A stretch of DNA of 64,000 nt, from positions 80,221 through 144,220 of the forward strand of contig CALFWM010000048.1 of assembly GCA_937928635.1 (NCBI GenBank). Direction: 5' to 3'. Positions 1 to 64,000 of this stretch are shown here, in pieces. The translations under genes were made by a program, and so were the position numbers. How positions within the stretch are numbered: position 1 is the stretch's first letter; each line of letters begins with the position of its first letter. Under the pieces are notes generated by a model that saw nothing but the letters and a program-made list of their open reading frames with translations, was not told the origin of the DNA and ran no database searches. The DNA comes from an uncultured Sulfitobacter sp. GTDB taxonomy: Bacteria > Pseudomonadota > Alphaproteobacteria > Rhodobacterales > Rhodobacteraceae.

Positions 1-1
1 C

Positions 2-1312
2 CTTTTCGCCGCCCCAAGCCAGTCTTTGACGCAGCGCGAACTGGCGGACCACCCGGACTTTCTGCACCTGCTCAAAGAAACGGATCTACTTCCCGATGTC
101 CTTGCGTTGGCCAATTCAATCATAGACACGCTGTTTACGACATTTGGCAGCGATGGCACGGATCACCCCTTGTTTCAACGATTGGGCATTGATGTTGCCA
201 CCTTTAATCAAACCCTAAAACTACATGAGATCAGTGCGCATCGCGGGCCGTCTGCTCTCTCAGATTCCGACCTTGCGCTGATCCTCGCACTGCCTTGTTT
301 GTTAAAGCCCGAGCATATTGGACAAGTGGTTTCCAGTGATCTGAGAGAAAAAATTGTCGGCCTTAGGGTGCGCCATCCAAATGTGCTGTCTGGGCATCTG
401 AGCGATTACTTTCAGCCCCTTTCGACAGACACCTTTTCTGATGGCTTATCCCTGATGGAAAACGCGGTTTTTGGGGTGATCAAAACTGGTATTGGCCAAA
501 GAAAGGACATCCTGACCGATGTTGTCATCGAACTGCTGATCGCACGAAGGTTAAAAGCGGAACTTGCCGCATTGACCCTGGATGAAGAAACCACATTTGG
601 CGGTGCCAATCTGCCGCGCAACGTGGCCGAACGGATCGGGTTTACCCGCGCCTTGATCAAACGGCCGGATATTTTTGTGCTGGATAAGGTGCTGGGCAGT
701 TATGATGATGAAACCCGGTTCAATGCCTCACTGAGGCTGCGACAGGAAATGCCAAACGCAACAATCATCTACCTGGAAGATGCGTTTCGCTACCCCGAAA
801 ATTTTGACCTGTACGTGGAATTGTCCCAAGGAAAAATCACCCAAGGTGCACTGGAACACAGCAACACCAAAGACGATCTGCTGCAAGAACCCGACCTTGC
901 CACCAAACTACAGGCGCTGGAGAAAACTGCGTTTTTTGCCAATCTGGAGCGCCGCCAGCTGCGCCTGCTGGCGTTTTCAGCAAAATGGTTCAACATCAAG
1001 GCGGGTGATGTTGTATTTAACAAAGACGATGATGCCGCGGATGGTGCGTATCTCTTGCAGACCGGTGAGGCTGATTTTACCGCGCCACAAGAGGATGGAA
1101 CGGAGCAGCATATTCGCACGCTTGGCCCCGGAGCACTGGTAGGTGAATTGGCCCTGATCATGAAAGAACCGCGGACCCTGACGATGAGGGCACGCAGTGA
1201 CATCAGTGGCCTGCGCATCGGCGGCGAGGAGTTTCTGACAGTCCTGCAAAATGACCCGCAAGCCGCATTCAAGATGCTACAGGTGATCACCCGCTATCTG
1301 ACCAAAGCCTAG
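2..1312 (+). CDS. ABC-ATPase-like domain with decayed motifs, fused to a C-terminal cyclic-nucleotide-binding domain; 5' end probably cut by the window edge
   Basis: The ORF track gives 26..1312 (TTG), but the frame stays open back to position 2. 'GGANLPRNVAERIGFTRALIKRPDIFVLDKV' resembles a degenerate ABC signature plus Walker B. The C-terminal 'FNIKAGDVVFNKDD...LGPGALVGELALI...RTLTMRA' is a cNMP-binding (Crp/CAP effector domain) pattern. Confidence 0.6.
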   Translation, partial: LFAAPSQSLTQRELADHPDFLHLLKETDLLPDVLALANSIIDTLFTTFGSDGTDHPLFQRLGIDVATFNQTLKLHEISAHRGPSALSDSDLALILALPCLLKPEHIGQVVSSDLREKIVGLRVRHPNVLSGHLSDYFQPLSTDTFSDGLSLMENAVFGVIKTGIGQRKDILTDVVIELLIARRLKAELAALTLDEETTFGGANLPRNVAERIGFTRALIKRPDIFVLDKVLGSYDDETRFNASLRLRQEMPNATIIYLEDAFRYPENFDLYVELSQGKITQGALEHSNTKDDLLQEPDLATKLQALEKTAFFANLERRQLRLLAFSAKWFNIKAGDVVFNKDDDAADGAYLLQTGEADFTAPQEDGTEQHIRTLGPGALVGELALIMKEPRTLTMRARSDISGLRIGGEEFLTVLQNDPQAAFKMLQVITRYLTKA

Positions 1313-1335
1313 AGTCAGGATCACTGGATCCCTCA

Positions 1336-1899
1336 CTATTGGCGTTTCAAAAACGTTTCGATGGTGCGCACTTCGTCACCATTGTTCAGCCGCCGAAACT
1401 CAAGCTGAAGCCCGCCATCCGCCAGAGTGCGGTGATACTCCTGCATTTCGTAGTCCCCTTCTTCATCAATAAACAATGAAAAGACGGTCAGCGTATCACC
1501 AACAATCCGCGCCCAGACAAACGGTTCGCCCTTCAAGGGGTTCAGCGGGACACGCTTGCCAAAGACATTGACCTTCATCGCAGAGGCAAAAATGTTGTCA
1601 CGGTCACTGGGTTGAAATCCGATGGTATAGGTTTTCTCTTTCGTACGTCCGCCGGATTTATGGGTTATGGACGTCCAATTTACGCTAAACCCCTCATCGG
1701 TCTGCGCAATCACCACGCTCATGTCGCGCCGTTTGGTTTCACCGTTATCGTCAAAGTCTGCTTGGCCTTCAAAAGCGCCCAGGAAAGGGTCGATTGATTG
1801 GGCAGCCGCGGGGGCAGCGACCATCAAAAGCACAGCTAAAAGACCGGGCAGAACGTGACGGGTGAACAGGGCAGCAGCAGGCATAAGATTCACTTTCAC
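1336..1899 (-). CDS. hypothetical secreted/periplasmic protein
   Basis: 187-aa ORF with a signal-peptide-like N-terminus 'LPGLLAVLLMVAAPAAAQS'. I do not recognise a family. The start could be an internal ATG. Confidence 0.5.
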   Translation of the reverse strand: MKVNLMPAAALFTRHVLPGLLAVLLMVAAPAAAQSIDPFLGAFEGQADFDDNGETKRRDMSVVIAQTDEGFSVNWTSITHKSGGRTKEKTYTIGFQPSDRDNIFASAMKVNVFGKRVPLNPLKGEPFVWARIVGDTLTVFSLFIDEEGDYEMQEYHRTLADGGLQLEFRRLNNGDEVRTIETFLKRQ

Positions 1900-1966
1900 A
1901 ACATTGACACGAGAGTGCTACCCTAATGCCTATGGTGCCAATCGTCCATGTGTCACAGTGGCCGAC

Positions 1967-4387
1967 CTAATCACGCACGCGTGTCAGGTCAGGGTCGTAC
2001 GGGCCCTGGGGGATAACAGTGCAAGACACCAGGTCGCCCAAAACATCAACGTGCATTTTACTGCCCACGTCGGCCAAGGACGCATCAACAAATGCATAGG
2101 CCAGGTTCATCGCAACACGGTGCCCCCAATCGCCAGATGTCACCGTACCCACAACAGCATCGTTAACCATAACGGAGGCCCCCCCGTGCGCTGGTGCATC
2201 CGCACTGTTCAACTGTAGCGTGACCAGTTTTTTCGCGGGTTCATTCCCTTGGCGGGCCTCTAGCGCGGCCTTGCCAATGAAATCTCCCTTATCCATTTTG
2301 ACAAAGCGGCCAAGCCCAGTCTCAAAGGGATCAAATTCGGTCAGAATGTCCGCCTTCCAATGCAGATACCCTTTTTCCATGCGCATCGATTCCACTGCCC
2401 GGCTGCCAAACAGGCGCAGCCCCAAGGGATCACCCGCGGTGCGTAGTGCCAGATATGCGGCATAAAGCTGGTTGTTGGGCACATGGATCTCATAGGCCAG
2501 TTCGCCGGAAAAGCTGACGGACATGACAATCGCAGGTGCAATCCCGATGTGGGCCGCGCGCACTGACAACCACGGGAAGGCTTGCGCTGACCAATCTCCG
2601 CGGGATGCCGCAGACAACACGTCGCGTGCCTTGGGTCCAGCGAGGACAAGGATGGTATGATCATTGGTCAATGATCTGATCTGGACATCATCATCACTGG
2701 TCAGATGCGCGGTTAGCCAATCCATATCATGAAATTCTGCTGCTGCTGCCGAGCCATACCAGATACGGCCATCAGGCAGGTTTGCCACGGTTGCCTCCCC
2801 TTTCAGCATGCCGTGGTGGTTCAGCAAGTAGCCCAACCCGACCTTTCCCGCTTTGCGTGGCACGCGGCCACAGATCATGCGATCCAGATACTCATGCGCT
2901 CCACTGCCTGTCAGCTCATAGCGGTTAAACCCGCTGACCTCTGTCAAAGCAACAGCGTTCTGCACAGCACTGACCTCGGCAGCGACCAGCGGGAACACGT
3001 TGTTAAAACGAAACCCGTAATCCTCGTGAAAGTCCGGGGCAGGCTTGATGTATTCCATCCGCTCCCATCCATTAACGGTGCCAAATGCGGCACCCTCGGC
3101 GGCGAGGATCGGGGTTAAGGGGGTCGTCTTCATCGGGCGGCCCGCTGGGCGGTGCTCATGCGGGAAATGAAAGCGGAATTCGTTTTGGTAGTCTTCGATG
3201 GCTTTCAGGGCGGTAAGCTCCACATTGGCGTGTCCGGTGAACCGGCGGGGATCAAGGCACCATGTGTCGTAACACGCCTCACCATGTACGATCTGTTGCG
3301 CCAGCAGCCAGCCGTGGCCGCCGCCCTCACCCAGACCGGCGCGCAGCCCAATGATGCAAAACGCGTTGCGCGTGCCGGGGATCGGACCCACCAGCGGTGC
3401 GCCGTCAATAGTGTAGGTAATGGGGCCGTTCACGATGCGCTTGATCCCGACCTCCGCCAGCGCGGGCATGCGTTCAAAAGCGCCTTCCAGCACGTCCATC
3501 ACCCGGTCCAGATCATCCGGGCAAAGATCATTTGAAAACGCCGGGCTGATGCCATCCATGCCCCATGTTTTACAGTCCTGTTCGTAGAATCCCACCAGCA
3601 GACCGTTCTTTTCCTGCCGGGAATAGTAATCCGAGATCGGGCAACGTAGCAGCGGCATACGGTGGCTGGCCTCAATGATCGCGGGGATGTCCTCAGTGAC
3701 GAAATACTGGTGCTCCATTGAGGCGACGGGGTGGTGCACGCCCATCATCGCGCCGATCTCATTCACCCGGTAACCGCCCGCGTTCACCACAATCTCTGCG
3801 TTGATCGTGCCTTTGGGGGTTTCGACCTCCCATGTGTCGTCGGGCAATTGACGCAGGCCGGTGACGGGCGTGTTGCGGTGCACCTCGGCCCCCACTTTAC
3901 GCGCATGGAATGCCAAAGCCTGACACAGCTGGGCGGGGTCAATGTCCCCGTCCTCACCATCCCAGAGCCCGCCCAGCAGATTGTCAGTTGAGATCAGCGG
4001 ATGGCGGCGCGCACATTCTTCGGCGTCGAGTACCTCGTATTCCACCCCCATGCCCCGCGCCATGGAGGCGAAATGGCGGTAGCCCTCCATCTGTTCGGGC
4101 CTGTTGGCCAGCCGGATGCCGCCATCACCATGGTGATAGCCAACGGGATATTCGGGGTCGTCCCGCAGCTTTTTGTACAGCGCGATGGAGTGGCTTTTGA
4201 GGCCAACCATCGTCTGGTTCATGCCAAAGTTCGTGACCTGCGCAGCGGAATGCCATGTGGTGCCGGAGGTCAGCTCATCGCGTTCCAGCAGCATCACGTC
4301 CGACCATCCTTCTTGTGTCAGATGGTACAAGGTTGAGCAGCCAGCAATGCCGCCGCCAATCACGACGACTCGGGTGGTGGTTTTCAT
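1967..4387 (-). CDS. FAD-dependent oxidoreductase with a GcvT-type folate-binding C-terminal domain (dimethylglycine/sarcosine dehydrogenase-like)
   Basis: ORF track 1967..4453. I trimmed to the ATG at 4387 so that 'MKTTTRVVVIGGGIAGCS' (FAD GxGxxG) sits at the N-terminus. The architecture is a DAO-type N-terminal half plus an aminomethyltransferase-like C-terminal half, about 806 aa. Confidence 0.85.
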   Translation of the reverse strand: MKTTTRVVVIGGGIAGCSTLYHLTQEGWSDVMLLERDELTSGTTWHSAAQVTNFGMNQTMVGLKSHSIALYKKLRDDPEYPVGYHHGDGGIRLANRPEQMEGYRHFASMARGMGVEYEVLDAEECARRHPLISTDNLLGGLWDGEDGDIDPAQLCQALAFHARKVGAEVHRNTPVTGLRQLPDDTWEVETPKGTINAEIVVNAGGYRVNEIGAMMGVHHPVASMEHQYFVTEDIPAIIEASHRMPLLRCPISDYYSRQEKNGLLVGFYEQDCKTWGMDGISPAFSNDLCPDDLDRVMDVLEGAFERMPALAEVGIKRIVNGPITYTIDGAPLVGPIPGTRNAFCIIGLRAGLGEGGGHGWLLAQQIVHGEACYDTWCLDPRRFTGHANVELTALKAIEDYQNEFRFHFPHEHRPAGRPMKTTPLTPILAAEGAAFGTVNGWERMEYIKPAPDFHEDYGFRFNNVFPLVAAEVSAVQNAVALTEVSGFNRYELTGSGAHEYLDRMICGRVPRKAGKVGLGYLLNHHGMLKGEATVANLPDGRIWYGSAAAAEFHDMDWLTAHLTSDDDVQIRSLTNDHTILVLAGPKARDVLSAASRGDWSAQAFPWLSVRAAHIGIAPAIVMSVSFSGELAYEIHVPNNQLYAAYLALRTAGDPLGLRLFGSRAVESMRMEKGYLHWKADILTEFDPFETGLGRFVKMDKGDFIGKAALEARQGNEPAKKLVTLQLNSADAPAHGGASVMVNDAVVGTVTSGDWGHRVAMNLAYAFVDASLADVGSKMHVDVLGDLVSCTVIPQGPYDPDLTRVRD

Positions 4388-4479
4388 CGCTTTGGCCCTT
4401 CGAACATGCAGCACTTCTGGACATAAGAGCCGCCATTGCATGGGTCTGGTCAAGGGGTGTGAAACCTATTTCAAAAATC

Positions 4480-4493
4480 GAAACACGTGTTTC
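4480..4493. promoter_or_regulatory. perfect 14-bp palindrome GAAACACGTGTTTC in the divergent intergenic region
   Basis: Read directly from the sequence, about 93 bp upstream of the 4387 start. A related half-site 'TGAAAC' lies at 4459-4464. Candidate operator; the regulator is unknown. Confidence 0.3.
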
Positions 4494-4706
4494 AGCATCA
4501 CCGCAATTGGTTAGGCCAGCCCAGCAGTGCTGGGTGAGGGCCATTTTCTGGGAGGGTGCGCATATGCTGGGCGCGATGGAACGGGACTAATTTTGTCCTG
4601 CCTTGGCGGACCAAACAGCACCGCGTACCTGGATCGAAACGGCTGCGCAGGATCAGGATGTGCGAGCGGCTTTCAGGATTTTGTCTTGACGCGGGCGAGC
4701 TTTTGG

Positions 4707-4732
4707 AAAACTTTACGGGGTAGTAAAGTTTT
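4707..4732 (+). promoter_or_regulatory. 10-bp inverted repeat AAAACTTTAC-N6-GTAAAGTTTT immediately upstream of the RBS and ATG at 4741
   Basis: Read directly. It is followed by 'TTGAAAGG ATG'. It could be an operator or a 5'-UTR hairpin. The stem is AT-rich, so the structure is weak. Confidence 0.3.
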
Positions 4733-4740
4733 TTGAAAGG

Positions 4741-5796
4741 ATGCCGCAGATGATGCAGGAACGGATCGAGGGCAAATGGCTCGCCGCCTTTCGTCGGGTG
4801 TTCAAACTGAACGGGATTGGTGCGGGCACGCAGGTGGCCCTGCTGGCTGAAACCCAATCACGGCCCGTGTTGGTGCATCTGTCTGAACTGGCGCTGTATG
4901 ATCTTGGCGCGCGGTTTTGCATCGTGACCATGCCGACCCCACCACAGACCGCGCCGGTGCCGGTGAAGGGCACAGGCACCTCCATGGCCGTGCAACAGAA
5001 CGCGGCGGCGATTGCGGCGATGAAGCAATGTGAGGTGATTGTGGATTGCACCGTTGAAGGGATGATCCACGCCGCCGAATGGCCCGAGATTGAAGAGGCG
5101 GGCGCGCGGCTGTTGGTCATCACCAATGAGCACCCTGAGATTTTGGAGCGCACGGAGCCGACGGCTGATCTGGGGCCCAAAGTGCAGCACGGGATTGAGA
5201 TGTTGCAGGCGGCCTCAGAGATGCGCGTGACCTCGGCGGCGGGCACCGATCTGATCATTGATCTCAAAGACGCCCCCTGTGGTGGCACCCCCGGCTTTGG
5301 CACCACGCCCGGTGCGGTGGCGCATTGGCCGGGCGGGTTGTGCCTCGCCTTCCCCGGCCCCGGCACGGTGAACGGGCGCATTGTGATGGACGTGGGCGAC
5401 ATGAACCTGACGTTCAAAAGCTACCTTGCCAGCCCGATTGATATCACGGTGGAAGATGACTTTGTCACTGCGATCAAGGGGGACGGTTTGGATGCGATCC
5501 AGATGCGCGAGTACATGGCGGCGTGGGATGACCTGCAGGCCTATGGGATGAGCCATGTGGGTTGGGGCATGAACCCATCCGCGCGTTGGATCAGTGGTGC
5601 GCTTTATGACAAGCGCGACATGCAGGCGGTGGAATTCCGCGCATTTGCCGGAAATTTCCTGTGGTCCACGGGGGCCAACCAATACGCGGGCCGTTTTACC
5701 GAGGGGCATTTTGATCTGCCGATGCGCAACTGCACGATTGCTTTGGATGGGACCATCGTCGTGAAAGCAGGCGTATTACAAGGAGACCTCGCATGA
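4741..5796 (+). CDS. NicX-like non-haem iron ring-cleavage dioxygenase (2,5-dihydroxypyridine 5,6-dioxygenase family, M29-aminopeptidase fold)
   Basis: 351 aa. The C-terminal stretch 'YGMSHVGWGMNP...RAFAGNFLWSTGAN...GHFDLPMRNCTIALDG' matches my recollection of P. putida NicX, including the His/Ser/His/Asp iron-ligand positions. Confidence 0.7.
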   Translation: MPQMMQERIEGKWLAAFRRVFKLNGIGAGTQVALLAETQSRPVLVHLSELALYDLGARFCIVTMPTPPQTAPVPVKGTGTSMAVQQNAAAIAAMKQCEVIVDCTVEGMIHAAEWPEIEEAGARLLVITNEHPEILERTEPTADLGPKVQHGIEMLQAASEMRVTSAAGTDLIIDLKDAPCGGTPGFGTTPGAVAHWPGGLCLAFPGPGTVNGRIVMDVGDMNLTFKSYLASPIDITVEDDFVTAIKGDGLDAIQMREYMAAWDDLQAYGMSHVGWGMNPSARWISGALYDKRDMQAVEFRAFAGNFLWSTGANQYAGRFTEGHFDLPMRNCTIALDGTIVVKAGVLQGDLA

Positions 5797-7103
5797 GTTC
5801 GTTTGAAGATTACTATGACCTGACCCGCGTGCGACCCGAGGTTGCCGCGGTATTGACCCGGATCAATGAGATGGGGCCAAAGTTCGCGGAGCGTGCCTTT
5901 GCCATTGATGAGGCGGCGAGCTTTCCAACGGAGAATTACCGTGACTTGGCCGCCGAAGGGTTTCTGACCCTGACCGTGCCGGAGGAGTATGGCGGGCATG
6001 GGTTTTCGTTGGGCGAATACGCCATGGTCGGGGCCGAGATTGGCAAGTTCTGTGGGGCAACGGCGCTGACATTTAACATGCATAACTCGTCAATGATGTG
6101 GTCGCGATTCATGTATGAAATGCCCCATCTGACAGAAGGCGAGCGGGCCGAGTTTGCGCCCCTGCGGGAACGCCAGTTCCGCCGCGCGGTGAAAGAGCAG
6201 GGTATCTATTCGCAGCCCATATCAGAGGCGGGTCAGAACTGGACCAGCAAGCCAGCGCAGACGCAGTGCCGCAAAACGGATGATGGCTGGGTAATCAACG
6301 GGTTCAAGAAATTCGCCTCGCTGGCGGGGCATTGCGACTATTATTCTATCGTCTGCACGGAGGTGTTTGAGGGTATTGAGCCGCGCCATGAGGACACGAT
6401 GATCTTTGTGGTGCACAAGGATGCGCTGGGGCTTGAGGTGAAGGGTGAGTGGGATCCGCTGGGGATGCGCGGCACCAACTCGCGCGATCTGATTTTGAAG
6501 GATGTGCACGTCACTGAAGAAGACCTGATGATGCCCAAGGGGATCTTCATCAAGACCCTGCCCTATTGGCCGCATATGATGGCGACGCTGTCGCCCACAT
6601 ATATGGGCGTTGCGCAGGGGGCCTATGATTTCACCGTGGCCTATCTGCGGGGCGAGGTGCCCGGCATGCCGCCCGCGGACCGGCGCATGTTCACCACCAA
6701 ACGGCTGGCCGTGGGGCAGATGTATGCGCGTTTGTCAGGCATGCGCGCACTGTGGTGGCAGGCGTTTATGGAGGCGAAGCCGTTTCCCTCTCATGCCGAG
6801 GTGCTGCGGATGTATTCGGCGCAATATAACGTCATGGAAGGGGTGCAGGAAATTGCCGCCCTGGCCATTCGCACCTGTGGCGGGCAGTCGATGCTGAAGT
6901 CTTTGCCGCTGGAACGCATGTACCGTGACAGCCGTTGTGGCGCGCTGATGCTGCCCTATACAACCGAAATCATGGAGGATTACATGTCTGTCCTTGCGCT
7001 CTATGATGCGGATGAGGTGGACGGTGCGCCCGGTGATGATGGAGGCGCGCGGACTTCGATCTGGCGGGGCAACGGCATGGCATTCCAAGAAGCGGCGGAG
7101 TAG
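5793..7103 (+). CDS. acyl-CoA dehydrogenase-fold flavoprotein (could be an ACAD-fold flavin monooxygenase)
   Basis: 436 aa. The start overlaps the upstream stop in an ATGA (5793-5796), and the RBS AAGGAG lies at 5781-5786. ACAD-like 'EEYGGHGFSLGEYAMVGAEIGKFCGATALTFNMH' and C-terminal 'TCGGQSMLKSLPLERMYRDSR'. Confidence 0.8.
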   Translation: MSSFEDYYDLTRVRPEVAAVLTRINEMGPKFAERAFAIDEAASFPTENYRDLAAEGFLTLTVPEEYGGHGFSLGEYAMVGAEIGKFCGATALTFNMHNSSMMWSRFMYEMPHLTEGERAEFAPLRERQFRRAVKEQGIYSQPISEAGQNWTSKPAQTQCRKTDDGWVINGFKKFASLAGHCDYYSIVCTEVFEGIEPRHEDTMIFVVHKDALGLEVKGEWDPLGMRGTNSRDLILKDVHVTEEDLMMPKGIFIKTLPYWPHMMATLSPTYMGVAQGAYDFTVAYLRGEVPGMPPADRRMFTTKRLAVGQMYARLSGMRALWWQAFMEAKPFPSHAEVLRMYSAQYNVMEGVQEIAALAIRTCGGQSMLKSLPLERMYRDSRCGALMLPYTTEIMEDYMSVLALYDADEVDGAPGDDGGARTSIWRGNGMAFQEAAE

Positions 7104-7106
7104 CGC

Positions 7107-8384
7107 GTGGCCGTTGAGACGGTCAAACGCAGCCGTCACGTTGCTGCGGGTCCAGCGTTGATCTGGGCGCGCATACGGGATTTTTGTGCGCCCTGGCATC
7201 CGTTGATTGCAACTATACAGGCTGATGACGGCGGGCAGGTTCGCGCCTTTACCGTCCAAGGAGAAGACACGGTTTATCGTGAACGGTTGACGTGGTTTTC
7301 AGACACGGACATGGCGTTTGGCTATCGGCATTTGCAAGGGATCAACGGTGCGCTCAGCTATGCGGGCGGTATGACGATATCTGCGGCAGAGCGCGGTGGC
7401 AGTGTGATAACCATGAGCGCGGAGATCGAAGCCTTGGCCGCGCGGGCCGGGGATATTGCCGAAGGAACCGCAGCGATTTTTGATATCGGGCTGGCCGCGC
7501 TTGCAGAGCCTTCTGAGCAAATTGAGGTGCCAGCGACGACGCTGGTGGAACAGGTTCCCACAACGCCGCTGACTGTCGATACCTTGCCGCGGCTTGCATT
7601 GGACGTGACGCCAACGCGCCCGGGGCCACTGTGTTTGTTCCTGCATGGGATCGGCGGCAATCGCAGCAATTGGCAGGAACAGATAGGATGGGCAGGGACC
7701 ATTACGCGCGCCGCCGCGTTGGATTTGCGCGGGTATGGCGGGAGCACATTGGGCGCTGCACAATCAACGGTCGAGGATTACTGCGATGACATATTGCGCG
7801 TGGCTGATGTGCTTGGCGCGGAAAAGCTGGTGCTGTGCGGCCTGTCCTATGGTGCTTGGATCGCCACGACATTTGCCGAGAAATACCCGGACAAAATGGC
7901 AGGGCTGATCCTGTCCGGAGGGTGTACAGGCATGTCAGAGGCAGGGCCGAATGAGCGGGATGCCTTTCGCGTCAGCCGTGAGATTCCGCTGGATGCCGAA
8001 CAATCCCCTGCTGATTTTGCGCCTGCGGTGATTGATGTGATTGCCGGGCCAAATGCATCTGGCGAGGCACGCTCCGCTATGCTGGAGTCAATGTCCGATA
8101 TCTCGACAGAGACCTACCGCGATGCCCTGCGGTGTTTTACAAATCCGCTACGGAAATTTGATTTTTCGAAGTTCAACATGCCTGTACTGATGATGACCGG
8201 GGAGCATGACAGGCTTGCCCCGCCTGCTGAGATCAAATCAGTCGCAACGCGCATTCATGAGGCGGCTGCCCACCCTGATGTGCGGTTTGAAGTGATCAAA
8301 GACGCAGGTCACATTTGTAACGTGGAGGCACCTGAACGCTACAACGCGCCCATGATGGAATTCCTGCGCCGGGTGGCGGGGTGA
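7107..8384 (+). CDS. fusion protein: N-terminal SRPBCC (polyketide-cyclase/START-like) domain plus C-terminal alpha/beta hydrolase
   Basis: GTG start. The N-terminal roughly 130 aa ('AGPALIWARIRDFCAPWHP') are SRPBCC-like. The C-terminal half has 'LFLHGIGGNRSNW' and the nucleophile elbow 'GLSYGAW'. Confidence 0.75.
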   Translation: MAVETVKRSRHVAAGPALIWARIRDFCAPWHPLIATIQADDGGQVRAFTVQGEDTVYRERLTWFSDTDMAFGYRHLQGINGALSYAGGMTISAAERGGSVITMSAEIEALAARAGDIAEGTAAIFDIGLAALAEPSEQIEVPATTLVEQVPTTPLTVDTLPRLALDVTPTRPGPLCLFLHGIGGNRSNWQEQIGWAGTITRAAALDLRGYGGSTLGAAQSTVEDYCDDILRVADVLGAEKLVLCGLSYGAWIATTFAEKYPDKMAGLILSGGCTGMSEAGPNERDAFRVSREIPLDAEQSPADFAPAVIDVIAGPNASGEARSAMLESMSDISTETYRDALRCFTNPLRKFDFSKFNMPVLMMTGEHDRLAPPAEIKSVATRIHEAAAHPDVRFEVIKDAGHICNVEAPERYNAPMMEFLRRVAG

Positions 8385-9049
8385 GCGCGCTGAGCCAGCG
8401 GGAACGCAACCGTCAGGCCAATCAGCAAAAGTTGCTGGAAGCGGCGTTGGCCGTGTTTTCTGCCATGGGATATTCCGGCGCGTCGATGGATGCGGTGGCC
8501 GAAGCCGCAGGATTGTCCAAGCCGACATTGTACAAGTATTTTGACAGCAAAGAGACGCTGTTTGCCGCGATGATGCAGGCGCGTCGCGATGATATGCTGA
8601 TGGCCTTTGAGGTTACGCAACCCGGCAATATGGTGCAGCAGTTGCACACCTTTGCCTGGGGGTATGCGCGGACGGTGATGCGCCCGGAGCTGATGACACT
8701 TGCCCGGTTGATCATGGCAGAGGCGCATCGGTTTCCCCAGGTTGGCCGTGCCTATCAGGCATCGGGGCCAGACCGGTTGCTTGAAGGGATGATGACCTAT
8801 CTTGAGGACCAACGCACGGCGGGGTCCTTGGTGTTTCAGGATGCGGAACTGGCGGCGCAGGACCTGTGGGGGTTGATCCTGTCTGCCCCCCGATCCAGAG
8901 CGCTCTATGAACCGGAATGGCAACCGGATGATGCTATTTTGGCGCGCTACATCAACAACGGGCTGCGGGTTTTTTTGCGCGCCTACGCGACAGAGCCAGA
9001 CCAAGTCCTGGCCGCGCTGGAGGCCGAAATCGCTGCATATTCTCAGTAG
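8381..9049 (+). CDS. TetR/AcrR family transcriptional regulator
   Basis: 222 aa. N-terminal HTH 'LLEAALAVFSAMGYSGASMDAVAEAAGLSKPTLYKYFDSKE'. The start overlaps the upstream stop (8381-8384). Confidence 0.85.
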   Translation: MSALSQRERNRQANQQKLLEAALAVFSAMGYSGASMDAVAEAAGLSKPTLYKYFDSKETLFAAMMQARRDDMLMAFEVTQPGNMVQQLHTFAWGYARTVMRPELMTLARLIMAEAHRFPQVGRAYQASGPDRLLEGMMTYLEDQRTAGSLVFQDAELAAQDLWGLILSAPRSRALYEPEWQPDDAILARYINNGLRVFLRAYATEPDQVLAALEAEIAAYSQ

Positions 9050-10482
9050 TGATAAACCGGAGCCCAGTCGGCCCCCCAGATGCCTTTCCAATAGTCCTGC
9101 AACATTGAATTTTGGATCGGCTGTCCGCCGCGCCACAGGTCTGCCTCTGGCCGGGCATGTTGCGTGAAAAAGGCATCAATGCGCGCCGATAAATCAGTGA
9201 CAATCGCCGCCTGATCAGGGTCGTCGGCAAGGTTATGCGTTTCCTCTGGGTCGCGGGCGACATTGTAAAGTGCGTCAGGTATTTCGGGCGCGCCGGGCTG
9301 GTTGAACCGTTTGAAAAACACCCAATCCCTTGTGCGGATGACCCGGGTTTCTTCCTGTTCGGAAAATACCTCATCCGCGCCGGTGGCTGGGGCGTCTCTC
9401 GTTTTGATCCGGCTTGCAAAGGATCGGCTGGGCAATGAGGGATCAGGCGTGCCATCCACGTAGTCGATCAGTGTCGCAAAAAGGTCCATGTTGGAAATGT
9501 AGCGGTCTTGTTTGTGAACCGGAATGTGGCCGGGATGATGTAGGATCATCGGGATCGAATGTGCCGCCAGATGCAGGTTTGACGGAAAGGTTGAGGCCCC
9601 ATGCCCCCAGAACCCGTGATGCCCCAGCGACAGCCCGTGATCTGATGTAAAGATGATTAGGGCATCCGGGTGGGCCGCTTTGATCCGTCCTACGGCCTCA
9701 TCAATCAGCGAAATTTGCGAATAATAATTGCGCAAGGCAGGCAGGTGGTTGGGCGCGCGCATCAGCATCGAAAAATCGAGCCCACCGCCAGAGCCCGCAT
9801 TGACCATGTTGAAATTCGCGACTGCCTCCGGCGAGATGCCACGGCGCGGGACCGTGTTCATCGGGCAGTCATCATACATATCCGCAAATCGGTTGCGTTT
9901 GCCGTCATTGCAGGCGGGCCAATGACCATAAGGGGCCGGGAAGGGGAGGAAGGCAAAAAACGGCTCGTCCTGTGCAGCCATAAACGAAAGCGCCTTGTCG
10001 GTGAAGAAATCGACCGCATGGCCGGGTTCAACGTAGGTCTCACCGTTCTCCATGATTTGATTTTCGTAGAAGGACCGCACATGCCCGTGTTCCATGCTGA
10101 CAAAATCATCCCATCCGGCACCGGGAGTGATGGTTTCGCCCAGATGGTATTTGCCAAACAGCCCCGTGCGGTAGCCTAACTTTTTCATTTCTTCGGGCAG
10201 GGTGTTGAGGCCCGACAAGGCGTGCCAACCCTTTGGCCAATCCGCCATGTTGCGGTCGTCGATCCAGGAATGCACGCCGTGTTGTGACGGCAACATACCT
10301 GTAAGGGTAGAGGCCCGGCAGGGGGAGCAAAAGGAATTTGCGCAAAAAGCGCGCTCAAACTGAACCCCGCCTGCGGCAAGTGCGTCAATGTTTGGGCTGT
10401 GCATTTCGCCATTGCCATAACAACTCAAGGTCGCGGCCTGCTGGTTGTCTGTCATGATCAGGATGACATTGGTGTGGGACAT
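9043..10482 (-). CDS. sulfatase (formylglycine-dependent arylsulfatase family)
   Basis: 479 aa. 'VILIMTDNQ' plus the C-x-P-x-R formylglycine motif 'CSPCRASTLTG'. Its 3' end overlaps the convergent TetR gene by 7 nt. Confidence 0.9.
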   Translation of the reverse strand: MSHTNVILIMTDNQQAATLSCYGNGEMHSPNIDALAAGGVQFERAFCANSFCSPCRASTLTGMLPSQHGVHSWIDDRNMADWPKGWHALSGLNTLPEEMKKLGYRTGLFGKYHLGETITPGAGWDDFVSMEHGHVRSFYENQIMENGETYVEPGHAVDFFTDKALSFMAAQDEPFFAFLPFPAPYGHWPACNDGKRNRFADMYDDCPMNTVPRRGISPEAVANFNMVNAGSGGGLDFSMLMRAPNHLPALRNYYSQISLIDEAVGRIKAAHPDALIIFTSDHGLSLGHHGFWGHGASTFPSNLHLAAHSIPMILHHPGHIPVHKQDRYISNMDLFATLIDYVDGTPDPSLPSRSFASRIKTRDAPATGADEVFSEQEETRVIRTRDWVFFKRFNQPGAPEIPDALYNVARDPEETHNLADDPDQAAIVTDLSARIDAFFTQHARPEADLWRGGQPIQNSMLQDYWKGIWGADWAPVYHY

Positions 10483-10569
10483 CGCAGCGCTCCGCGTTCA
10501 ACAAATTGGTAGGCTCAGAAAACAAGAAACTGAATTCAAATTCTCTACTAGTGGCAATGTCAGCGCAAT

Positions 10570-10587
10570 GGCGGGGTGAACCCCGCC
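10570..10587 (-). terminator. GC-rich hairpin GGCGGGG-TGAA-CCCCGCC directly after the GntR gene stop
   Basis: Read directly; it abuts the TAA stop (10588-10590, minus strand). No clear U-tract follows, so this is only a candidate terminator. Confidence 0.35.
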
Positions 10588-11253
10588 TTACGGACTGCGG
10601 CGAATGCCATCTATATGAAGCTCAAACCCGTCTTGGATATGGGCCGTAAAGGCCTCCAGCGCGTCACCACGGTCCCCTGTGGCCAGCACGTCTACCAGCG
10701 CCATGTGATTGCCAAGGGAACTGGCAATATCAGCATTTTCAATTGCTGCAAACAGGTGAAACGCCATCGCGCGCCCCCAGATCATATCGAACATTTCCAA
10801 CAGGAACCGGTTGCCTGCCATCTCCATAAAGGCGCGGTGGATGGTGCGGTTGGCGATGAAATAATCCTGCGTCGTCGGGTTTGTCAGTTTTTCGTTGTCC
10901 TGAATAATGCCCCGCAAGGCATCAAGCTCGCTTGGGTCATTGCGCGCAGCAAGAATGCGTGCAGCTTGCCCCTCAATTGCGGCGCGGGCCTGATAGAGCT
11001 CTAGTGTCTCTTCTTCGGTGATCTTGGCCAGCCGGAACCCGCCGGAATTCGCCAGATGCAGCACACCTTCCTTTTCGAGCCGCAACAGCGCCTCGCGCAC
11101 CGGCGTGCGGCTGATGTCCAGTTCAGCCGCCAGTTTTTCCTGTACCAACCGGTCATCCGGCCCTATGTCACGCGACATAATGGCGGCGACCAATTGATCG
11201 TAAACCTCATCCGCCAACCGGCGTCGTTGAGTGGTGATGCTGCGCAGAGCCAT
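10588..11253 (-). CDS. GntR family transcriptional regulator with an FCD (FadR C-terminal) ligand-binding domain
   Basis: ORF track 10588..11373. I trimmed to the ATG at 11253 ('MALRSITTQRRRLADEVYDQL...LAAELDISRTPVREALLRLEKEG'). The discarded 40 codons lie over the operator-containing intergenic region. Confidence 0.85.
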   Translation of the reverse strand: MALRSITTQRRRLADEVYDQLVAAIMSRDIGPDDRLVQEKLAAELDISRTPVREALLRLEKEGVLHLANSGGFRLAKITEEETLELYQARAAIEGQAARILAARNDPSELDALRGIIQDNEKLTNPTTQDYFIANRTIHRAFMEMAGNRFLLEMFDMIWGRAMAFHLFAAIENADIASSLGNHMALVDVLATGDRGDALEAFTAHIQDGFELHIDGIRRSP

Positions 11254-11280
11254 GAGAGCCTCATATTCCGTATTCTGAAC

Positions 11281-11300
11281 ACTGTATACAAAAATACAGT
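11281..11300. promoter_or_regulatory. inverted repeat ACTGTAT-N6-ATACAGT (operator candidate, site A)
   Basis: Read directly. It lies in the 118-bp divergent region between the GntR gene and the GlxB-like gene and shares the CTGTATAC core with sites B-D. Confidence 0.5.
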
Positions 11301-11330
11301 AGGTGCAATGAGGCTCTTGCGTTGGACTGA

Positions 11331-11346
11331 ATACTGTATACAGTAT
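11331..11346. promoter_or_regulatory. perfect 16-bp palindrome ATACTGTATACAGTAT (operator candidate, site B)
   Basis: Read directly, 26 bp upstream of the ATG at 11372. The GT...AC-centred palindrome fits the general shape of GntR-family operators. Confidence 0.55.
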
Positions 11347-11371
11347 CCGTAAAGCAAAAGGGAGTCGCCCC

Positions 11372-12316
11372 ATGTGTGGTATCGCAGGACGTATTTTGAA
11401 CGCCCCCGGTCAGGTTGGACGGGACCTTGTTAACTTGATGGATGCGCAAGAGCACCGCGGCGCGGATAGCACCGGATTTGCGGTCTACGGTGCCCCGATG
11501 GAACAAGGCTATGTTTTGCGCGGCATGGGGTTTGACAAGGCGCAGATGGACAGTGATCTGGATGCCTTTCGCCACGTGTTGAAAGACCACGGCAGTGACC
11601 TGATGGGTGACCCACGTATCGTGACGGATGCGGCAAAACATTATTGTTTTCGCATGGAGATCAAAGACCCCAAGAACCTGCAGGCCTGGGTTGCGGATGC
11701 CGACGACCTGACCGACCGGATTGAAGTACAATCCTGCGGACGCTCATTGGAAATTATCAAGGATATCGGTGGCGCAGAGCAGGTCAGCGAAAAGCACAAG
11801 GTGCATGATATGATCGGCACCCATGGGTTGGGCCATGCGCGGCTTGCCACGGAATCAAGTGTCTTGCCCAATGCCAGCCACCCGTTTTGGGCGCGCCCCT
11901 TTTCGGATGTGGCGATTGTGCATAACGGGCAGATCACCGACTACTTTACACAGCGGAATCGGCTGGAGCGGGACGGCTATCGGTTCTTGACGGAAAACGA
12001 CTCTGAATTGATTGCTGTATGGGTGTCAGACCAGATGAAACAGGGCCTGAGCATGCAGCAGGCATTGACCAAGTCGATCAGCGCCATTGATGGTGTCTTT
12101 ACATTCATGATCGCCACGCCGGATGGCATTGGATTTGCCAAAGACCGTTTCGCGATGAAGCCCTTGGTGGTTATCGAACATCCCGGCGAACTGGCCGCCG
12201 CCACCGAAGAACAAGCGGTGCGCCGCGTCTATGTAGATGAAAGTGATGTGATCAATCACGATGGTCCCAGCCTGACGGGCATCTGGGGCGTCGGCAACCG
12301 GAGCATGGCAGCATGA
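11372..12316 (+). CDS. class II (Ntn) glutamine amidotransferase-like subunit, GlxB/MgsA-like (GltB N-terminal domain homologue)
   Basis: 314 aa starting 'MCGIAGR' (N-terminal Cys nucleophile). RBS GGGAG upstream. Confidence 0.85.
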   Translation: MCGIAGRILNAPGQVGRDLVNLMDAQEHRGADSTGFAVYGAPMEQGYVLRGMGFDKAQMDSDLDAFRHVLKDHGSDLMGDPRIVTDAAKHYCFRMEIKDPKNLQAWVADADDLTDRIEVQSCGRSLEIIKDIGGAEQVSEKHKVHDMIGTHGLGHARLATESSVLPNASHPFWARPFSDVAIVHNGQITDYFTQRNRLERDGYRFLTENDSELIAVWVSDQMKQGLSMQQALTKSISAIDGVFTFMIATPDGIGFAKDRFAMKPLVVIEHPGELAAATEEQAVRRVYVDESDVINHDGPSLTGIWGVGNRSMAA

Positions 12317-13005
12317 GCGAGATTGTCATCGACGTTGGCAAACGCCACATCCGCGAGATCAACGAAGAACTGCAAGAGGCCTGCAAGAGTGGCAAGCCGA
12401 TCCGGGTGGTCAATACGCTCAGCCGTCATAACCTTGGGGTCGGTTTGCCCGATGGGGCCGATATCACCTTTGAAGGATCGGTTGGGTACTTTTGTGGCGG
12501 TCTCAATACGGGATCAAAACTCCGCATTGAGCGCAACTCCGGCTGGGCCACGGGCGAGGGCATGGCCAAGGGCCATATCCAGGTCGATGGCCGGGCAGGC
12601 ATGTCCTGCGGTGCGGCAATGATTGGCGGCACGATCCACGTCAAAGGCGACGCAGGGCCGCGGTGTGGTGTGGCCATGAAGGGCGGCAACATCGTGGTTG
12701 AAGGCAAGATTGGCTATCAGTCTGGGTTCATGGCGCATTCCGGCAAAATTATCGCGCTGGGTGGTGCCGGCGAAAGCTGTGCAGATGCCTTGTGGGAAGG
12801 CGAAGTCTGGGTTGCTGGGCCGGTCGAAAGTCTGGGCGTGGATGTAGACGTGGTGGAACCCACCGCCGAAGAGGTGGCTGAGGTGGACGCCATTCTGGAG
12901 CCACTTGGGCTGGTGGATAGCGCGCGGGACTGGCGCAAAATGGTGTCGGGTCAGCGGCTTTGGTATTTTGAAGCGCGCGATGCCAGTGCCTGGCTGATGA
13001 TTTGA
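12313..13005 (+). CDS. GXGXG-motif subunit, GlxC/MgsB-like (GltB C-terminal domain homologue, PF01493-type)
   Basis: 230 aa with repeated 'G.aG...G..m.gG.i.v.G' units ('VDGRAGMSCGAAMIGGTIHVKGDAGPRCGVAMKGGNIVVEG'). ATGA overlap with the upstream gene. Confidence 0.85.
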   Translation: MSEIVIDVGKRHIREINEELQEACKSGKPIRVVNTLSRHNLGVGLPDGADITFEGSVGYFCGGLNTGSKLRIERNSGWATGEGMAKGHIQVDGRAGMSCGAAMIGGTIHVKGDAGPRCGVAMKGGNIVVEGKIGYQSGFMAHSGKIIALGGAGESCADALWEGEVWVAGPVESLGVDVDVVEPTAEEVAEVDAILEPLGLVDSARDWRKMVSGQRLWYFEARDASAWLMI

Positions 13006-13057
13006 ATGGGGCGGTCCGCATGAATGCGCACCCTACGGCAGACGGGGAATCCAAAAC

Positions 13058-14482
13058 ATGAGTGACGATACGAAAAAGCCATATGAATACCCATTCGAAA
13101 TGGCCTCCGAAGATGAAATCCGGTTTCGCGATGCGGGTGCTATTGAGGGCCGCCCTGCCGGTGTGCCTTCCTCTTATGATGAGGGTGGGTCCACCCGCTG
13201 GACCCCTGAAGCCATTTCAGAGGTACACGCGCTGGCACAACTCGGTCGGTATCAGGTGCGCGGGTACAACACGTTTAACAAACAAATGCCGACCTTTGAC
13301 GACCTGACGTTTGTGCCCGCCACCATGACGCGTCTGCCGCTCGAAGGATACCGCGAGAAATGTGAAACTAAAACCATTCTGGGTGGTGGCCGTGGGCTGG
13401 TGGAAAAACCGCTGGAACTGGAAATCCCGATCTACATTGCTTCGATGTCCTTTGGTGCATTGTCTGCATCGGCCAAGGCATCACTTGGTCACGGGGCATC
13501 CAAGGTTGGGACAATGACCTGCACGGGTGAGGGTGGCATGCTGGAGGAAGAACGTGCCGCGTCTTCTCGCTTGCTTTATCAGATGTCGCCCGCGCGCTAC
13601 GGTGTGGATCTTGACCACCTGCGCCGCGCCGATGCGTTGGAAATCGTTGTTGGCCAAGGGGCAAAACCCGGCACGGGCGGGTTGCTGCTGGGGATGAAAG
13701 TTTCCCCGCGGGTGTCCAAAATGCGCACACTGCCTGAGGGGGTTGATCAACGCTCCACCATTCGCCACCCGGACTTTCTGGGCGCTGATGATCTGGCCGT
13801 CAAAATTGAAGAGCTTCGCATCGCGACGAACTATCAGGTGCCTATTTTCATCAAGATGGGCGCAACGCGACCGCGCTTTGACGTGGCCGTGGCAGCCAAG
13901 GCGGGCGCGGATGTTGTTGTGGTGGACGGGGCTGAGGGCGGCACAGGTGCCTCGCCTGAGTTGCTGTTGAACCACACAGGTATTCCGACGATGTCCGCCA
14001 TCCGCGCGGCGCGCGAGGCGCTGGATGAGTGCGGCATGACCGGCAAGGTGTCACTGGTCGCGGCAGGGGGTATCCGCTCTGGTGTGGATGCTGCCAAATG
14101 CATTGCGCTGGGCGCAGATGCGGTGATGATCGGCAATGCGGCGATGGTCGCCATTGGCTGTAACTCGCCCCGCTATGAGGAAGACTACACCGCGCTCGGC
14201 ACCTCCCCCGGCGCATGCCATCACTGCCACACGGGCCGCTGCCCTGTCGGGGTCGCAACACAAGACCCGGAGCTGGAAAAACGTATGGACCCCACAGCTG
14301 GCGCAGAGCGGATCGCGCGCTACCTGACCGCCATGACCATGGAAATCACGGCGCTGGCCAAAGCCTGCGGCAAGTCCTCCGTGCACAACCTTGAGGTTGA
14401 GGATTTGCGCGCGCTGTCCTTGCAGGCGTCGGCGTTTACCGGTGTAAAAATGGCGGGCATTGACCGGGCGTATGACTGGTGA
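13058..14482 (+). CDS. FMN-binding glutamate-synthase-domain subunit, GlxD/MgsC-like (PF01645-type)
   Basis: 474 aa. 'IASMSFGALS', 'VVGQGAKPGTGG', 'VVVDGAEGGTGASP' and 'LVAAGGIRSG' are classic GltB FMN-domain motifs. Confidence 0.85.
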   Translation: MSDDTKKPYEYPFEMASEDEIRFRDAGAIEGRPAGVPSSYDEGGSTRWTPEAISEVHALAQLGRYQVRGYNTFNKQMPTFDDLTFVPATMTRLPLEGYREKCETKTILGGGRGLVEKPLELEIPIYIASMSFGALSASAKASLGHGASKVGTMTCTGEGGMLEEERAASSRLLYQMSPARYGVDLDHLRRADALEIVVGQGAKPGTGGLLLGMKVSPRVSKMRTLPEGVDQRSTIRHPDFLGADDLAVKIEELRIATNYQVPIFIKMGATRPRFDVAVAAKAGADVVVVDGAEGGTGASPELLLNHTGIPTMSAIRAAREALDECGMTGKVSLVAAGGIRSGVDAAKCIALGADAVMIGNAAMVAIGCNSPRYEEDYTALGTSPGACHHCHTGRCPVGVATQDPELEKRMDPTAGAERIARYLTAMTMEITALAKACGKSSVHNLEVEDLRALSLQASAFTGVKMAGIDRAYDW

Positions 14483-15174
14483 AAATCGCGGTTCTGGATC
14501 TGTGTATCTGGCTGCCTGAATATCAGGACGGCCAGCCGAAGTTTGGCGATCTGCTTGCCACATGGGCCGCGCGGGGGCTGCCGGATGCGGCGTTTAGCGT
14601 TGTGGACGTGGTGGAGGGTGAAGCCCTGCCAGCGGTCGATGCCTTTGATGGCTTCATCTTATCAGGATCAGATAAGGGTGTTTATGATGACACGCCGTGG
14701 ATGGGCCCGCTGCGCGATTGGCTGATCAGCGCAAAGGAGGCCGGCAAACCACTCTTTGGGGTCTGTTTTGGGCATCAGCTGATGGCGGATGTTTTTGGTG
14801 GCAAGGCAGAGAAAGTCAGCGCGCCTGAGGTTGGTGTGCGCCGGTTTCAGATCGACGGGCAGGATGTGTCTGGTTATGTCTGGCATCAGGATCAGGTGAC
14901 AAAAGTGCCGCCCGGTGCGTCGGTGATTGGGTCGGCGGATTACTGTCCTGTCGCGGCCCTGTCTTACGATTTTCCAGCGATGTCGGTGCAGTTTCACCCT
15001 GAGTATCCGCCGGAATATGTGTCCGACTTTCTTCGCCGCAGTGGGTCTGAGGTATTGCCGCCGGATTTGACCGGCCCCGCGATCAAACAGTTCGAAGACA
15101 GTGATGTTGAAGCGGATTTGTTTGCCGCTCAGATGGCCGCCTTTTTCAACGAGAGCGTGAACGCAAGCCCTTAA
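14479..15174 (+). CDS. class I glutamine amidotransferase-like protein (candidate gamma-glutamyl-amide hydrolase)
   Basis: 231 aa. The GTG start overlaps the upstream TGA. Nucleophile elbow 'GVCFGHQ' and 'QFHPE' (Cys-His-Glu triad pattern). Confidence 0.8.
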   Translation: MKIAVLDLCIWLPEYQDGQPKFGDLLATWAARGLPDAAFSVVDVVEGEALPAVDAFDGFILSGSDKGVYDDTPWMGPLRDWLISAKEAGKPLFGVCFGHQLMADVFGGKAEKVSAPEVGVRRFQIDGQDVSGYVWHQDQVTKVPPGASVIGSADYCPVAALSYDFPAMSVQFHPEYPPEYVSDFLRRSGSEVLPPDLTGPAIKQFEDSDVEADLFAAQMAAFFNESVNASP

Positions 15175-15322
15175 AGCGTCCGACCGTTACCCTGAAACGT
15201 ACTGTATTGCCGATGTCCCGAGCGCGCGAAGCCTGGCAGGGTATCGGCGATCCAAGTTTAGGGGCGGGCGCAGTTTGTTTAACGGATGGAGCGGCTGCGC
15301 CGCACGCGATTGGTTTTGGAAT

Positions 15323-15339
15323 GAGGGGCGCTGCCCCTC
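15323..15339. terminator. hairpin GAGGGGC-GCT-GCCCCTC between convergent genes
   Basis: Read directly; a 7-bp perfect GC-rich stem in the 15175-15382 convergent gap. There are no strong U-tracts. Confidence 0.3.
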
Positions 15340-15354
15340 AAACTCCCCGGGAAT

Positions 15355-15371
15355 GTTAAGGCCAGAAAGAG
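15355..15371. repeat. 17-nt motif GTTAAGGCCAGAAAGAG, copy 1 (copy 2 at 43121-43137)
   Basis: Exact 17-nt identity read directly. Both copies are in the same orientation, 11-13 nt beyond the stop codon of a minus-strand flavoenzyme gene. Confidence 0.3.
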
Positions 15372-15382
15372 TGGGGGGCCGG

Positions 15383-16525
15383 CTATCGGCCAGAAGGGCT
15401 CTCTTTGGGCGACAGCTTTTTTCGTCCAGCGATCTTGAACCGGTCGGCTGTGCCGTATTCGCCGAGCGCGACGCCAGCGGTGAAGTCGCCAAAAACAGGG
15501 CCGTGTTTGAACAGGTGACCAGAGCAGCCGCCTGCGAGCAGGACGTTTTCATGCTCCGGGTGCCAATCCACGATGAAATGAGTGTCAGGCGTCAGGATGA
15601 CCTGATTGAACTTGCTGTCCACCACCCGTTGTCCTTCCAGCCCTGGCAGCCGGTGGCGGATATATTGGCGGGTCTTAGTCAGCGATGCCTTTTCGATAAG
15701 ACGTTCATCATTGTTGATATCAATCGGTGTGTTGGGGATCACCACGGCGGCTTTGACCCCTGACCCCTCGGACGAGGGAATTCCAAAGCTGCCTTGCCCA
15801 TGGTCAATCCAGCAGGGCATATTTTCCATATCGAACGCATCTGAACCATCCGGGGTAGAGGTATAGAGCACATTGATGCCCATGATCGCAGAGATAGGTT
15901 TAATGGTGCGCGGAAACAGTTCAGCCATCCAGGCACCGGGCGCCATGACGATAACGTCGGCCATGATTGGCCGCCCTTCCAGCATGGGACGTTCCCGTGC
16001 ATCGGTCGTGACGGTGCCGCGTTTAACCACACCGCCTGCGCGTTTGAACAGATCAAGGGCAGTGATCACGCAGCGATGGGCCATCAGTAACCCGGCTTCT
16101 GGCTCAAACAGCGCATAGCTGATCTCGTCCACTTTGAACTGGGGAAAGCGGTCGTGCACCTCATCCGGGGTGAATTTGTAATAGGGCACGCCGACCTTGT
16201 CGAAAGTCTCAGATGTCGCGTCCTCCCAATGGCAATGCCCTTGGGTGGCAAGGATCAGTGCGCCGCATTCATACATCAGATTCTGGCCGCTCTCGGCCTG
16301 TAGCTCCAGCCACATGTCACGGGATTGACGGACCCAGCGTGTGTAAAATTCATCCCGGCCCGAAATTGCCCGGATCACCCGATTGTAGTCAGAGGAGGCC
16401 GCCCGTGCATGGCCCGGTTCCCAACGGTCAATCAGGGTGACCTGTTCGCCGCGCCGCTGCATGTGCAGGGCTGTCATAACCCCGGCAATACCGCCGCCCA
16501 CAACCACACATGTATTTCGTGCCAT
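15383..16525 (-). CDS. DAO-family FAD-dependent oxidoreductase (sarcosine-oxidase-beta / N-alkyl-amino-acid oxidase-like)
   Basis: ORF track 15383..16657. I trimmed to the ATG at 16525 ('MARNTCVVVGGGIAGVMTA', FAD GxGxxG at the N-terminus). RBS AAGGA upstream. Confidence 0.85.
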   Translation of the reverse strand: MARNTCVVVGGGIAGVMTALHMQRRGEQVTLIDRWEPGHARAASSDYNRVIRAISGRDEFYTRWVRQSRDMWLELQAESGQNLMYECGALILATQGHCHWEDATSETFDKVGVPYYKFTPDEVHDRFPQFKVDEISYALFEPEAGLLMAHRCVITALDLFKRAGGVVKRGTVTTDARERPMLEGRPIMADVIVMAPGAWMAELFPRTIKPISAIMGINVLYTSTPDGSDAFDMENMPCWIDHGQGSFGIPSSEGSGVKAAVVIPNTPIDINNDERLIEKASLTKTRQYIRHRLPGLEGQRVVDSKFNQVILTPDTHFIVDWHPEHENVLLAGGCSGHLFKHGPVFGDFTAGVALGEYGTADRFKIAGRKKLSPKESPSGR

Positions 16526-16562
16526 GACGATAATTTTCCTTGCCGAGTCACTGCATTCATGG

Positions 16563-16578
16563 ATACTGTATACAGAAT
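16563..16578. promoter_or_regulatory. ATACTGTATACAGAAT (15/16 match to the palindrome; operator candidate, site C)
   Basis: Read directly. It is centred in the 96-bp divergent region between the FAD oxidoreductase (start 16525) and the GS-like gene (start 16622). Confidence 0.5.
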
Positions 16579-16621
16579 ACACGCAAAGACAATCAGATTC
16601 TCTGACAGGGAGAGGGACGAG

Positions 16622-17914
16622 ATGAGCCAAGATTTCAGCCTGCCGGAAGGCACCCATACCGTCATTCTGGGGTTAGGTGACTTAAACGGCATTATGCGTG
16701 GCAAACGGATACCGGCCTCGCATTGGGAAACGATTTGCAAAGAGGGCAATGCCCTCTCTGCCGCGATGATGGCCATCGACAGCAATTGCGACGTCTGGGA
16801 CACGCCTTATGTCAACTTCGACAACGGGTATCCGGACATGCATATGTTTCCCATGACCAAGCCTGTGGCTGTGCCATGGGAAGAAGGTGTCGCGGTCTGT
16901 TTTGCGCGCGGTGAAGGGATGGATCACAAACCTGTCCCGATTGATCCACGCAATGCGCTGGTGCGCCAGGTGGAACGGGCCCGGGAAATGGGCTTTGACG
17001 TCTCCACCGGGGCCGAATTGGAGTTTTACCTGCTCGACCCGGAAACCGGTCAGCCGCGTGATCAGGGCATTCAGGTCTATGGCCTTGGTCGTGCCGCGCG
17101 GATGGAGCATATCGTTGGGCCAATCCGCCGTCAGATCAATGAATGCGGCATCCCGATTGAGCAATCCAACCCAGAATATGCGCCCGGTCAGGTTGAGGTA
17201 AACATCCGCTACGATGAAGCGTTGCTAAGTGCGGACCGTGTTGTGCTGTTTAAATCACTGGTGCGCCAGTTGGGCATTGCGCATGGTTATCTTGCAACCT
17301 TCATGCCCAAACCGTTCTTTGAACAATCCGGTAATGGTTTCCACGTGCACTATTCGTTGTGGAAAGATGGCAAAAATGCCTTTGCTGATGGTGGTAAACT
17401 CAACGAATTGGGCAAGAACTTTACCGCCGGTCTGCAGAAACGCATGGGAGAGGCGGCGATCTGTGGGTCACCCACACCCAACGGGTTCCGCCGTCGCCAG
17501 GCTTATACCTTCTGCCCTATCAATACGTCCTGGGGTTATGACAACCGCACCGTTGGGCTGCGGATTATCGAAGGGTCGGACACCGCTGTGCGTGTCGAAA
17601 AACGGGATGCAGGAGCGGATGCAAATCCCTACCTGCTCTTGGCCACCGATCTGGCCGCAGGGCTAGATGGCATTGAACAGGGCATGCAGCCGACGGAGCC
17701 AACCCTGGGCAATGCTTATGAAGATTTTAATGGCGATCCTATCCCCACCACGGCACCGGATGCCATTGCGCAGGCACGCGGGTCTGACTGGTTGAAGGAC
17801 GTCATGGGTGAAACCCTTTGGGAACTTTACCTGCAAATGGCCGAGCGCGAAGTTGGCTTTGTTGAAGAGCAGGTCACGCCCGTCGAAACCGCCCGCTATT
17901 TGAGGACCCTGTAG
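16622..17914 (+). CDS. glutamine synthetase-family protein (GmaS/GlnT-like); candidate gamma-glutamyl-amine synthetase
   Basis: ORF track 16325..17914. I trimmed to the ATG at 16622 (RBS GGGAGAGGGA at 16608-16617). GS catalytic-domain pattern: 'ELEFYL', 'EYAPGQVEVNIRY', 'ATFMPKP...SGNGFHVHYSLW', 'RVEKRDAGADANPYL'. Confidence 0.85.
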   Translation: MSQDFSLPEGTHTVILGLGDLNGIMRGKRIPASHWETICKEGNALSAAMMAIDSNCDVWDTPYVNFDNGYPDMHMFPMTKPVAVPWEEGVAVCFARGEGMDHKPVPIDPRNALVRQVERAREMGFDVSTGAELEFYLLDPETGQPRDQGIQVYGLGRAARMEHIVGPIRRQINECGIPIEQSNPEYAPGQVEVNIRYDEALLSADRVVLFKSLVRQLGIAHGYLATFMPKPFFEQSGNGFHVHYSLWKDGKNAFADGGKLNELGKNFTAGLQKRMGEAAICGSPTPNGFRRRQAYTFCPINTSWGYDNRTVGLRIIEGSDTAVRVEKRDAGADANPYLLLATDLAAGLDGIEQGMQPTEPTLGNAYEDFNGDPIPTTAPDAIAQARGSDWLKDVMGETLWELYLQMAEREVGFVEEQVTPVETARYLRTL

Positions 17915-17915
17915 A

Positions 17916-18185
17916 ATGCAGATCGGCCTTGTCAAAGGAACGCTGACTGCGACCGCAAAGGCCGAACGGCTGACGGGACAAAAGCTGATGGTCGTTGACG
18001 TGATCGACGCTGCTGGCAAGGTCATCGTGCCCTCCTTGGTCGCGGTGGACACCTGCGGGGCCGGCGTTGGCGATGGCGTAATGCTGACCCAAGGGTCGGC
18101 TGCGCGTATGGCCGCTGGCTTGTCCGCCGCCCCCATTGACCTGGCAATTATCGCGGTTGTTGACCGCGTCTCTGTTGATACCTGA
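17916..18185 (+). CDS. BMC vertex pentamer, BMC-P (EutN/CcmL/PduN family, PF03319)
   Basis: 89 aa. '[13 protein letters not shown]...KLMVVDVID...[23 protein letters not shown]...[11 protein letters not shown]' aligns along its length with E. coli EutN as I remember it. The ATG lies 1 nt after the GS-like stop. Confidence 0.9.
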
Positions 18186-18217
18186 ACCACTTTAGAACAC
18201 CAAAAAGGAACGAAAAA

Positions 18218-18526
18218 ATGGCAACTCCTGCACCGGGCCAGATGGCCCTTGGAATGATTGAAACACGTGGCCTCATCGGCGCAATTGAAGCGGCGGACGC
18301 CATGGTAAAAGCGGCCAGCGTCACCATCGTGGGCCAGACCAAGGCAGGCGGTGGGTTGGTCACAACCCTTGTGCGCGGCGAAGTGGGTGCCGTCAAAGCG
18401 GCCACCGATGCAGGCGCAACAGCGGCCAACAAGGTCGGTGATGTCGTGAGTGTTCATGTGATCGCGCGCCCCCATGATGAGCTTGAGGCGATCATCGACA
18501 GCCTTGGCGCTGGTTCCGCAGCTTAA
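18218..18526 (+). CDS. BMC shell hexamer, BMC-H (PduA/EutM/CcmK family, PF00936)
   Basis: 102 aa. '[61 protein letters not shown]...VHVIARPH' is near-canonical. The pore loop reads KAGGG. Confidence 0.92.
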
Positions 18527-18542
18527 GCCCTAAGGACACTCC

Positions 18543-19727
18543 ATGCCCGCTGATTTTGAGGATTTCGCACGCGCTGCCTCACGCAGCCGTTCCGACAGCG
18601 TTCCTGCATCCGCTCCCCTGTCAAAGGTTGCGGTGCTGGGCGGCGGTCCGGATGCGCGTTTGCTAGCGGCCTTGTCCTCGGCGGCAGATTGCGAGGTCAC
18701 GCTGTTCTCGGCCTACGGGCGTGAGTTGGAGCTGATGCGGGCATCCTCTGGCATCGCGTTGCGGGGTGCCGGACCCATTGGCAGCTATCAGGTGGACCGC
18801 GGTGCGGCCTCAATTGCCCTGACCGCAGAACTCGACGCGGCGGTACAGGGGGCGGAGGTGATTTTTCTAACCGGGCCCATTCACAAACAACGCACATACG
18901 CGATGGTCCTGGCGGACCATCTGGTAGATGGCCAAATTTTGGTGCTGGCACCGGGGCGGTCATTGGGGGCGGTTGAATCCGCCTGGATGCTGCGATTGGG
19001 TGGTTGCACGGCGGATGTGACCTTGGTTGAGGTACAAGGACTGCCCTATTGGTATGTGACTGAAGGGGCGACTTTGTATTTGTCCAGCTCTGCCCCTATG
19101 GCTGCATCAACCTTGCCCCGTGGTCGCGGTGGCGTGCTGGATCAGCTAAAATCAATCCTGCCAAATATTGTTAGTACAGAATCTGTATTGGCCTCTGGCT
19201 TCAGTGATCTTTCGGCGGCTGTCGAAATCCCGGCACTTGTGCTGGGTGGGGCTGGTCTGGCACAGGGTGGAGTCAATGTTCCGATGGGTGGAACACCATT
19301 GGCGCAGAACCAGACCTTTGCTGCCTTGATCGGGTCTGATCAGTATCGTTTGATTGAAAGTCTCGCAGAAGAACGCCGTGCCGTAGCCCAAGCCTTTGGC
19401 GTGCGTGGTTTGCCGGATAACGATGCCTGGATTGCGACATATGCTGGTGCCGAGAAAGGCGAAGGTGCACGCCCCGTACCGGACCGTGACACTGCCCGTG
19501 CGATGCTGCGGGATGGGGTTATTGGATCGCTTGTGCCGCTTGCGTCAGCAGCGGAACTGGCCGACATCGACGTTCCCCAAACCCGTGCGCTGATGGCCAT
19601 GACAGGGGCGATTCTGGATGCTGATGTTGCGGCATCCGGTCGGCGGCTGGATACGATGGGCATCACGGAGCGCAATCTGGATGCTGCGCGCCGTACCTTT
19701 GATGCGCTCACGGCAGGAGGCCGCTGA
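18543..19727 (+). CDS. opine (octopine/nopaline) dehydrogenase-family protein with atypical motifs and an N-terminal tail
   Basis: 394 aa. 'ILPNIVSTESVLASGFSDLSAAVEIPALVLG', 'AEERRAVAQAFGVRGLP' and 'GSLVPLASAAELADIDVPQTRAL' parallel opine-dehydrogenase family blocks from memory. The Rossmann motif reads 'VLGGGPDA'. Confidence 0.7.
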   Translation: MPADFEDFARAASRSRSDSVPASAPLSKVAVLGGGPDARLLAALSSAADCEVTLFSAYGRELELMRASSGIALRGAGPIGSYQVDRGAASIALTAELDAAVQGAEVIFLTGPIHKQRTYAMVLADHLVDGQILVLAPGRSLGAVESAWMLRLGGCTADVTLVEVQGLPYWYVTEGATLYLSSSAPMAASTLPRGRGGVLDQLKSILPNIVSTESVLASGFSDLSAAVEIPALVLGGAGLAQGGVNVPMGGTPLAQNQTFAALIGSDQYRLIESLAEERRAVAQAFGVRGLPDNDAWIATYAGAEKGEGARPVPDRDTARAMLRDGVIGSLVPLASAAELADIDVPQTRALMAMTGAILDADVAASGRRLDTMGITERNLDAARRTFDALTAGGR

Positions 19728-21103
19728 TGGACAATGACCTTAAATCCATCGCCGCCGCGCGCCGCGCTGCTGAAAGTGCCTTTGACGCCTATCAAAAATT
19801 TCTGGGCACGGACCCTGCCCATGTAGACGCCATCGTTGACGCCATGGCCCGCGCGATTGAACCCGAGGCGGAGCGCCTTGGCCAGCTTGCCGTAGATGAA
19901 ACGGGGTATGGGAACGTGCCGGACAAACGGGTCAAAAACCTGTTCAACTCCCTGTCGGTGGCGGAGTATCTGCGCGACATCACAACCCTAGGCATGCTCT
20001 GGCGCGATGACGCGACCAAGATTGCCGCCTTTGGTGAACCGATGGGCGTTGTGGCAGCCTTGATCCCGGTCACCAATCCGACCTCTACGATTATCTTTAA
20101 AGTGTTGAGCGCGGTGAAGGCAGGCAATGCGATCATCTGCGCGCCCCACCCGCGCGGTGTACGTGCGGGTCTGGAAACAACCAGGATCATGGCGGAGGTG
20201 GCCGAACAGATGGGTGCCCCCAAGGGGCTGATCCAATGTATGGATCAGGTGACCATTCAGGGCACCGCAGAACTGATGCGACACCGACGGATGTCTGTGG
20301 TGATGGCAACCGGCGGGCCCGCGATGGTCAAGGCAGCCTATTCCAGCGGTAAACCCACGTTGGCCGTAGGGGCCGGGAATGTACCCTGCTACGTGCACAA
20401 GTCGAAAAAGAACGACATTGGTGAAGTGGCCGAAATGATCGTCACCTCCAAGAGTTTTGATTATGGGACGGCCTGTGTTTCAGAACAGGCGGTCATTGCA
20501 GACCCCGAGGTCGCGCGTGATTTGCGCCATGAGATGAAACTGAAAGGTGCCTATTTCTGCACGCCCGCGGAAGCTGACCGATTGGCAGCTGTAATTTTTA
20601 CCGGCAAGCAAGCGATGAACCCGGAGCGGGTCGGGCAATCTCCGCAAGCCCTGGCAGATGCCGCAGGATTTTCGATCCCGCCCCGCACGCGGTGTCTGGT
20701 GTCTGAGGAAACCGAGATTGGTTGGGAACGCCCCCTGTCAGCGGAAAAGTTAAACCCGGTTCTGGCCTTTTATGAGGCAAAGAATTCAGAGCACGGTCTG
20801 GAATTGGCGCAACGCATTGCGCGGTTTGAGGGCTGGGGGCATTCGTCTGTTCTGCATAGTGACGACCCTGAAATTGTCGCCAAATTTGCCACCATCCCCA
20901 CCGGGCGCGTGTTGGTGAACACACCCGCAATCATGGGCGGCATGGGGTATTCGACCGATCTAGAGCCGTCATTCATGTTGGGGACAGGCACATGGTCCGG
21001 GTCAATTACCTCTGACAATGTTACAGCACTCCATCTGATCAACATCAAGCGGGTGGCATATGAGAGCCGACCCTGGCGCGACATCTACAAGGAATACGGG
21101 TAG
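19727..21103 (+). CDS. CoA-acylating aldehyde dehydrogenase (EutE/PduP-like metabolosome core AldDH)
   Basis: 458 aa. 'LAVDETGYGNVPDK', 'ATGGPAMVKAAYSSGKP' and the catalytic-Cys context 'FDYGTACVSEQAVIAD'. TGATG overlap with the upstream gene. Confidence 0.85.
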   Translation: MDNDLKSIAAARRAAESAFDAYQKFLGTDPAHVDAIVDAMARAIEPEAERLGQLAVDETGYGNVPDKRVKNLFNSLSVAEYLRDITTLGMLWRDDATKIAAFGEPMGVVAALIPVTNPTSTIIFKVLSAVKAGNAIICAPHPRGVRAGLETTRIMAEVAEQMGAPKGLIQCMDQVTIQGTAELMRHRRMSVVMATGGPAMVKAAYSSGKPTLAVGAGNVPCYVHKSKKNDIGEVAEMIVTSKSFDYGTACVSEQAVIADPEVARDLRHEMKLKGAYFCTPAEADRLAAVIFTGKQAMNPERVGQSPQALADAAGFSIPPRTRCLVSEETEIGWERPLSAEKLNPVLAFYEAKNSEHGLELAQRIARFEGWGHSSVLHSDDPEIVAKFATIPTGRVLVNTPAIMGGMGYSTDLEPSFMLGTGTWSGSITSDNVTALHLINIKRVAYESRPWRDIYKEYG

Positions 21104-21160
21104 GTGACGTGCGCGTTCAGGCGCGACACCCCACCCACCCTCCCATTTTGAGGAACTCAC

Positions 21161-21784
21161 ATGTCTGAAATTACCATTCGCGCGTTGATGCAGATCGACA
21201 ATCTGCAACCCAAATTCGCGGCCTACAATGGGGCCACTGTGCAGGGTTCCGTACCGCTTTCCGGGGATACGGTCCTGATCGGGGAATTTGCGCCGGGCAA
21301 TGGTGTGTTTTCGCTGATTGATCGCGCGCTGAAGGCGTCAAGCGTTGAGGCGACCACGCAGATGGTCGAACGGGAGTTTGGCTTTTTCATCCTCCGTTCC
21401 CCCTCAAACGCTGAGGTCTCCGCCGCGCGCGATGCGATGCTGGCTGAACTGGGTGCGTCGATGTCGGACCGTTTGAAACCAGCGATCACAAACACCCAGA
21501 TCATCACCAGCGTAGAGCCCTATCAGGCACAATTGCTCAACAAATGGCGAAAGGGGTCGCTGTTGGTGCCGGGGCAGACGCTTGGCATTATTGAATGCGC
21601 CCCTGCGGCCTATATTTCCATCGCCGCAAATGAGGCGGAAAAGGCCGCAGATATTGACATGGTTGAGGTCCGCGCGGTGGGTCGTTTTGGACGACTGTTT
21701 ATCTCCGGCACAGAAAATTCAGTGCAGGATGCCATGGACGCCGCCGTAACGGCGATTGAGGCTGTTGAGGGCCGCGCTGAATGA
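21161..21784 (+). CDS. tandem-domain BMC shell protein, BMC-T (EutL/PduB-like topology)
   Basis: 207 aa. There are two BMC-like halves: 'TVLIGEFAPGNGVFSLIDRALKASSVEA...FGFFILRSPSNAEVSAARDAM' and 'TLGIIECAPAAYISIAANEAEKAADIDMVEV...GRLFISGTENSVQDAMDAAVTAIE'. Each is preceded by a roughly 35-aa segment, as in EutL. Confidence 0.8.
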   Translation: MSEITIRALMQIDNLQPKFAAYNGATVQGSVPLSGDTVLIGEFAPGNGVFSLIDRALKASSVEATTQMVEREFGFFILRSPSNAEVSAARDAMLAELGASMSDRLKPAITNTQIITSVEPYQAQLLNKWRKGSLLVPGQTLGIIECAPAAYISIAANEAEKAADIDMVEVRAVGRFGRLFISGTENSVQDAMDAAVTAIEAVEGRAE

Positions 21785-22962
21785 GTACAGGCCGCGTCAT
21801 AGGCACTGACACGGTGGAGGATGCACGCCGTCGCAGCCGGTTGATCGTCGAGGTCATGCCCGGCGATATTGTCACTGCCCTCGCGCGGGAATCAGCCGAA
21901 CGTTTTGGCCTGAAACTGGTCGATGGCCCGGTTGAGATGCCTGCTCCGGTGCGCACAGACGGGGCCACATCCATGCGCCGTACGCTTTATCGGCGTGCAC
22001 CCAAATGGCAAGCCCCCGCACGCCGTCCGCGCAAAGCCCGCCAGTTGGGCAAGCTGGCCCTGATTGGCGCAGGTGGTGTGGGTGGCAACATCGCACATTT
22101 GGCCGCGATGGCGGATATGGCGCAAGAAATTGCGTTGATCGACATCGCGCCGGGTTTGGCGGCAGCGACTGCGTTGGATCTAAACCACGCAAGCGGGATA
22201 ACCGGTGCGGCCGGGCGATGCTTGGGTGGTGAAACGCTCGATCTGGTTGCGGGGGCGGAGGTTGTTGTTGTCACTGCCGGACGCGCACGTGGGCCTGGCA
22301 TGACGCGGGCCGATTTGATTGACGTGAATGCACGTGTGATCCGCGCGGCGGGTGAGGCGATCCGCTCTGAAGCACCAGATGCGGTTGTGATTGTCGTGAC
22401 CAACCCACTGGATGAAATGACCGTTAAGATGTTGCGTGCCACCGGGTTCCCGCGGGAGCGCGTCTTGGGCATGGCAGGTACGCTGGATTCCTCTCGCTTC
22501 CGGCATGCCTTGGCACGTGCGGCAGGGGTTGATCCGGCAGATGTTGATGCGATCACCCTGGGAAGCCATGGCGAAGAAATGGCCCCCATTCCGTCCCGTG
22601 CCACGATCAAGGGGCGACCGCTGGAGGTGTTCCTGAGCACCGATCAGATCGAGACCTGTGTGCAGGACGCGATCACCGGTGGGGGTCAGGTTGTCGCCTT
22701 GAAAAAGATGGGGTCCGCGACCATCGCGCCGGCCCATGCCTCTATCGAGTTGATCGACCACATGCGCGATGCGCGGTCGGGCCCTGTTCCGGTTTCTGTG
22801 ATGCTTGAGGGTGAATATGGGATTGAGGGTGTCGTACTGGGCGTACCGGCACATTTGGGTGCGCGCGGATTTGTTAAGGTTGAGGAATTGCGCCTGACTG
22901 ATTCCGAAACTGCAGGGCTGCATGCCGCAGCAGAAGCGATCCGCGCGCGGTTGGGTTTATGA
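21781..22962 (+). CDS. LDH-like malate dehydrogenase-family enzyme with an about 90-aa N-terminal extension
   Basis: 393 aa. From residue ~91: 'KLALIGAGGVGGNIA', 'VTAGRARGPGMTRADL', 'VVTNPLDEM', 'GTLDSSRFR', 'LGSHGEEM'. Residues 1-88 lie outside the MDH/LDH fold. ATGA overlap with the BMC-T gene. Confidence 0.85.
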   Translation: MSTGRVIGTDTVEDARRRSRLIVEVMPGDIVTALARESAERFGLKLVDGPVEMPAPVRTDGATSMRRTLYRRAPKWQAPARRPRKARQLGKLALIGAGGVGGNIAHLAAMADMAQEIALIDIAPGLAAATALDLNHASGITGAAGRCLGGETLDLVAGAEVVVVTAGRARGPGMTRADLIDVNARVIRAAGEAIRSEAPDAVVIVVTNPLDEMTVKMLRATGFPRERVLGMAGTLDSSRFRHALARAAGVDPADVDAITLGSHGEEMAPIPSRATIKGRPLEVFLSTDQIETCVQDAITGGGQVVALKKMGSATIAPAHASIELIDHMRDARSGPVPVSVMLEGEYGIEGVVLGVPAHLGARGFVKVEELRLTDSETAGLHAAAEAIRARLGL

Positions 22963-23366
22963 GCACGCAAATCCACAAGGCTGGCGGACGGTTTGAAGAA
23001 ATTGGCAGCTATGCGCGCGCCAAACGGATTGGCCCCTTCGTTTGGACAGCTGGCACAACCGCGATCGAACCATCCGGCAAAATCCATGCCCCGGATGATG
23101 GATATGCGCAGACGCGCTACATTCTGAGCCGCATCAAAGAGTTCCTGGGCGAGGTTGGTGCCGAGATGCGGCATGTCGCCCGGGTGCGGGTCTATCTGAC
23201 AGATATGAAACACGCTGCCGGGTTCATCAAGGCGCATGGTGAGGTGTTCAAAGACATTGATCCGGTGCTGACGGCGGTGACGGCGGGGCTGACGCAAACG
23301 GGGCTGGTGGTTGAGATTGACGTTGATGCGGTTATTCATGATACAGACGGCACGATAGCGATCTAG
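22959..23366 (+). CDS. RidA/YjgF/L-PSP family protein (reactive enamine/imine deaminase family)
   Basis: 135 aa. 'GPFVWTAGTTA', 'VRVRVYLTDM' and 'PVLTAVTAGL...LVVEIDVDAV' fit the Rid fold. ATGA overlap with the upstream gene. Confidence 0.8.
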   Translation: MSTQIHKAGGRFEEIGSYARAKRIGPFVWTAGTTAIEPSGKIHAPDDGYAQTRYILSRIKEFLGEVGAEMRHVARVRVYLTDMKHAAGFIKAHGEVFKDIDPVLTAVTAGLTQTGLVVEIDVDAVIHDTDGTIAI

Positions 23367-23446
23367 TGTATTCCGGTCGTGCAATGGCGTGCACCACCTC
23401 TCCTTACGGGTTTCATTTTGAACCACCCCGCTCTAGCCTGTCACAC

Positions 23447-23755
23447 ATGTTGTTCAAAGTTGTTAAAGCCCCCTCCGGCGGGTCGCCGCAGTGGGTCCGT
23501 GATGCCTGGGTCGGTGTTCAATTCCAGGCCCTTCAGGGTGTGCCAGTTACCGTACCTGCCCGGGCATCGGGCGAAGCAGAGGTGACGCAGCGGCGCGGCT
23601 ATCCCGCAAATGCACGTGATTTGCTGGGTTTGCTGGCCCTCGCAAACGAAGACGCTGCACGTTGGTATTTGGACAATGCTCCGCAAATGCTTGACCCGAA
23701 ACAGGTTTTTGTTTTGGACGAACCTTGCTGTGTGGCCATCGCTGAGCTGAACTGA
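23447..23755 (+). CDS. hypothetical small protein (last gene of the BMC operon)
   Basis: ORF track 23366..23755. I prefer the ATG at 23447 ('MLFKVVKAPSGGSPQWVRDAWVG...'). No family recognised and the RBS is weak. Confidence 0.4.
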   Translation: MLFKVVKAPSGGSPQWVRDAWVGVQFQALQGVPVTVPARASGEAEVTQRRGYPANARDLLGLLALANEDAARWYLDNAPQMLDPKQVFVLDEPCCVAIAELN

Positions 23756-23826
23756 GCAACGCCGTATTTGCCCCGGTCACACGCTGTATCGTGTCAAAAT
23801 AAACGTTGATCGGATTGGCAAGCTGT

Positions 23827-23842
23827 GTACTGTATACAGGAT
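23827..23842. promoter_or_regulatory. GTACTGTATACAGGAT (14/16 match to the palindrome; operator candidate, site D)
   Basis: Read directly, 49 bp upstream of the ATG at 23891. It overlaps a possible promoter: TTGATC (23806-23811), 16 nt spacer, TACTGT (23828-23833). Confidence 0.45.
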
Positions 23843-23890
23843 ACAAAAATGATCCCATTCAACCGGGGCACCAACAACTGGGAGAAAAAA

Positions 23891-25171
23891 ATGACATTTG
23901 GACGTAGTATAATAACCGGGCTTGCCGCCTCGCTGTTGGCAAGCACGGCCATGGCTGAGGTGAAAGTTGGCTTTATCGGTTCGTTGAGTTCAGACACCGG
24001 CCTGTCCACCCTACGTGGTGCCGAGATCGCAATTGAAGAGCTGAACGCCGCTGGTGGCATGAACGGCGAGAAAATTGTGCTGGTCAGCGCCGATACCGCA
24101 GAGGATGTGACCGAAGGTGTGAAAGCCTATGAATATCTGGCGGAAACGGAGGAGGTGGACTTTATCATCTCCGGCTCCATTGATGACGTATCTTTGGGTT
24201 GGCTGCCGCGTATGCAGGAATACCAGATCCCGACGCTGGACACCTGGACCAGTTACATCGGCATCATTGACATGGTGGTCGAAGACCCAGAGCTGATGGC
24301 CCCTTATTTCATGAACATCGCCTCTGATGAGGCGCTTGCGACGCTCTATATCAACTTTGGTGCGGATGTGCTCAAGGCTAAAATGGGCTGGGACAGCGTT
24401 GTTATTCTGGCCGAAGACACCGCATTTGGTGAAGCGATCACCGGTCTTGTGACCGAGGCGCTGGGCCCTGTGGCTGGCATCGAGGTCAAGGACATCATCA
24501 CCTATGACGTCGGCACTGTCGATTTCGCACCGCTGTTTTCCAAGGCGCAGGCCTCTGGTGCGGACTTTATCTATCAGGTCTCTTCTGTGAACTCACAGGT
24601 GATCTCCTCACAGTACGTGAAACTGCAGGTGCCCATGGCGATGACAGGTGTGAATGTCTCTGCGCTGGGTCTGGAATATTGGGAAGACACCGGTGGTGCC
24701 GGTGGTGGTATTTCCACACTGTCCCCGATCCCCTCCGTGGGTTTTGAACTGGATCCCGAAAGCCAGAAATTTGTCGATACCTATCAGTCCAAATATGACA
24801 GCCGTCCCAAGATGCCGCACTTTAACGGCTTCAACGCCTATTGGGGTCTGAAACAGGCCATGGCGGCCGCTGAGGCTGCCGGTGGGTTTGAAGATGCCGC
24901 CAAATGGGCCAAAGAGATGGAAAAGCAGGACATCACGCTGAAAAAAGACGGCAAGTTGTGGTTGCGCTATGCCTTCTGGGGCGCAGATGAGGTTGAGGAA
25001 GTGACGGGCCGGACCTACCCGCACAACGCACGTTTTGACCTGACGGCACCCTATGACGATGCGCAGCCTTCCATGGTTGTGATTCAGTGGAAAGAAGACG
25101 GCGGCGTTGGGGTGGTTTATCCACCAGAATACGCGACAACCGACTTCACTGTTCCAAGCTGGGTTAAGTAA
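23891..25171 (+). CDS. ABC transporter periplasmic substrate-binding protein (Leu/Ile/Val/amide-binding type)
   Basis: ORF track 23825..25171. I trimmed to the ATG at 23891 (RBS GGGAGA, signal peptide 'GLAASLLASTAMAEV'). 'KVGFIGSLSSDTGLSTLRGAEIAIEELNAAGG' is typical of this SBP family. Confidence 0.85.
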   Translation: MTFGRSIITGLAASLLASTAMAEVKVGFIGSLSSDTGLSTLRGAEIAIEELNAAGGMNGEKIVLVSADTAEDVTEGVKAYEYLAETEEVDFIISGSIDDVSLGWLPRMQEYQIPTLDTWTSYIGIIDMVVEDPELMAPYFMNIASDEALATLYINFGADVLKAKMGWDSVVILAEDTAFGEAITGLVTEALGPVAGIEVKDIITYDVGTVDFAPLFSKAQASGADFIYQVSSVNSQVISSQYVKLQVPMAMTGVNVSALGLEYWEDTGGAGGGISTLSPIPSVGFELDPESQKFVDTYQSKYDSRPKMPHFNGFNAYWGLKQAMAAAEAAGGFEDAAKWAKEMEKQDITLKKDGKLWLRYAFWGADEVEEVTGRTYPHNARFDLTAPYDDAQPSMVVIQWKEDGGVGVVYPPEYATTDFTVPSWVK

Positions 25172-25178
25172 ACCTGCT

Positions 25179-25206
25179 GTTCAGGGCGGCTGCGGCTGCC
25201 CTGAAC
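25179..25206 (+). promoter_or_regulatory. intra-operon hairpin GTTCAGGGC-N10-GCCCTGAAC between the SBP and permease genes
   Basis: Read directly; a 9-bp perfect stem. Such hairpins after SBP genes commonly stabilise or attenuate transcripts. There is no U-tract. Confidence 0.4.
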
Positions 25207-25231
25207 CACATCCTGAACGGGTCACCTCCCC

Positions 25232-26083
25232 ATGATGCAGATCATTGTCCAAGGGCTGTTGCTGAGCGGCCTTTATGCGCTCATCGCGATGGGTTTTATG
25301 CTGATCTTCTCGATCGGGCGCACGCTGAACCTTGCCTATGGCGCCTACATCATGGTGGGCGGCTATATGTACTTCTGGCTGTCCCAGCAGTTGGGCATGC
25401 CTCAGGTGATCGGCTTTTTGGGCGCGGTCTCTGTGGGTGCGCTGATCGGGTTGCTCAAGCATCGATTGATCGTCAAACCGCTTAAGGGTGACGCGGTCGC
25501 CGTTGAGATTGCGACCCTGATCCTTGCACTCATCACGCAGTTCGCCTTGGTGTTGATCTTTGGTGATGCGTCAAAAATCCTGCTGCCCCTGATCCCTGGT
25601 GTGGTCACGGTGGCGGGTGCGCAAGTCACTTATAACATCCTTGCCGCCACGGTGATGAGCTGGATTATTATCCTTGCGCTGTATGCGTTTGTGCGCGGCA
25701 CTCACACAGGCCGTGCCATGCAGGCCGTGTCGATGGATGAAAAGGGCGCGGCTATCTCCGGGATCGACCCGGATCGGATCAACATGATTACCTGGGGGAT
25801 TTCCGGTGCATTGGGCGCAGCGGGTGGCGTGTTTTTTGCAAGTTATACGCAACTCAGCCCACAGATGTGGCTTGCCCCGGTGATTATCTCTGTAGCGATT
25901 GTGATTGTTGGAGGGATTGGCTCCATCATTGGCACGCTGATCGTAGCACATATCATTGGCTTTCTGGAAATCACTGTGGTTGCCGTATTGGCTCCCGAAC
26001 TGCGCGGCGTACTTACAATGGTGTTGATCATCGGTGTGCTGATCATGCGCCCTCAGGGCCTGTTCGGGCGGGAGGAGCACTAG
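25232..26083 (+). CDS. branched-chain-amino-acid-type ABC permease (LivH-like)
   Basis: 283 aa polytopic membrane protein; 'GLLLSGLYALIAMGFMLIFS' and 'GGIGSIIGTLI' are LivH-family features. Confidence 0.85.
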   Translation: MMQIIVQGLLLSGLYALIAMGFMLIFSIGRTLNLAYGAYIMVGGYMYFWLSQQLGMPQVIGFLGAVSVGALIGLLKHRLIVKPLKGDAVAVEIATLILALITQFALVLIFGDASKILLPLIPGVVTVAGAQVTYNILAATVMSWIIILALYAFVRGTHTGRAMQAVSMDEKGAAISGIDPDRINMITWGISGALGAAGGVFFASYTQLSPQMWLAPVIISVAIVIVGGIGSIIGTLIVAHIIGFLEITVVAVLAPELRGVLTMVLIIGVLIMRPQGLFGREEH

Positions 26084-27081
26084 ATGGACCTACGCCCGCA
26101 TCACTTCATCCTTTGGGGTCTGTTCATCGCAGCCATGCTGCTGATGCCGGAACTGGTCAGCAAGGGCACGCTGCGCACGATGATTTTTGCCTGTTACCTC
26201 GCTATGTTCGCAATCTCTTGGGATATTCTGTCGGGGCGTACCGGGTATATTTCATTTGGGCATCCGTTTCTGATTGGCATTGGGGCCTATACCACCGCGA
26301 TCCTGACACGGCGCTATGGATTTCCAGTGGAGGCCTCAATCCCCATCGCAGTTGTTGTCACCATGTTTGGCGGGTTGATTGTGTTACTGCCTGCCTTGCG
26401 GATCAAAGGCAGCTATTTCGCTCTGGTCACCCTGGCGGTGATGGAGCTGATGCTGCAATTGATCCCTGTCGTTCGCCCCGATCTGACCGCTGGCACGCGG
26501 GGGATCTCTCGTTTGCCCGCTCTGACGCGCGGGGCAGAGGACGGATATTATTTGGCCGTAGGGCTGATGCTGGCGATAGCGCTCTTTGCATGGCTGTTGA
26601 TGCGCACGCGGCTGGGGACGGCGCTTTGGGCGATTGGCATGAATGAGGAAAGCGTGCGCGGCTCTGGCTTGTCCACTACCCGGCTGAAAAGTTTTGCCTT
26701 TCTGGTGTCCGCTGCGATTGCCGGGCTGGCCGGCGCTTTTTACGCGCACCACCTCGGCGCTGTTACACCCCGCTCGATCTTTGATGTAAACCTACTGTTC
26801 CAGATTATTGTGGCCTGTTTGCTAGGGGGGCAGGCACCATTTTTGGACCCATCATTGGCGCATTCTTCATGGTGTTTTTGTTGGCGTACCTGCGTTCGGC
26901 AATCAGCACTGAGATGGTCGAGCTATGGCCATTTCTGGAGCCAGTTCAGTTTGCGCTCAAGGGACAGGGCCGGTTCTTTGTCTATGCGCTGATCGCCTTA
27001 TTGCTCTATATGTATCAACCCAAAGGCATCATGGCGATTGGTGAAAGCCTGTGGACCAAGCTGCGGAGGTCACGCTCATGA
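26084..27081 (+). pseudogene. LivM-like ABC permease interrupted by a -1 frameshift in a G6 run (26825-26830); either a sequencing error or a real inactivation
   Basis: Frame 1 (26084..) reads '...CLLGGQAPFLDPS...' and then becomes nonsense. Shifting by one base at the G-run restores the canonical LivM motif 'LLGG(A)GTIFGPIIGAFFMVFL' and runs to the TGA at 27079-27081. That stop overlaps the next gene's ATG (27078) in an ATGA. Confidence 0.7.
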
Positions 27082-27809
27082 CTGTTGCACTGGAAGTCCG
27101 CAATCTGGTCAAAAAATTTGGCGGTCTGGTCGCCACAAATGATCTGAGCTTTGATCTGGCGGAAGGGGAATCGCTTGGTCTCATTGGCCCGAATGGCGCG
27201 GGCAAGACCACCGTTTTCTCCCAAGTTATGGGCGAATTACGCCAAACCTCTGGCACCATCAAACTGTTTGGCACTGAGATTTCCGGCCTGTCTACCGCGC
27301 AACGCATCGCGCGGGGCGTCAGCCGGACCTATCAGGTGCCGCGCCCCTTTGCAGACCTCAGCGTGCGGGAAAATATCCGGGTTGGCCTGATGCCAGATTC
27401 CTTACGCGCGATGATCTTTGGCGCGGCGGACAAGAACCGCGAGGCGGAGTTGGCGCAATCTATTGGCTTTTCCCCGGCTGACCTGGAGCGGCCGGCCTCA
27501 GAGCTGTCGATGGGCGATCTGCGCAAGCTGGAATTTGCCCGCACGTTGGCCACTGGAGCAAAAGTCCTGCTGCTTGATGAAGTCTTTGCTGGGCTCACCA
27601 CGGGTGAGATTTCCCAGATTGCCGCACTGATTCAGGACCTGCGCGCGCGCGGATTTACCTTTCTGATGGTCAGCCACGACTTGCCCGCGATGGAGCCGCT
27701 GGTGGACCGCGCCCTTGCAATCGAACGCGGCACTTTGCTGGCCCAAGGGCCCTTTGCCGAGGTGCTTTCAGACGCTGCTGTGCGTGCCTCATATCTGGGG
27801 GTCGCGTGA
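27078..27809 (+). CDS. ABC transporter ATP-binding protein (LivG-like)
   Basis: ORF track 27051..27809. I trimmed to the ATG at 27078 ('MTVALEVRNLVKKFGG'). Walker A 'GPNGAGKTT', signature 'LSMGDLRKLE', Walker B 'LLLDE'. Confidence 0.85.
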   Translation: MTVALEVRNLVKKFGGLVATNDLSFDLAEGESLGLIGPNGAGKTTVFSQVMGELRQTSGTIKLFGTEISGLSTAQRIARGVSRTYQVPRPFADLSVRENIRVGLMPDSLRAMIFGAADKNREAELAQSIGFSPADLERPASELSMGDLRKLEFARTLATGAKVLLLDEVFAGLTTGEISQIAALIQDLRARGFTFLMVSHDLPAMEPLVDRALAIERGTLLAQGPFAEVLSDAAVRASYLGVA

Positions 27810-28507
27810 TGATCCGTGTTGAAAATCTCTCAGCATTTTATGGCAAGGCGCAAGCGTTGCGCGACGTGTCGTTGCACGTCGATGAGGGTGAGACGATTGC
27901 GATTGTCGGTGCCAATGGCGCAGGTAAATCCACGCTGCTCGACAGTATTATGGGGCTTGTGCGCAACACGGGCAGCATCACGATGGACGGGCAGGACATT
28001 ACCGGACGCAAGCCCGCCGATATGGTGCGCATGGGCATTGGTTATGCGCCGGAACGGTTCAACCTGTTCCCGCACATGACGGTGCGCGACAACCTGCTGG
28101 TGGGGGCCTATACCGCGCGCGATGAGATTGAAAAAAACATGGCCGCCGTGCACCGCCTGTTCCCGCGATTGGCCGAGCGGGAGGGCCAAGAGACCTCAAC
28201 CCAGTCAGGCGGAGAGCGGCAGATGGTGTCACTGGGCCGTGCTTTGATGACCAACCCGCGTGTGTTGCTGGTGGACGAACCGACCATTGGTCTGGCCCCA
28301 AAAGTTTGCGTTGAGATCGCAGAGGTGCTCAAAAGGCTCAGCGCCGAAAGGGGACTGACCGTGATCGTTACCGAACAGAATACAAATTTCGCGCTATCGC
28401 TGGCCAGTCGTTTGTATGTGCTGGAAGGGGGTCATGTGACAGCCGAAGGAACAGCCGATGAGCTGTCAAAGGACGATCAATTGGCCAAGAGTTACTTCGG
28501 CGCCTGA
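27806..28507 (+). CDS. ABC transporter ATP-binding protein (LivF-like)
   Basis: 233 aa. 'GANGAGKSTLL', 'QSGGERQMVSLGRAL', 'LLVDEPTIGLAP'. ATGA overlap with the upstream gene. Confidence 0.9.
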   Translation: MMIRVENLSAFYGKAQALRDVSLHVDEGETIAIVGANGAGKSTLLDSIMGLVRNTGSITMDGQDITGRKPADMVRMGIGYAPERFNLFPHMTVRDNLLVGAYTARDEIEKNMAAVHRLFPRLAEREGQETSTQSGGERQMVSLGRALMTNPRVLLVDEPTIGLAPKVCVEIAEVLKRLSAERGLTVIVTEQNTNFALSLASRLYVLEGGHVTAEGTADELSKDDQLAKSYFGA

Positions 28508-28509
28508 GA

Positions 28510-29964
28510 TCAGGTGGAAAGCAACGGCGGGGGCACATAGCCACCTATCTCAGCTTCCACCGCGCGCGCAAACGCCAGTGCAGTGTAGTCGCGCCCATGC
28601 CCGGTGATCGCCTGATACCCCACAGGCAATCCGCTGATTTGATCCATCGGACCAACGATCGAGGGCAACCCAACCACCCCGGAATAGCCGGACCAGAACA
28701 GTTGCAGCGGTTCCAGCTGTGGCTTGCCGTTCACCTCAATGAAGCGCATTTGACGCGAGCCAACTTCATCGCGCAAAAATGCAGGACCTGCACAGACGGG
28801 GGCAAGGATCACGTCAAAATCCTCAAAGAACGCATCAAACTTCAGGCGTGCGATGCGGCGTTGATTGTCCAGCGCCATCCATTCCCGGTGGCTGATGGTG
28901 GCGCCCGACATGCGCGTGCCACCCACACGCTGGATGATCGGATCGGCGTCTTTGAACGGCGCTGCGGCGGCTTCTGCTTCTTCATCTGACATACCAAACG
29001 ACAGGGCCGCTCCAAGCAATTTCAGGTAGAGTGAAAAATGTGCCTCGCTGTCGATGTCGGGCAATTGATTGCGCACAACTGTCGCGCCTTGCTTTTCGAG
29101 GGCGTCCGCAAAGAAGGACAATGCATCCAAATAAGCGGATTCCACCGGAGAAGCCGTATCCCCCAACGTCAACGCAATCCTGAAATCCTTGAGCCTGTGG
29201 CGATGGTCAGCGGGCAGGCCCAGCGCATATTGCGACCCCTCAAACCGGGATGGTCCGGCAAGGATATGCGTGGCCAGCGTCAAATCCTCCGCAGTGCGCG
29301 CCAGTGGTCCGCCCACACCAATGTCGATATCGCCAAACCATCCGTCCGGCAGATGGCCCTGCATCGACACAGCATTCCATGTGGGTTTCAGACCAAAAAT
29401 GCCGTTGTAATGCGCTGGGTTGCGGATGGAGGAGCCGATGTCGCTGCCCACTTCCAGTGCGGACATGCCTGTGGTGATCGCCACGCCCGCGCCGCCGGAG
29501 GAGCCGCCGGGCGTGCGGGTTTCATCCCATGGGCTGAGCGTGCTGCCGTAGATTTCGTTAAAGGTCTGCCATTCAACCAGCTTCAGCGGCACGTTGGTTT
29601 TGCCATAGATGATCCCGCCTGCGGCGCGGTAGCGGGCAACGGCATCTGAGTCCGTATCGCGTATGTTATCCGCCCACTCGGGGATGCCCCACGTGGTCGG
29701 GCTGCCCGCCAGATCAAAACTCTCTTTCACGGTGATCGGCACGCCGTGCAGGGGGCCGCGCGATTGGCCTTTGGCAGTCTCTGCATCGCAGGCCTGCGCC
29801 TGCGCCATCGCGCCGTCGCGATTTTGCCAGATCACCGCGTTTAGCTTGGGATTCAAAGCATCAACCCGCGCAAAGGTCTGGGTCAACAGTTCAACGGCCG
29901 AGACCTCACCCGACGCGATAGCCGCCGCTTGCGCAGTGGCCGATGAAAGCAGCAGATCGGACAT
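28510..29964 (-). CDS. amidase (amidase-signature family)
   Basis: 484 aa with the AS signature 'GGSSGGAGVAITTGMSALEVGSDIGSSIRNPA'. Confidence 0.9.
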   Translation of the reverse strand: MSDLLLSSATAQAAAIASGEVSAVELLTQTFARVDALNPKLNAVIWQNRDGAMAQAQACDAETAKGQSRGPLHGVPITVKESFDLAGSPTTWGIPEWADNIRDTDSDAVARYRAAGGIIYGKTNVPLKLVEWQTFNEIYGSTLSPWDETRTPGGSSGGAGVAITTGMSALEVGSDIGSSIRNPAHYNGIFGLKPTWNAVSMQGHLPDGWFGDIDIGVGGPLARTAEDLTLATHILAGPSRFEGSQYALGLPADHRHRLKDFRIALTLGDTASPVESAYLDALSFFADALEKQGATVVRNQLPDIDSEAHFSLYLKLLGAALSFGMSDEEAEAAAAPFKDADPIIQRVGGTRMSGATISHREWMALDNQRRIARLKFDAFFEDFDVILAPVCAGPAFLRDEVGSRQMRFIEVNGKPQLEPLQLFWSGYSGVVGLPSIVGPMDQISGLPVGYQAITGHGRDYTALAFARAVEAEIGGYVPPPLLST

Positions 29965-30035
29965 GGTTCACCCCTTTGACGATGCGTGTCAGTGTCACCG
30001 TACAACGGCAAGACAGGCTGTCAAAGGAATGGAGA

Positions 30036-31337
30036 TCAAAGGTAGCGGTTTACCAGATTTTCGAGGCGTTCCTGACGGCCCGAACGCGGCTCAGGGTTCA
30101 CATTATCCGCGATGACCTGTGCGGTGATGGCGTCCAGATCACTGGCCATCAGGGCCTTGCCCCCTGATGAATCCCAGCCTGCGTAACGGGCATCGCGCGC
30201 GGCTTCCAGCTTGCCGTCTTTCAGCATCGCTGCGGCCGCCTTGAGACCAGCGGCACAGGCATCCATACCACCGACGTGGGCCAGGATCAGATCTTCTGCA
30301 TCCAAAGACTGGCGGCGCAGTTTGGCGTCAAAGTTCGTGCCACCGGTTGTAAACCCACCCGCGCGCAGAACCTCGTAATAGGCCAGCGCCATTTCTGGCA
30401 CGTTGTTGGGGAACTGGTCCGTGTCCCAGCCGGATTGGTAGTCATTCCGGTTCATATCAATAGAGCCAAAGATGCCCAGCTCCCGCGCCAATGCCAGCTC
30501 ATGTTCAAAGCTATGTCCGGCCAAAATCGCATGACCCTGTTCGATGTTGACCTGCACTTCGCCCTCAAGGCCAAAGTCCTTGAGAAAGCCGTACACAGTC
30601 GCCACATCGTAATCATACTGGTGCTTGGTGGGTTCCTGCGGCTTGGGCTCAATCAGGATCGCGCCTTTGAACCCCATCTTGTGTTTGTAATCGACGACCA
30701 TCTGCAACATACGGCCCGCCTGCGCGCGTTCGCGGCCCATGTCAGTATTGAGCAGGGTCTCATAGCCTTCACGTCCGCCCCACAGCACGTAGTTTTCGCC
30801 GCCCAGTTTCATCGTCGCATCCATGCAGGATTTGATGGTGGCGGCAGAGAAAGCAAACACCTCCGGGTCAGGGTTGGTGGCCGCACCGGCCATGAACCGG
30901 CGGTGCGAAAACAGGTTTGCCGTGCCCCAGAGCAGTTTCATGCCAGAGGCGTCCATTTTTTCGCCAAAATAGTCGATGATTTCCTCTAGCCGCGATGTGT
31001 TTTCGGCATAGTTTGCGCCCTCGGGCCGTACATCCGCGTCGTGAAAACAAAAGAACGGCACGCCGAGAATGCGGAACATCTCAAACGCGATATCCGCCTT
31101 GAGCCGGGCGTCGGCCATTGTGTCGCCAAACCAGGGGCGCTCAAAGGTTTGACCACCAAAAGGGTCACCGCCGGGCCAGGCAAATGAGTGCCAATAGGCG
31201 CAGGCAAAGCGCAGGTGATCTGCCATGCTTTTCCCGTCCAGCATTTCAGCGGGGTTGTAGTGGCGGAAGGCAAAGTCATTGTCTGATCCGGTCCCCTCAA
31301 AGGGGATGGCCGGAATGTCTTTGAAAAAATCGGTCAT
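30036..31337 (-). CDS. xylA: xylose isomerase
   Basis: 433 aa. 'FAFRHYNP', '[10 protein letters not shown]', 'FCFHDAD', '[17 protein letters not shown]', 'VNIEQGHA'. Confidence 0.95.
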
Positions 31338-31338
31338 G

Positions 31339-32772
31339 TCAGAGGTCCTTTAGGGCCGCGTAGGCAGATTGATATGTTGTATGCGCCGCCGCAAACGCAT
31401 CAGAAAGATTGCGCTGCGGTTCTATTGTTTTGGCAATGGGGGGCAGCGTGGCAACAGCGGCATCTGCGCCCGTGGCCATCATCCCCAGACGGGCTGCACC
31501 AAGGGCGGCACCAAAATCACCAGCTTCGGGCACGTTGAGCGGAATGTTCAAGGTGGTGGCCAAGAGCGACAGCCAATAATCAGATTTGGAGCCCCCACCA
31601 AGGGCAAGCGCATCGCTGATCTGTGTACCAGTTGCACCCAGGGCCTGTTGGCAATCGGCAAAGGCATAGCTCACGCCTTCCAGCACCGCGCGGGTGGCAG
31701 CGCGGGCGTCCGTTGCGTGATCCAGATGCAGGAACTGCCCACGAATTTGGGCATCGTTATGGGGTGTACGCTCCCCTCCCAGATAGGGCAGGAACAGGGT
31801 CTTGCTTGGCACCTGCAGATCGCCCAGATCAGACGTCAGCGCAGCGGCACTCTGCCCGGTCAGGCGCGAGAGCCATTCAAGTGCATCGGTGGCCGCAAGG
31901 ATCACACCCATCTGGTGCCATGTGTCTGGCACCGCGTGGCAAAAAGTATGCACAGCTGTGGCAGGGTCCGGGCGATAGGCATCATTGGCCGCAAACAAAA
32001 CACCAGAGGTGCCAAGCGACAAAAACGCGGTGCCATCACGCACAACGCCGGCCCCAATGGCGGCGGCTGCATTGTCTCCCGCGCCACCTGCAACGGTCAT
32101 CTGGGGCAGGCCAAGTTTGTCGGCCAAATCTGCGCGCAAGGTGCCGGAGGCCGCAGATCCTTCAACCAGAGCGGGCATATGTTCACGGGTCAGATGGCAT
32201 TTACTCAGCAACTCATCCGACCAATCCCGCGCGCCCGTGTCGAGCCATGCCGTGCCTGCGGCATCCGACATTTCCGAAACATGTTCACCCGTCAGGAACA
32301 GACGCAGATAATCTTTTGGCAAAAGAACCTTGGCGATTTTATCAAATATCTTCGGCTCATTTTCGCGGACCCAATCCACCTTGGGGGCGGTGAATCCAGG
32401 AAAGACAATGTTGCCCGTGGCAGTACGAAAAACAGGATCGTTGTCCATCGCGGCAGCCTGTTGATGGCTGCGCGTGTCGTTCCACAACATGCAAGGGCGC
32501 AGGGGCATGTCATCTGCGCCAATCAACGTCGCACCATGCATATGGCCCGACAGGCCCATGCCGGTCACATCACTGCAATCGACCTTTGCGGACAATGCCA
32601 TCAGGGCTGTAACGGCAGCGGTGCACCAGCTTGCGGGGTCTTGCTCTGACCATCCATCGTGGCGCCGCTCCACGCTAAGTGGTTCGGTATGTTCACCCAA
32701 AACGCATTGCGTCTCGTCGATGACGATCGCCTTTAACGAGGATGTGCCAAGATCAAGCCCGATGTACTTCAC
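31339..32772 (-). CDS. xylB: xylulokinase (FGGY family)
   Basis: 477 aa. '[15 protein letters not shown]' and 'GGGSKSDYW'; adjacent to xylA. Confidence 0.9.
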
Positions 32773-33518
32773 GCCGCATCCTTTGGATTCTTACCAAGAA
32801 TGATCATCGACAGAATATCGTCTTCGGTGACGTCTTCAACCCGCTCTGCACCCACCATCTGACCGTTCTTCATCACTGCAACGCGGTCACAAAGCTCCAT
32901 CATTTCGCGCGTGTCGTGGCTGATCAGAAAGATCCCCAAACCCTGTTTCTTGAGCTCCTGGATCAGTTCGGCAACCATAGCTGTTTCATGCACACCGAGG
33001 GCCGCTGTGGGCTCATCCATGATCAAAATCTTGGCGTTGAAATAAACAGCGCGGGCAATTGCAACGGATTGGCGCTGCCCCCCTGAAAGCGCCGACACCG
33101 GTTCCTTGAGTTTCTTAAAGTTGGGGTTAAGACGCGCCATGATCTTGCGTGTCTCTGCCTCCATCCGGTCATCATCCACAAACCCCAGTGCGGTGGTCAG
33201 CTCACGCCCCAAGAACAGGTTGGAGGCCGCATCGAGATTGTCCGCCAGCGCCAGCGTCTGATAGATGGTTTCAATGTTCTGGTCGCGGGCATCGCGGGGC
33301 GATTGGATGGTGACCTGATTGCCATTAATCCAAATCTCGCCGCTGTCCATCTTGTAGGCGCCCGACAGCATCTTGATCAGCGTCGATTTGCCTGCCCCAT
33401 TGTGGCCCAGCAGGCCAACCACTTCACCTGCGTGCAGCTGGATGGAACAACTGTCGACCGCCTGAACACCACCAAAAGCGATGGAGACGTTTTTCATTTC
33501 TACCAAAGGACTGGTCAT
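32769..33518 (-). CDS. xylG: sugar ABC transporter ATP-binding protein (single-cassette alphaproteobacterial XylG type)
   Basis: 249 aa. 'GHNGAGKSTL', 'LSGGQRQSVAIARA', 'ILIMDEPTAAL'. Confidence 0.85.
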   Translation of the reverse strand: MTSPLVEMKNVSIAFGGVQAVDSCSIQLHAGEVVGLLGHNGAGKSTLIKMLSGAYKMDSGEIWINGNQVTIQSPRDARDQNIETIYQTLALADNLDAASNLFLGRELTTALGFVDDDRMEAETRKIMARLNPNFKKLKEPVSALSGGQRQSVAIARAVYFNAKILIMDEPTAALGVHETAMVAELIQELKKQGLGIFLISHDTREMMELCDRVAVMKNGQMVGAERVEDVTEDDILSMIILGKNPKDAA

Positions 33519-34814
33519 CTACTTTGCTCCCAAACGCTTGCGATATTGAATGTCGATCCAGACAGCAAAGACAAGCACAGAACCCACCACGATGTTTTGC
33601 AGCGGTGCGTCAACGCCCACCATTGCCATGCCCGATTGCAGGGATTGCATGATCAGCGCGCCCAGAATGGCACCATAGATCGTCCCGATACCCCCGGACA
33701 GGGCGGTGCCGCCAATGACAGCTGCCGCAATCACCCGGAGTTCGTCCAAGGTGCCCAGATCGTTGGAGTGGTTGGCCAGACGGCTGGAGGCCACAACCGC
33801 AGAGATGGCACACAGCACACCCATCAGCGCAAAGATTTTGACCGTCAGCATGCGTGTGTTGATGCCCGACAGTTCTGCCGCATCCGGGTTGCCACCCGTT
33901 GCAAAGATGTAGCGGCCAAACCGCGTGCGCCGCGCAATGATCGTCATGACAATCGCAATGGCAAGCAGCAGCAGCACAGAGATTGGCAATCCGTAGACTG
34001 GCGTGCATCCTTCGGCGACCTCGCAGCCGTACTTTGATGGGTCGCGGGCCACCACGCGTTCTGGCACGCTATAGTTGGTCAGGATCGCAATAAACCCGGC
34101 AATCGCAGCAGTGACGATGCCCGCCATCGCAAGTTCTGCCCAGAACGGTTTGACTGGAAAGCCATGCGCGACCTTCACGCGACGGCCATTAAAGATAAGC
34201 GCAATGGCCGCAATGATCGCGACCACGCCAAGTATCCAGCTTAATGTGCCGCCCAATGTGCCGTTGATGCCCCCGAAGGTCATGAACGTCTTATCAAGGG
34301 GGCCAATGGTCTGGCCACTGGTCTGATACCACCCGACATTGCGCCAGATCAGGAAACCACCAAGCGTTACAATAAATGCGGGGATGCCCTGATAGCCAAC
34401 AAGCCAACCATTAAATGCGCCAATCGCGCCACCCAGGACGATGCCGACAGTGATCGCAATCCATGGGATCGCCCAGTGGCCAATCTCCAGCCCCATACCG
34501 GGCAGAAAGCGCACCTGCGTCATCGCCATCAGGGCAGAGCAGGCGGCAAGGATTGCACCCACGGAGAGGTCAATGTGGCGGGTCACGATCACAAACACCA
34601 TGCCGGTTGCCATAATGGCCACGCTTGCGGTCTGGATCGTGAGGTTAAAGATGTTGCGCGGGGTCAGAAAACGCCCATCGGTCAGGATGTTGAATACAAG
34701 TGCGATCAGTACGAACGCACCAATCATTCCCAAGAGGCGCGTGTCGATTTCCAGCGTGTTGAGTAAGCCGCGTTTTGGCGCGGATTTGGGGGCTGAATTT
34801 GTCTGGTCCGACAT
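33519..34814 (-). CDS. xylH: xylose ABC transporter permease
   Basis: 431-aa polytopic membrane protein between xylG and xylF; the length and context fit XylH. Confidence 0.85.
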   Translation of the reverse strand: MSDQTNSAPKSAPKRGLLNTLEIDTRLLGMIGAFVLIALVFNILTDGRFLTPRNIFNLTIQTASVAIMATGMVFVIVTRHIDLSVGAILAACSALMAMTQVRFLPGMGLEIGHWAIPWIAITVGIVLGGAIGAFNGWLVGYQGIPAFIVTLGGFLIWRNVGWYQTSGQTIGPLDKTFMTFGGINGTLGGTLSWILGVVAIIAAIALIFNGRRVKVAHGFPVKPFWAELAMAGIVTAAIAGFIAILTNYSVPERVVARDPSKYGCEVAEGCTPVYGLPISVLLLLAIAIVMTIIARRTRFGRYIFATGGNPDAAELSGINTRMLTVKIFALMGVLCAISAVVASSRLANHSNDLGTLDELRVIAAAVIGGTALSGGIGTIYGAILGALIMQSLQSGMAMVGVDAPLQNIVVGSVLVFAVWIDIQYRKRLGAK

Positions 34815-34926
34815 CGTGCGTCCTCCGTCCGGTGGCCAGGTATCGGCACCGATGGGTCAGGTTAAGAAAAAGAGGAAAGATAAGAGGTTTCCGGCCCGCC
34901 AGTGTTTGGCGGACCGAAAGACAGGC

Positions 34927-35961
34927 TTAGTTACAAGGGGCTGGGCCACCGGTCACGCCGGCGCACAGTTTGTCCTTGGCGATCCAGCCTGCGTCCACAA
35001 CAACAGACAGGTTGTCTTTTGTTACCGGAACAGGTGCCAGGAAGCGTGCTGTCATTTTGGTGCCTGCGGGGGATTTCCACTCGCCTGCGCCAGGAACAGC
35101 TGACATGTCGCCATCGGATTTCGCCAATGAAACGGCGATTTCGCCAGCCGCTTTGCCCAGTTCACGGGCGTCTTTCCAGACGGACACGGTCTGCGTACCA
35201 GCAGCAACACGGTTCAGCGCGGCGTGGTCGCCGTCCTGACCGGAAACGGGCATGCCCTCTAGGCCTTGCGCAGTCAGCGCGGCAACAACACCACCTGCGG
35301 TGCCGTCGTTTGACGCCACAACAGCATCAACACCGTTGTCGTTTGCTGTCAGGATCTGCTCCATGTTGCGCTGTGCATTGGCGGGCAACCAGCCGTCTGT
35401 GTAGGCTTCGTCAACGATGGTGATGTCACCCGCGTCGATCGCCGCTTGCAAGACCTCCTGCTGGCCGCCACGCAGGAAGTCTGCGTTGGGGTCAGTTGGG
35501 GAACCCTTGATCATCACATAGCGGCCTTTTGGCATCGCCTCAAACACGGCGCGCGCCTGCATGCGGCCCACTTCGACGTTGTCGAACGTCAGGTAAAAGG
35601 CACGGTTGTCTTCGATCAGACGGTCATAACCCACCACCGGAATACCTTCGGCAGCGGCGGCATCAACAGCCGGGCCAATGGCGGCGCTGTCTTGTGCAAG
35701 AATGATCAGCGCGTCAACGCCCTGAGCGATCAGGCTTTCTACGTCAGCCAACTGCTTGGCAGATGATGATTGTGCGTCTGCTGAAACATAGTTGGCACCA
35801 GCAGCTTCCAATGCACCCTTGATGGCCGCCTCGTCTGTCTTCCAGCGCTCTTCCTGGAAATTTGACCAGCTTACGCCGACGGTCACGGCATGGCCGTCCG
35901 CAAACAAAGATGTGCCAAAACCGGCAACAGCAACGGCTGCCGCGATCATAAGTTTCTTCAT
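34927..35961 (-). CDS. xylF: D-xylose ABC transporter substrate-binding protein
   Basis: ORF track 34927..36027. I trimmed to the ATG at 35961 (RBS GGGAGG, signal peptide 'MKKLMIAAAVAVAGFGTSLFA'). Periplasmic sugar-binding fold. Confidence 0.85.
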   Translation of the reverse strand: MKKLMIAAAVAVAGFGTSLFADGHAVTVGVSWSNFQEERWKTDEAAIKGALEAAGANYVSADAQSSSAKQLADVESLIAQGVDALIILAQDSAAIGPAVDAAAAEGIPVVGYDRLIEDNRAFYLTFDNVEVGRMQARAVFEAMPKGRYVMIKGSPTDPNADFLRGGQQEVLQAAIDAGDITIVDEAYTDGWLPANAQRNMEQILTANDNGVDAVVASNDGTAGGVVAALTAQGLEGMPVSGQDGDHAALNRVAAGTQTVSVWKDARELGKAAGEIAVSLAKSDGDMSAVPGAGEWKSPAGTKMTARFLAPVPVTKDNLSVVVDAGWIAKDKLCAGVTGGPAPCN

Positions 35962-36036
35962 GTGTTCCTCCCAAAATGGTACGTCCGTACTTCCAGACGC
36001 CTGAGTCGGTTGTCCCGATGGCTTCACAATCTCATA

Positions 36037-36059
36037 TTTATTTCAATTGTCAAAATAAA
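36037..36059. promoter_or_regulatory. AT-rich inverted repeat TTTATTT-CAATTGTCA-AAATAAA in the xylF/ROK divergent region
   Basis: Read directly. It is a candidate operator for the adjacent ROK regulator, based on weak, purely positional evidence. Confidence 0.25.
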
Positions 36060-36183
36060 AAGAACCTAAATATCTGAAAGTCGTAATATTTCACTTCACA
36101 TTCCTGGGGTTTCACCTCAAAATGTTGCGGAGAGTCAGTTGCGAAGGGGTCTCAAAACGATATTTTGTTCAGGTGATGAAATT

Positions 36184-37449
36184 ATGGATGGCAAAGGAAA
36201 TCTAGACGGTGCAGAGATACAGGCGGGTTGCGGCCCACTGCTCTCTGATTCCATGACGGTCCAGAAACCGATGCGACAGCGGATTTTTGAGCACGTCCGT
36301 GCCCAAGGCCAAACCGCCCGGACAGATATCACCCGCGCCCTTGGGATCAGCCCCGGATCAGCGACGACATTGACCGCCGAACTGATTCAACAGGGCTTGC
36401 TGCACGAAGTAAACCAAGCCCACCGAGAGCACGGAAGAGGACGCCCACCAGTGGCGCTCGAAATTATTCCGGGCGCAGGTCATGTGATTGGGATCAAGCT
36501 CTCACATGAGCGGCACACTGGCCTGCTGACGGATTTTGCCGGCAATACGATTGCGCAGACCGAGCTGATAACACCGCTGGGTACGCGGACACTGGATGTT
36601 CTTGTGGAGGAAATTGATCGTCTGATCACGCGCTTGCTGAAACATACAGATCAATCCTTGCAGGACATAAGTGGCGTTGGCATCGGTCTGCCCGGGATCA
36701 TTAGCCACGAGGATGGACAGGTTCGCTGGTCTCCTTTGCTAATGGAGCGGGAGCAGGCGCTTGGCACGGTTTGTACCGAACGTTTTGGTGTACCGATTTG
36801 TCTGGAAAACGATGCCAACATGCTGACATTGGCCGAGCTTTGGTACGGTGCGGGTCGCGCCATGACGGATTTTGCCGTCGTCACAATCGAAAATGGCGTT
36901 GGCATGGGGTTGGTGCTCAACAATCAGCTTTATCGCGGATCCTTTGGTGTTGGGCTGGAACTTGGCCATACCAAGGTGCAAATTGATGGTGCATTGTGCC
37001 GCTGTGGCCAGAGAGGGTGCCTTGAAGCCTATTTGGCAGACTATGCTCTTGCCCGCGAGGCATCCACAGCGCTGAACTATCCGGTCCATCAACAGCATAG
37101 CATGCAGGCCACGGTGGATAATCTGTTTACTGAAGCCCAAGGCGGCAATGACGCCGCGCTCACGATTTTTCGTCGTGCCGGGCGGTACTTGTCTCTGGGG
37201 TTGAGCAACGTCATGCAGCTGTTTGACCCGGCCCTAATCATCCTCTCAGGAGAGCGGATGCGGTACGACTACATGTATGTAGATGCTGTGATGGAGGACG
37301 TTCAGGCGCTGACACTCGCCCGTGGGGAACAGCAATGCCAGGTCAAAATCCACAATTGGGGCGATCAGGCCTGGGCACGGGGCGCAACGGCGCGGGCCTT
37401 GTCTGAAGTCACTGATACAATGTTTGGTCCCGAGGGACGTTTTCAGTGA
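36184..37449 (+). CDS. ROK family transcriptional regulator (XylR-like)
   Basis: ORF track 36139..37449. The ATG at 36184 has the RBS AGGTGA. There is an N-terminal winged HTH ('TARTDITRALGISPGSATTLTAELIQQGLL') and the ROK Cys motif 'CRCGQRGCLE'. Confidence 0.8.
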   Translation: MDGKGNLDGAEIQAGCGPLLSDSMTVQKPMRQRIFEHVRAQGQTARTDITRALGISPGSATTLTAELIQQGLLHEVNQAHREHGRGRPPVALEIIPGAGHVIGIKLSHERHTGLLTDFAGNTIAQTELITPLGTRTLDVLVEEIDRLITRLLKHTDQSLQDISGVGIGLPGIISHEDGQVRWSPLLMEREQALGTVCTERFGVPICLENDANMLTLAELWYGAGRAMTDFAVVTIENGVGMGLVLNNQLYRGSFGVGLELGHTKVQIDGALCRCGQRGCLEAYLADYALAREASTALNYPVHQQHSMQATVDNLFTEAQGGNDAALTIFRRAGRYLSLGLSNVMQLFDPALIILSGERMRYDYMYVDAVMEDVQALTLARGEQQCQVKIHNWGDQAWARGATARALSEVTDTMFGPEGRFQ

Positions 37450-38927
37450 TCAGGACGATTTGCGCCTGCCTTGGCATCGCAGGCAGCGCTATGGCCAATC
37501 CAGCGTTTCAGGATATGTCAGACCGCCTGCCAAGCCACATCTATACCGGCGGTTGGGAGCATTTTGTGGGTGGTGGTGTTGCGTTGTTTGATTGTGACGG
37601 GGATACGCTGCCCGACATTTTTGCCGTTGGCGGTGCAAACCCCGCGCAGTTGTTCCGCAACAGGGGTAATTTCGAATTTGCCGCCAGCGCAGTTCCTGAG
37701 ATCACCGGTGCGACGGGTGCTTATCCGATTGACATGAATGCCGACGGCCTGATGGATTTGTTTGTTCTGCGCGCCGGGCCCAATGTGGTGTTGCAAGGCC
37801 GGCCAGATTGCCAGTTTGAAGATGTCACATCGGCATGGGGTATCCCAACAGCAGACCGCTGGAGCACCGCCTTCACGGCCTGGTGGGATGCAGATCAGGA
37901 CAGGCCCATGCTTGCCATTGGTAACTATGTTGATCGCGCCGATCCCGATGGGCCGTTTGAGGCCTGTGATGTCAATGTGATCCTGCATCCTGAGGGCACA
38001 GGATATCGCGAACAGACCCTAACACCCGCGTATTGCCCGTTGTCGATCCTTGCCGCCAAAGATGCAAGGGGGCGTCAAACGCTGCGCATTTCAAACGACC
38101 GGCATTATTACGTCTCCGGTGGTTATGAACAGATGTGGGACATTCAGGAGCAGCGCTATCTGGATGAGACAGATGGTTGGCCGCAAGTGTCACTGTGGGG
38201 CATGGGCATTGCCACCCGTGATCTGAACGGCGATGGCCGGGACGAGGTCATGCTGACCTCCATGGGTGATCAGCTGCTACAGTTCGCGCAACCCGATGGC
38301 GGCTATGAATCCGCGCCATTCAGCATCGGCACCTATGCACAACGCCCCTACACCGGCGGCGATGGGCGCCCGTCAACCGGATGGCATGCGGAATTTGGTG
38401 ACATTGACAATGATGCCCGCGCTGATCTGTTCATTGCCAAGGGGAACGTTGATCAGATGCCTGGCATGGCCACAAAAGACCCCAACAACCTGCTGATGCA
38501 ACAGCCCGATGGCACATTCAAAGAGGCGGGCCTGAGTGCAGGCATCGCCACGCTCAAACGGTCACGCGGGGGTGGGTTGGCCGATTTTGATCAGGACGGG
38601 CGGCTTGATCTGGTTGTGGTAAACCGCCGTTCCGCGATGGAGCTATATCGGAACGTGACGCCGCAGACCGGCAACTGGATGCAGGTTGATTTGGCACAGC
38701 CCGGTGGCAACCCGAATGCCATTGGCGCGGTGATTGAGGTTGAGACCCCTTCAGGGATGCAGGTGCTGCAAAAACTGATTGGCGGCGGCCACGGGGGCGG
38801 TCAGGCACTGCCGCTTCATGTGGGGCTTGGGTCTGCAACGCAGGCGCAGGTGCGTGTTTTCTGGCCAGATGGGAGCACGCGGGTGGTCACGTTGAATGTA
38901 GGCACCCGTCACCTGATTGAAAAATAA
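37446..38927 (+). CDS. FG-GAP/VCBS-repeat protein with an ASPIC/UnbV-like C-terminus (CRTAC1-like), secreted
   Basis: 493 aa. Repeated 'D.DGD...D' calcium-site-like blades ('DCDGDTLPD', 'DMNADGLMD', 'DLNGDGRDE', 'DFDQDGRLD') and a signal-like N-terminus. Confidence 0.7.
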   Translation: MIRTICACLGIAGSAMANPAFQDMSDRLPSHIYTGGWEHFVGGGVALFDCDGDTLPDIFAVGGANPAQLFRNRGNFEFAASAVPEITGATGAYPIDMNADGLMDLFVLRAGPNVVLQGRPDCQFEDVTSAWGIPTADRWSTAFTAWWDADQDRPMLAIGNYVDRADPDGPFEACDVNVILHPEGTGYREQTLTPAYCPLSILAAKDARGRQTLRISNDRHYYVSGGYEQMWDIQEQRYLDETDGWPQVSLWGMGIATRDLNGDGRDEVMLTSMGDQLLQFAQPDGGYESAPFSIGTYAQRPYTGGDGRPSTGWHAEFGDIDNDARADLFIAKGNVDQMPGMATKDPNNLLMQQPDGTFKEAGLSAGIATLKRSRGGGLADFDQDGRLDLVVVNRRSAMELYRNVTPQTGNWMQVDLAQPGGNPNAIGAVIEVETPSGMQVLQKLIGGGHGGGQALPLHVGLGSATQAQVRVFWPDGSTRVVTLNVGTRHLIEK

Positions 38928-40250
38928 TCACTCCGGGTTTGGCACGGGCAGTCCGCTGGGCACGTCCTTTGGCACACCCAATCGGCCCTCAACCGCGATC
39001 GGATCCGTTAGGGCATTGAGAAATGCCATGATGTCATCAACCTCATCCACGCTGAGCGTTAGCGGGGCGCGGGTCACGGCATCTCCAATGGCCTGGCGTT
39101 CCGCAGGATCGTTCAGGATGTTGAAATCCTCGGCGTCAAAGTCCGGCAACCGCACGCTTGTCCGATCAAAGCGTTTCAGGGCAGTGACCGGATCAAGATG
39201 GTCCATCACAAACGCCCGCAGGTCGGCGTGCGCGCCTGCGTGCCCGTAAGGACCGGTCAGCGCCACGTTGCGCAGTGATGGCGTGCGAAAGGCGTAGCGG
39301 TCCGCAGGATCGCCGGTCACGCGGAACCGGCCATCATCGCGGTTGTGGCTTTCAAAGGTCGCGGCCTTGCCCGGGCCAATCTGGGGGACGGCCATGGCGT
39401 GAAATTGGTGATCCGTCTGGAACGGGCCGCTGTGACAATCACTACAGGCGGCGCGTCCGTAAAACAGGTTCATGCCCCGTTGGCTCTGATCGTCCAGGGC
39501 CGCCAAACCGCGCAAAGACAGGTCAAACGGTGCTGTGTCAGAACGCCATTCAAATGCCATGAAGGCCGCAATGGCGTTGGAAATGTCGGTAAAGGCGATA
39601 TCATCCGGGGTGAGGATTTCGGGGTAAACCCGTGCAAACGTGGTGGCATAATCCGGGATCGCCGCGACCCGTCGCGCAATGATATCCCACGCGCCACCGG
39701 GCCGGGTGATAATGCCCTGACGTACGGCTTTGCCAACGTCGTTTTCGTTGTAGTCCCCGGCCATTTCATCGCGGCTCAGCACCGGGAACATGGTTTGAGC
39801 TGACAAGGCGGACGCAAATCCAACCACCATGTCTGCATCCATCGGGGTGCGAATGCCGTTTGGTGATGTCGGGTCTGCCTCAAGCCGTCCATCATGAAAC
39901 AGCGCGGTAAATTCATGTGCACCGAGGTTGAACAAGGCAGGGGCGTTGCGAGGAATACGCTTTTGGGGCAAATGTTCAGGGTCTAACCGACGATTTTGGC
40001 CCAGACCGATGGCTCCTTCTCCAAGCGCCAATGGAACACCATCCGCGGTGCCAAGGGCCGGATGGTGGCAGGTTGCACAGGCAATATTGCGATTGCCCGA
40101 CAGGATCGGGTCGTAAAACAACAGCTGGCCAAGGGCGGCCTCCTCCTTGTGCACCGGTGCAAAATCCGCATCCGTCAGGGCGCGCGGCAGGCTCGCTGCC
40201 TGTGCGGCACCCAATAAGAAAAACACGGCAATGCATGCGCGCAGGATCAC
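38928..40250 (-). CDS. di-haem cytochrome c peroxidase family protein (CCP/MauG-like)
   Basis: Two CxxCH motifs ('CATCHH', 'CSDCHSG'). ORF track 38928..40262. The GTG at 40250 gives a GTGA overlap with the upstream stop and a clean signal peptide; the ATG at 40262 is the alternative. Confidence 0.85.
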   Translation of the reverse strand: MILRACIAVFFLLGAAQAASLPRALTDADFAPVHKEEAALGQLLFYDPILSGNRNIACATCHHPALGTADGVPLALGEGAIGLGQNRRLDPEHLPQKRIPRNAPALFNLGAHEFTALFHDGRLEADPTSPNGIRTPMDADMVVGFASALSAQTMFPVLSRDEMAGDYNENDVGKAVRQGIITRPGGAWDIIARRVAAIPDYATTFARVYPEILTPDDIAFTDISNAIAAFMAFEWRSDTAPFDLSLRGLAALDDQSQRGMNLFYGRAACSDCHSGPFQTDHQFHAMAVPQIGPGKAATFESHNRDDGRFRVTGDPADRYAFRTPSLRNVALTGPYGHAGAHADLRAFVMDHLDPVTALKRFDRTSVRLPDFDAEDFNILNDPAERQAIGDAVTRAPLTLSVDEVDDIMAFLNALTDPIAVEGRLGVPKDVPSGLPVPNPE

Positions 40251-41032
40251 TTGCCCTTCCACACCGGATCGCGTTTTTCGGCAAAGGCGCGCGCGCCTTC
40301 AAGCTGATCCTCAGAGGCATAAAGACGATCAACCGTGGGCAGCTGGCGTTTGGTGATGCGGTTCATCGCGTCCTGAAAGGTTCTGTCCTCAGCATCGCGC
40401 ACAATTTCCTTGATCGCGGCGTAGACCAGTGGCGGGCCCGAGGCGAGCAGGCGCGCCAGCTCCCACGCGCGGTCCATCAGCTGATCGCCGGGCAGGATTT
40501 CGTTGATTAAGCCCCAGCCTTTGGCCTCAGCCGCGTCAAACCACCGTCCGGTCAGAAGCAACTCCATTGCGATGTGATAGGGGATGCGCTTGGGTAGTTT
40601 GACGGATGCAGCATCTGCCACGGTGCCCGAGCGGATTTCAGGCAAAGCAAAACTGGCGTGATCTGCGGCCAAAATCATGTCGGCTGACAATGCCAGTTCC
40701 AACCCGCCGCCACAGGCGATGCCATTCACTGCGGCGATCACGGGCTTGTTCATGTCGCGCATTTCCTGCAAGCCACCAAAGCCTCCAACGCCATAATCGC
40801 CATCAACCGCATCGCCATCTGCGGCGGCCTTGAGATCCCAGCCGGGGCAAAAGAATTTTTTGCCACCCCCGGTCAGAATGGCCACGCGCAGTTCTGGGTC
40901 ATCACGGAAGGCGGCAAAAACATCGCCCATCACGCGCGATGTTTGCAGGTCGATTGCATTCGCCTTTGGACGATCAAGCGTCACTTCGAGGATCGCACCC
41001 TCGCGGCGGGTTTTGACGGGGCTGTCAGACAT
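40247..41032 (-). CDS. enoyl-CoA hydratase/isomerase (crotonase) family protein
   Basis: 261 aa. 'FCPGWDLK' and 'AAVNGIACGGGLELALSADMILAA' (oxyanion-hole motifs). Confidence 0.9.
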   Translation of the reverse strand: MSDSPVKTRREGAILEVTLDRPKANAIDLQTSRVMGDVFAAFRDDPELRVAILTGGGKKFFCPGWDLKAAADGDAVDGDYGVGGFGGLQEMRDMNKPVIAAVNGIACGGGLELALSADMILAADHASFALPEIRSGTVADAASVKLPKRIPYHIAMELLLTGRWFDAAEAKGWGLINEILPGDQLMDRAWELARLLASGPPLVYAAIKEIVRDAEDRTFQDAMNRITKRQLPTVDRLYASEDQLEGARAFAEKRDPVWKGK

Positions 41033-41044
41033 GGTTGGTTCCTT

Positions 41045-43075
41045 TTAGTCGGCGCGGCGCAGCAGCGCGTCTGCGGCAATCGCCTGTGTCGTGGTGCAGA
41101 TCAACGGATTGATTTCAATTTCTGACAGTCCATCGGCATGCGCAAGCACGTAGTTTTGCACAGCCTCAATCGCGTCAAGGATGGCGGACAGGTTGGCAGC
41201 GGGTTGTCCGCGATAGCCCGCCAGCAGGGGCATGACACGCAAAGTAGCGAGGGAATGTTCGATCTCCTTGCGTGTTGCCGGGATCAGCAAGGACGCGCTG
41301 TCTTGCATCAATTCGGTCAGCGTACCGCCCGCGCCCAGTGTCAGGACATAGCCATGGGCAGCATCACGTGTCACACCAATCAGCAGTTCTGCAACCGTGC
41401 CTGTGATCATCTGCTCCACCAGATAACTTTTGGCAGGCATATCGCGCGCCGCCTGTTCAGCCGCCTCTGTTGACATGATGTTCAGTATAACGGCACCTGC
41501 CTCCGTTTTATGCGCAATGCCTTCGCCCTTGAGCACCAGCGGGTAACTGACTTTTGCCGCAGCGGCTGTCACATCTTCGGGGGAGGTGCAGCGGGCCGCG
41601 CGGGGGACGTTCAGACCAAAGCCGGCAAGGACCTGTTTGGCCGCCGCTTCCGGGATCAGGTCGGGCGCGGTGTCATCACACGGCAGCAAGATCGGCTGCG
41701 CGATAGGTGGCACGGGGGTAGCGGCAAGGGCGCAGGCGGCGATGGATTCCGTCAGGCCACAAAATGGTGTGATGCCCGCGTTCATCAGCCGATGCGCAAC
41801 ATCTTCGGGCATGAGTTCGGGTAAGGTCGCAGCCATCGCATAGCGCGCGCCGGTCTGTTGGGCGGCGGCAATCGTGGCCTCAATCGCGCAATCCCAATCG
41901 GAGGCATCACAATGATCTGCGCGCGGGAAATCAACGATCAAAATGGTGATGGCAATGTCAGGGTCGGCCATGGCGGCAAAGGCACGGGTCATCGCATCCA
42001 CATCGCGCCAAATGTAGGTGTGATAATCTAGCGGATTTGCCAGCGCGACCAATGGGCCAAGCGCGTCACGGAGGTTGCGTTGCTGGGTGTCGTTCAAGGG
42101 CGGGAAGGTAACGTCAAAGCCCATCGCCGTGTCTGCCGCCAAGCTGGCCTCACCACCCGAACAGCTGATGGTGGCGAGCGTGTTCTGCGGCAATCGCCCA
42201 GCGGTGTGGAGCAGTTTGAGTGTTTCCAGAAATGTCGGCAGATCTGCGGCGCGCAGGATACCTAAACGGTGCAAGAGCGCGGTGGCACCTGCGTCCTGCC
42301 CGGCGACGGAGGCCGTGTGAGAGACGGTTGCAGCACGGGCCTGTTCAGAGCGGCCCACCTTGATGGCGACGATGGGTTTGTTCAATTCCCTTCCACGGGC
42401 GGCCAGTGCCTCAAAAGCGCGCAGATCGCCAACGCCCTCGATGTGCAGGCCCAAGGCGGTGACACGGGGGTCTTCCAGCAGTGTCATGCCGATGTCGGAA
42501 ATGCCGGATTGTGCCTGATTGCCCGCCGTTACCACATAGGCCAGCGGCAGGCCGCGCGATTGCATGGTCAGGTTGATGGCCATGTTTGAGCTTTGGGTGA
42601 TGAGTGCGACGCCGCTGCCACAGCGCAGACCACCGTGTTGATCGGGCCAGAGCAATGCACCGTCCAGATAGTTGATATAGCCGTAGCAATTGGGTCCGAG
42701 AATGGGCATGTCACCGGCAGCGTGCAGCAAAGCGTCCTGTCGTTCGCTGCCGATTGCATCCTCCGCCACGGCTTCGGAAAAGCCGGAGGCAAAACAGACC
42801 GCGCCACCTGCGCCCATGCTTGAAAGGCTGTTGATGATGTTGGTGGTTGCATCGCGGTTGACACCGACAAACGTGGCATCGGGTGCGTCGGGCAAATCTT
42901 CGACCGTGCGAAACACAGGTCGCCCGTCAATTTCAGTTGCTTTGGGGTGCACGGGCCAGACGTCTCCCGCAAACCCCATTTTGCGGCATTGCTCTACAAC
43001 CGCGCGGCACCATGCGCCGCCACCGACAACGGCGATGGAACTGGGGCGCAAGAGGCGGGAAAGGTCGCGTGTCAT
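41045..43075 (-). CDS. ADP-forming acyl-CoA synthetase (CoA-binding plus ATP-grasp, acetate-CoA ligase [ADP-forming] family)
   Basis: 676 aa. N-terminal 'PSSIAVVGGGAW' CoA-binding domain, a succinyl-CoA-synthetase-like ligase domain, and a C-terminal ATP-grasp 'YPLVLKGEGIAHKTEAGAV'. Confidence 0.85.
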   Translation of the reverse strand: MTRDLSRLLRPSSIAVVGGGAWCRAVVEQCRKMGFAGDVWPVHPKATEIDGRPVFRTVEDLPDAPDATFVGVNRDATTNIINSLSSMGAGGAVCFASGFSEAVAEDAIGSERQDALLHAAGDMPILGPNCYGYINYLDGALLWPDQHGGLRCGSGVALITQSSNMAINLTMQSRGLPLAYVVTAGNQAQSGISDIGMTLLEDPRVTALGLHIEGVGDLRAFEALAARGRELNKPIVAIKVGRSEQARAATVSHTASVAGQDAGATALLHRLGILRAADLPTFLETLKLLHTAGRLPQNTLATISCSGGEASLAADTAMGFDVTFPPLNDTQQRNLRDALGPLVALANPLDYHTYIWRDVDAMTRAFAAMADPDIAITILIVDFPRADHCDASDWDCAIEATIAAAQQTGARYAMAATLPELMPEDVAHRLMNAGITPFCGLTESIAACALAATPVPPIAQPILLPCDDTAPDLIPEAAAKQVLAGFGLNVPRAARCTSPEDVTAAAAKVSYPLVLKGEGIAHKTEAGAVILNIMSTEAAEQAARDMPAKSYLVEQMITGTVAELLIGVTRDAAHGYVLTLGAGGTLTELMQDSASLLIPATRKEIEHSLATLRVMPLLAGYRGQPAANLSAILDAIEAVQNYVLAHADGLSEIEINPLICTTTQAIAADALLRRAD

Positions 43076-43150
43076 GTTGGGATGGCTCCAAAAGAGATTT
43101 TAAGCCTCCGGCGGGGAAGAGTTAAGGCCAGAAAGAGGGATGGTGCGCGC

Positions 43151-44311
43151 CTATGCCCCGAGAGGGCGCAGGAGGTCGCGGGAGATAATGTGGCGCTGGA
43201 TTTCAGAGGTGCCATCCCAGATGCGTTCCACCCGGGCATCGCGCCAAAAACGTTCAATCGGGAAGTCATCCATCAGGCCCATACCGCCGTAGATTTGCAA
43301 CGTGGTGTCTGTGACTTTTGCCAACGTTTCGGTTGCGTGTACCTTGGCAGAGGCGATTTCGCGGTTGGATGGCATGTTTTGATCGAGCCGCCAGGCGGCG
43401 TTGAGAGTGAGTAGATCGGCGGCGTCAATTTCCGTGATCATGTCTGCGATCTGAAAGCTGACGCCCTGAAATTTACCGATCTGCTGTCCGAATTGTTTGC
43501 GCTCAGCAGCATAGTTTAACGCATAGTCAAAGCAGCGGCGCGCGCGGCCCACCGAAAAGGCCGCAACTGTTAGGCGGGTCGCATAGAGCCATTCATTCAT
43601 CACCGCAAAGCCGCCGTCAACCTCGCCCAGAACCTGGGTATCGGGCAGGCGACAATTGTCAAAATCAAGGATGCAGTTTTTGTAGCCTCGGTGGCTGACG
43701 GAGTTGTAGCCATCGCGTACCTCAAACCCCGGTGTGCCGCGATCCACAAGAAATGTGGTGATGCGTTTTTTGGGGCCTTTGGGGGTGTCGTCCACGCCCG
43801 TGGCGATAAAGACGATAAAGAAATCTGCGTGATCTGCGCCAGAAATGAAGTGTTTAGAGCCATTTACCACCCAATCACCGCAGTCACGTACGGCGGAGCA
43901 TTTCATGCCGCGCACGTCTGATCCCGCGTCAGGTTCTGTCATCGCCAGCGCGTCCATACGTTCGCCACGCACGGCGGGCAACAGATAGCGTTCGCGCTGA
44001 TCCGCGTTGCAGGCCATCAGGATGTTTTGCGGACGTCCAAAGAAGTGGGTGAGCGCCATGGAGCCGCGGCCAAGTTCTCGTTCGACCAAAGTGAAATCGA
44101 GATGCGAAAGACCTGCGCCCCCCACGCTTTCGGGGAAATTGCAGGCGTAAAATCCCAGATCGAGGGTTTTTTGTTTGATGCGCTGGGCAAGGTCATGGGG
44201 CACCGCGCCGGTGCGCTCCACCTCGGCCTCATATGGATAGATTTCGTTTTCCACAAAGCTGCGGACAGTGGAGACGATCATCTCTTGTTCGTCGGAAAGG
44301 CCAAAATGCAT
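43151..44311 (-). CDS. acyl-CoA dehydrogenase
   Basis: 386 aa. 'ALAMTEPDAGSD', 'QIYGGMGLMDDFPIERFWRDARVERIWDGTSEIQR'. Confidence 0.9.
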   Translation of the reverse strand: MHFGLSDEQEMIVSTVRSFVENEIYPYEAEVERTGAVPHDLAQRIKQKTLDLGFYACNFPESVGGAGLSHLDFTLVERELGRGSMALTHFFGRPQNILMACNADQRERYLLPAVRGERMDALAMTEPDAGSDVRGMKCSAVRDCGDWVVNGSKHFISGADHADFFIVFIATGVDDTPKGPKKRITTFLVDRGTPGFEVRDGYNSVSHRGYKNCILDFDNCRLPDTQVLGEVDGGFAVMNEWLYATRLTVAAFSVGRARRCFDYALNYAAERKQFGQQIGKFQGVSFQIADMITEIDAADLLTLNAAWRLDQNMPSNREIASAKVHATETLAKVTDTTLQIYGGMGLMDDFPIERFWRDARVERIWDGTSEIQRHIISRDLLRPLGA

Positions 44312-44693
44312 GAAGGTGCCCTTTCAGGCTGGAAGGTATAAATTTCACGCAGGTTAAGCAGAGTTCCGAAAACCCGGCAAGTGTGAGGAGTTGAATGACC
44401 AATCCGGTAGCTGATCAATCATATCCGCGACGTTTTGACGCCATTTTTAAGATTTCAACTATTGCATGTATCACTTTTGATGGGCGATTGGACCCGCGGG
44501 GTTGGCAGACAACCTGAAAATACACGGTTTCCGCGTAAATTGGGCTGTTTCGTGCAGAAAACAACGTTTCTGAGTGCCTTTTGCCGCTTTGGCGCAAACC
44601 GACCGAACCAGCGTGCGTTGGTTGCTAAAAATTATTGATGGACCTAAAATGCCTTAATAATTTCGGTATGATAGCCTTTTGGGAGATGTTGGT

Positions 44694-47051
44694 ATGGTTC
44701 TTGCTCTTTCAGAAACTTTGGTTGACCCCGGCGAGGGTCAAGTAACGACGCACGCCCATGGCTGTGACTGTAGCGCGTGCCAGGAAAACAAAGCTGAAAA
44801 TATGCAGGTTGGCCCTGTCTCCGAAAGCCGCGAAGAGACTGAGGGCCGGATCGGCGATACGCCGGGCACAGCGGGCAGCATCACGCCGGGTAGCTCTCTT
44901 GTTGGGATCATCGACTACGGCGGCGACACAGATCTCTACCGCGTCACGCTTCAGGCCGGTCAGGTTTATGACATCACCATGACGGGAGGTTCGCTTGGCG
45001 ACCCTCTTCTTCGGCTCTATGATGCGTTTCAGAGACAGGTGGCGTTCAACGATGATTTTGGAGGGTCGTTTGATTCTCAGATCACCTACACGCCAGCCAG
45101 CACCGGAACCTATTACATCTCGGCAGAGGCTTACGACACGTTCTATACCGGCACCTACACTTTGTCGGTTGGTCAAAGCACAAGCCTGCCTGCCCCTGTT
45201 AACGATTGGAGGGATTCGCCCAATTTCACCAGTGCTGCGCTGGATTCGATTTCCTGGGACTCGCGGCTGAGTGATGGAAATATTTCAGTCTATTTTACGC
45301 AGGCGGGAGAAGTGGCAGATGGCGTGACATCCGAAGGGTTCACCAGCTACGAACGTGCCCAATTTCAGCGGGCGTTTGAGATGATCGAGGCGGTGACAAA
45401 CCTGCGTTTCACGGTTGTGAACCGGCCTGACAACGTCGACATGCAGCTTGTTCTGGATACCAACGAAATTGACTTTCTTGGCTATTTTAAACCACCAGGT
45501 GAAACGGGCGGTGGGGTTGGTGTTTTTGCAGGCGATGACTGGGACCGTTCCGCGGGCGGTGATCTGACTGTTGGCGGATATGGTTTTCAAACCATCGTGC
45601 ATGAATTGCTGCATGGTCTGGGTTTGGCCCATCCGCATGATGATGGTGGGTCGTCGATCCGGATGCCGGGCGTGACGTCGAATTTTGATGATTTTGGCAA
45701 CTTTGATCTTAATCAAGGTGTCTACACCACGATGAGCTATAACCGGGGGCTGCTAACCGGTGGGCCCGGGACAGCGCCCGGCAATATTGGCAGCGTCTAT
45801 GGGGTGCAATCGGGCCCGATGGCGTTGGACATCGCAGTTTTGCAGAAATTGTACGGTGAGAACACGACGCACAATTCCGGCAATGACAACTATTATTTGG
45901 ATTCCTCAAATGGTCTGAACACCTATTGGGAGTCGATCTGGGATTCCGGTGGGATTGATGCCATTCGTCATATCGGGCCCGGGGCAGCCAACATTGATCT
46001 GCGCGAAGCAACCTTGCAGGTCGAAGAAGGTGGAGGCGGCTATTTGTCATCCGTCGATGGCATCGCAGGCGGGTTTACCATTGCAAACGGGACCGTCATT
46101 GAACGTGCCTTTGGTGGCGGTGCAAGTGACACGATCCGGGGCAATGCAGCCAACAATGTGCTGGTGGGTGAAGGTGGTTTTGACACGATCTATGGCGGTG
46201 CCGGCGATGATTTCATTAACGGTGGCGCAGGTGCGGACTCGATCTATGCCGAAAACGGCGATGATCAGGTCGTTGGCGGCGACGGCTACGACCAGCTCTA
46301 TGGCGGAAACGGCAATGACACCCTGAATGGCGGTGCAGTGGCAGACGCGCTTTATGGCGGTGCGGGGGATGACCGTTTGGTCGGGGGCACCAATCTGGGG
46401 CTGACACGCGACCAGCTTTATGGTGGCGATGGCACGGATTCGCTTTATGGCGGCGGTGGTTTTGACCTGCTGAATGGTGATGCCGGTGATGATTACATGA
46501 ACGGCGGCCAGCAAGCCGACAATATTTTCGGCGGTAGCGGCAACGATACCATGGTGGGTGAACAGGGTCTGGACCGATTGTTTGGCGGCCTTGGCAATGA
46601 TGTCGGGTTTGGCGGCGACGGCAATGATGGCCTGTTTGGTGCCGAGGGCAACGACACCCTTTATGGGCAACTGGGCAATGACCGCTTTTTTGGCGGCTCC
46701 GGCAACGACCAGCTGTTTGGCAATGCCGGGGCTGACACCATTGGTGGTGGTTCTGGTTTTGATCGAATTGATGGCGGCACTGGCAATGACTTTCTGGTCG
46801 GTAATTTCAACGCGGATGTTTTTGTGTTCGCCAATGGGCATGGCAATGACACCGTCGCTGATTTTGACGCAACCAATCCGGGTGAACGGCTGGACTTTAG
46901 CGCACTAACCACATTGAACAGTGTGGCCGATGTACTGAATGCGGGTGGTGCGGTTGGGGTTAACTACCTGATCCAAACCGGCGGCGGGAATACCATTTTG
47001 CTGGGCCGCGTGAGCGAGAGCGATCTGGACGCAAGCGACTTTATCTTCTGA
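44694..47051 (+). CDS. secreted RTX metalloprotease-like protein: PPC-type domain plus metzincin (serralysin-like) domain plus GGxGxD calcium-binding repeats
   Basis: ORF track 44679..47051. The ATG at 44694 sits 8 nt after GGGAG. Zinc motif 'VHELLHGLGLAHPHD' (HExxHxxGxxH), Met-turn 'TTMSY', more than 15 nonapeptide 'GGAGDDxLxG'-type repeats, and a C-terminal 'DASDFIF'. Confidence 0.85.
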   Translation: MVLALSETLVDPGEGQVTTHAHGCDCSACQENKAENMQVGPVSESREETEGRIGDTPGTAGSITPGSSLVGIIDYGGDTDLYRVTLQAGQVYDITMTGGSLGDPLLRLYDAFQRQVAFNDDFGGSFDSQITYTPASTGTYYISAEAYDTFYTGTYTLSVGQSTSLPAPVNDWRDSPNFTSAALDSISWDSRLSDGNISVYFTQAGEVADGVTSEGFTSYERAQFQRAFEMIEAVTNLRFTVVNRPDNVDMQLVLDTNEIDFLGYFKPPGETGGGVGVFAGDDWDRSAGGDLTVGGYGFQTIVHELLHGLGLAHPHDDGGSSIRMPGVTSNFDDFGNFDLNQGVYTTMSYNRGLLTGGPGTAPGNIGSVYGVQSGPMALDIAVLQKLYGENTTHNSGNDNYYLDSSNGLNTYWESIWDSGGIDAIRHIGPGAANIDLREATLQVEEGGGGYLSSVDGIAGGFTIANGTVIERAFGGGASDTIRGNAANNVLVGEGGFDTIYGGAGDDFINGGAGADSIYAENGDDQVVGGDGYDQLYGGNGNDTLNGGAVADALYGGAGDDRLVGGTNLGLTRDQLYGGDGTDSLYGGGGFDLLNGDAGDDYMNGGQQADNIFGGSGNDTMVGEQGLDRLFGGLGNDVGFGGDGNDGLFGAEGNDTLYGQLGNDRFFGGSGNDQLFGNAGADTIGGGSGFDRIDGGTGNDFLVGNFNADVFVFANGHGNDTVADFDATNPGERLDFSALTTLNSVADVLNAGGAVGVNYLIQTGGGNTILLGRVSESDLDASDFIF

Positions 47052-47077
47052 GGGAAAGCCGCCTGCCTGTATTGTGA

Positions 47078-47920
47078 TCAGCGCGGGGTGGCGATGTAAT
47101 TATTGACGCGCCGCTCAACGGGTTCGACCCGTTTCATATCGTAGTTATGCGCTTCCATCAGCGCCAACACTTCTGGTCTGGTGTGTTTCCAGGCTTCTAT
47201 CATCATATTGGGGCGCGCGCGCGCGATGGTGTCATGCATACCATTCAGACAAGCCAGCTCATGCCCTTCTACGTCCACTTTGATGGCTGTTGGCATAACG
47301 TCGGGCATAAAACTGTCGATTGAAACGGTGCGAATGGTGCGCGTGCCATGCAGGGCAAGCCCCTCTTTGGCGTAGATCGAATTGCCTGTCGCAAGCGCGT
47401 TTTCACTGCGATACAGATTGATTTCTACCGTGCCCTCGCTGTCTGACGCGGCAAAGGCGTGTTGCGTGATCCGTCGGCCCAGACCGTTGAGTTTGATGTT
47501 CACATTGGCCCGCTCAATGACGCGGTCCAAGGGTTCAAACAAGTGAACCTCATTTTCAGGATGGGTGCGGGCGGCGAGCAGAGACATCAGCCCGGTATAG
47601 GCCCCGATGTCCAGGACCACGCCGGGGGATTTACACCAGGACACCCAGGTTTTCACGAACTCAGGCTCATAACCATCTTCGCCCCGCCACAGGTAATCCC
47701 AGACCACCACATCATCATGGGCATGAAACATTACAAATTCCAAACCCGCCGCGCGGCAGGGCATGATCCCAAAGGACGGGTATTTCTTTTTCAATGCAGG
47801 CAACTCGGCCTCTGTGACAGTCCCGTCTTTCAGACCCCGCCGAAAGGCGGCGGCGGCCTTCAGCATGGCGGCGTTGCGGGCTTCGATTTCGGTGATGCGA
47901 ATATTGGCAGGAAACATCAA
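47078..47920 (-). CDS. FkbM family methyltransferase
   Basis: 280 aa. 'VVLDIGAYTGLMS', 'VHLFEP' and 'IKVDVEGHE' are FkbM-type SAM-methyltransferase motifs. Confidence 0.8.
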   Translation of the reverse strand: MMFPANIRITEIEARNAAMLKAAAAFRRGLKDGTVTEAELPALKKKYPSFGIMPCRAAGLEFVMFHAHDDVVVWDYLWRGEDGYEPEFVKTWVSWCKSPGVVLDIGAYTGLMSLLAARTHPENEVHLFEPLDRVIERANVNIKLNGLGRRITQHAFAASDSEGTVEINLYRSENALATGNSIYAKEGLALHGTRTIRTVSIDSFMPDVMPTAIKVDVEGHELACLNGMHDTIARARPNMMIEAWKHTRPEVLALMEAHNYDMKRVEPVERRVNNYIATPR

Positions 47921-48061
47921 AGGTCGCTTTCTTTAAAGTGGCTCAAAAGGCATATCGTTTGGTTTCACGATCACCCCACGATTGCAACTCTTGTTGGATT
48001 GTTGAACCTTTACGTCTGCTGGTCAAAAGGCTACTGCAGAGCGGAATTATCGACAAGGCTG

Positions 48062-48931
48062 GTGGACGTGAGAGTAGACAAAACCTTTTCAAAATTGTTC
48101 CTTAGTGTTGGCGCGATGAAGGCCGGGACAACCTGGCTATATGCCAATCTGTCACGCCATCCAGCGCTGCATTTTGCGATGGAAAAGGAGATTCACTATT
48201 TCTACCATCACTACATCAACAACAACTTCCTGAACGAAGACCGCCGCCTGCGCGAAGCAAAAAACCGATATATTTCCAGGTTTGATCCTGAAAAAGCCAA
48301 CATCGACGCTGTGCGTCAGAACCTACAATGGGTCACCGCGTATCTGGATAGCCCCGTTAACGATACCTGGTTCCGCAACCTGTTTCACCTGCGCCGACGG
48401 CAGATATATGCCTGCGACTTTTCCAACCTGAACTCGCACCTGCCCGCTGCCGCCTGGCAGGACATTGAAGGCAAATGCAGCAAACTGCGTGTGCTTTACA
48501 CCATGCGCGATCCGGTCAAGCGGTTGTGGAGTCATACGAAATTTCAACTGCAACTGATGGGGCAGGTTGAGAACCTTGATACGTGGGGTCCAAAAGAGTT
48601 CCGCAAATTCACCAAGCAGGATCATCTTTGGGTGAATGCAGAATACGGCAAGGCATTGCGTGCCCTTAAGACGGGTTTGGCGCCAGAAACGCTCAAGGTG
48701 ATGTTCTATGAGGACATCCACGCCGACCAGCGCGGCACGCTGCGTCAGATCGAAGAGTTTCTGAACCTCAAACCCTTTGATTACCCGCAAGCGGTGCTCG
48801 ACAAACGGTTCACCGAAAGCGTGAAGCACAAAATGCCGGATTTCTTTCCCGAGCTGTTTGAAAAAGAAATCGCGCGCATCCGTGTGGAGATCGAGGCCGA
48901 GGGTTACACATTACCTGCCTCCTGGGGCTAA
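48062..48931 (+). CDS. sulfotransferase family protein
   Basis: This is the 3' part of ORF 47459..48931. The 5'-PSB-like motif is 'GAMKAGTTWLY' and the 3'-PB-like motif is 'YTMRDPVKRLWSH'. The start (GTG at 48062 or 48068) is uncertain. The upstream 600 nt are antisense to the FkbM gene and were discarded. Confidence 0.7.
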   Translation: MDVRVDKTFSKLFLSVGAMKAGTTWLYANLSRHPALHFAMEKEIHYFYHHYINNNFLNEDRRLREAKNRYISRFDPEKANIDAVRQNLQWVTAYLDSPVNDTWFRNLFHLRRRQIYACDFSNLNSHLPAAAWQDIEGKCSKLRVLYTMRDPVKRLWSHTKFQLQLMGQVENLDTWGPKEFRKFTKQDHLWVNAEYGKALRALKTGLAPETLKVMFYEDIHADQRGTLRQIEEFLNLKPFDYPQAVLDKRFTESVKHKMPDFFPELFEKEIARIRVEIEAEGYTLPASWG

Positions 48932-48941
48932 CCTATCGCCG

Positions 48942-49745
48942 TCACTTGTTCAGAATGTCGCGGTGGTATCTGTTTAGCAGGAAGAGCCCCGAAATGCAGG
49001 CCGTCGCAGACAGCGCAAGCGGATAGACAAATGAGATGTGGTCCGGGCGGTAGAAGGGGTAAAACCCATCCCGCATCAATCCAATGACATGCACCAGTGG
49101 ATTGTACCAAAGATAGTCAGAATAAGGCTGCGGCACGGCCTCAAACAAGAAAAAGATACCTGAAATCAGGAACATAGGCCGCGACAGGATCGCCCAGGCC
49201 GTCTGCCAAAGCGGATAGGCAAGGGTGAGAAAACTGTTCAGCGTGCCAAATCCGATCGCGATTGCAAAAGCCATCAGATAGGCCTGCAGTATGATTGAGA
49301 AATCAAAGGTCGTTTCGGGCCGCTGGTAAAACACAATGAACCCCAAAACCGCAAAGTGTACCAACATATGGGTGGAGGCATTCAGCAAGAACCGTGCAAC
49401 CAGAGCATCCACAAACGTAACCCGCGGATAAGACAGCAAGGATCGGCTGAACTGGACGGTCTGGCCCAGCTTGTTGGTGATGTCCGAATACATCAAAAAG
49501 GGCAGCATGCCAGAGGCGTAAAACAGCGCAAAGTTGGTGCCCAGTGGTGGGGTGCGAAAGCCGACCGAAAAGATCAGCGTCAAAAGAGCGATACCGGCAG
49601 CTGGTTCAAGAATGGCCCAGACATATCCTCCCGGTGAGCGTCCATAGGTTGTCACCATTTCGCGCAGAACCATCGCCGCAATCGCTCTGATCGTGGCACC
49701 ACGGGCCCGCACAGGGCGAAGAACAGCTTGCTTAGGTGATGACAT
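48942..49745 (-). CDS. kpsM: capsule/polysaccharide export ABC-2 permease
   Basis: ORF track 48942..50126. I trimmed to the ATG at 49745 ('MSSPKQAVLRPV...REMVTTYGRSPGGYVWAILEP'), 9 nt after GGGAGG. 267 aa, ABC-2 type. Confidence 0.85.
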   Translation of the reverse strand: MSSPKQAVLRPVRARGATIRAIAAMVLREMVTTYGRSPGGYVWAILEPAAGIALLTLIFSVGFRTPPLGTNFALFYASGMLPFLMYSDITNKLGQTVQFSRSLLSYPRVTFVDALVARFLLNASTHMLVHFAVLGFIVFYQRPETTFDFSIILQAYLMAFAIAIGFGTLNSFLTLAYPLWQTAWAILSRPMFLISGIFFLFEAVPQPYSDYLWYNPLVHVIGLMRDGFYPFYRPDHISFVYPLALSATACISGLFLLNRYHRDILNK

Positions 49746-49837
49746 AGGTCCCATCCTCCCGACTGGATACCTTAACGCAACTGTTGTATCCGTATTCGGT
49801 AGAAGACTATGAATATAGAACAGAAAAGAAGTGCACA

Positions 49838-51226
49838 ATGGCTGATGGAGACTCTGACAAGGGTGATCCGAAGGCGCCACGGCGGCTCTCGCTTGGCGAT
49901 CACACGCGGATAGCACCTGTGAGAGAACCGGGTGCGCCCGCGCGCCCGGCACCCGGTGCAGTTCCTGCGCGTGGTGCGCCAACTGTACCAGCACCGGCCG
50001 CACGGCCAGCTCCCGTGCCCGCGCCCCCCGTCGGTATTGATTTGGACGAACCCGCACCACCCCCACGTGGCGCACCGAATGCGCAAAAATACACGATGAA
50101 GCCACAGGCCCTGCCCGCAAGAACACGCAGGCGACATGTATTTCTGATCTTGTCGTTTCTTTTGCTTGTTGTGTTGCCCGGTGCAGCAGCAGGATATTAT
50201 TTGTATTTTCGAGCGGTGGATCAATACGCCTCTGACGTGGGCTTTTCCGTGCGGACGGAGGAGCAAAGCTCGGCCATTGAACTGTTGGGCGGCATTACAG
50301 AGCTTGCCGGCTCCAGCACCTCTGACACAGATATTTTGTTTGCATATCTCACCAGCCAGGAATTGGTCACACGGGTTGATAACCGGGTTGATCTGCGCGC
50401 GATCTGGTCAAAACCCGGTATGGATGTGGACCCGTTTTTTGCCTATGATCCCGAGGGCACCATCGAGGATTTGGTGAACCACTGGGAACGCAAGGTCACC
50501 ATTATTTACGACAGCGGCACCGGGTTGATTGACCTCAAGGTGCTGGCCTTTGATCCCAAGGATGCCTTTGCCATCACGGAGGTCATTCTGGACGAATGTA
50601 CCCAGATGATTAATGACCTGTCCAATGTCGCACAGGAAGATTCCATCCGCTTTACCCGTGATGAACTGGCCAATGCGGTCGAGCGCCTGAAATCTGCGCG
50701 GCAGGAATTAACCAGATTCCGCAACCGCACACAGATTGTGGACCCAACCATTGATACACAAAACCAGATGGGTGTTTTGGTGTCTTTGCAGTCGCGTTTG
50801 GCCGATGCCTTGGTGGACCTTGATTTCACGCGTGAAGGAAACCCAAATGACCCGCGCATCCTGGAAAAAGAACAGATCGTCGAGGTCATTAACAACCGCA
50901 TCGCGGCTGAGCGCCGTAAGCTGGGGTTGGGTGCTGAGGACAATACGGGCGAGGCATTTGCCAACCTTGTTGGCGAATACGAAGGCTTGGTTGTGGACCG
51001 TGAATTTGCCGAAACAGCCTATGTTGCGTCCCTCGCCGCCCACGACGCGGCCCTTGCAGAAGTGCGCAAGCAAAGCCGCTATCTGGCAGCGCATGTGAAA
51101 CCCACAATGGCCCAAAAGGCGGAGTTCCCGGAGCGGATCAAGATCCTGTCGCTGTTGCTGATGTTTGCGTTCTTTGTCTGGGCGATCCTGTGTCTGGTCT
51201 ATTACAGTGTGCGCGACCGGAGTTAA
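49838..51226 (+). CDS. kpsE: capsule export polysaccharide co-polymerase (KpsE-like) with a Pro/Ala-rich N-terminal extension
   Basis: ORF track 49784..51226; the ATG at 49838 is preferred. 'RRRHVFLILSFLLLVVLPGAAAGYYLYFRAVDQYASDVGFSVR' is the KpsE hallmark, and there is a C-terminal TM segment. Residues ~1-95 are low-complexity P/A/R. Confidence 0.8.
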   Translation: MADGDSDKGDPKAPRRLSLGDHTRIAPVREPGAPARPAPGAVPARGAPTVPAPAARPAPVPAPPVGIDLDEPAPPPRGAPNAQKYTMKPQALPARTRRRHVFLILSFLLLVVLPGAAAGYYLYFRAVDQYASDVGFSVRTEEQSSAIELLGGITELAGSSTSDTDILFAYLTSQELVTRVDNRVDLRAIWSKPGMDVDPFFAYDPEGTIEDLVNHWERKVTIIYDSGTGLIDLKVLAFDPKDAFAITEVILDECTQMINDLSNVAQEDSIRFTRDELANAVERLKSARQELTRFRNRTQIVDPTIDTQNQMGVLVSLQSRLADALVDLDFTREGNPNDPRILEKEQIVEVINNRIAAERRKLGLGAEDNTGEAFANLVGEYEGLVVDREFAETAYVASLAAHDAALAEVRKQSRYLAAHVKPTMAQKAEFPERIKILSLLLMFAFFVWAILCLVYYSVRDRS

Positions 51227-51235
51227 GCGCGCGCC

Positions 51236-51904
51236 ATGATCCATCTGGAAAACCTAACCAAGTTTTACCACACCAGGGGTGGCCGCAAGATGATTGTGGA
51301 CAACCTGACCGCGACCTTTCCCAGCGGGGCGAGCATTGCGTTGTTGGGGCGGAACGGTGCCGGGAAATCCACGCTTTTGCAGCTGATTGCGGGGACGATC
51401 CGGCCAACGTCAGGGCGCATCCTGTCCACCGGTTCCATTTCCTATCCCGTTGGGTTTTCAGGGTCATTTCATCAGGATTTGACCGGCGTTCAAAATACCC
51501 GGTTTGTGGGTCGCCTGTACGGTGTGGACACCGACATGCTGGTTGATTTTGTTGAGGATTTTGCCGAGTTAGGCGCACATTTCCGCATGCCGCTGCGCAC
51601 CTATTCGTCAGGCATGCGCTCGCGGCTGTCCTTTGGGGTGTCCATGGGTATTCCTTTTGACACTTACCTTGTCGATGAAGTGACATCAGTCGGTGATGGA
51701 TCGTTCCGGCAGAAATCAGTGCAGGTGTTTGATCAGCGCATGGAAACCTCCGGGTCGATTGTGGTCACACACTCCCCACCGATGGTGCGTCGCATGTGCG
51801 AGATGGCCGTGGTGTTGGAACGTGGCAAGTTGGTGTTTTACAATGACATTGATGCCGCACTTGAGCATCATGACCGTAATCTTGCCTTGCCGCCTTCAAT
51901 CTAA
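51236..51904 (+). CDS. kpsT: capsule export ABC transporter ATP-binding protein
   Basis: 222 aa. 'GRNGAGKSTLL', 'YSSGMRSRLSFG', 'YLVDE'. Confidence 0.85.
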   Translation: MIHLENLTKFYHTRGGRKMIVDNLTATFPSGASIALLGRNGAGKSTLLQLIAGTIRPTSGRILSTGSISYPVGFSGSFHQDLTGVQNTRFVGRLYGVDTDMLVDFVEDFAELGAHFRMPLRTYSSGMRSRLSFGVSMGIPFDTYLVDEVTSVGDGSFRQKSVQVFDQRMETSGSIVVTHSPPMVRRMCEMAVVLERGKLVFYNDIDAALEHHDRNLALPPSI

Positions 51905-52014
51905 AGCAGAAATCCGTAAATCTGAATCACTTGACGCTGCCTGAAATCAAAGATTTCAACGCGTTGAGTGACGCTCCGCGCTGCAGATTGAACGGATTTC
52001 GCTCTGGACGACCC

Positions 52015-53157
52015 TCAGGTGTGCAGGAGTTTTTGCAGCAAATCACGGCTTTGTTTGGCAAAGACTTCGGCAGACCAGTGACTCTCCCATGCGGCTCGAA
52101 TTGCAGCGCGTGATGCAACCCTGTCTGAATGGTAATGGTCCAACAGTTGGACGATCCTGGCGGCGTCCGCAGCAAGATCGTCAAAATCAAACACCTGTGC
52201 AAAGGGGCTGGATGCCGCCAGATCATTGGCACCCCTGAAGCGGCTTAGGATCACGGGCAATCCGGCCTCAAACGCCTCAAGCGCGCCAATGGGCAAACCT
52301 TCATAACGCGAGCATAACATGTACCCGTCGGCACCCATCAGAGCGTTGCGCACATCGCGCAATGGGCCCGCAAAGCGGATGCGTGCGGCAACATCTGCGG
52401 GCAGGTTCGCGGTGATCTCGCGTTGAAAGGCCGGCTCATCCGTTCCGGCCCCGCAGAGCGTCAGCGTATAGTCCGCTGGTAAGTGCGCCAGCATCTGTGC
52501 GGCCAGGGGGTAGTTCTTTTGCCAGCCAACGCGGCCGGTCATCACCAGCCTGCCGCGCCCCGATGTGGGTTTGGGCAAGGCTCCTAGGTCAGAGCAATTT
52601 GGCAGCACATGACTGTTGTGTTTGGCCATGCGGTGGGGGCCCATCGCCTGTGCCATCTGATCCGCCATCGGCTGGGACAGAAAGATCAGGTCAAGAGGAG
52701 GGCAAAGCGTCAGCAGCAGTTTTTCCAACAGCTTTGAAACACGGCTGTTGCGCGGCTTGTGTCCCGGTCCAAAGGGAAGACCGTGAAAGGTAACCGCAAC
52801 CCGTGCCTTGGGGCGCCATAGCCGCAGCGCAAGCGCAAAGCGGCCCATCAAGACTGGCATGCGGGCGTGCAGCCAGATGAGATCAGCGGGTGCGTGGCGC
52901 AGGTGCTGCAGTAACCCACGCCAGCCACCCCACAGGTGGCGCAGTGATCGTTGGGTTTGCAGCCCGGGGATGGTGATGTGCGTAGCCCCTTTATTAGATG
53001 CAGCGTCAAAGCCCCCTTGGTTTTCATCGCTGATTACCGTGACGTTTGCCACCTCGCGAAAGCTATCCGCCAAATGCATGATGTGACGGGGCACGCCAGA
53101 GTTGCCACCATCCCCGCCAATCAGGGTGATCCGGGGCAAGGGGTTAGATTCGACCAA
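52015..53157 (-). CDS. glycosyltransferase (GT-B fold, GT4-like)
   Basis: ORF track 52015..53214. The TTG at 53157 overlaps the upstream stop by 14 nt and is my preferred start, though it is uncertain. The C-terminal half 'GRVGWQKNY...CSRYEGLPIGALEAFEAGLPVI' is GT4-like. Confidence 0.75.
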   Translation of the reverse strand: MVESNPLPRITLIGGDGGNSGVPRHIMHLADSFREVANVTVISDENQGGFDAASNKGATHITIPGLQTQRSLRHLWGGWRGLLQHLRHAPADLIWLHARMPVLMGRFALALRLWRPKARVAVTFHGLPFGPGHKPRNSRVSKLLEKLLLTLCPPLDLIFLSQPMADQMAQAMGPHRMAKHNSHVLPNCSDLGALPKPTSGRGRLVMTGRVGWQKNYPLAAQMLAHLPADYTLTLCGAGTDEPAFQREITANLPADVAARIRFAGPLRDVRNALMGADGYMLCSRYEGLPIGALEAFEAGLPVILSRFRGANDLAASSPFAQVFDFDDLAADAARIVQLLDHYHSDRVASRAAIRAAWESHWSAEVFAKQSRDLLQKLLHT

Positions 53158-54124
53158 GACAGGCGGCCCCCCAAAACCCAAGATTGCCCATGGTGGTCTG
53201 GCGGTAGGGGCCAATGCGGCGCAGGGCGTTCAGGCGCGGTAAAATCGTGGCTGTGCGGGCCTGCGCGAATGCATCCAATGTCTGTTGGTTTTCAGGTGTC
53301 AGCAAATCCCTGACGGCATCAAGAGCGTGCAGGTTGCTTTTGATCCGGTCCGCAAATGCACCTTGCAGGACTTTCATCTTACGCTGCACCTGTGCGGTCG
53401 CCGTCTGCCCACCGCCAATCGCATTACCCTCATGCTGGCGATAGAGCAGTCCGGGTGCGCCACTGTCAAAACAGACCTTCCCCCCGGCACCCGTGATCAG
53501 AAGGTAAAGCCACCAATCATGGGCAAAAACAGCAGGGCTGCGTTGGGCCGCGCTGCGGGCAAGGCGGGCCGCGGCAGGGTTCAGCATGATGGTGTTGCCG
53601 GTTGCAATGTTTTCAATCAATGCATTTCGAAAGCTGGACGGACGGGTCGGCAGATGTGACGCCACGCGCCGGTCCATGTTTGGATACCAATACCAGCACC
53701 GCACGGAATAAAGCGCTGGTTCCTGCGTCTGACCGCCAAGATGCGCCACGGCGCGGGCAATTTTGTCAGGCTCCCAAATGTCATCCTGATCGGCAAAGCC
53801 AACGTATCCAACACCGGCTGGAAGCCGCGCAATCATCTGTATGAAGTTTGCGGAAAATCCCCGTTTCGGGCCGTTGAGGACACGTACCTGATTTGGGGTG
53901 CTGTCCGCAAAGCGCTGAATGATGTCGCGGCTATCGTCGTCAGACCCATCGTCACTGCACAGCATTTCCCAGTTTTTGTGGCTTTGCGCCGCGATACTTT
54001 TCAGTTGTTCGGGCAGGTGCGCCGCACCATTGCGCACCCCCATCAGAAGCGTGACCTTTTGGTCGGTCAGATTGCTGTCCGGGATTGACACGGGGGGTGG
54101 TTCCACCTGCATTTGATCGTGCAC
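53144..54124 (-). CDS. glycosyltransferase family 2
   Basis: 326 aa. 'VTLLMGVRNGAAHLPEQLKSIAAQSHKNWEMLCSDDGSDDDS' and 'FADQDDIW' (DxD). Confidence 0.85.
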   Translation of the reverse strand: MHDQMQVEPPPVSIPDSNLTDQKVTLLMGVRNGAAHLPEQLKSIAAQSHKNWEMLCSDDGSDDDSRDIIQRFADSTPNQVRVLNGPKRGFSANFIQMIARLPAGVGYVGFADQDDIWEPDKIARAVAHLGGQTQEPALYSVRCWYWYPNMDRRVASHLPTRPSSFRNALIENIATGNTIMLNPAAARLARSAAQRSPAVFAHDWWLYLLITGAGGKVCFDSGAPGLLYRQHEGNAIGGGQTATAQVQRKMKVLQGAFADRIKSNLHALDAVRDLLTPENQQTLDAFAQARTATILPRLNALRRIGPYRQTTMGNLGFWGAACLGRI

Positions 54125-54213
54125 GTCAGCGCGATATATGGTTTATCAGCTTTAGAATTTCGAGTGGAACTAAACTATCCGAGCGACGGCGGAAAGCTCA
54201 AGGAAACTTATTG

Positions 54214-55524
54214 GTGAGACGTATCTTTAGGCTGGCGCTGTTCCGGCGATTTGCAAGCAGCGTGCGCGAAGAAGGCATGGGCGAAGCCATGCGCAAGGCC
54301 CGCACGTTTATTGGGATGCGTCTGCGAAATGCCGCGCCCAGCGCCTTGGGTCTGGCCAAGGGCGGGCCTGTGCGCGATGACGCCTATTTGCACGGGATCT
54401 GGCAGTCTTTGGCGCAGGAAGAAGGGTTTCACATCACCGCAGCACCCGCCCTTGCGCAAGAGCGCCGGCAGGTCGCGTTGATCGGGGATATCAACCTGCC
54501 GCAATGCCGCAAGTACCGTGTTGAACAGCTTGCCGCATTTTGGCGCGAACGGGGTGTGGGGTTTGAATACGCGCATTATCAGGATGTGCCCCGTGCTGCA
54601 CGGATCATGCAGAACGCGACGCATCTGATGGAATACCGCCTGCAAACCACGCCCGTCACAGAAATGCTGCGTTATGAGGCACGCCGTTTGCGGCTGCCGA
54701 TCTGTTTTGATCTGGACGACCCGCTGTTTTCGGTCTCCGCCTATGAAACCTACGGCAATATGAAGGCGGTGGACCCGGGCCTAAAGGCACATTTTCTGGG
54801 TGAAGCACCCAAATATCTCAGCATGATGAACGGTGCGGATATCTTGTCCGTATCTACCCCTGGCATGGCCGAACACACCCGACTTTATACGCAGCGACCC
54901 GTTTTTGTGCGGCGCAATTTTGCAGATGCGGAAACCTTGGATGCGGGCCGTGTCGCCATGGCCGGGCGTGCCCCTGATGATGGTCTGTTTCGCGTGGCGT
55001 TTGCCAGTGGGTCGCAGGGTCACGAGATTGATCTGGCCGAAATCATCGCGCCCCTGACGGCCTTTGTTACCGCTGATCCGAACCGGCGTTTGATGCTGAT
55101 CGGCCATTTTGACCCGGATCACTTGCCGCCCGAACTGCTGCCTCAGGTCGAGGCGATCAAATTTTCTACCTACACCAAATACACCGCCGCGCTGGCCCGG
55201 GCGAATTGCGCGGTGATGCCGTTGTGCGATGATATCTTTAACCGCTGTAAATCTGCGGTGCGTGTCATTGATGCGGCCTCCGTCGGGGTGCCGTCAATTG
55301 TGGGCACCGTGGGCGATTTGCAAAACGTTGTACAGGATGGAAAGACAGGATTTGTTGCCACATCCTCGCCCGCGTGGCAGCGTGCGTTGGAAACCTGCGC
55401 GGCTGATGTGGCGGCGACACGCGCGATGGGCGCAGCGGCACGCGCTGATCTGGAAACCCGTTGGCAAGCGTCAGATGCTGATCACATTATCGCCCCAGAG
55501 CTGATCAAATGGGTTGAGGCATGA
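54214..55524 (+). CDS. glycosyltransferase-like protein (GT-B C-terminal domain)
   Basis: ORF track 54085..55524. Its 5' end overlaps the divergent GT2 gene, so I trimmed to GTG 54214 / TTG 54211 after AAGGAAA. The C-terminal 'CAVMPLCDDIFNRCKSAVRVIDAASVGVPSIV...DGKTGFV' is GT-B-like. Confidence 0.6.
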   Translation: MRRIFRLALFRRFASSVREEGMGEAMRKARTFIGMRLRNAAPSALGLAKGGPVRDDAYLHGIWQSLAQEEGFHITAAPALAQERRQVALIGDINLPQCRKYRVEQLAAFWRERGVGFEYAHYQDVPRAARIMQNATHLMEYRLQTTPVTEMLRYEARRLRLPICFDLDDPLFSVSAYETYGNMKAVDPGLKAHFLGEAPKYLSMMNGADILSVSTPGMAEHTRLYTQRPVFVRRNFADAETLDAGRVAMAGRAPDDGLFRVAFASGSQGHEIDLAEIIAPLTAFVTADPNRRLMLIGHFDPDHLPPELLPQVEAIKFSTYTKYTAALARANCAVMPLCDDIFNRCKSAVRVIDAASVGVPSIVGTVGDLQNVVQDGKTGFVATSSPAWQRALETCAADVAATRAMGAAARADLETRWQASDADHIIAPELIKWVEA

Positions 55525-56738
55525 CCCATAAGCACATTCTGTTGGCGAATGTCTTTTTTGCACCCTATTCCTATGGCGGTGCCACGGTGGTGGCTGAACA
55601 GGTGGCGCATGCGCTGCTGGAGCGTGGCGATTATACCATCACTGCCGTATCGCTGTGCTGTCGTTACGATCTGGCCCCTTATACGCTGGTCAAGACGGAG
55701 CAACACGGGATCACAAACTATCTGATCAACGTGCCGCCTGAACGTGAATATGCGCAGATGTACGACAACCCGGAAGTTACCGAAGTTCTGAAAGAGCTGA
55801 TTGCGTGGACAGAGCCCGATTTGGTGCACGCCCATTGCATTCAGGACATCGGCACCGGCATTCTTGAGGCGGCTGAGGCGCAGGGCGTGCCGTCTATCCT
55901 GAGCGTGCATGATTTTTGGTGGATCTGTGAACGGCAGTTCATGATCCGTATCGACAATACCTATTGTGGGCAAAACCCAATCCGGATTGAGAACTGCAAG
56001 AATTGCGTGGAGAACTTTGAGAGTGCAAGGGCGCGGTTTGCCCATCTGACCAAATCAAGCGCGCTGGCGCAGCATGTGACCTATCCCAGCGCCTTTGCCA
56101 AAGATCTGAGCGAGGCGTCAGGTTTTGCAGTTGGTCGGGGGCTGGTTTGGGAAAATGGTGTGCATCTGCCGGAGCCGGAATTTTTTGAGCAACAAACAGC
56201 ACGACGGGCGCAAAACGGACGGATGACGTTTGGGTTTGTTGGCGGCCCCTCGCAGATCAAGGGCTGGCCATTGATCCGCCGCGCCTTTGGCAATCTGACG
56301 GGTGATGACTTTGATGTTCTTGTGGTTGAGGGCAGCATGGATGAATCCTGGTGGAAGGGTCATACCTTTGATGATCTACCGGGCAATTGGCAGGTTCATC
56401 CACGGTTCAGTCAGGCGCGGATGGACGAATTTTATGCCAAGATTGATGTGTTGTTGTTTATGTCTCAATGGAAAGAAACCTTTGGTCTGGCGATCCGCGA
56501 GGCGTTATCGCGCGGCATCAAAGTGATCCAGACGGACAGTGGCGGGACAACCGAACATGGCACAACGCCCGCCGATCAGCTGATCCCGATTGCCGCACCA
56601 CCCGAGGTTTTGCAAGTTCAGCTGGAGGCGGCATTGGCCGCGCATCCAGCCCCGCAGCCCACCTATAAGGTTGCCAGTTTTGCAGATCAGGCGGCAGCCT
56701 TTGATCAGCTTGTGCAACAGGTGCTTGCCGCGCGCTAG
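55521..56738 (+). CDS. glycosyltransferase family 4
   Basis: 405 aa. 'ILLANVFFAPYSYGGATVVAEQ', 'VHAHCIQD', 'MSQWKETFGLAIREALSRGIKVIQTDSGG'. Confidence 0.8.
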   Translation: MTHKHILLANVFFAPYSYGGATVVAEQVAHALLERGDYTITAVSLCCRYDLAPYTLVKTEQHGITNYLINVPPEREYAQMYDNPEVTEVLKELIAWTEPDLVHAHCIQDIGTGILEAAEAQGVPSILSVHDFWWICERQFMIRIDNTYCGQNPIRIENCKNCVENFESARARFAHLTKSSALAQHVTYPSAFAKDLSEASGFAVGRGLVWENGVHLPEPEFFEQQTARRAQNGRMTFGFVGGPSQIKGWPLIRRAFGNLTGDDFDVLVVEGSMDESWWKGHTFDDLPGNWQVHPRFSQARMDEFYAKIDVLLFMSQWKETFGLAIREALSRGIKVIQTDSGGTTEHGTTPADQLIPIAAPPEVLQVQLEAALAAHPAPQPTYKVASFADQAAAFDQLVQQVLAAR

Positions 56739-59506
56739 AATATGAAATCACTTTCGTCGAGGTCTGTAATGCTGACCCCGGTCAGACGGATCGAGCTGCT
56801 GACGCCCGTCACGATCACGACATCGCCACCCTCTTGGGTCGAAAAGGCGGAGACCGTCGCAAAGCTGTCAATCTGGGTCATGCCGCTTAGGTCAATCCGT
56901 TCCAATGTGTTGAAGGCGTTAAAGTCAGCGATCCGGTCGTGGCCATGGAAATCTGCAAAGACAAATGTGTCGGCGTTAAAGTTGCCAAACAGCAAATCGT
57001 TTCCAGTGCCCCCAATCACCGTGTCAAAATCAGCGCCGGCATAGACAGTGTCATTGCCTGATCCGCCATCAATGATGTCTGCACCAGAGCCGCCAAAGAA
57101 CCGATCATTGCCTGCACCGCCCCAAAGCGTGTCATCGCCCCATTCGCCAAAATGCCCGTCATTACCGTCGCCGCCATACAAGCGGTCATTTTCGGTGCCG
57201 CCAAAGAGACGGTCAAGACCGGCCCCACCCAGCAAAAGATCAGCGCCCGCACGGCCAAACAGGTTGTCGGCCTGCGCGCCTCCGTCAATTGTGTCGTTCC
57301 CTGTGCCGCCGTCCAGAAAATCAAATCCGCCGTCGCCATAAATTACATCGTCACCCGCTTCGCCCCAGACGCCGTCAACGGTCATGCTAAAGTTGCTGCC
57401 CGCGCTGATGAAATCGTTTCCAGCGCCTCCGTACAGCCGATCTGCCGTGGCCCCGCCCCAGATTGAGTCGTCGCCTTGGTCACCAAAAATCTGGTCATAT
57501 CCCAGCCCCCCCAAAATAACATCGTCGCCGCCCCCCGCGAGGATGGAATCCGCCCCGTCACCCCCCGCAATGGTATCCGCGCCACTTTGCGCAATGATCG
57601 TATCAAATCCGGTGCCGCCCATCACGACGTCTGACCCATTGCCCGAATTGATAGCGTCATTCCCTCCGTCGCCGCTCACGCTGTCATTGCCGTCGCCCGA
57701 CCGGATGGTGTCATTGCCGAAAAGACCAAAGATGTAGTTGTTTGCCCCGAACGTCAGGATGTTGTTTGCGGCTGCCGTGCCCAATGTGGTTGCCTGATTC
57801 AGATCCAGCGAAAACCCCGGGCTGGGGCGCCAGCCGTCAAAAACAGGCACAGCGCCGGGCATCTGTGCTTGAAAATTGGGGTCTGGATTAGTGCCGCCAC
57901 CGTCATTGTCTGTGTCGTCAGGTGCATCGGGGTTGCCGGGGTCAGGCTCTGGCACGTAAGTGCCGCGCTCAGGGTAGAGTGACAGGTCAACCTCCACCCG
58001 GCCGCCAATGATCAGATTTTCAGCGGTGAAATCAGTGGCGCGCAGTGGTGCACCGTTTGTAGATCTGACGTCGATCACTTCATCGCCAAACCGCAGTTCC
58101 GCACCCCAACTGCGCGTTGTAACGGCTATGTCACCCGTCCCGCCGATGGAGCCAAATCCGGACAGGTCCAACACATCTTCAAGGGGATCAAAATCCTCGA
58201 TCACATCATCGGCCCCGTCGCGCGCCAATACAAACGTGTCCACACCTGCGCCGCCGCTAAGGGTGTCGGCCCCTTCACCATCCATGACAAAGTCATCGCC
58301 AGATCCGCCGGTGATCAAATCTGCCCCGTCGCCGCCGATCAGGACATCATCACCAGCGGTGCCCTGCATCGTATCGCCCGTGTCATTCGCGAGGTCAGCA
58401 ACACCAAGGTTGTCAAACGAGACTGAGAATTCGGAGAGATAGGGGGCCGCCTCCGTTGAGGCCCAGATGCGAAGCCCACCGGGAATAGCCATGGCCTCCA
58501 ACGCAGTGATGCCATTCAGGGGCGCATCAATGGTTGCCTCAAAGGTTTCGACGTGTTGCAGGCAACCGCCCGGTAACATCACAAACAAGCTCAACCCGTT
58601 GTCTGCACCGGCGGCCAGCACATAGCTTTGATCCGCGATGGTGACACTGGTCACATGGCTGGCGTTGTCAAAGCGGGTGTCACGGGTATCAAGCACGTGA
58701 TCCACCACGGTCATCCCGTCGCCGGTCACGGCCAGCACGCTGAGTGAATCAGTGCCGCTTGCGGCCACCACAACATAAAGACCGCCATCTGCGGCCGTCG
58801 CCACGCTAAGGGCACCGGGGCGGTCCACCCACAGACCCACGTTTGCCGCAACGCTGTCTACATAGGTCAATGAACCATCGCCCTGCTGGCGATACATCGC
58901 GACGGTGTTTTCTGTGCCGTAGCTTGCAAAGGCGTAGGTCTGACCGTTGTGGGTTGTGGTCACAAGGTTGCTGGCCAGGGCAGACGTCAGGCCCGTGCCC
59001 TCGATGATTGGGGTCACGTTCAGGGTATTGCCAGAGCCAAATGAGATGTTGACCAATCCGCCACTGCGCAGTGCAGCGATACCATGATCAGAGGTGCCAA
59101 AAAGCTCCAATTCAGTGAATGTGCTCAGGTTATGGCCCGGTGATGAAACGGAGAGCTGTGTATCAAACAAGGGCCCCTGCCCGTCGTCATGAAGGCGCAA
59201 ACCCCGCATGCCGTTGCCGGCCAGCCCGGCGAGGTAAAGCTCTGGCCCAGCGTCCCCGTTGCGAAACACCAGATCAGTGGTTTCAAGTTGCAGGTATTGT
59301 GCGCTGATTTGCCAAAATCCGGCTTGCGTTGATTGCCCAGCGGCATCGCCCAGGTCAAAGCCGGTCAGGTAACCACCGCCGCGCGCCGTTGCAAAAAGGG
59401 TTGTGCCGCCGCCGGTTTCCACCAGCTGCAAATCATTCAACCCAACCAGTCCATCCGTTCGCGTTGAAACAAGCGACTCCTGAACAGTAAAAACTGCCCT
59501 GACCAT
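56735..59506 (-). CDS. large RTX calcium-binding protein with an N-terminal beta-propeller-like region
   Basis: ORF track 56735..59521; the ATG at 59506 ('MVRAVFTV') is an alternative start. The N-terminal roughly 370 aa have repeated 'G..Y.fa....n.v..y' blade-like segments. The C-terminal half carries more than 20 GGxGxD repeats and ends 'DESDFIF'. Confidence 0.8.
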   Translation of the reverse strand: MVRAVFTVQESLVSTRTDGLVGLNDLQLVETGGGTTLFATARGGGYLTGFDLGDAAGQSTQAGFWQISAQYLQLETTDLVFRNGDAGPELYLAGLAGNGMRGLRLHDDGQGPLFDTQLSVSSPGHNLSTFTELELFGTSDHGIAALRSGGLVNISFGSGNTLNVTPIIEGTGLTSALASNLVTTTHNGQTYAFASYGTENTVAMYRQQGDGSLTYVDSVAANVGLWVDRPGALSVATAADGGLYVVVAASGTDSLSVLAVTGDGMTVVDHVLDTRDTRFDNASHVTSVTIADQSYVLAAGADNGLSLFVMLPGGCLQHVETFEATIDAPLNGITALEAMAIPGGLRIWASTEAAPYLSEFSVSFDNLGVADLANDTGDTMQGTAGDDVLIGGDGADLITGGSGDDFVMDGEGADTLSGGAGVDTFVLARDGADDVIEDFDPLEDVLDLSGFGSIGGTGDIAVTTRSWGAELRFGDEVIDVRSTNGAPLRATDFTAENLIIGGRVEVDLSLYPERGTYVPEPDPGNPDAPDDTDNDGGGTNPDPNFQAQMPGAVPVFDGWRPSPGFSLDLNQATTLGTAAANNILTFGANNYIFGLFGNDTIRSGDGNDSVSGDGGNDAINSGNGSDVVMGGTGFDTIIAQSGADTIAGGDGADSILAGGGDDVILGGLGYDQIFGDQGDDSIWGGATADRLYGGAGNDFISAGSNFSMTVDGVWGEAGDDVIYGDGGFDFLDGGTGNDTIDGGAQADNLFGRAGADLLLGGAGLDRLFGGTENDRLYGGDGNDGHFGEWGDDTLWGGAGNDRFFGGSGADIIDGGSGNDTVYAGADFDTVIGGTGNDLLFGNFNADTFVFADFHGHDRIADFNAFNTLERIDLSGMTQIDSFATVSAFSTQEGGDVVIVTGVSSSIRLTGVSITDLDESDFIF

Positions 59507-59723
59507 TGCACCGCACTCCACAATCCCGGTTGGGTTGTCGCGCAGCGTAGGGGCGCGGGCCGTGATGGGAATGCGGCGATTTTGTGACCCCTGTCGTCAA
59601 TTTTAGAAACAATGCGTTGCCTGTGACCCAAATGTTGCGCGCGCATACGTAGGGGCGGTTTTACCTTTGCGTCACAACTTGCGCGTCAGCCGCTATTGCA
59701 CCCACCAAAAAAGGACGCCTTTC

Positions 59724-60770
59724 ATGCCAGAACTTTCGCCTATTCTGTCGTTGCCCTATTTGCAGCCCGCACAGGCCCAGAAACACGTTACCCACAATGA
59801 GGCGCTGCGCATTCTGGATGCCCTGACCCAGCTCAGCGTGATCGACATCGCCCTCAGTACGCCTCCCGCTACGCCAAACAACGGTGACCGCTATGTGGTT
59901 GGTCCCGCCGCCACTGATGCCTGGCAGGGTCAGGAAAACGCCATCGCCCTGTGGGCCGAAACGGGTTGGGTGTTTTACGCGCCAGGCACAGGCTGGCGGG
60001 TTGATGTGGCCGCCACCGGTCAGGTGCAGCGTTTTGACGGGACCAATTGGGTGTCACCGGGCGCGTCAGATGTGCAGAATGTGCCGCTTGTCGGGGTCAA
60101 TACCACGGCGGATATAACCAACCGGCTGGCTGTTTCATCAGACGCAACATTGTTGAACAACGCAGGCGGCGGGCATCAGCTAAAGTTGAACAAAGCCAAC
60201 GTGGCTGATACGGTAAGCCTTTTGTTTCAAACGGGATTTTCAGGCCGCGCAGAAATGGGCACGGCAGGAACTGATGGGTTTTTCATTAAGGTGAGCGCTG
60301 ATGGCAGCACCTTTGAAAACGCGCTTGAGGTGGATGAAGTCACGGGAACAGCCACCGTGAAAAAGCGGTTCTTTGCCGCCGGCCTGCTGAGCGATCAAAC
60401 CGGGGTCAGCAACCAGCTGCAATCGCCAGTCCTGTTTGACAGCGCACCACAGAACGATGACAGCATGGTGAATCTGGGCAATGGACAATTGACGCCCCCT
60501 GCTGGCGCGGTGTCAGCCGTGGCAGGGGTGCGGGTCACGGATGTGATCAGCAATGGAAATTGCTCCATCAGCATTTGGAAAAACGGTGCGCTCCTGATGC
60601 AAAAAGGGGGCATTGCGAACAGCACGGGCGAGATCAGCCTGGATGTCACGTTACACGATATTTGCACCGGAAGTGACACCTACGCGGTGCGGGTATTTTT
60701 GAATACTGCAACCACGGGCACATTGGACAGCAATCCGGCCAATACCTACTTCCGCGGCTTTCATCACTGA
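59724..60770 (+). CDS. DUF2793 domain-containing protein (fibre/tail-fibre-like)
   Basis: ORF track 59667..60770. I trimmed to the ATG at 59724 (RBS AAGGA). The N-terminus 'LSLPYLQPAQAQKHVTHNEALRILD...GDRYVV...W.GQENAIA' is the DUF2793 signature as I recall it. Confidence 0.7.
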   Translation: MPELSPILSLPYLQPAQAQKHVTHNEALRILDALTQLSVIDIALSTPPATPNNGDRYVVGPAATDAWQGQENAIALWAETGWVFYAPGTGWRVDVAATGQVQRFDGTNWVSPGASDVQNVPLVGVNTTADITNRLAVSSDATLLNNAGGGHQLKLNKANVADTVSLLFQTGFSGRAEMGTAGTDGFFIKVSADGSTFENALEVDEVTGTATVKKRFFAAGLLSDQTGVSNQLQSPVLFDSAPQNDDSMVNLGNGQLTPPAGAVSAVAGVRVTDVISNGNCSISIWKNGALLMQKGGIANSTGEISLDVTLHDICTGSDTYAVRVFLNTATTGTLDSNPANTYFRGFHH

Positions 60771-60859
60771 GAAAAGCGCATGTAATGGCGGCATTCGCTC
60801 CGTGACATTCCTGACTTTGCTTGATAAAGCCCAGCCAGGAATTACCACGGAGCGCTTGC

Positions 60860-61426
60860 GTGAAAATTACAGAGACAGCCCTAAGCGGTGTATTGCTGCT
60901 TGAACCGGCGCGGTTTGGCGACGCGCGCGGATTTTTTTCAGAAAGCTGGAATCGGAAGACCCTTGCGGATCAGGGGGTTGCGTATGACTTTGTACAAGAT
61001 AACCATTCCCTTTCTGCCGCTATGGGCACCGTACGTGGGTTGCATTTTCAATCCCCGCCCCATGCCCAGGATAAGCTGGTCCGTTGCGGGCGGGGCGCGT
61101 TGTTTGACGTGGCCGTTGATATCCGCAAGGGCAGCCCGACCTTTGGCCAATGGGTCGGCTATGAGCTGACCGCAGAAAACGGTTTGCAGCTTTTGGTGCC
61201 TGCCGGATTTTTGCATGGGTTTGCCACCCGCGCCCCAAATACCGAAATTGTATACAAATGTACCGATTACTATGCGCCGGAGTGCGATGGGGCGGTGCGG
61301 TTTGATGACCCTGATCTTGGAATTGATTGGGGCATTGAAGGCGATGCTGTGCTGTCTGAGAAAGACGCCAAAGCAACGCTGATGGCTGATTTTGACAGCC
61401 CGTTCATTTACGAGGAAATTGCATGA
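60860..61426 (+). CDS. rmlC: dTDP-4-dehydrorhamnose 3,5-epimerase
   Basis: ORF track 60821..61426; the GTG at 60860 follows ACGGAG. '[10 protein letters not shown]', '[16 protein letters not shown]', '[16 protein letters not shown]'. Confidence 0.9.
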
Positions 61427-62463
61427 AAATCTTGGTAACCGGCGGTGCCGGGTTTATTGGCTCTGCCGTGGTGCGGCTGGCCATTTCGCGCGGGCATTCC
61501 GTGGTGAACGTGGATGCAATGACCTATGCAGGCTGTGCAGAAAACGTCGCCAGTGTTGCCGACAGCCCGCTTTACGCGTTTGAACAAACGGACATCCGCG
61601 ACCGCGCAGCATTGGACGCCGTCTTTGCCAAGCATGAACCGGATTCTGTGATGCATCTGGCAGCAGAGAGCCATGTGGACCGTTCCATCGACGGCCCCGG
61701 TGATTTTATCGAAACCAACATCACCGGCACCTACAACATGCTGGAGGTCGCGCGCGCCTATTGGGAGAGCATCGACAAGGCGGAGACCTTTCGCTTTCAT
61801 CATATCTCCACGGATGAGGTTTTTGGCTCTTTGGGTGACACCGGCATGTTCACCGAAGACACGCCTTATGATCCACGTTCACCCTATTCTGCGTCCAAAG
61901 CCTCCAGTGATCATCTGGTGCGTGCCTGGCATGAAACCTATGACTTGCCCGTTGTCTTGACCAATTGTTCCAACAACTACGGGCCCTATCACTTCCCTGA
62001 AAAGCTCGTGCCGGTGGTGATTCTGAACGCGCTGGCGGGTAAAGACATTCCGGTCTACGGCGAGGGCCTGAACGTCCGTGATTGGCTTTATGTTGAGGAC
62101 CACGCAGATGCGCTGTTGCTGGTCATGCAAAAGGGTGTCAGCGGCCGCAGCTATAACATCGGCGGCGAGAACGAGGCGCGCAACATTGATCTGGTGAAAA
62201 CCATCTGCGCGATCCTCGATGAAAAGCGCCCCAAGAACGCCAAGTACGAAGAGCAAATCACCTTTGTCGCGGATCGTGCGGGCCATGATCTGCGCTATGC
62301 GATTGATCCCACGCGCATCCGGGATGAGCTGGGCTGGCGTCCTTCTGTCACCGTTGAAGAAGGGCTGGAGCGCACCGTGCAATGGTATCTCGACAATGAG
62401 GACTGGTGGCGCGCGCTGCAAAACCGGGACGGCGTGGGCATGCGTCTGGGCGTGAAGACCTGA
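61423..62463 (+). CDS. rmlB: dTDP-glucose 4,6-dehydratase
   Basis: 346 aa. '[14 protein letters not shown]', '[12 protein letters not shown]', '[15 protein letters not shown]'. Confidence 0.95.
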
Positions 62464-62480
62464 ACAGGGGGCAGTTAGCC

Positions 62481-63332
62481 GTGAATATTCTTGTTTTCGG
62501 GAAGAACGGTCAGGTCGCAACCGAACTGGCTGCTTTGGAGGGCGTGACCTGTCTGGGTCGTGATGTTGCGGACCTGAGCGATCCGTCCGCCTGTGCGGCT
62601 GCCATCGCGCAGCATGCGCCTGGCGCGGTGATCAACGCAGCGGCCTATACGGCTGTGGACAAGGCCGAAAGCGAAGAGCCGCTTGCGCAAGTGATCAACG
62701 GGCAGGCCCCCGGCGCGATGGCGCGGGCCTGCGCATCGCAGGGCATTCCGCTGGTGCATATCTCAACCGATTACGTGTTTGCTGGCGACGGCACGACGCC
62801 TTGGCAGCCGAGTGATCCGACGGGACCTTTAGGCGCTTATGGCCGTACCAAGCTGGCGGGCGAAGAAGCTGTGCGCGCCGCTGGTGCCACTCATGCGATT
62901 TTGCGGACCTCTTGGGTGGTGTCGGCGCATGGAAATAATTTTGTCAAAACCATGCTGCGCCTCGGGGCGGAGCGGGACGGGCTGACAGTCGTTGGCGATC
63001 AAATCGGTGGACCAACAGGTGCGCGTGAAATTGCAGCGGCCTGTCACACCATCGCGCAGCAGCTGGCGACCGATTCCACCAAATCTGGCATTTATCATTT
63101 CTCCGGCACGCCAGATTGCAGCTGGGCCGATTTTGCGCGCGAAATTTTTGCACAATCCGGGGTCGTCTGTGATGTCACAGATATCTCCACAACTGACTTT
63201 CCCACGCCCGCCAAAAGACCGCCCAATTCTCGTATGGATTGCAGTCATACCCAAGCCACATTTGGGGTGCAAAGACCGGACTGGAAAACGAGCCTGTCTG
63301 GCATTCTAAAGGATCTTGGAGCAGTGAAATGA
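62481..63332 (+). CDS. rmlD: dTDP-4-dehydrorhamnose reductase
   Basis: ORF track 62406..63332. I trimmed to the GTG at 62481 (RBS AGGGGG). '[12 protein letters not shown]', '[13 protein letters not shown]', 'YGRTKLAGE'. Confidence 0.9.
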
Positions 63333-64000
63333 CCAATCGCAAAGGCATCATTCTGGCCGGGGGGTCTGGCACCCGTTTGTACCCGATCACCATGGGCGTC
63401 AGCAAACAGCTGTTGCCGATCTATGACAAGCCGATGGTCTATTACCCGATTTCTGTGCTGATGCTGGCGGGCATTCGCGAGATTGCGATGATCACCACAC
63501 CGCAGGATCAGGATCAGTTCAAGCGCACCCTTGGCGACGGCAGCCAATGGGGCATTTCACTGACCTACATCACCCAACCCAGCCCTGATGGATTGGCGCA
63601 AGCCTACATTCTGGCTGAGGATTTTCTCGATGGCGCCCCGTCTGCGATGGTACTGGGCGACAATATCTTTTTTGGTCATGGCCTGCCCGATACGCTGGCC
63701 GCAGCCGATGCGCATGAAAGGGGCGGCACAGTGTTCGGCTATCATGTGGCAGACCCGGAACGCTACGGCGTTGTAGGTTTTGACAAGGACGGCATCGCCC
63801 GCCAGATCATTGAAAAACCGGAGGTGCCCCCGTCAAATTACGCGGTGACGGGGCTGTATTTTCTGGATGCCGATGCGCCCAAGCTGGCAAAGCAAGTCAA
63901 ACCATCCCCGCGTGGTGAGCTGGAAATCACCTCGCTGCTTGAGATGTATCTGGAAGCGGGCACTCTGCGGGTTGAGCGTATGGGCCGTGGCTTTGCCTGG
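63329..64000 (+). CDS. rmlA: glucose-1-phosphate thymidylyltransferase (3' end beyond the window)
   Basis: It is absent from the ORF track because it has no stop within the window. My own translation from the ATG at 63329 (ATGA overlap with rmlD) gives '[52 protein letters not shown]...'. The frame is open to position 64000 (224 codons). Confidence 0.9.

Follow-up and report, generated by a model that had tools for sequence, protein, structure and literature searches.

A MIC2-type microcompartment locus with a predicted operator in common with a diverged copy of methylamine-pathway genes

The chemistry of the methylamine-pathway enzymes GmaS, MgsABC and Mgd is established, as is the metabolosome paradigm. 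Within the known range of protein-shelled organelles, the bacterial microcompartment (BMC) type MIC2 was catalogued, with no function given, by Sutter, Melnicki, Schulz, Woyke and Kerfeld (2021, Nat Commun, Supplementary Data 2). Their entry lists 22 loci from alpha- and gammaproteobacterial hosts, with Rhodobacter lobularis as a member, and already includes a glutamine synthetase (GS) gene (pfam00120), so that the link between this BMC type and GS is published. It further describes an aldehyde dehydrogenase (AldDH) without an encapsulation peptide (EP), a pfam02866 LDH/MDH protein with an N-terminal extension, and a 6PGDH-superfamily (opine-dehydrogenase-like) protein whose N-terminus bears a short helix. 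Among characterised AldDH clades, that of RMM1 is reported there as the closest to MIC2. The MIC2 entry does not list a sarcosine-oxidase-like flavoenzyme, an ABC importer or a GntR regulator, and the supplementary files do not mention pfam01493 and pfam01645 (the MgsB/MgsC-like families) or pfam01042 (Rid).

The locus described here, from a marine Roseobacter-type bacterium, encodes an organelle of this known, functionally uncharacterised type, and agrees with the published description feature for feature. Beyond the 2021 catalogue, gene order and a predicted operator link MgsABC-like genes, a DAO-family flavoenzyme and a transporter to MIC2. Throughout, “the window” is the whole 64-kb stretch of DNA that was analysed. 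We put at about even odds the reading that the locus combines a MIC2-type metabolosome with a cytosolic feeder pathway undescribed in the BMC catalogue.

The organelle operon and its neighbours

The BMC operon lies on the forward strand, and its genes, from that for the GS-like protein to that for Rid, are separated by gaps of at most 57 nt or overlap. The first (16622–17914; Pfam Gln-synt_C, E 1.3e-86) encodes a putative glutamine-synthetase-like gamma-glutamyl ligase, and a single base lies between its stop codon and the start of BMC-P, the pentamer vertex protein (17916–18185; Pfam EutN_CcmL, E 5.6e-24). The hexamer shell protein BMC-H follows (18218–18526; Pfam BMC, E 1.5e-25), and further downstream is BMC-T (21161–21784; Pfam BMC), a tandem-domain, CcmP/CsoS1D-like trimer, which scores 204 bits, under the cutoff, with the NCBIfam CcmP-like model and whose orthologues carry CsoS1D_N and BMC domains.

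Between BMC-H and BMC-T are two enzymes, also on the forward strand. One is an opine-dehydrogenase-fold NAD(P) oxidoreductase (18543–19727) that matches CENDH over its full length (1bg6, the best Foldseek match, TM 0.71/0.79). Its N-terminus has an encapsulation-peptide-like helix at residues 2–12, followed by an unconserved linker, and the catalytic His of the family is replaced by an invariant Glu; of the proteins encoded here, it is the only clearly EP-bearing candidate for aldehyde release. The other is the CoA-acylating AldDH (19727–21103), with a conserved catalytic Cys. It scores 489 bits with TIGR02518 (EutH_ACDH, acetaldehyde dehydrogenase (acetylating)), under the 620-bit cutoff, and 462 bits with the AdhE N-terminal model, and by these profiles is closest to acetaldehyde-type acylating enzymes. 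The operon continues with an LDH/MDH-family dehydrogenase (21781–22962; Pfam Ldh_1_N/C from residue 91), which is extended N-terminally by a domain of some 90 aa, exceeds the cutoff of the NCBIfam MDH subfamily (306 against 283 bits), and carries, in the motif AGRARGPGMTRADL, Arg at the malate-type specificity position. The final Rid-family protein (22959–23366; Pfam Ribonuc_L-PSP) has PVL at the position where RidA carries PAR, and so lacks the Arg105 of RidA.

Divergent from this operon, on the reverse strand, is the gene for a monomeric-sarcosine-oxidase-like FAD enzyme (DAO; 15383–16525; Pfam DAO). Its previously proposed start at 16525 is right: called orthologues have 378–379 aa, and extending the reading frame to 16657 would run it into the GS gene. 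The best solved relative is monomeric sarcosine oxidase (MSOX, 116 bits), and the equivalents of R49, R52, K265 and K348 are retained, while that of C315 is Asn; the enzyme thus keeps the counterparts of the residues that hold the amino-acid carboxylate in sarcosine oxidase. It has no recognisable encapsulation peptide.

Downstream of the organelle genes, on the forward strand, lies a HAAT-family ABC importer (23891–28507), composed of a substrate-binding protein (SBP; 23891–25171; Pfam Peripla_BP_6; RBS and ATG at 23891), two permeases (25232–26083 and 26084–26992; BPD_transp_2) and two ATPases (27051–27809 and 27806–28507; ABC_tran). The permeases score best with UrtB/UrtC or LivM, every score being under the cutoff. 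The SBP has no match to a known amine-binding protein, and its solved relatives are amino-acid-binding proteins, with weak matches. The importer is of the urea/branched-chain-amino-acid type and no obvious carrier of amines; amides or N-substituted amino acids would fit it better than a volatile amine.

The MgsABC-like block and the GS-like ligase

At lower coordinates than DAO, four forward-strand genes encode an MgsA-like class II (Ntn) amidotransferase (11372–12316; Pfam GATase_6/7), an MgsB-like GXGXG protein (12313–13005; Pfam GXGXG; its gene overlaps mgsA by 4 nt), an MgsC-like FMN domain of glutamate synthase (13058–14482; Pfam Glu_synthase, E 3.6e-99) and a stand-alone class I glutamine-amidotransferase-like hydrolase (GATase1; 14479–15174; Pfam GATase). 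The first three constitute a real, deep paralogue of N-methylglutamate synthase, as the earlier note had proposed, with the same genes in the same order and 29% (over the full length), 35% and 54% identity to the canonical MgsA, MgsB/GlxC and MgsC of the Paracoccus N-methylglutamate (NMG) cluster. The MgsA-like protein begins with MCGIAG, and the nucleophile Cys2 is present and invariant in 45 orthologues; its close homologues are labelled “methylamine---glutamate N-methyltransferase subunit A” at JGI. The MgsC-like protein retains the Fe-S cysteines of GltB and is 81–98% identical across related loci. GATase1, with its Cys (GVCFGHQ) and HPE motifs conserved, is 44–71% identical across loci and is missing from nine that have MgsABC; it is an accessory, dispensable gene, and the least conserved.

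The hallmark GS motifs are conserved in the GS-like protein, and its scores are under the cutoffs of the GlnT/GmaS, PuuA and GlnA models. It is not GmaS, with 33% identity and 228 bits against the 470-bit cutoff of TIGR03105; solved GmaS structures match it at 123–124 bits, and its best solved relative at 205 bits. The nearest relative outside MIC2 (62% identity) is a GS of an ipu-like cluster on the Mesorhizobium loti plasmid pML2037. Encoded beside it are a P450, a 2Fe-2S ferredoxin protein, a permease and also a hydrolase resembling PuuD, an arrangement that matches the isopropylamine (ipu) pathway. Among named relatives, the annotated IpuC of P. aurescens TC1 comes next (36%); identity to E. 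coli PuuA is 32.5% (BLAST).

The earlier note had also reported MgdABCD as absent. There is indeed no MgdABCD (SoxBDAG-like) set within the window, where the sole match to a canonical MgdA query is a distant DAO+GCV_T protein (1967–4453), and the window has neither folD nor purU, the folate genes of the canonical clusters (L086, L090). All six genes of the earlier description (the MgsABC-like trio, GATase1, DAO and the GS-like gene) are at the coordinates it claimed, and belong to the families it claimed according to Pfam; BMC-P, BMC-H, the opine-dehydrogenase-like enzyme, the acylating AldDH and BMC-T are likewise confirmed as neighbours.

A predicted operator and conservation across related loci

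A reverse-strand gene (10588–11253; Pfam GntR and FCD) encodes a GntR/FCD-family transcription regulator of 221 aa with its ATG at 11253; the reading frame is extendable to 11373, but called orthologues have 221–223 aa. The gene adjoins mgsA in every locus that has MgsABC. Three operators are predicted: the perfect palindrome ATACTGTATACAGTAT (11331–11346), 25 bp before the mgsA start and with a weaker second site nearby (approximately 11276–11302); ATACTGTATACAGAAT (16563–16578), in the middle of the 96-bp divergent intergenic region between DAO and GS; and GTACTGTATACAGGAT (23827–23842), upstream of the ABC transporter genes. Within the window the palindrome is found three times, where 0.04 occurrences would be expected.

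Conservation was followed in a related set of 80 species-level loci/genomes, with 1.46 Mb of sequence for the operator scan; in a species-level scan, 147 genomes had a relative of the signature opine-dehydrogenase-like protein. The first operator has its equivalent 20–40 bp upstream of mgsA across related loci, the second 40–60 bp ahead of GS in almost all of the 80, also where GntR/MgsABC is not adjacent, and the third ahead of the SBP gene; within the 1.46 Mb, the palindrome occurs almost only before these three genes. Because it is conserved at three places across loci, mgsA, the DAO/GS–BMC genes and the transporter appear to be one GntR/FCD-controlled regulon. The common operator also suggests that MgsABC would be co-expressed with the BMC genes, a point on which the earlier note had let its reading depend, and it opens an amine-to-aldehyde role of the organelle, by way of the diverged methylamine-pathway genes, to direct testing.

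The order DAO(−)|GS, BMC-P, BMC-H, opine-dehydrogenase-like, AldDH, BMC-T, MDH-like, Rid is conserved in the 80 loci, and a recurrence in 80 species-level genomes goes far beyond what chance would give. GS, BMC-H and the opine-dehydrogenase-like gene are kept in 80 of 80; DAO, AldDH, BMC-T, MDH-like and Rid are present wherever the contig is long enough (DAO in 78, the remaining two contigs stopping short of it); BMC-P is undetected in seven. ABC importer genes are downstream of the operon in most loci. Many carriers are metagenome-assembled genomes (MAGs) whose sources are marine invertebrates or of sponge type; Ca. Rhodobacter oscarellae/lobularis (L066), itself catalogued as MIC2, is an example. 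Cultured carriers include Sulfitobacter aestuariivivens, Ruegeria profundi and Aliishimia ponticola.

The GntR–MgsABC module is less constant in position. Among about 67 informative loci, it lies beside the organelle genes in 45 and is partly visible in four more; it is absent within approximately 7 kb in 18 (about a quarter). Its whereabouts were traced in two of these 18, both of which encode it elsewhere: on a separate contig in one, and in the other about 14–17 kb off, past an insertion with transposase genes. In a further locus (L077), the module has moved and inverted, yet is still linked to MIC2. Hoeflea and Ruegeria atlantica each add a close homologue of MgsA that adjoins DAO–GS–BMC, and all close homologues whose context was examined are in MIC2 genomes. 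Of the earlier interpretation, then, the MgsABC paralogy, the non-GmaS ligase and the linkage of GS–BMC with DAO stand, while the association with MgsABC is qualified by its nonadjacency in about a quarter of loci; the path proposed there, from amine through gamma-glutamylamide and N-alkylglutamate to aldehyde, is plausible but unproven.

A possible route, its rivals and known systems

We give roughly equal chances of being right or wrong to a five-step scheme, every step of which we infer. A small primary amine bearing CH2-NH2, or a precursor of one, would be imported, with the linked ABC importer as the likely route, and the GS-like ligase would attach it, at the expense of ATP, to the gamma-carboxyl group of glutamate. 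The MgsABC-like complex would then act like N-methylglutamate synthase: after cleavage of the gamma-glutamyl amide by MgsA, the FMN subunit would transfer the amine back onto the glutamate/2-oxoglutarate skeleton, yielding N-alkylglutamate and ammonia. This charged, non-volatile “masked aldehyde” would, on oxidation of its alkyl C–N bond, give glutamate and a C2-or-larger aldehyde, the candidate enzymes being the sarcosine-oxidase-like flavoenzyme and/or the EP-tagged opine-dehydrogenase-fold enzyme inside the shell. The acylating AldDH in the shell would turn the aldehyde into acyl-CoA, with NAD+ regenerated by the encapsulated malate-dehydrogenase-like enzyme. The predicted substrate is not methylamine; our best guess is a short aliphatic amine or amino alcohol. 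Several observations count against the scheme. GATase1 has no role in it and is dispensable, MgsABC adjacency is incomplete (with two of the 18 exceptions checked), no phosphotransacylase for CoA recycling is present, and the Rid protein lacks Arg105. Since DAO has no encapsulation peptide, an aldehyde made by it would arise outside the shell. The opine-dehydrogenase-fold protein, for its part, has Glu where the family has its catalytic His, and classical opine dehydrogenases cleave the keto-acid side, which here would regain the amine. The type of the importer, too, speaks for substrates other than a volatile amine.

GATase1 gains a clear role only in a scheme of the Puu type, which we regard as unlikely. 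There the GS-like enzyme would act on a diamine or amino alcohol, protecting the nitrogen of this bifunctional amine by gamma-glutamylation, DAO or an NAD-dependent dehydrogenase would oxidise the other end, AldDH would oxidise the gamma-glutamylated aldehyde and GATase1 would remove the glutamyl group last, leaving MgsABC as an accessory nitrogen-salvage module. GS, DAO, AldDH and GATase1 are formally a PuuA/B/C/D set, and GS and DAO are a near-invariant pair while MgsABC is not always adjacent. However, BLAST finds no match between DAO and E. coli PuuB or between GATase1 and PuuD, the GS-like protein is far under the PuuA cutoff, AldDH is of the CoA-acylating BMC type and not the PuuC type, GATase1 is often missing, and the transporter is not of the PotD/PotF type; moreover, the operator is common to MgsABC, which both unlinked genomes that were checked have kept. 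On a third, improbable reading, the cell would import and catabolise an N-substituted amino acid of the opine-like or N-alkyl kind: the MSOX-like DAO with Rid, and/or the opine-dehydrogenase-fold enzyme, would cleave it to an amino acid or amine and a carbonyl compound, the latter handled by the BMC and the released amine by GS and MgsABC. The amino-acid-binding relatives of the SBP (weak matches), the carboxylate-binding Arg and Lys of DAO and the opine-dehydrogenase-like fold are consistent with this, as are the invertebrate and sponge-type sources of many carrier MAGs, in which opines are common. Against it, the opine-dehydrogenase-like enzyme lacks the catalytic His, classical opine cleavage gives pyruvate and not an aldehyde that requires a BMC, and an ATP-dependent GS as first gene of the shell operon is left unexplained.

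The remaining two readings would detach MgsABC from the organelle or reduce the pathway to methylamine use. It is very unlikely that the MgsABC/GATase1 block is a neighbour of the BMC without being functionally related to it: the block is a separate transcription unit, nonadjacent in 18 loci and unlisted in the 2021 catalogue, but the same operator is found at the mgsA, GS and SBP promoters across genera, the close MgsA homologues examined are confined to MIC2 genomes, and the module stays linked where it moves and inverts. Ordinary methylamine use by the N-methylglutamate pathway, merely beside a BMC, is disfavoured to the point of being hardly credible. The resemblance to a gmaS–mgsABC set and the JGI label speak for it; the distances of the GS-like protein from GmaS (in identity, TIGR03105 score and structure matches) and of MgsA and MgsB from the canonical proteins speak against it, as do the lack of MgdABCD, folD and purU in the window, the position of the GS gene inside the shell operon, the operator that it has in common with the mgsA and transporter promoters, and the unfitness of formaldehyde for an acylating acetaldehyde-type AldDH.

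The RMM1 aminoacetone/1-amino-2-propanol BMC of Mycobacterium and Rhodococcus resembles the locus in its incomplete core, its GntR regulator and, on the proposed scheme, its supply with a small amine. The RMM route differs in running through an aminotransferase, a kinase and a phospholyase, and GS, MgsABC and DAO are absent from it. With E. coli Puu (PuuA, PuuB, PuuC, PuuD), the locus has in common the proposed logic of ATP-dependent gamma-glutamylation followed by oxidation, and a GATase1-type hydrolase, although there is no orthology and the AldDH here is of a different, acylating class. The nearest named relatives of the GS-like protein are of the ipu type (IpuC gamma-glutamylisopropylamide synthetase, P450, hydrolase), but the P450/ferredoxin system is absent here and MgsABC, DAO and the BMC would replace hydroxylation. 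With the N-methylglutamate pathway (for example, in the clusters of Paracoccus alcaliphilus p429813 and Acidithiobacillus caldus mpAca1.1), the locus shares a GS-family ligase, the split of the GltB domains into three proteins with unchanged gene order, the Ntn Cys and an MgsC of 54% identity; it differs in its GS (33% to GmaS), MgsA (29%) and MgsB (35%), and the heterotetrameric Mgd, folD and purU give way to a monomeric flavoenzyme of MSOX type and a BMC whose AldDH is acylating.

Gene content and microcompartment type of the locus

The six open reading frames described in the earlier note are all present and carry the domains it gave them (ORF calling and Pfam). They encode a class II (Ntn) amidotransferase (MgsA-like, 11372-12316), a GXGXG protein (MgsB-like, 12313-13005), a glutamate-synthase FMN domain protein (MgsC-like, 13058-14482; E 3.6e-99), a class I amidotransferase-like hydrolase (GATase1, 14479-15174), a DAO-family flavoprotein on the minus strand (15383-16525) and a protein with a glutamine synthetase (GS) catalytic domain (16622-17914; E 1.3e-86). 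The MgsA-like protein begins with MCGIAG, and therefore has the N-terminal catalytic Cys, which is invariant as Cys2 in 45 orthologues. A longer DAO reading frame reaching 16657 would run into the GS gene; because the called orthologues are 378-379 aa long, the start lies at 16525, as previously assigned, and this start gives a 96-bp divergent intergenic region between DAO and GS. A GntR/FCD regulator (Pfam) is encoded on the minus strand upstream of mgsA, with its true start probably at 11253.

On the 3' side of the GS gene the order is BMC-P, BMC-H, an opine-dehydrogenase-like protein (ODH-like, 18543-19727), an acylating aldehyde dehydrogenase (AldDH), a tandem BMC-T, an LDH/MDH-family enzyme and a Rid-family protein. 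From GS to Rid the genes overlap or are separated by gaps of ≤57 nt, with a single base between the GS stop and the BMC-P start. The Rid gene is followed by an ORF of 129 aa with poor conservation, and then by the five genes of a HAAT-type ABC importer. The 129-aa ORF (23366-23755) has no Pfam match, and only Sulfitobacter-like loci and a few more have a recognisable counterpart (33-61% identity); it may be neither a real nor an essential gene. A scan for consensus promoters and terminators gave counts not above those of shuffled sequence.

The bacterial microcompartment (BMC) of the window is of the MIC2 type, and agrees at each point with the description of Sutter et al. 2021, where this type is labelled uncharacterised. 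The MIC2 entry of that catalogue has an AldDH without an encapsulation peptide (EP), a pfam02866 dehydrogenase that is extended at its N-terminus, a pfam00120 glutamine synthetase, and a 6PGDH-superfamily protein whose N-terminus is a short helix. The window holds the minimal shell set of a single BMC-H, a single BMC-P and a single BMC-T(dp) (Pfam BMC, EutN_CcmL and tandem BMC/CcmP-like) and the same enzymes, that is, the AldDH, the extended pfam02866 dehydrogenase, the helix-bearing 6PGDH-superfamily protein and the pfam00120 GS. Rhodobacter lobularis (AIOL_ tags), one of the catalogued members, corresponds to Ca. Rhodobacter oscarellae, whose locus is among those we fetched (L066) and has its gene order in common with the window. 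The BMC type and its GS gene were thus already known, since both stand in the catalogue of Sutter et al. 2021. A text search of the supplementary files of that paper found no pfam01645, pfam01493 or pfam01042, and neither the DAO nor the importer nor the regulator appears in its MIC2 entry.

Conservation of the locus and a predicted shared operator

Homologues of the ODH-like protein number 593, with the closest named ones in Sulfitobacter (82%), Ruegeria and Aliishimia, so that the window belongs to a Sulfitobacter-like bacterium of the Roseobacter group. In a scan at one genome per species, 147 genomes had a relative of the ODH-like protein; 80 loci were fetched with 10-kb flanks, and the window proteins were compared with them by tblastn. 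The carriers of such a relative (at least 147 species-level genomes) are mostly marine Rhodobacterales, Hyphomicrobiales and Granulosicoccaceae. More distant MIC2 loci occur in Acidithiobacillus and Thermocrispum. GS, BMC-H and the ODH-like gene are present in 80/80 loci, and the order of a minus-strand DAO followed by GS, BMC-P, BMC-H, ODH-like, AldDH, BMC-T, MDH-like and Rid is retained wherever the contig reaches; BMC-P was not detected in 7 of the 80. The ABC genes mostly stand next after Rid, and are inverted in two loci. MgsC is one of the best-conserved genes (81-98%), and GATase1 is the least conserved (44-71%) and is missing from nine MgsABC-bearing loci.

GntR and MgsABC are adjacent in 45 loci, partly visible in 4, and unseen within ~7 kb upstream of DAO in 18. 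The latter form several separate groups by similarity, and have no alternative conserved genes upstream of DAO. Two of these 18 were traced. For L016, the GntR-MgsABC-GATase1 module is found on a different contig of the genome (L081). For L023, from a Rhizobiaceae MAG, GntR-MgsABC lies ~14-17 kb from the MIC2 locus on the same contig (L089 14919-16945), and the separating insertion carries IS21/Mu-type transposase genes, and so shows a route by which the two modules become unlinked. Two more close MgsA homologues (Hoeflea and Ruegeria atlantica) adjoin DAO-GS-BMC genes.

Three minus-strand genes were rejected as parts of the locus because they are not conserved with it: an amidase (28510-29964; NCBIfam PRK06170 at 498 bits, just under the 503-bit cutoff), a sulfatase (9043-10482) and a DAO+GCV_T protein (1967-4453), the last judged by MIC2 loci of other genera. 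This last protein, of 828 aa, has DAO, FAO_M and GCV_T domains and is of the dimethylglycine/sarcosine-dehydrogenase type. Megablast of the cluster against plasmids gave no match. Elsewhere in the window, two large RTX calcium-binding-repeat proteins (44679-47051, plus strand; 56735-59521, minus strand) enclose a polysaccharide-type cluster (47459-56738), whose genes include those for a sulfotransferase, several glycosyltransferases and an ABC-2 exporter.

In the GntR-mgsA intergenic region, positions 11331-11346 form a perfect palindrome of 16 bp, ATACTGTATACAGTAT, and near-identical copies occur at 16563-16578 (between DAO and GS) and at 23827-23842 (after the 129-aa ORF, just upstream of the gene for the importer's substrate-binding protein, SBP). 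At ≤3 mismatches there are 3 matches in the window against 0.04 expected. Across the related loci (1.46 Mb), the core of 14 bp (≤2 mismatches) is almost confined to three promoter positions, which are upstream of mgsA (by 20-40 bp), of GS (by 40-60 bp) and of the SBP gene; it is kept also in loci without adjacent GntR/MgsABC. Because the palindrome is placed at the same promoters across related loci, mgsABC, DAO, the GS-BMC operon and the importer are predicted to form one regulon, and the conserved GntR/FCD protein is presumably its regulator. This predicted common operator bears on an objection that the earlier note raised against its own proposal, namely that expression of the mgs, DAO and GS genes might be uncorrelated with that of the BMC genes. 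A second, weaker operator-like element, CACTGTATACAAAAATACAGTAGG, is found at 11276-11302, nearer the GntR start, with similar sites ~88-90 bp upstream of mgsA in two related loci (L005 and L036), and may reflect autoregulation of GntR.

The enzymes compared with characterised pathways

The references were the N-methylglutamate (NMG) clusters of a Paracoccus alcaliphilus plasmid and of Acidithiobacillus caldus, E. coli puu, and the ipuC region of P. aurescens TC1. The P. alcaliphilus cluster contains dmm, mgsABC, glnT (the gmaS counterpart), a soxBDAG-like set (equivalent to mgdABCD), folD and purU. Over their full lengths, the window's MgsA-, MgsB- and MgsC-like proteins are 29%, 35% and 54% identical to the canonical subunits, and with the same domains in the same order in one operon, and Cys2 in place, they appear to supply the three subunits that an NMG synthase requires. 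Divergence is greatest in MgsA, which would recognise the gamma-glutamyl amide, and least in MgsC, on the glutamate/2-oxoglutarate side, as a changed amine substrate would predict.

At residues ~369-396 (window 14160-14260), the MgsC-like protein keeps, with one more, the three cysteines that hold the 3Fe-4S cluster of E. coli GltB. We rejected these as a MIC2-specific sign of an external electron partner, since the motif also occurs in the canonical MgsC of A. caldus; all are lost in P. alcaliphilus MgsC, and NMG synthases therefore differ in their capacity for an Fe-S cluster. Relative to canonical MgsC, the MgsC-like protein is also longer at its N-terminus by ~33 aa (window 13058-13190; PYEYPF…GRPAGVPSSYDEGGSTRW), a stretch highly conserved across genera. 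It was rejected as an encapsulation peptide, being conserved along its entire length with no variable linker.

The GS-like ligase is 33% identical to Paracoccus GmaS, 32.5% to PuuA and 36% to IpuC, and 62% to the GS of Mesorhizobium loti pML2037. It scores 228.6 bits against the 469.6-bit cutoff of TIGR03105 (type III glutamate-ammonia ligase), so that it does not qualify as a GmaS orthologue, and falls under the NCBIfam cutoffs for PuuA (195 vs 650 bits) and GlnA too. The solved GmaS structures 7cql and 9qur match it at 123-124 bits, and its best solved relative at 205 bits. The pML2037 gene is flanked by a P450 accompanied by a 2Fe-2S ferredoxin protein, by a permease of the APC type and by a PuuD-like hydrolase, which is the architecture of the isopropylamine pathway. 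These comparisons place the ligase nearest to the short-alkylamine gamma-glutamyl ligases. The pML2037 cluster (L085, 10059-29278), in which the GS-like gene has its nearest relative outside BMC loci, adjoins genes for a 3-sulfinopropanoyl-CoA desulfinase, a CoA-transferase, a sulfite/sulfate-exporter-like protein, propionyl-CoA carboxylase and methylmalonyl-CoA mutase, neighbours that may hint at C3 amines or organosulfur amines.

The DAO flavoenzyme aligns best to monomeric sarcosine oxidase (MSOX; 116 bits), and scores 188 bits with the NCBIfam SolA model, under its 257-bit cutoff. It belongs to the MSOX/MTOX family, and the equivalents of Arg49, Arg52, Lys265 and Lys348 are kept; Arg52 and Lys348 bind the substrate carboxylate in sarcosine oxidase. 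Cys315, the site of the covalent flavin link, is replaced by Asn, and His269 by Val. The equivalents of Arg52, Lys265 and Lys348 are conserved across 60 orthologues. Compared with MSOX, the protein is extended at neither end. Its C-terminus (…KLSPKESPSGR, window 15383-15415) is invariant in 60 orthologues, in a protein that is overall only ~81% conserved, and could be a protein-protein or shell-targeting motif.

The ODH-like protein matches 1bg6, N-(1-D-carboxyethyl)-L-norvaline dehydrogenase (CENDH), over its full length (phmmer, E 4e-15), and Foldseek with its AlphaFold model (pLDDT 72.5) returns CENDH (TM 0.71/0.79) and octopine dehydrogenase as top matches, so that the model has the two-domain opine-dehydrogenase fold. 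The first 12 residues are predicted to form a helix in which Phe5 and Phe8 are invariant, and an unconserved low-confidence linker follows; this arrangement fits the encapsulation peptide suggested by Sutter et al. 2021. At the active site, the CENDH motif AVMHP aligns to an invariant AAVEIP, in which His has become Glu, and the Arg and Asp partners are kept. In this family the His is the catalytic residue, with the Arg and Asp as its partners, and because it is an invariant Glu here, we regard the protein as a remodelled member of the family rather than a standard opine dehydrogenase.

The MDH-like enzyme has an additional N-terminal domain of 90 aa and an Arg at the substrate-selecting position, where it favours dicarboxylic 2-oxoacids; judged by this residue, it would fit a role in recycling NAD+ with oxaloacetate/malate. 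In the AldDH the catalytic Cys is conserved, and its nearest relatives are acylating enzymes of the acetaldehyde type. In the Rid protein, a tentative alignment by eye to the RidA motif (P-A-R, whose Arg105 binds the imino-acid carboxylate) gives P-V-L, by which Arg105 is lacking, and the protein scores 46 bits against the 106-bit cutoff of TIGR00004. The importer is of the urea/branched-chain-amino-acid type, which makes an amide or an N-substituted amino acid a possible true external substrate. Searches with the SBP against solved structures and NCBIfam gave weak generic matches only (~40 bits), and so say nothing about its ligand.

A possible route from amine to microcompartment

The scheme that we favour leads from an amine through its gamma-glutamyl derivative and an N-alkylglutamate to an aldehyde for the BMC, and in this general form we give it about an even chance. 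The GS-like ligase would gamma-glutamylate the amine. The MgsABC-like complex, by analogy with the conversion of gamma-glutamylmethylamide to NMG, would turn the amide into an N-alkylglutamate and ammonia, and this would be oxidised to glutamate and a C2 or larger aldehyde. The encapsulated AldDH would then make acyl-CoA, and the MDH-like enzyme would regenerate NAD+. There are two candidates for releasing the aldehyde: the MSOX-like DAO has the right chemistry and no EP, whereas the ODH-like protein has an EP and an altered active site.

The rival readings share some of these parts. For plain methylamine use, the same three synthase subunits are in place; however, MgdABCD, folD and purU, which belong to the canonical NMG pathway and are present in two canonical clusters (L086 and L090), are missing from the window, and neither MgdABCD nor folate-linked C1 genes were found among the genes scored in conserved related loci. 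The earlier claim that the heterotetrameric dehydrogenase is missing thus holds within the window. Identities, model scores and the missing Mgd, folD and purU together exclude plain methylamine use, to which we leave a very slight probability, and the proposal of a substrate other than methylamine is borne out to this extent. A Puu-like route would also begin with gamma-glutamylation and has a ligase, a DAO protein, a class I amidotransferase and an AldDH to draw on. The Puu assignment itself was rejected on membership, as DAO has no BLAST match to PuuB (nor to MgdA) and GATase1 none to PuuD, the GS-like ligase is far under the PuuA cutoff, and the AldDH is 20% identical to PuuC in a partial alignment; a Puu-like route we consider improbable.

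An opine or N-alkyl-amino-acid route would suit both the opine-dehydrogenase fold and the importer type, and meets the altered catalytic residue and the conserved GS on the other side; it too seems unlikely to us. That MgsABC is merely adjacent to the BMC would account for the 18 loci where it is unseen, and is set against the 45 loci where it is adjacent and the predicted operator common to both; this we think very improbable. The amine-to-aldehyde scheme has a more specific form, in which MIC2 would be the first metabolosome fed by ATP-driven gamma-glutamylation and an N-alkylglutamate relay. A cytosolic NMG-synthase paralogue would make the N-alkylglutamate, a charged, shell-permeant "masked aldehyde", and the encapsulated, remodelled (His to Glu) opine-dehydrogenase-fold enzyme would free the aldehyde solely within the shell. 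We regard this form as possible but rather doubtful.

In the literature, we found no functional study of this BMC and no N-alkylglutamate pathway for C2+ amines, and "N-ethylglutamate" occurs in no paper retrieved for that term. What appears to be new is the conserved linkage of MIC2 to an NMG-synthase paralogue, the MSOX-like enzyme, Rid protein and importer as parts of the locus, and the common predicted operator with the functional hypothesis that results. The links to the NMG-synthase set, sarcosine-oxidase-like enzyme, importer and regulator yield a concrete biochemical hypothesis for the orphan MIC2, and give cultured marine strains for testing it, the candidates being Sulfitobacter aestuariivivens TSTF-M16, S. 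sediminilitoris JBTF-M27, Ruegeria profundi ZGT108, Falsiruegeria mediterranea M17 and Aliishimia ponticola MYP11, as well as a defined predicted operator/regulator pair for an inducer search. The finding is of interest because the function of an orphan metabolosome becomes testable in cultured marine bacteria. To our knowledge, the "incomplete core" metabolosomes without a signature enzyme, of which MIC2 is one, have had no assigned function since 2014. If the general hypothesis is true, it would widen the chemistry of BMCs and of gamma-glutamyl/N-alkylglutamate amine pathways, and identify a route for the use of marine dissolved organic nitrogen. If the relay holds as well, there would be a high-affinity amine sink in widespread marine Roseobacter-group bacteria, and the N-methylglutamate pathway would be extended from C1 to C2+ amines. 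The other metabolosomes that we know of generate their aldehyde by a lyase, an aldolase or a glycyl-radical enzyme.

What the first reader, a model, noticed from the sequence alone, without database searches (positions are those of the whole stretch)
16526..23755. Compact bacterial-microcompartment operon with no known signature enzyme, transcriptionally fused to a GS-like amine-activating gene
One apparent operon encodes, in order: a GS-like synthetase, BMC-P, BMC-H, an opine-DH-like protein, an acylating AldDH, an EutL-like BMC-T, an MDH-like protein with an extension, RidA and a small unknown protein. It runs 16622-23755, with gaps of 1-57 nt or overlapping stop/start codons (TGATG at 19725-19729, ATGA at 21781 and 22959). 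The three shell-protein classes plus an acylating aldehyde dehydrogenase are the accepted hallmark of a catabolic metabolosome. However, I find none of the known aldehyde-generating signature enzymes within the flanking 10 kb. Missing are ethanolamine ammonia-lyase, B12 diol dehydratase, glycyl-radical enzymes, the aminoalcohol kinase/phospholyase of the RMM type, aldolases and RuBisCO/carbonic anhydrase. Instead the shell genes sit among gamma-glutamylation / glutamate-synthase-like genes. That combination is not part of any BMC model I know, and the locus lies in what looks like a marine alphaproteobacterium. I cannot check published BMC locus catalogues from here. The locus type may already be listed as a type of unknown function, but the biochemical logic proposed here would still be untested.
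Basis: partly seen in the sequence, partly recalled or inferred. Interest (0 to 1): 0.9.

Follow-up and report, generated by a model that had tools for sequence, protein, structure and literature searches.

The report
Uncharacterised MIC2 microcompartment, amine-linked regulon
This is a real, intact bacterial-microcompartment gene cluster of the type catalogued in 2021 as MIC2 (function still unknown), and its conserved neighbours and a shared regulator binding site suggest that it handles the toxic aldehyde made when marine bacteria break down a small amine.

Summary
Window 16622-23366 (+) encodes a GS-like ligase, BMC-P, BMC-H, an opine-DH-like protein, an acylating AldDH, a BMC-T, an MDH with an N-terminal extension, and a Rid-family protein. 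No known signature enzyme and no phosphotransacylase lies within ±10 kb.

Three details are wrong:
- The BMC-T is CcmP/CsoS1D-like, not EutL-like.
- The 'RidA' lacks the archetypal arginine.
- The 129-aa ORF is lineage-restricted.

The locus is not a new type. It meets every testable feature of 'MIC2' in Sutter et al. 2021 (22 loci, function unknown). I found no later characterisation.

What I add:
- In 80 related loci the core is essentially invariant.
- A divergent sarcosine-oxidase-like flavoenzyme (74/75) and the Rid protein (64/65) are nearly invariant too.
- A Liv-type ABC transporter is present in about 90% of loci.
- A GntR regulator plus a three-subunit N-methylglutamate-synthase-like enzyme is present in about 69%.
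- One palindrome (CTGTATACAG) marks all these promoter regions.
- The same gene set, with a GTATAC-core operator, recurs in Actinobacteria.

Best reading: a gamma-glutamylation / N-alkylglutamate pathway for a small amine ends in an aldehyde-trapping microcompartment, whose NAD+ is recycled by an encapsulated malate dehydrogenase. The substrate and the step assignments are inferred.

The parts
10588..11253 (-). GntR/FCD-family transcriptional regulator. The true start is the ATG at 11253, giving 221 aa. It is the candidate repressor of the regulon.
   Evidence: Pfam GntR+FCD. The start was read from the sequence. Present in 42 of 64 assessable related loci and in Nocardioides loci.
11282..11343 (.). 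Two operator-like palindromes in the gntR|mgsA-like intergenic region: CTGTATACAA at 11282-11291 and CTGTATACAG at 11334-11343.
   Evidence: 4 matches in the window against 0.47 expected, and 0 of 100 shuffles reach 4. Conserved at this position in 41 of 42 loci.
11372..12316 (+). MgsA-like class-II (Ntn) glutamine-amidotransferase subunit. It begins MCGI.
   Evidence: Pfam GATase_6/7. 28% identical to MgsA of the bona fide NMG cluster of A. caldus. Present in 46 of 66 loci.
12313..13005 (+). MgsB-like GXGXG subunit.
   Evidence: Pfam GXGXG. 34% identical to A. caldus MgsB/GlxC. Present in 47 of 67 loci.
13058..14482 (+). MgsC-like FMN-binding glutamate-synthase-domain subunit.
   Evidence: Pfam Glu_synthase, 333 bits. 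55% identical to A. caldus MgsC, and 81-98% identical among MIC2-linked copies.
14479..15174 (+). Class-I glutamine amidotransferase-like protein. It is a candidate gamma-glutamyl-amide hydrolase and an accessory part.
   Evidence: Pfam GATase plus weak Peptidase_C26. Present in 40 of 73 loci. Absent from N. terrisoli.
15383..16525 (-). Monomeric-sarcosine-oxidase-like FAD enzyme of 380 aa with no terminal extension. It is a candidate N-alkyl-amino-acid oxidase or dehydrogenase.
   Evidence: Pfam DAO. MSOX 1el5 matches at E 1.3e-32. The R49, R52, K265 and K348 equivalents are kept, and Cys315 is Asn. Present in 74 of 75 loci and in Nocardioides.
16566..16575 (.). Operator-like perfect palindrome CTGTATACAG in the 96-bp divergent promoter region between the flavoenzyme gene and the GS-like gene.
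   Evidence: Present in 76 of 78 loci. CCGTATACGG occupies the same place in Nocardioides.
16622..17914 (+). GS-like gamma-glutamyl-amine synthetase candidate, the first gene of the BMC operon.
   Evidence: Gln-synt_C, 291 bits. It scores below all GS, GmaS and PuuA equivalog cut-offs. 62% identical to the GS of an ipu-like cluster on M. loti pML2037, 36% to IpuC and 31% to GmaS. Present in 79 of 79 loci.
17916..18185 (+). BMC-P (pentamer / vertex protein).
   Evidence: PF03319, 84.9 bits, full length. Present in 79 of 80 loci.
18218..18526 (+). BMC-H (hexamer shell protein).
   Evidence: PF00936, 89.3 bits. Present in 80 of 80 loci.
18543..19727 (+). Opine-dehydrogenase-fold NAD(P) oxidoreductase with an N-terminal encapsulation-peptide-like helix (residues 3-13) followed by a variable linker. 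It is the candidate luminal signature enzyme.
   Evidence: CENDH 1bg6 matches at E 9e-21 with a profile. Foldseek top hits are 1bg6 and 3c7d. AF2 predicts a helix at 3-13 followed by disorder. The N-terminal motif is conserved. The CENDH His202 position is Glu/Asp/Asn in this subclade.
19727..21103 (+). CoA-acylating aldehyde dehydrogenase without an encapsulation peptide.
   Evidence: TIGR02518, 490 bits, and AdhE N-terminal domain, 462 bits. Catalytic Cys250 is invariant in 75 of 75 homologues.
21161..21784 (+). BMC-T of the double-stacking CcmP/CsoS1D type (BMC-Tdp).
   Evidence: NF053796 CcmP, 204 bits, full length; EutL 21.6 bits. Precomputed Pfam CsoS1D_N+BMC. Present in 69 of 69 loci.
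21781..22962 (+). Malate dehydrogenase (LDH-like MDH family) with a conserved N-terminal extension of about 90 aa. The first ~45 residues resemble the N-terminal segment of EutQ. It is the candidate luminal NAD+ recycler.
   Evidence: PRK06223, 306 bits against a cut-off of 283. PDB MDH 4plh matches at 3.5e-68. R170 (=R102), R176, N208, D236, R239 and H263 are invariant in 66 of 66 homologues. hhalign against EutQ 3-48 gives P 9e-4.
22959..23366 (+). Rid/YjgF-family protein lacking the archetypal RidA arginine.
   Evidence: PF01042, 74 bits. TIGR00004 scores 46 against a cut-off of 106. The Arg105 position is L/T/M in 67 of 67 homologues. Present in 64 of 65 loci. Also present in Nocardioides, next to the regulator.
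23366..23755 (+). 129-aa ORF with no family match. It is lineage-restricted and of doubtful relevance.
   Evidence: No Pfam or NCBIfam hit. Homologues at 56-60% identity occur only in Sulfitobacter-like loci, 7 of 65.
23830..23839 (.). Operator-like palindrome CTGTATACAG about 50 nt upstream of the transporter operon.
   Evidence: Present between Rid and the binding-protein gene in 50 of 55 loci.
23891..28507 (+). Liv-type ABC transporter. The Peripla_BP_6 binding protein runs 23891-25171; its true start gives the signal peptide MTFGRSIITGLAAS. There are two permeases (25232-26083, 26084-26992) and two ATPases (27051-27809, 27806-28507).
   Evidence: Pfam. The start was read from the sequence. 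Present in about 56 of 62 loci. Also present in N. terrisoli.

Best explanation
The locus is a member of the catalogued but uncharacterised MIC2 class of bacterial microcompartments. I propose that it is the aldehyde-handling end of a gamma-glutamylation / N-alkylglutamate pathway for a small primary amine. That pathway would be a paralogue of the N-methylglutamate pathway, serving a short alkylamine or amino alcohol.

Shown by this work:
- The gene content, order and conservation.
- The family and fold of each protein.
- The conservation of key residues.
- A shared operator at four promoter regions.

Inferred chain of steps:
1. The amine is imported by the Liv-type ABC system. In Actinobacteria an APC permease is present as well.
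2. The GS-like ligase makes gamma-glutamyl-alkylamide, using ATP.
3. The MgsABC-like three-subunit enzyme hydrolyses the amide on its Ntn-amidotransferase subunit and forms N-alkyl-L-glutamate. The class-I GATase-like protein is an optional hydrolase acting as a safety valve.
4. The alkyl C-N bond is oxidised to give glutamate plus an aldehyde. Two secondary-amine oxidoreductases are candidates. My preferred assignment is the opine-DH-fold enzyme, because it carries an encapsulation-peptide-like helix and so could work inside the shell. This would be saccharopine-dehydrogenase-like chemistry. The sarcosine-oxidase-like flavoenzyme and the Rid protein would then act in the cytosol, as a parallel or overflow route or on the imine.
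5. Inside the shell, the acylating AldDH converts the aldehyde to acyl-CoA.
6. Luminal NAD+ is regenerated by the encapsulated, canonical malate dehydrogenase (oxaloacetate to malate). Reducing equivalents therefore leave as malate rather than as an alcohol. No phosphotransacylase is present, so acyl-CoA must leave the shell and CoA must enter it, possibly through the gated BMC-Tdp pore.
7. A GntR/FCD regulator binding the GTATAC-core palindromes co-ordinates the four transcription units.
For: MIC2 identity:
- All features listed in the catalogue were tested and met.

Conservation:
- Among 80 loci from Paracoccaceae, Hyphomicrobiales, Granulosicoccaceae, Halioglobus, Chromatiales and Rhodospirillales, the counts are: DAO 74/75, GS 79/79, P 79/80, H 80/80, AldDH 72/72, T 69/69, MDH 67/68, Rid 64/65, ABC about 56/62, MgsABC-like 46/67.
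- The intact N. terrisoli locus (Actinobacteria) has the same set: GntR, MgsABC-like, DAO, GS, P, H, OpDH, AldDH, T, MDH, Rid and ABC.

Regulon:
- CTGTATACAG occurs 4 times in the window, only at the gntR|mgsA, DAO|GS and transporter promoter regions. The expectation is 0.47.
- Across loci it is found at these places in 41/42, 76/78 and 50/55 cases, with 23 other hits in 1.46 Mb. Most of the 'other' hits in the 20 loci inspected also lie next to the same genes.
- It is present even where gntR and mgsABC are not nearby (L022, L023, L066).
- Nocardioides has CCGTATACGG or CCGTATACGA at the equivalent places.

Pathway logic:
- The MgsABC-like genes have the architecture and order of bona fide N-methylglutamate synthase. 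They are only 28, 34 and 55% identical to it.
- The GS-like protein is 62% identical to the GS of an ipu-like alkylamine cluster (P450, ferredoxin, APC permease, gamma-glutamyl hydrolase). It is 36% identical to IpuC and 31% to GmaS.
- GMAS-type enzymes are known to accept ethylamine and isopropylamine (PMC10832564).
- The flavoenzyme is nearest to MSOX, MTOX and fructosyl-peptide oxidases. All of these oxidise N-substituted amino acids. It keeps the carboxylate-binding R52 and K348 equivalents.

Encapsulation:
- The N-terminal helix plus linker of the OpDH-like protein is present throughout its clade, down to 27% identity. It is absent from generic opine DHs.
- The MDH extension is conserved and, according to the catalogue, specific to BMC loci.

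MDH role:
- All canonical MDH catalytic and specificity residues are invariant.
- MIC1 shares AldDh and the extended MDH but has different accessory enzymes.
- How NAD+ is regenerated in MIC2 was listed as unknown in 2024 (PMC11626177).
Against: - There is no experimental evidence of any kind, and the substrate is not identified.
- MgsABC-like genes are missing from the neighbourhood in about 31% of loci. The presence of the operator suggests they are encoded elsewhere, but I could not check this.
- Two enzymes compete for the aldehyde-forming step. The enzyme whose family normally does exactly this reaction (MSOX-like) has no encapsulation signal, which fits the microcompartment logic poorly.
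- Canonical opine DHs cleave at the carboxylate-bearing carbon and give a 2-oxo acid, not an aldehyde.
- The window's OpDH-like protein has Glu where CENDH has the catalytic His202. Its Pfam score is below the gathering threshold.
- Its beta2 end lacks the acidic residue typical of NAD+ specificity. This is my reading. It may therefore use NADP(H), which would break the simple luminal NAD cycle.
- The Rid protein lacks the residue needed for known imine-deaminase activity.
- Liv-type binding proteins usually bind amino acids or amides rather than plain alkylamines (one search gives only distant matches).
Confidence: 0.55

Rival explanations
1. A Puu/Ipu-like route. The amine is a diamine, polyamine or amino alcohol whose amino group is only protected by gamma-glutamylation. 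The other end is then oxidised, by the OpDH-fold enzyme acting as an alcohol dehydrogenase or by the flavoenzyme acting as an amine oxidase like PuuB. The product is a gamma-glutamyl-aminoaldehyde. The microcompartment AldDH converts this to a thioester, and the class-I GATase-like protein or an amidase finally removes glutamate. The MgsABC-like enzyme would be peripheral.
For: - GS-like + DAO-family + AldDH + GATase-like mirrors PuuA, PuuB, PuuC and PuuD (established knowledge of the puu pathway).
- The GS-like protein is nearest to the GS of an ipu-like cluster and to IpuC.
- The OpDH fold is also that of ketopantoate and D-mandelate carbonyl reductases, and the canonical opine-DH His is lost.
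- Amidases lie nearby in the window (28510-29964) and in Nocardioides sp. TF02-7.
Against: - It does not explain the MgsABC-like genes, which share the operator and co-occur even in Actinobacteria.
- The flavoenzyme resembles MSOX and MTOX and keeps their alpha-carboxylate-binding residues.
- The GATase-like gene is present in only about 55% of loci.
- A CoA thioester of a gamma-glutamyl-amino acid has no known downstream route.
Confidence: 0.15
2. Catabolism of an imported secondary amine. An opine-type N-(carboxyalkyl) amino acid, such as those made by marine invertebrates, enters through the amino-acid-type ABC transporter. It is cleaved by the encapsulated opine-DH-like enzyme and/or the sarcosine-oxidase-like enzyme. 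The GS-like and MgsABC-like proteins act as a dedicated GS/GOGAT-like pair that assimilates the released nitrogen.
For: - Both universally present oxidoreductases belong to families that act on N-substituted amino acids.
- Liv-type binding proteins and APC permeases typically carry amino acids.
- Many carriers are host-associated: sponge, squid, ascidian and kelp bacteria appear in the record titles.
Against: - Canonical opine cleavage yields a 2-oxo acid, which is not an AldDH substrate.
- The GS-like protein fails all true-GS equivalog thresholds. Its closest relative outside MIC2 loci sits in an alkylamine (ipu-like) cluster.
- The MgsABC-like enzyme has no GltD-like or ferredoxin reductant partner.
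- Translational coupling of GS to the shell genes argues for a role in the pathway rather than in housekeeping.
Confidence: 0.1
3. A methylamine variant of the N-methylglutamate pathway. A monomeric oxidase releases free formaldehyde, and the microcompartment traps it as formyl-CoA.
For: - The set is formally complete: GmaS-like, MgsABC-like, and an MSOX-like enzyme whose characterised relatives release formaldehyde.
- Methylated amines are abundant in the sea (general knowledge).
Against: - Identity to a bona fide NMG cluster is low: 31, 28, 34 and 55%.
- TIGR03105 scores 229 bits against a cut-off of 470.
- There are no mgdABCD, folD or purU genes (compared).
- The AldDH is closest to acetaldehyde-type enzymes.
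- The GS-like protein is closer to the IpuC type than to GmaS.
Confidence: 0.07
4. A chance juxtaposition, or a decaying and non-functional remnant.
For: One relative, Nocardioides sp. TF02-7, shows frameshifted GS and MDH genes. One metagenomic contig has fragmented genes.
Against: - All reading frames in the window are intact, with coupled junctions.
- Catalytic residues are invariant.
- The order is identical in 80 of 80 loci across classes and in N. terrisoli.
- The operators are conserved.
Confidence: 0.01

Closest known systems
MIC2 bacterial-microcompartment locus type (Sutter et al. 2021, Nat Commun 12:3809, Supplementary Data 2)
   Same: [quoted passage not shown] The taxonomic range is also the same (Alpha- and Gammaproteobacteria, a few Actinobacteria). 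A sponge-symbiont Rhodobacter genome typed MIC2 in the catalogue appears to correspond to locus L066. That match rests on names only.
   Different: Nothing differs in kind, so the window's locus is simply another member. The catalogue text does not mention the sarcosine-oxidase-like flavoenzyme, the Rid protein, the MgsABC-like synthase, the GntR regulator and operator, or the transporter. It assigns no function.
Canonical catabolic metabolosomes (Eut, Pdu, RMM1/AAUM)
   Same: [quoted passage not shown] A CoA-acylating AldDH with a catalytic Cys. At least one cargo protein with an N-terminal amphipathic helix plus linker. According to the catalogue, RMM1 is the nearest characterised type by AldDh phylogeny.
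   Different: There is no ammonia-lyase, diol dehydratase, glycyl-radical enzyme, kinase/phospholyase or aldolase. There is no phosphotransacylase and no Fe- or Zn-alcohol dehydrogenase. A malate dehydrogenase occupies the place of the cofactor-recycling enzyme. ATP-dependent gamma-glutamylation lies upstream.
N-methylglutamate pathway of methylamine oxidation (GmaS, MgsABC, MgdABCD)
   Same: A GS-family ligase, a three-subunit synthase (Ntn-GATase, GXGXG, FMN glutamate-synthase domain) in the same gene order, and a DAO-family enzyme able to oxidise N-alkyl amino acids.
   Different: Identity to a bona fide cluster is only 28-55%. A monomeric MSOX-like enzyme replaces the heterotetrameric MgdABCD. 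There are no folate-linked genes. The system is coupled to a microcompartment and a CoA-acylating AldDH, which implies an aldehyde of C2 or larger rather than folate-captured formaldehyde.
Gamma-glutamylation amine pathways (Ipu isopropylamine, Puu putrescine)
   Same: A GS-like first step. The GS-like protein is 36% identical to IpuC and 62% to the GS of an ipu-like cluster on M. loti pML2037. An optional amidotransferase-fold hydrolase is present, and an APC permease is present in actinobacterial loci.
   Different: There is no P450 hydroxylase. The AldDH is acylating rather than hydrolytic. An MgsABC-like synthase and a protein shell are present.
Opine dehydrogenases (CENDH 1bg6, octopine DH 3c7a)
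   Same: Two-domain Rossmann plus helical fold. These are the best sequence and structure matches in the PDB.
   Different: An extra N-terminal encapsulation-like helix. The CENDH His202 position is Glu/Asp/Asn in the window's subclade. The Pfam score is below the gathering threshold. The family is small and separate: 61 representatives at E<=1e-30 among 1.84 billion clusters.

Membership tests
MIC2 BMC locus type (Sutter et al. 2021) | [quoted passage not shown] | tested here: met
   PF00936, PF03319, NF053796 CcmP at 204 bits, and CsoS1D_N+BMC. No further shell genes in the window.
MIC2 BMC locus type (Sutter et al. 2021) | PF00171 aldehyde dehydrogenase without an encapsulation peptide | tested here: met
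   Aldedh / TIGR02518, aligned 2-456 to 1-454. The N-terminus aligns with the start of the ALDH domain. Cys250 is invariant.
MIC2 BMC locus type (Sutter et al. 2021) | PF02866 lactate/malate dehydrogenase with an N-terminal extension of about 70 aa that shows EutQ-like similarity | tested here: met
   Ldh_1_N starts at residue 91. The extension is conserved in 65 homologues. hhalign aligns residues 5-49 to EutQ 3-48 with P 9e-4, matching the non-cupin N-terminal segment of EutQ.
MIC2 BMC locus type (Sutter et al. 2021) | 6-phosphogluconate-dehydrogenase-like-superfamily protein with a short N-terminal helical EP | tested here: met
   Opine-DH fold. Predicted helix at 3-13 followed by a disordered linker. 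The motif is conserved.
MIC2 BMC locus type (Sutter et al. 2021) | PF00120 glutamine-synthetase-family gene in the locus | tested here: met
   Gln-synt_C at 291 bits, 1 nt upstream of BMC-P.
MIC2 BMC locus type (Sutter et al. 2021) | [quoted passage not shown] | not testable with these tools
   Only 64 kb of the genome is available. No other shell gene occurs within it.
MIC2 BMC locus type (Sutter et al. 2021) | Assignment by the catalogue's own type-specific HMMs (for example HMM00120_1_mic2, HMM02866_2_mic12) | not tested
   These HMMs are not available here. The names were seen in Supplementary Data 6.
Complete-core catabolic metabolosome | Known aldehyde-generating signature enzyme, phosphotransacylase (PduL/Pta) and alcohol dehydrogenase | tested here: not met
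   None of these families appears among the genes tiling 5.8-34.8 kb.
N-methylglutamate pathway | GmaS-type ligase (TIGR03105 equivalog) | tested here: not met
   228.6 bits against a cut-off of 469.6. 31% identical to A. caldus GmaS.
N-methylglutamate pathway | Three-subunit synthase (Ntn-GATase, GXGXG, FMN glutamate-synthase domain) in that order | tested here: met
   Pfam. Same order as in the bona fide cluster, at 28, 34 and 55% identity. N-alkylglutamate-forming activity was not tested.
N-methylglutamate pathway | Heterotetrameric N-methylglutamate dehydrogenase (MgdABCD) and folate-linked genes | tested here: not met
   Absent. A monomeric MSOX-like enzyme is present instead.
Opine dehydrogenase (PF02317) | Family HMM above threshold, and the catalytic His (CENDH His202) with its Arg/Asp partners | tested here: not met
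   Pfam 21.6 bits against 30. The His202 position is E/D/N. The Asp297 equivalent (D324) is invariant, and the Arg292 position varies. The fold itself is met.
Archetypal RidA imine deaminase | TIGR00004 membership and Arg105 | tested here: not met
   46 bits against 106.25. Leu/Thr/Met at that position in 67 of 67 homologues.
EutL-type BMC-T | Match to EutL models | tested here: not met
   EutL models score 21.6 and 16.3 bits against cut-offs of 198 and 300. CcmP scores 204 bits.
LDH-like malate dehydrogenase | Arg102 specificity residue plus Arg109, Asn140, Asp168, Arg171 and His195 | tested here: met
   All are present and invariant in 66 homologues. PRK06223 scores 306 against 283.

The most novel reading that the evidence does not exclude
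MIC2 would be the first microcompartment whose encapsulated signature reaction is NAD(P)-dependent oxidative C-N cleavage of an N-alkylglutamate. The enzyme would be an opine-dehydrogenase-fold protein. The substrate would be supplied by an ATP-driven gamma-glutamylation / N-methylglutamate-synthase-like module. Luminal NAD+ would be recycled by a malate/oxaloacetate shuttle instead of an alcohol dehydrogenase. That would be a new metabolosome design for aerobic amine catabolism, present in common marine Roseobacter-group and kelp- or sponge-associated bacteria.
Probability: 0.25. Interest if true: 0.85.

Novelty: new member of a known kind. Interest (0 to 1): 0.6.

Why it matters
MIC2 is one of the microcompartment types whose function has been an acknowledged blank since 2021. 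How it regenerates NAD+ was explicitly listed as unknown in 2024.

This work ties the shell operon to an N-methylglutamate-like amine module through synteny across phyla and a shared operator. That turns 'unknown function' into a short list of testable reactions:
- Which amine the GS-like enzyme glutamylates.
- Whether N-alkylglutamates yield aldehydes with the opine-DH-like or the sarcosine-oxidase-like enzyme.
- Whether the extended MDH is inside the shell.

Cultured strains are available for these tests: Ruegeria atlantica, Falsiruegeria mediterranea, Sulfitobacter noctilucicola and S. aestuariivivens, Aliishimia ponticola, and Nocardioides terrisoli.

If the model is right, it would add a new signature-enzyme class and a new cofactor-recycling solution to microcompartment biology. 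It would also add a new route for dissolved organic nitrogen turnover in the sea. The three-protein shell with defined targeting sequences may be useful for engineering as well.

Tried and rejected
1. AlphaFold model of the extended MDH from 26 close homologues. Mean pLDDT was 46.6, which is unusable, so I ran no fold search on it.
2. Pfam on the isolated MDH extension, the 129-aa ORF and the OpDH N-terminus at E<=10. Nothing was found.
3. Plain BLASTP of the MDH extension against E. coli EutQ. Nothing meaningful came back. Only a profile comparison gave a weak alignment in the right register.
4. Promoter and terminator consensus scans across 16.3-24.1 kb. Hits were at or below shuffle expectation and therefore uninformative.
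5. Literature searches for any functional study of MIC2, or for microcompartments linked to gamma-glutamyl, N-methylglutamate, opine, or Rhodobacteraceae/Roseobacter terms. None was found. Apparent hits were reference-list artefacts.
6. MIC2 loci on plasmids. None is in PLSDB; there are only distant opine DHs.
7. PDB relatives of the binding protein, used to guess the ligand. Only distant Leu/Ile/Val-type matches appeared (E about 1e-9).
8. The idea that the flavoenzyme has an N-terminal extension. I rejected it. The long ORF (to 16657) overlaps the GS start, and the GxGxxG motif follows the ATG at 16525.
9. The idea that loci lacking mgsABC carry an alternative conserved module upstream. I rejected it. 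The upstream genes there are unrelated: a transposase, a deaminase and an ALDH.
10. A GS-BMC-P fusion in Nocardioides sp. TF02-7. This is an artefact of a frameshifted reading frame.

Full report

Yes. The ORF table gives a tight + strand series:
- GS-like, 16622-17914
- BMC-P, 17916-18185
- BMC-H, 18218-18526
- a 394-aa protein, 18543-19727
- AldDH, 19727-21103
- BMC-T, 21161-21784
- MDH-like, 21781-22962
- a Rid-family protein, 22959-23366
- a 129-aa ORF, 23366-23755

The gaps are 1, 32, 16 and 57 nt.

Pfam and NCBIfam confirm the assignments:
- PF03319 at 84.9 bits.
- PF00936 at 89.3 and 43.5 bits.
- A CoA-acylating AldDH (TIGR02518 at 490 bits; AdhE N-terminal domain at 462 bits).
- Gln-synt_C at 291 bits.
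- Ldh_1_N and Ldh_1_C starting at residue 91.
- Ribonuc_L-PSP.
- A sub-threshold Octopine_DH match (21.6 bits against 30).

The genes from 5.8 to 34.8 kb tile the sequence. None of them is an ethanolamine ammonia-lyase, diol dehydratase, glycyl-radical enzyme, RMM kinase/phospholyase, aldolase, RuBisCO/CA, phosphotransacylase or Fe/Zn alcohol dehydrogenase. No other shell gene lies in the window.

**2. Corrections of detail**

- The BMC-T is of the CcmP/CsoS1D double-stacking kind, not EutL-like. NF053796 scores 204 bits over the full length and EutL models score 21.6 bits or less. The precomputed Pfam is CsoS1D_N+BMC.
- The 'RidA' is a Rid-family protein but not an archetypal RidA. TIGR00004 scores 46 against a cut-off of 106. 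The Arg105 position is Leu, Thr or Met in all 67 homologues.
- The 129-aa ORF has no family match. It is found only in Sulfitobacter-like loci, 7 of 65.
- The divergent flavoenzyme gene is 15383-16525 (-), 380 aa. This leaves a 96-bp intergenic region.
- The binding-protein gene really starts at 23891, which gives a signal peptide.
- The GntR gene starts at 11253.

**3. It is a catalogued type**

Supplementary Data 2 of Sutter et al. 2021 (PMC8217296) describes 'MIC2 - 22 loci' in Acidithiobacillia, Alpha- and Gammaproteobacteria and two Actinobacteria. The described content is:
- an AldDh without an EP;
- a PF02866 LDH/MDH with an N-terminal extension of about 70 aa and EutQ/cupin-like similarity;
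- a 6PGDH-like-superfamily protein with a possible EP of about 10 aa;
- a PF00120 glutamine synthetase;

Every one of these features was tested here and met (see the membership table). The catalogue gives no function.

A 2024 paper from the same field lists MIC2/3 among types whose NAD+ regeneration 'has yet to be determined' (PMC11626177). Seven further full-text searches found no functional study.

**4. Conservation**

The opine-DH-like protein has hundreds of close relatives, mostly from marine Roseobacter-group bacteria. Sulfitobacter is nearest, at 82-86% identity.

A scan of one genome per species found 147 relatives, of which I fetched 80 loci. They come from Paracoccaceae, Rhizobiaceae/Hyphomicrobiales, Granulosicoccaceae, Halioglobus, Chromatiales and Rhodospirillales.

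tblastn mapping of all window proteins gives an essentially invariant block:

| Gene | Present / assessable |
|---|---|
| Flavoenzyme (divergent) | 74/75 |
| GS-like | 79/79 |
| BMC-P | 79/80 |
| BMC-H | 80/80 |
| AldDH | 72/72 |
| BMC-T | 69/69 |
| MDH | 67/68 |
| Rid | 64/65 |

The opine-DH-like gene was the query and is present in all 80 loci.

Other genes are frequent but not universal:
- The ABC transporter follows in about 56 of 62 loci.
- The MgsABC-like trio lies upstream in 46 of 67.
- The class-I GATase-like gene is present in 40 of 73.
- The GntR gene is present in 42 of 64.
- Loci lacking the upstream module have unrelated genes there.

I also examined actinobacterial loci, which carry a distant subclade of the opine-DH-like protein (about 32% identity).
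- The intact Nocardioides terrisoli locus reads: APC permease | Rid | GntR/FCD | MgsA-, B-, C-like | flavoenzyme | GS | BMC-P | BMC-H | OpDH-like | AldDH | BMC-Tdp | MDH (391 aa), followed further downstream by a PBP6 ABC transporter.
- Nocardioides sp. TF02-7 has the same set, with frameshifted GS and MDH genes.

The functional unit is therefore larger than the catalogue's description, and it is old or horizontally mobile as a whole.

**5. A shared operator**

The perfect palindrome CTGTATACAG has the shape of a GntR/FadR-type operator. With at most one mismatch it occurs four times in the 64-kb window:
- 11282 and 11334, between gntR and mgsA-like;
- 16566, between the flavoenzyme gene and the GS gene;
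- 23830, about 50 nt upstream of the transporter operon.

The expectation is 0.47, and none of 100 shuffles reached four.

Across the 80 loci the palindrome sits at these same three places in 41/42, 76/78 and 50/55 cases. Only 23 other hits occur in 1.46 Mb. Most of the other hits in the 20 loci I inspected also lie next to the same genes.

It is present even in loci with no gntR or mgsABC nearby (L022, L023, L066). This predicts that the regulator, and probably the synthase, are encoded elsewhere in those genomes.

In Nocardioides the equivalent positions carry CCGTATACGG or CCGTATACGA. These are the flavoenzyme|GS region, upstream of mgsA-like, and upstream of the APC permease. A TGTATACG lies upstream of the binding-protein gene.

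This phylogenetic footprint links four transcription units into one regulon. It also suggests that the transporter has its own promoter, so the shell operon proper is GS to Rid.

**6. What the individual proteins look like**

*GS-like.*
- It scores below every equivalog cut-off for GS I, GS III/GmaS and PuuA.
- Its nearest homologue outside MIC2 loci that I could find (62% identity) lies on M. loti plasmid pML2037. The cluster there has cytochrome P450, a 2Fe-2S protein, an APC permease, a gamma-glutamyl-GABA-hydrolase-family protein and a Zn-ADH. This is the architecture of the isopropylamine (ipu) pathway.
- Annotated IpuC is 36% identical over the full length. A. caldus GmaS is 31% identical.

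*MgsABC-like.*
- The gene order and domains match bona fide N-methylglutamate synthase (purU-mgdABCD-gmaS-mgsABC-folD on the A. caldus megaplasmid).
- Identity to it is 28, 34 and 55%.
- The amidotransferase subunit starts MCGI, as active Ntn amidotransferases do.

*Flavoenzyme.*
- The best PDB matches are monomeric sarcosine oxidase (E 1.3e-32), N-methyltryptophan oxidase and fructosyl-peptide oxidases. All of these oxidise the N-substituent of an amino acid.
- The equivalents of MSOX R49, R52, K265 and K348 are kept.
- Cys315, which binds FAD covalently in MSOX, is Asn. H269 and Y317 are Val.
- There is no N- or C-terminal extension.

*Opine-DH-like protein.*
- The best PDB sequence match is CENDH 1bg6 (E 9e-21 with a profile).
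- An AlphaFold model (pLDDT 76, pTM 0.80) matches CENDH and octopine DH first, then ketopantoate reductases and metallophore opine DHs.
- Residues 3-13 form a conserved amphipathic helix (M-x-x-x-F-E-[DE]-F-x-R-A-A). A variable linker follows it, ahead of the Rossmann fold.
- In a search of 1.84 billion cluster representatives the family is small: 61 representatives at E<=1e-30.
- The N-terminal helix plus linker is present in clade members down to 27% identity. It is absent from generic opine DHs of about 360 aa.
- CENDH's catalytic His202 aligns with Glu, Asp or Asn in the window's subclade. It is retained as His in the more distant subclade, to which the actinobacterial sequences belong.

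*MDH.*
- The best match is MDH 4plh (3.5e-68).
- The specificity arginine (R102 equivalent, R170) and R176, N208, D236, R239 and H263 are invariant in 66 homologues.
- The N-terminal extension of about 90 aa is strongly conserved.
- Residues 5-49 align with residues 3-48 of E. coli EutQ (24% identity, P 9e-4). This is EutQ's N-terminal segment, not its cupin barrel.

*AldDH.*
- Cys250 is invariant, and there is no EP.

**7. Mechanism: what I commit to, and how firmly**

Shown:
- An intact MIC2 locus.
- A conserved regulon that joins it to a GS-like ligase, an N-methylglutamate-synthase-like enzyme, two secondary-amine-type oxidoreductases and transporters.

Inferred (overall confidence about 0.55):
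1. A small primary amine is imported.
2. It is gamma-glutamylated by the GS-like enzyme.
3. It is converted to N-alkylglutamate by the MgsABC-like enzyme.
4. It is oxidatively cleaved to glutamate plus an aldehyde.
5. The aldehyde is converted to acyl-CoA by the encapsulated AldDH.

For the cleavage step I prefer the opine-DH-like enzyme as the luminal signature enzyme, at about 0.45 within the model. My reasons:
- It is the type-specific cargo with a targeting helix.
- MIC1 shares the AldDh and the extended MDH but has other accessory enzymes.
- Glutamate-forming saccharopine dehydrogenase shows that the chemistry is feasible (textbook knowledge).

The sarcosine-oxidase-like enzyme is the main alternative, at about 0.3. 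Its family does exactly this reaction; saccharopine oxidase is a precedent, from memory. However, it has no targeting signal. It may act in the cytosol, perhaps together with the Rid protein. The missing arginine in that Rid protein could suit imines that lack an alpha-carboxylate. That last point is speculation.

The extended MDH is, in my reading, the luminal NAD+ recycler (oxaloacetate to malate). It would replace the alcohol dehydrogenase of classical metabolosomes, which suits aerobic bacteria. With no phosphotransacylase, acyl-CoA and CoA must cross the shell.

Candidate substrates are C2-C4 alkylamines or amino alcohols, because the AldDH is nearest to acetaldehyde-type enzymes and the GS is nearest to the Ipu type. 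This is the weakest part of the model.

**8. Rivals**

- A Puu/Ipu-like route with a gamma-glutamyl-aminoaldehyde as the microcompartment substrate (0.15).
- Catabolism of imported opine-type secondary amines, with GS and MgsABC acting only in nitrogen assimilation (0.10).
- A methylamine/formaldehyde variant (0.07).
- A non-functional remnant (0.01).

The evidence for and against each is given in the rival-explanations section.

**9. Verdict**

The finding is real and well described. It is another member of a known, catalogued type, not a new one. Its value lies in the fact that the type is still functionally blank.

This analysis adds three things:
- an extended conserved gene set;
- a cross-phylum operator footprint;
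- a concrete, testable pathway hypothesis, with cultured strains available.

Interest is 0.6. Novelty is 'new member of a known kind'.

Noticed in passing
window 28510-29964 (-); L085 5192-6550: An amidase (PF01425; NF004816 at 498 bits, just under its 503 cut-off) lies convergent to the end of the ABC transporter. In Nocardioides sp. TF02-7 an amidase sits between the mgsC-like and flavoenzyme genes. It could be an alternative gamma-glutamyl-amide hydrolase, or it could be coincidental.
   Followed up: partly
L011 6457-6838 (also L015, L018, L025): Ruegeria loci carry an extra operator-like site (CTGTATACAT) between the GATase-like and flavoenzyme genes. Next to it is a 121-aa ORF with a CxxC-containing C-terminal part. 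This may be an additional regulon member in that genus.
   Followed up: no
L084 (M. loti pML2037, 243521-268798): A plasmid-borne ipu-like cluster: Zn-ADH, alpha/beta hydrolase, P450, 2Fe-2S protein, APC permease, a GS-family protein 62% identical to the window's, a TPR protein and a gamma-glutamyl-GABA hydrolase family protein. It has no shell genes. The same ligase lineage therefore also serves a pathway without a microcompartment.
   Followed up: partly
L085 7991-9655 and 13256-15157: In Nocardioides sp. TF02-7 the GS and MDH reading frames run into Arg/Pro-rich out-of-frame sequence and fuse with neighbouring genes. Either the assembly has errors or the locus is decaying. The sister species N. 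terrisoli has intact genes.
   Followed up: partly
alignment A3: The encapsulation-helix-bearing opine-DH-like clade splits into two subclades. Subclade A includes the window; it has an acidic residue at the CENDH His202 position and an invariant HKQRTYAM motif. Subclade B, to which the actinobacterial sequences belong, retains the His and has a longer insertion around residues 305-325. This may reflect a change in mechanism or substrate.
   Followed up: partly
window 30036-37449: A xylose-utilisation cluster on the minus strand: xylose isomerase 30036-31337 (TIGR02630, 653 bits), an FGGY kinase 31339-32772, and an ABC ATPase and permease 32769-34814. A ROK-family regulator lies at 36139-37449 (+).
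   Followed up: no
window 44679-47051 (+) and 56735-59521 (-): Two large RTX-type (HemolysinCabind repeat) proteins. One also has PPC and serralysin-C-like domains. A sulfotransferase-domain protein lies at 47459-48931.
   Followed up: no
window 7107-8384 (+): A fusion of a polyketide-cyclase/SRPBCC domain (residues 5-134) with an alpha/beta hydrolase (residues 176-413). A TetR regulator follows at 8381-9049 and a sulfatase at 9043-10482 (-). In some Sulfitobacter-like loci (L008, L010) these genes travel with the MIC2 region.
   Followed up: no
window 23366-23755: The 129-aa ORF between Rid and the transporter operator is conserved at only 56-60% identity in Sulfitobacter-like loci, where neighbouring proteins are 75-95% identical. 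It has no detectable family. It is either a fast-evolving small protein or a non-coding spacer.
   Followed up: partly
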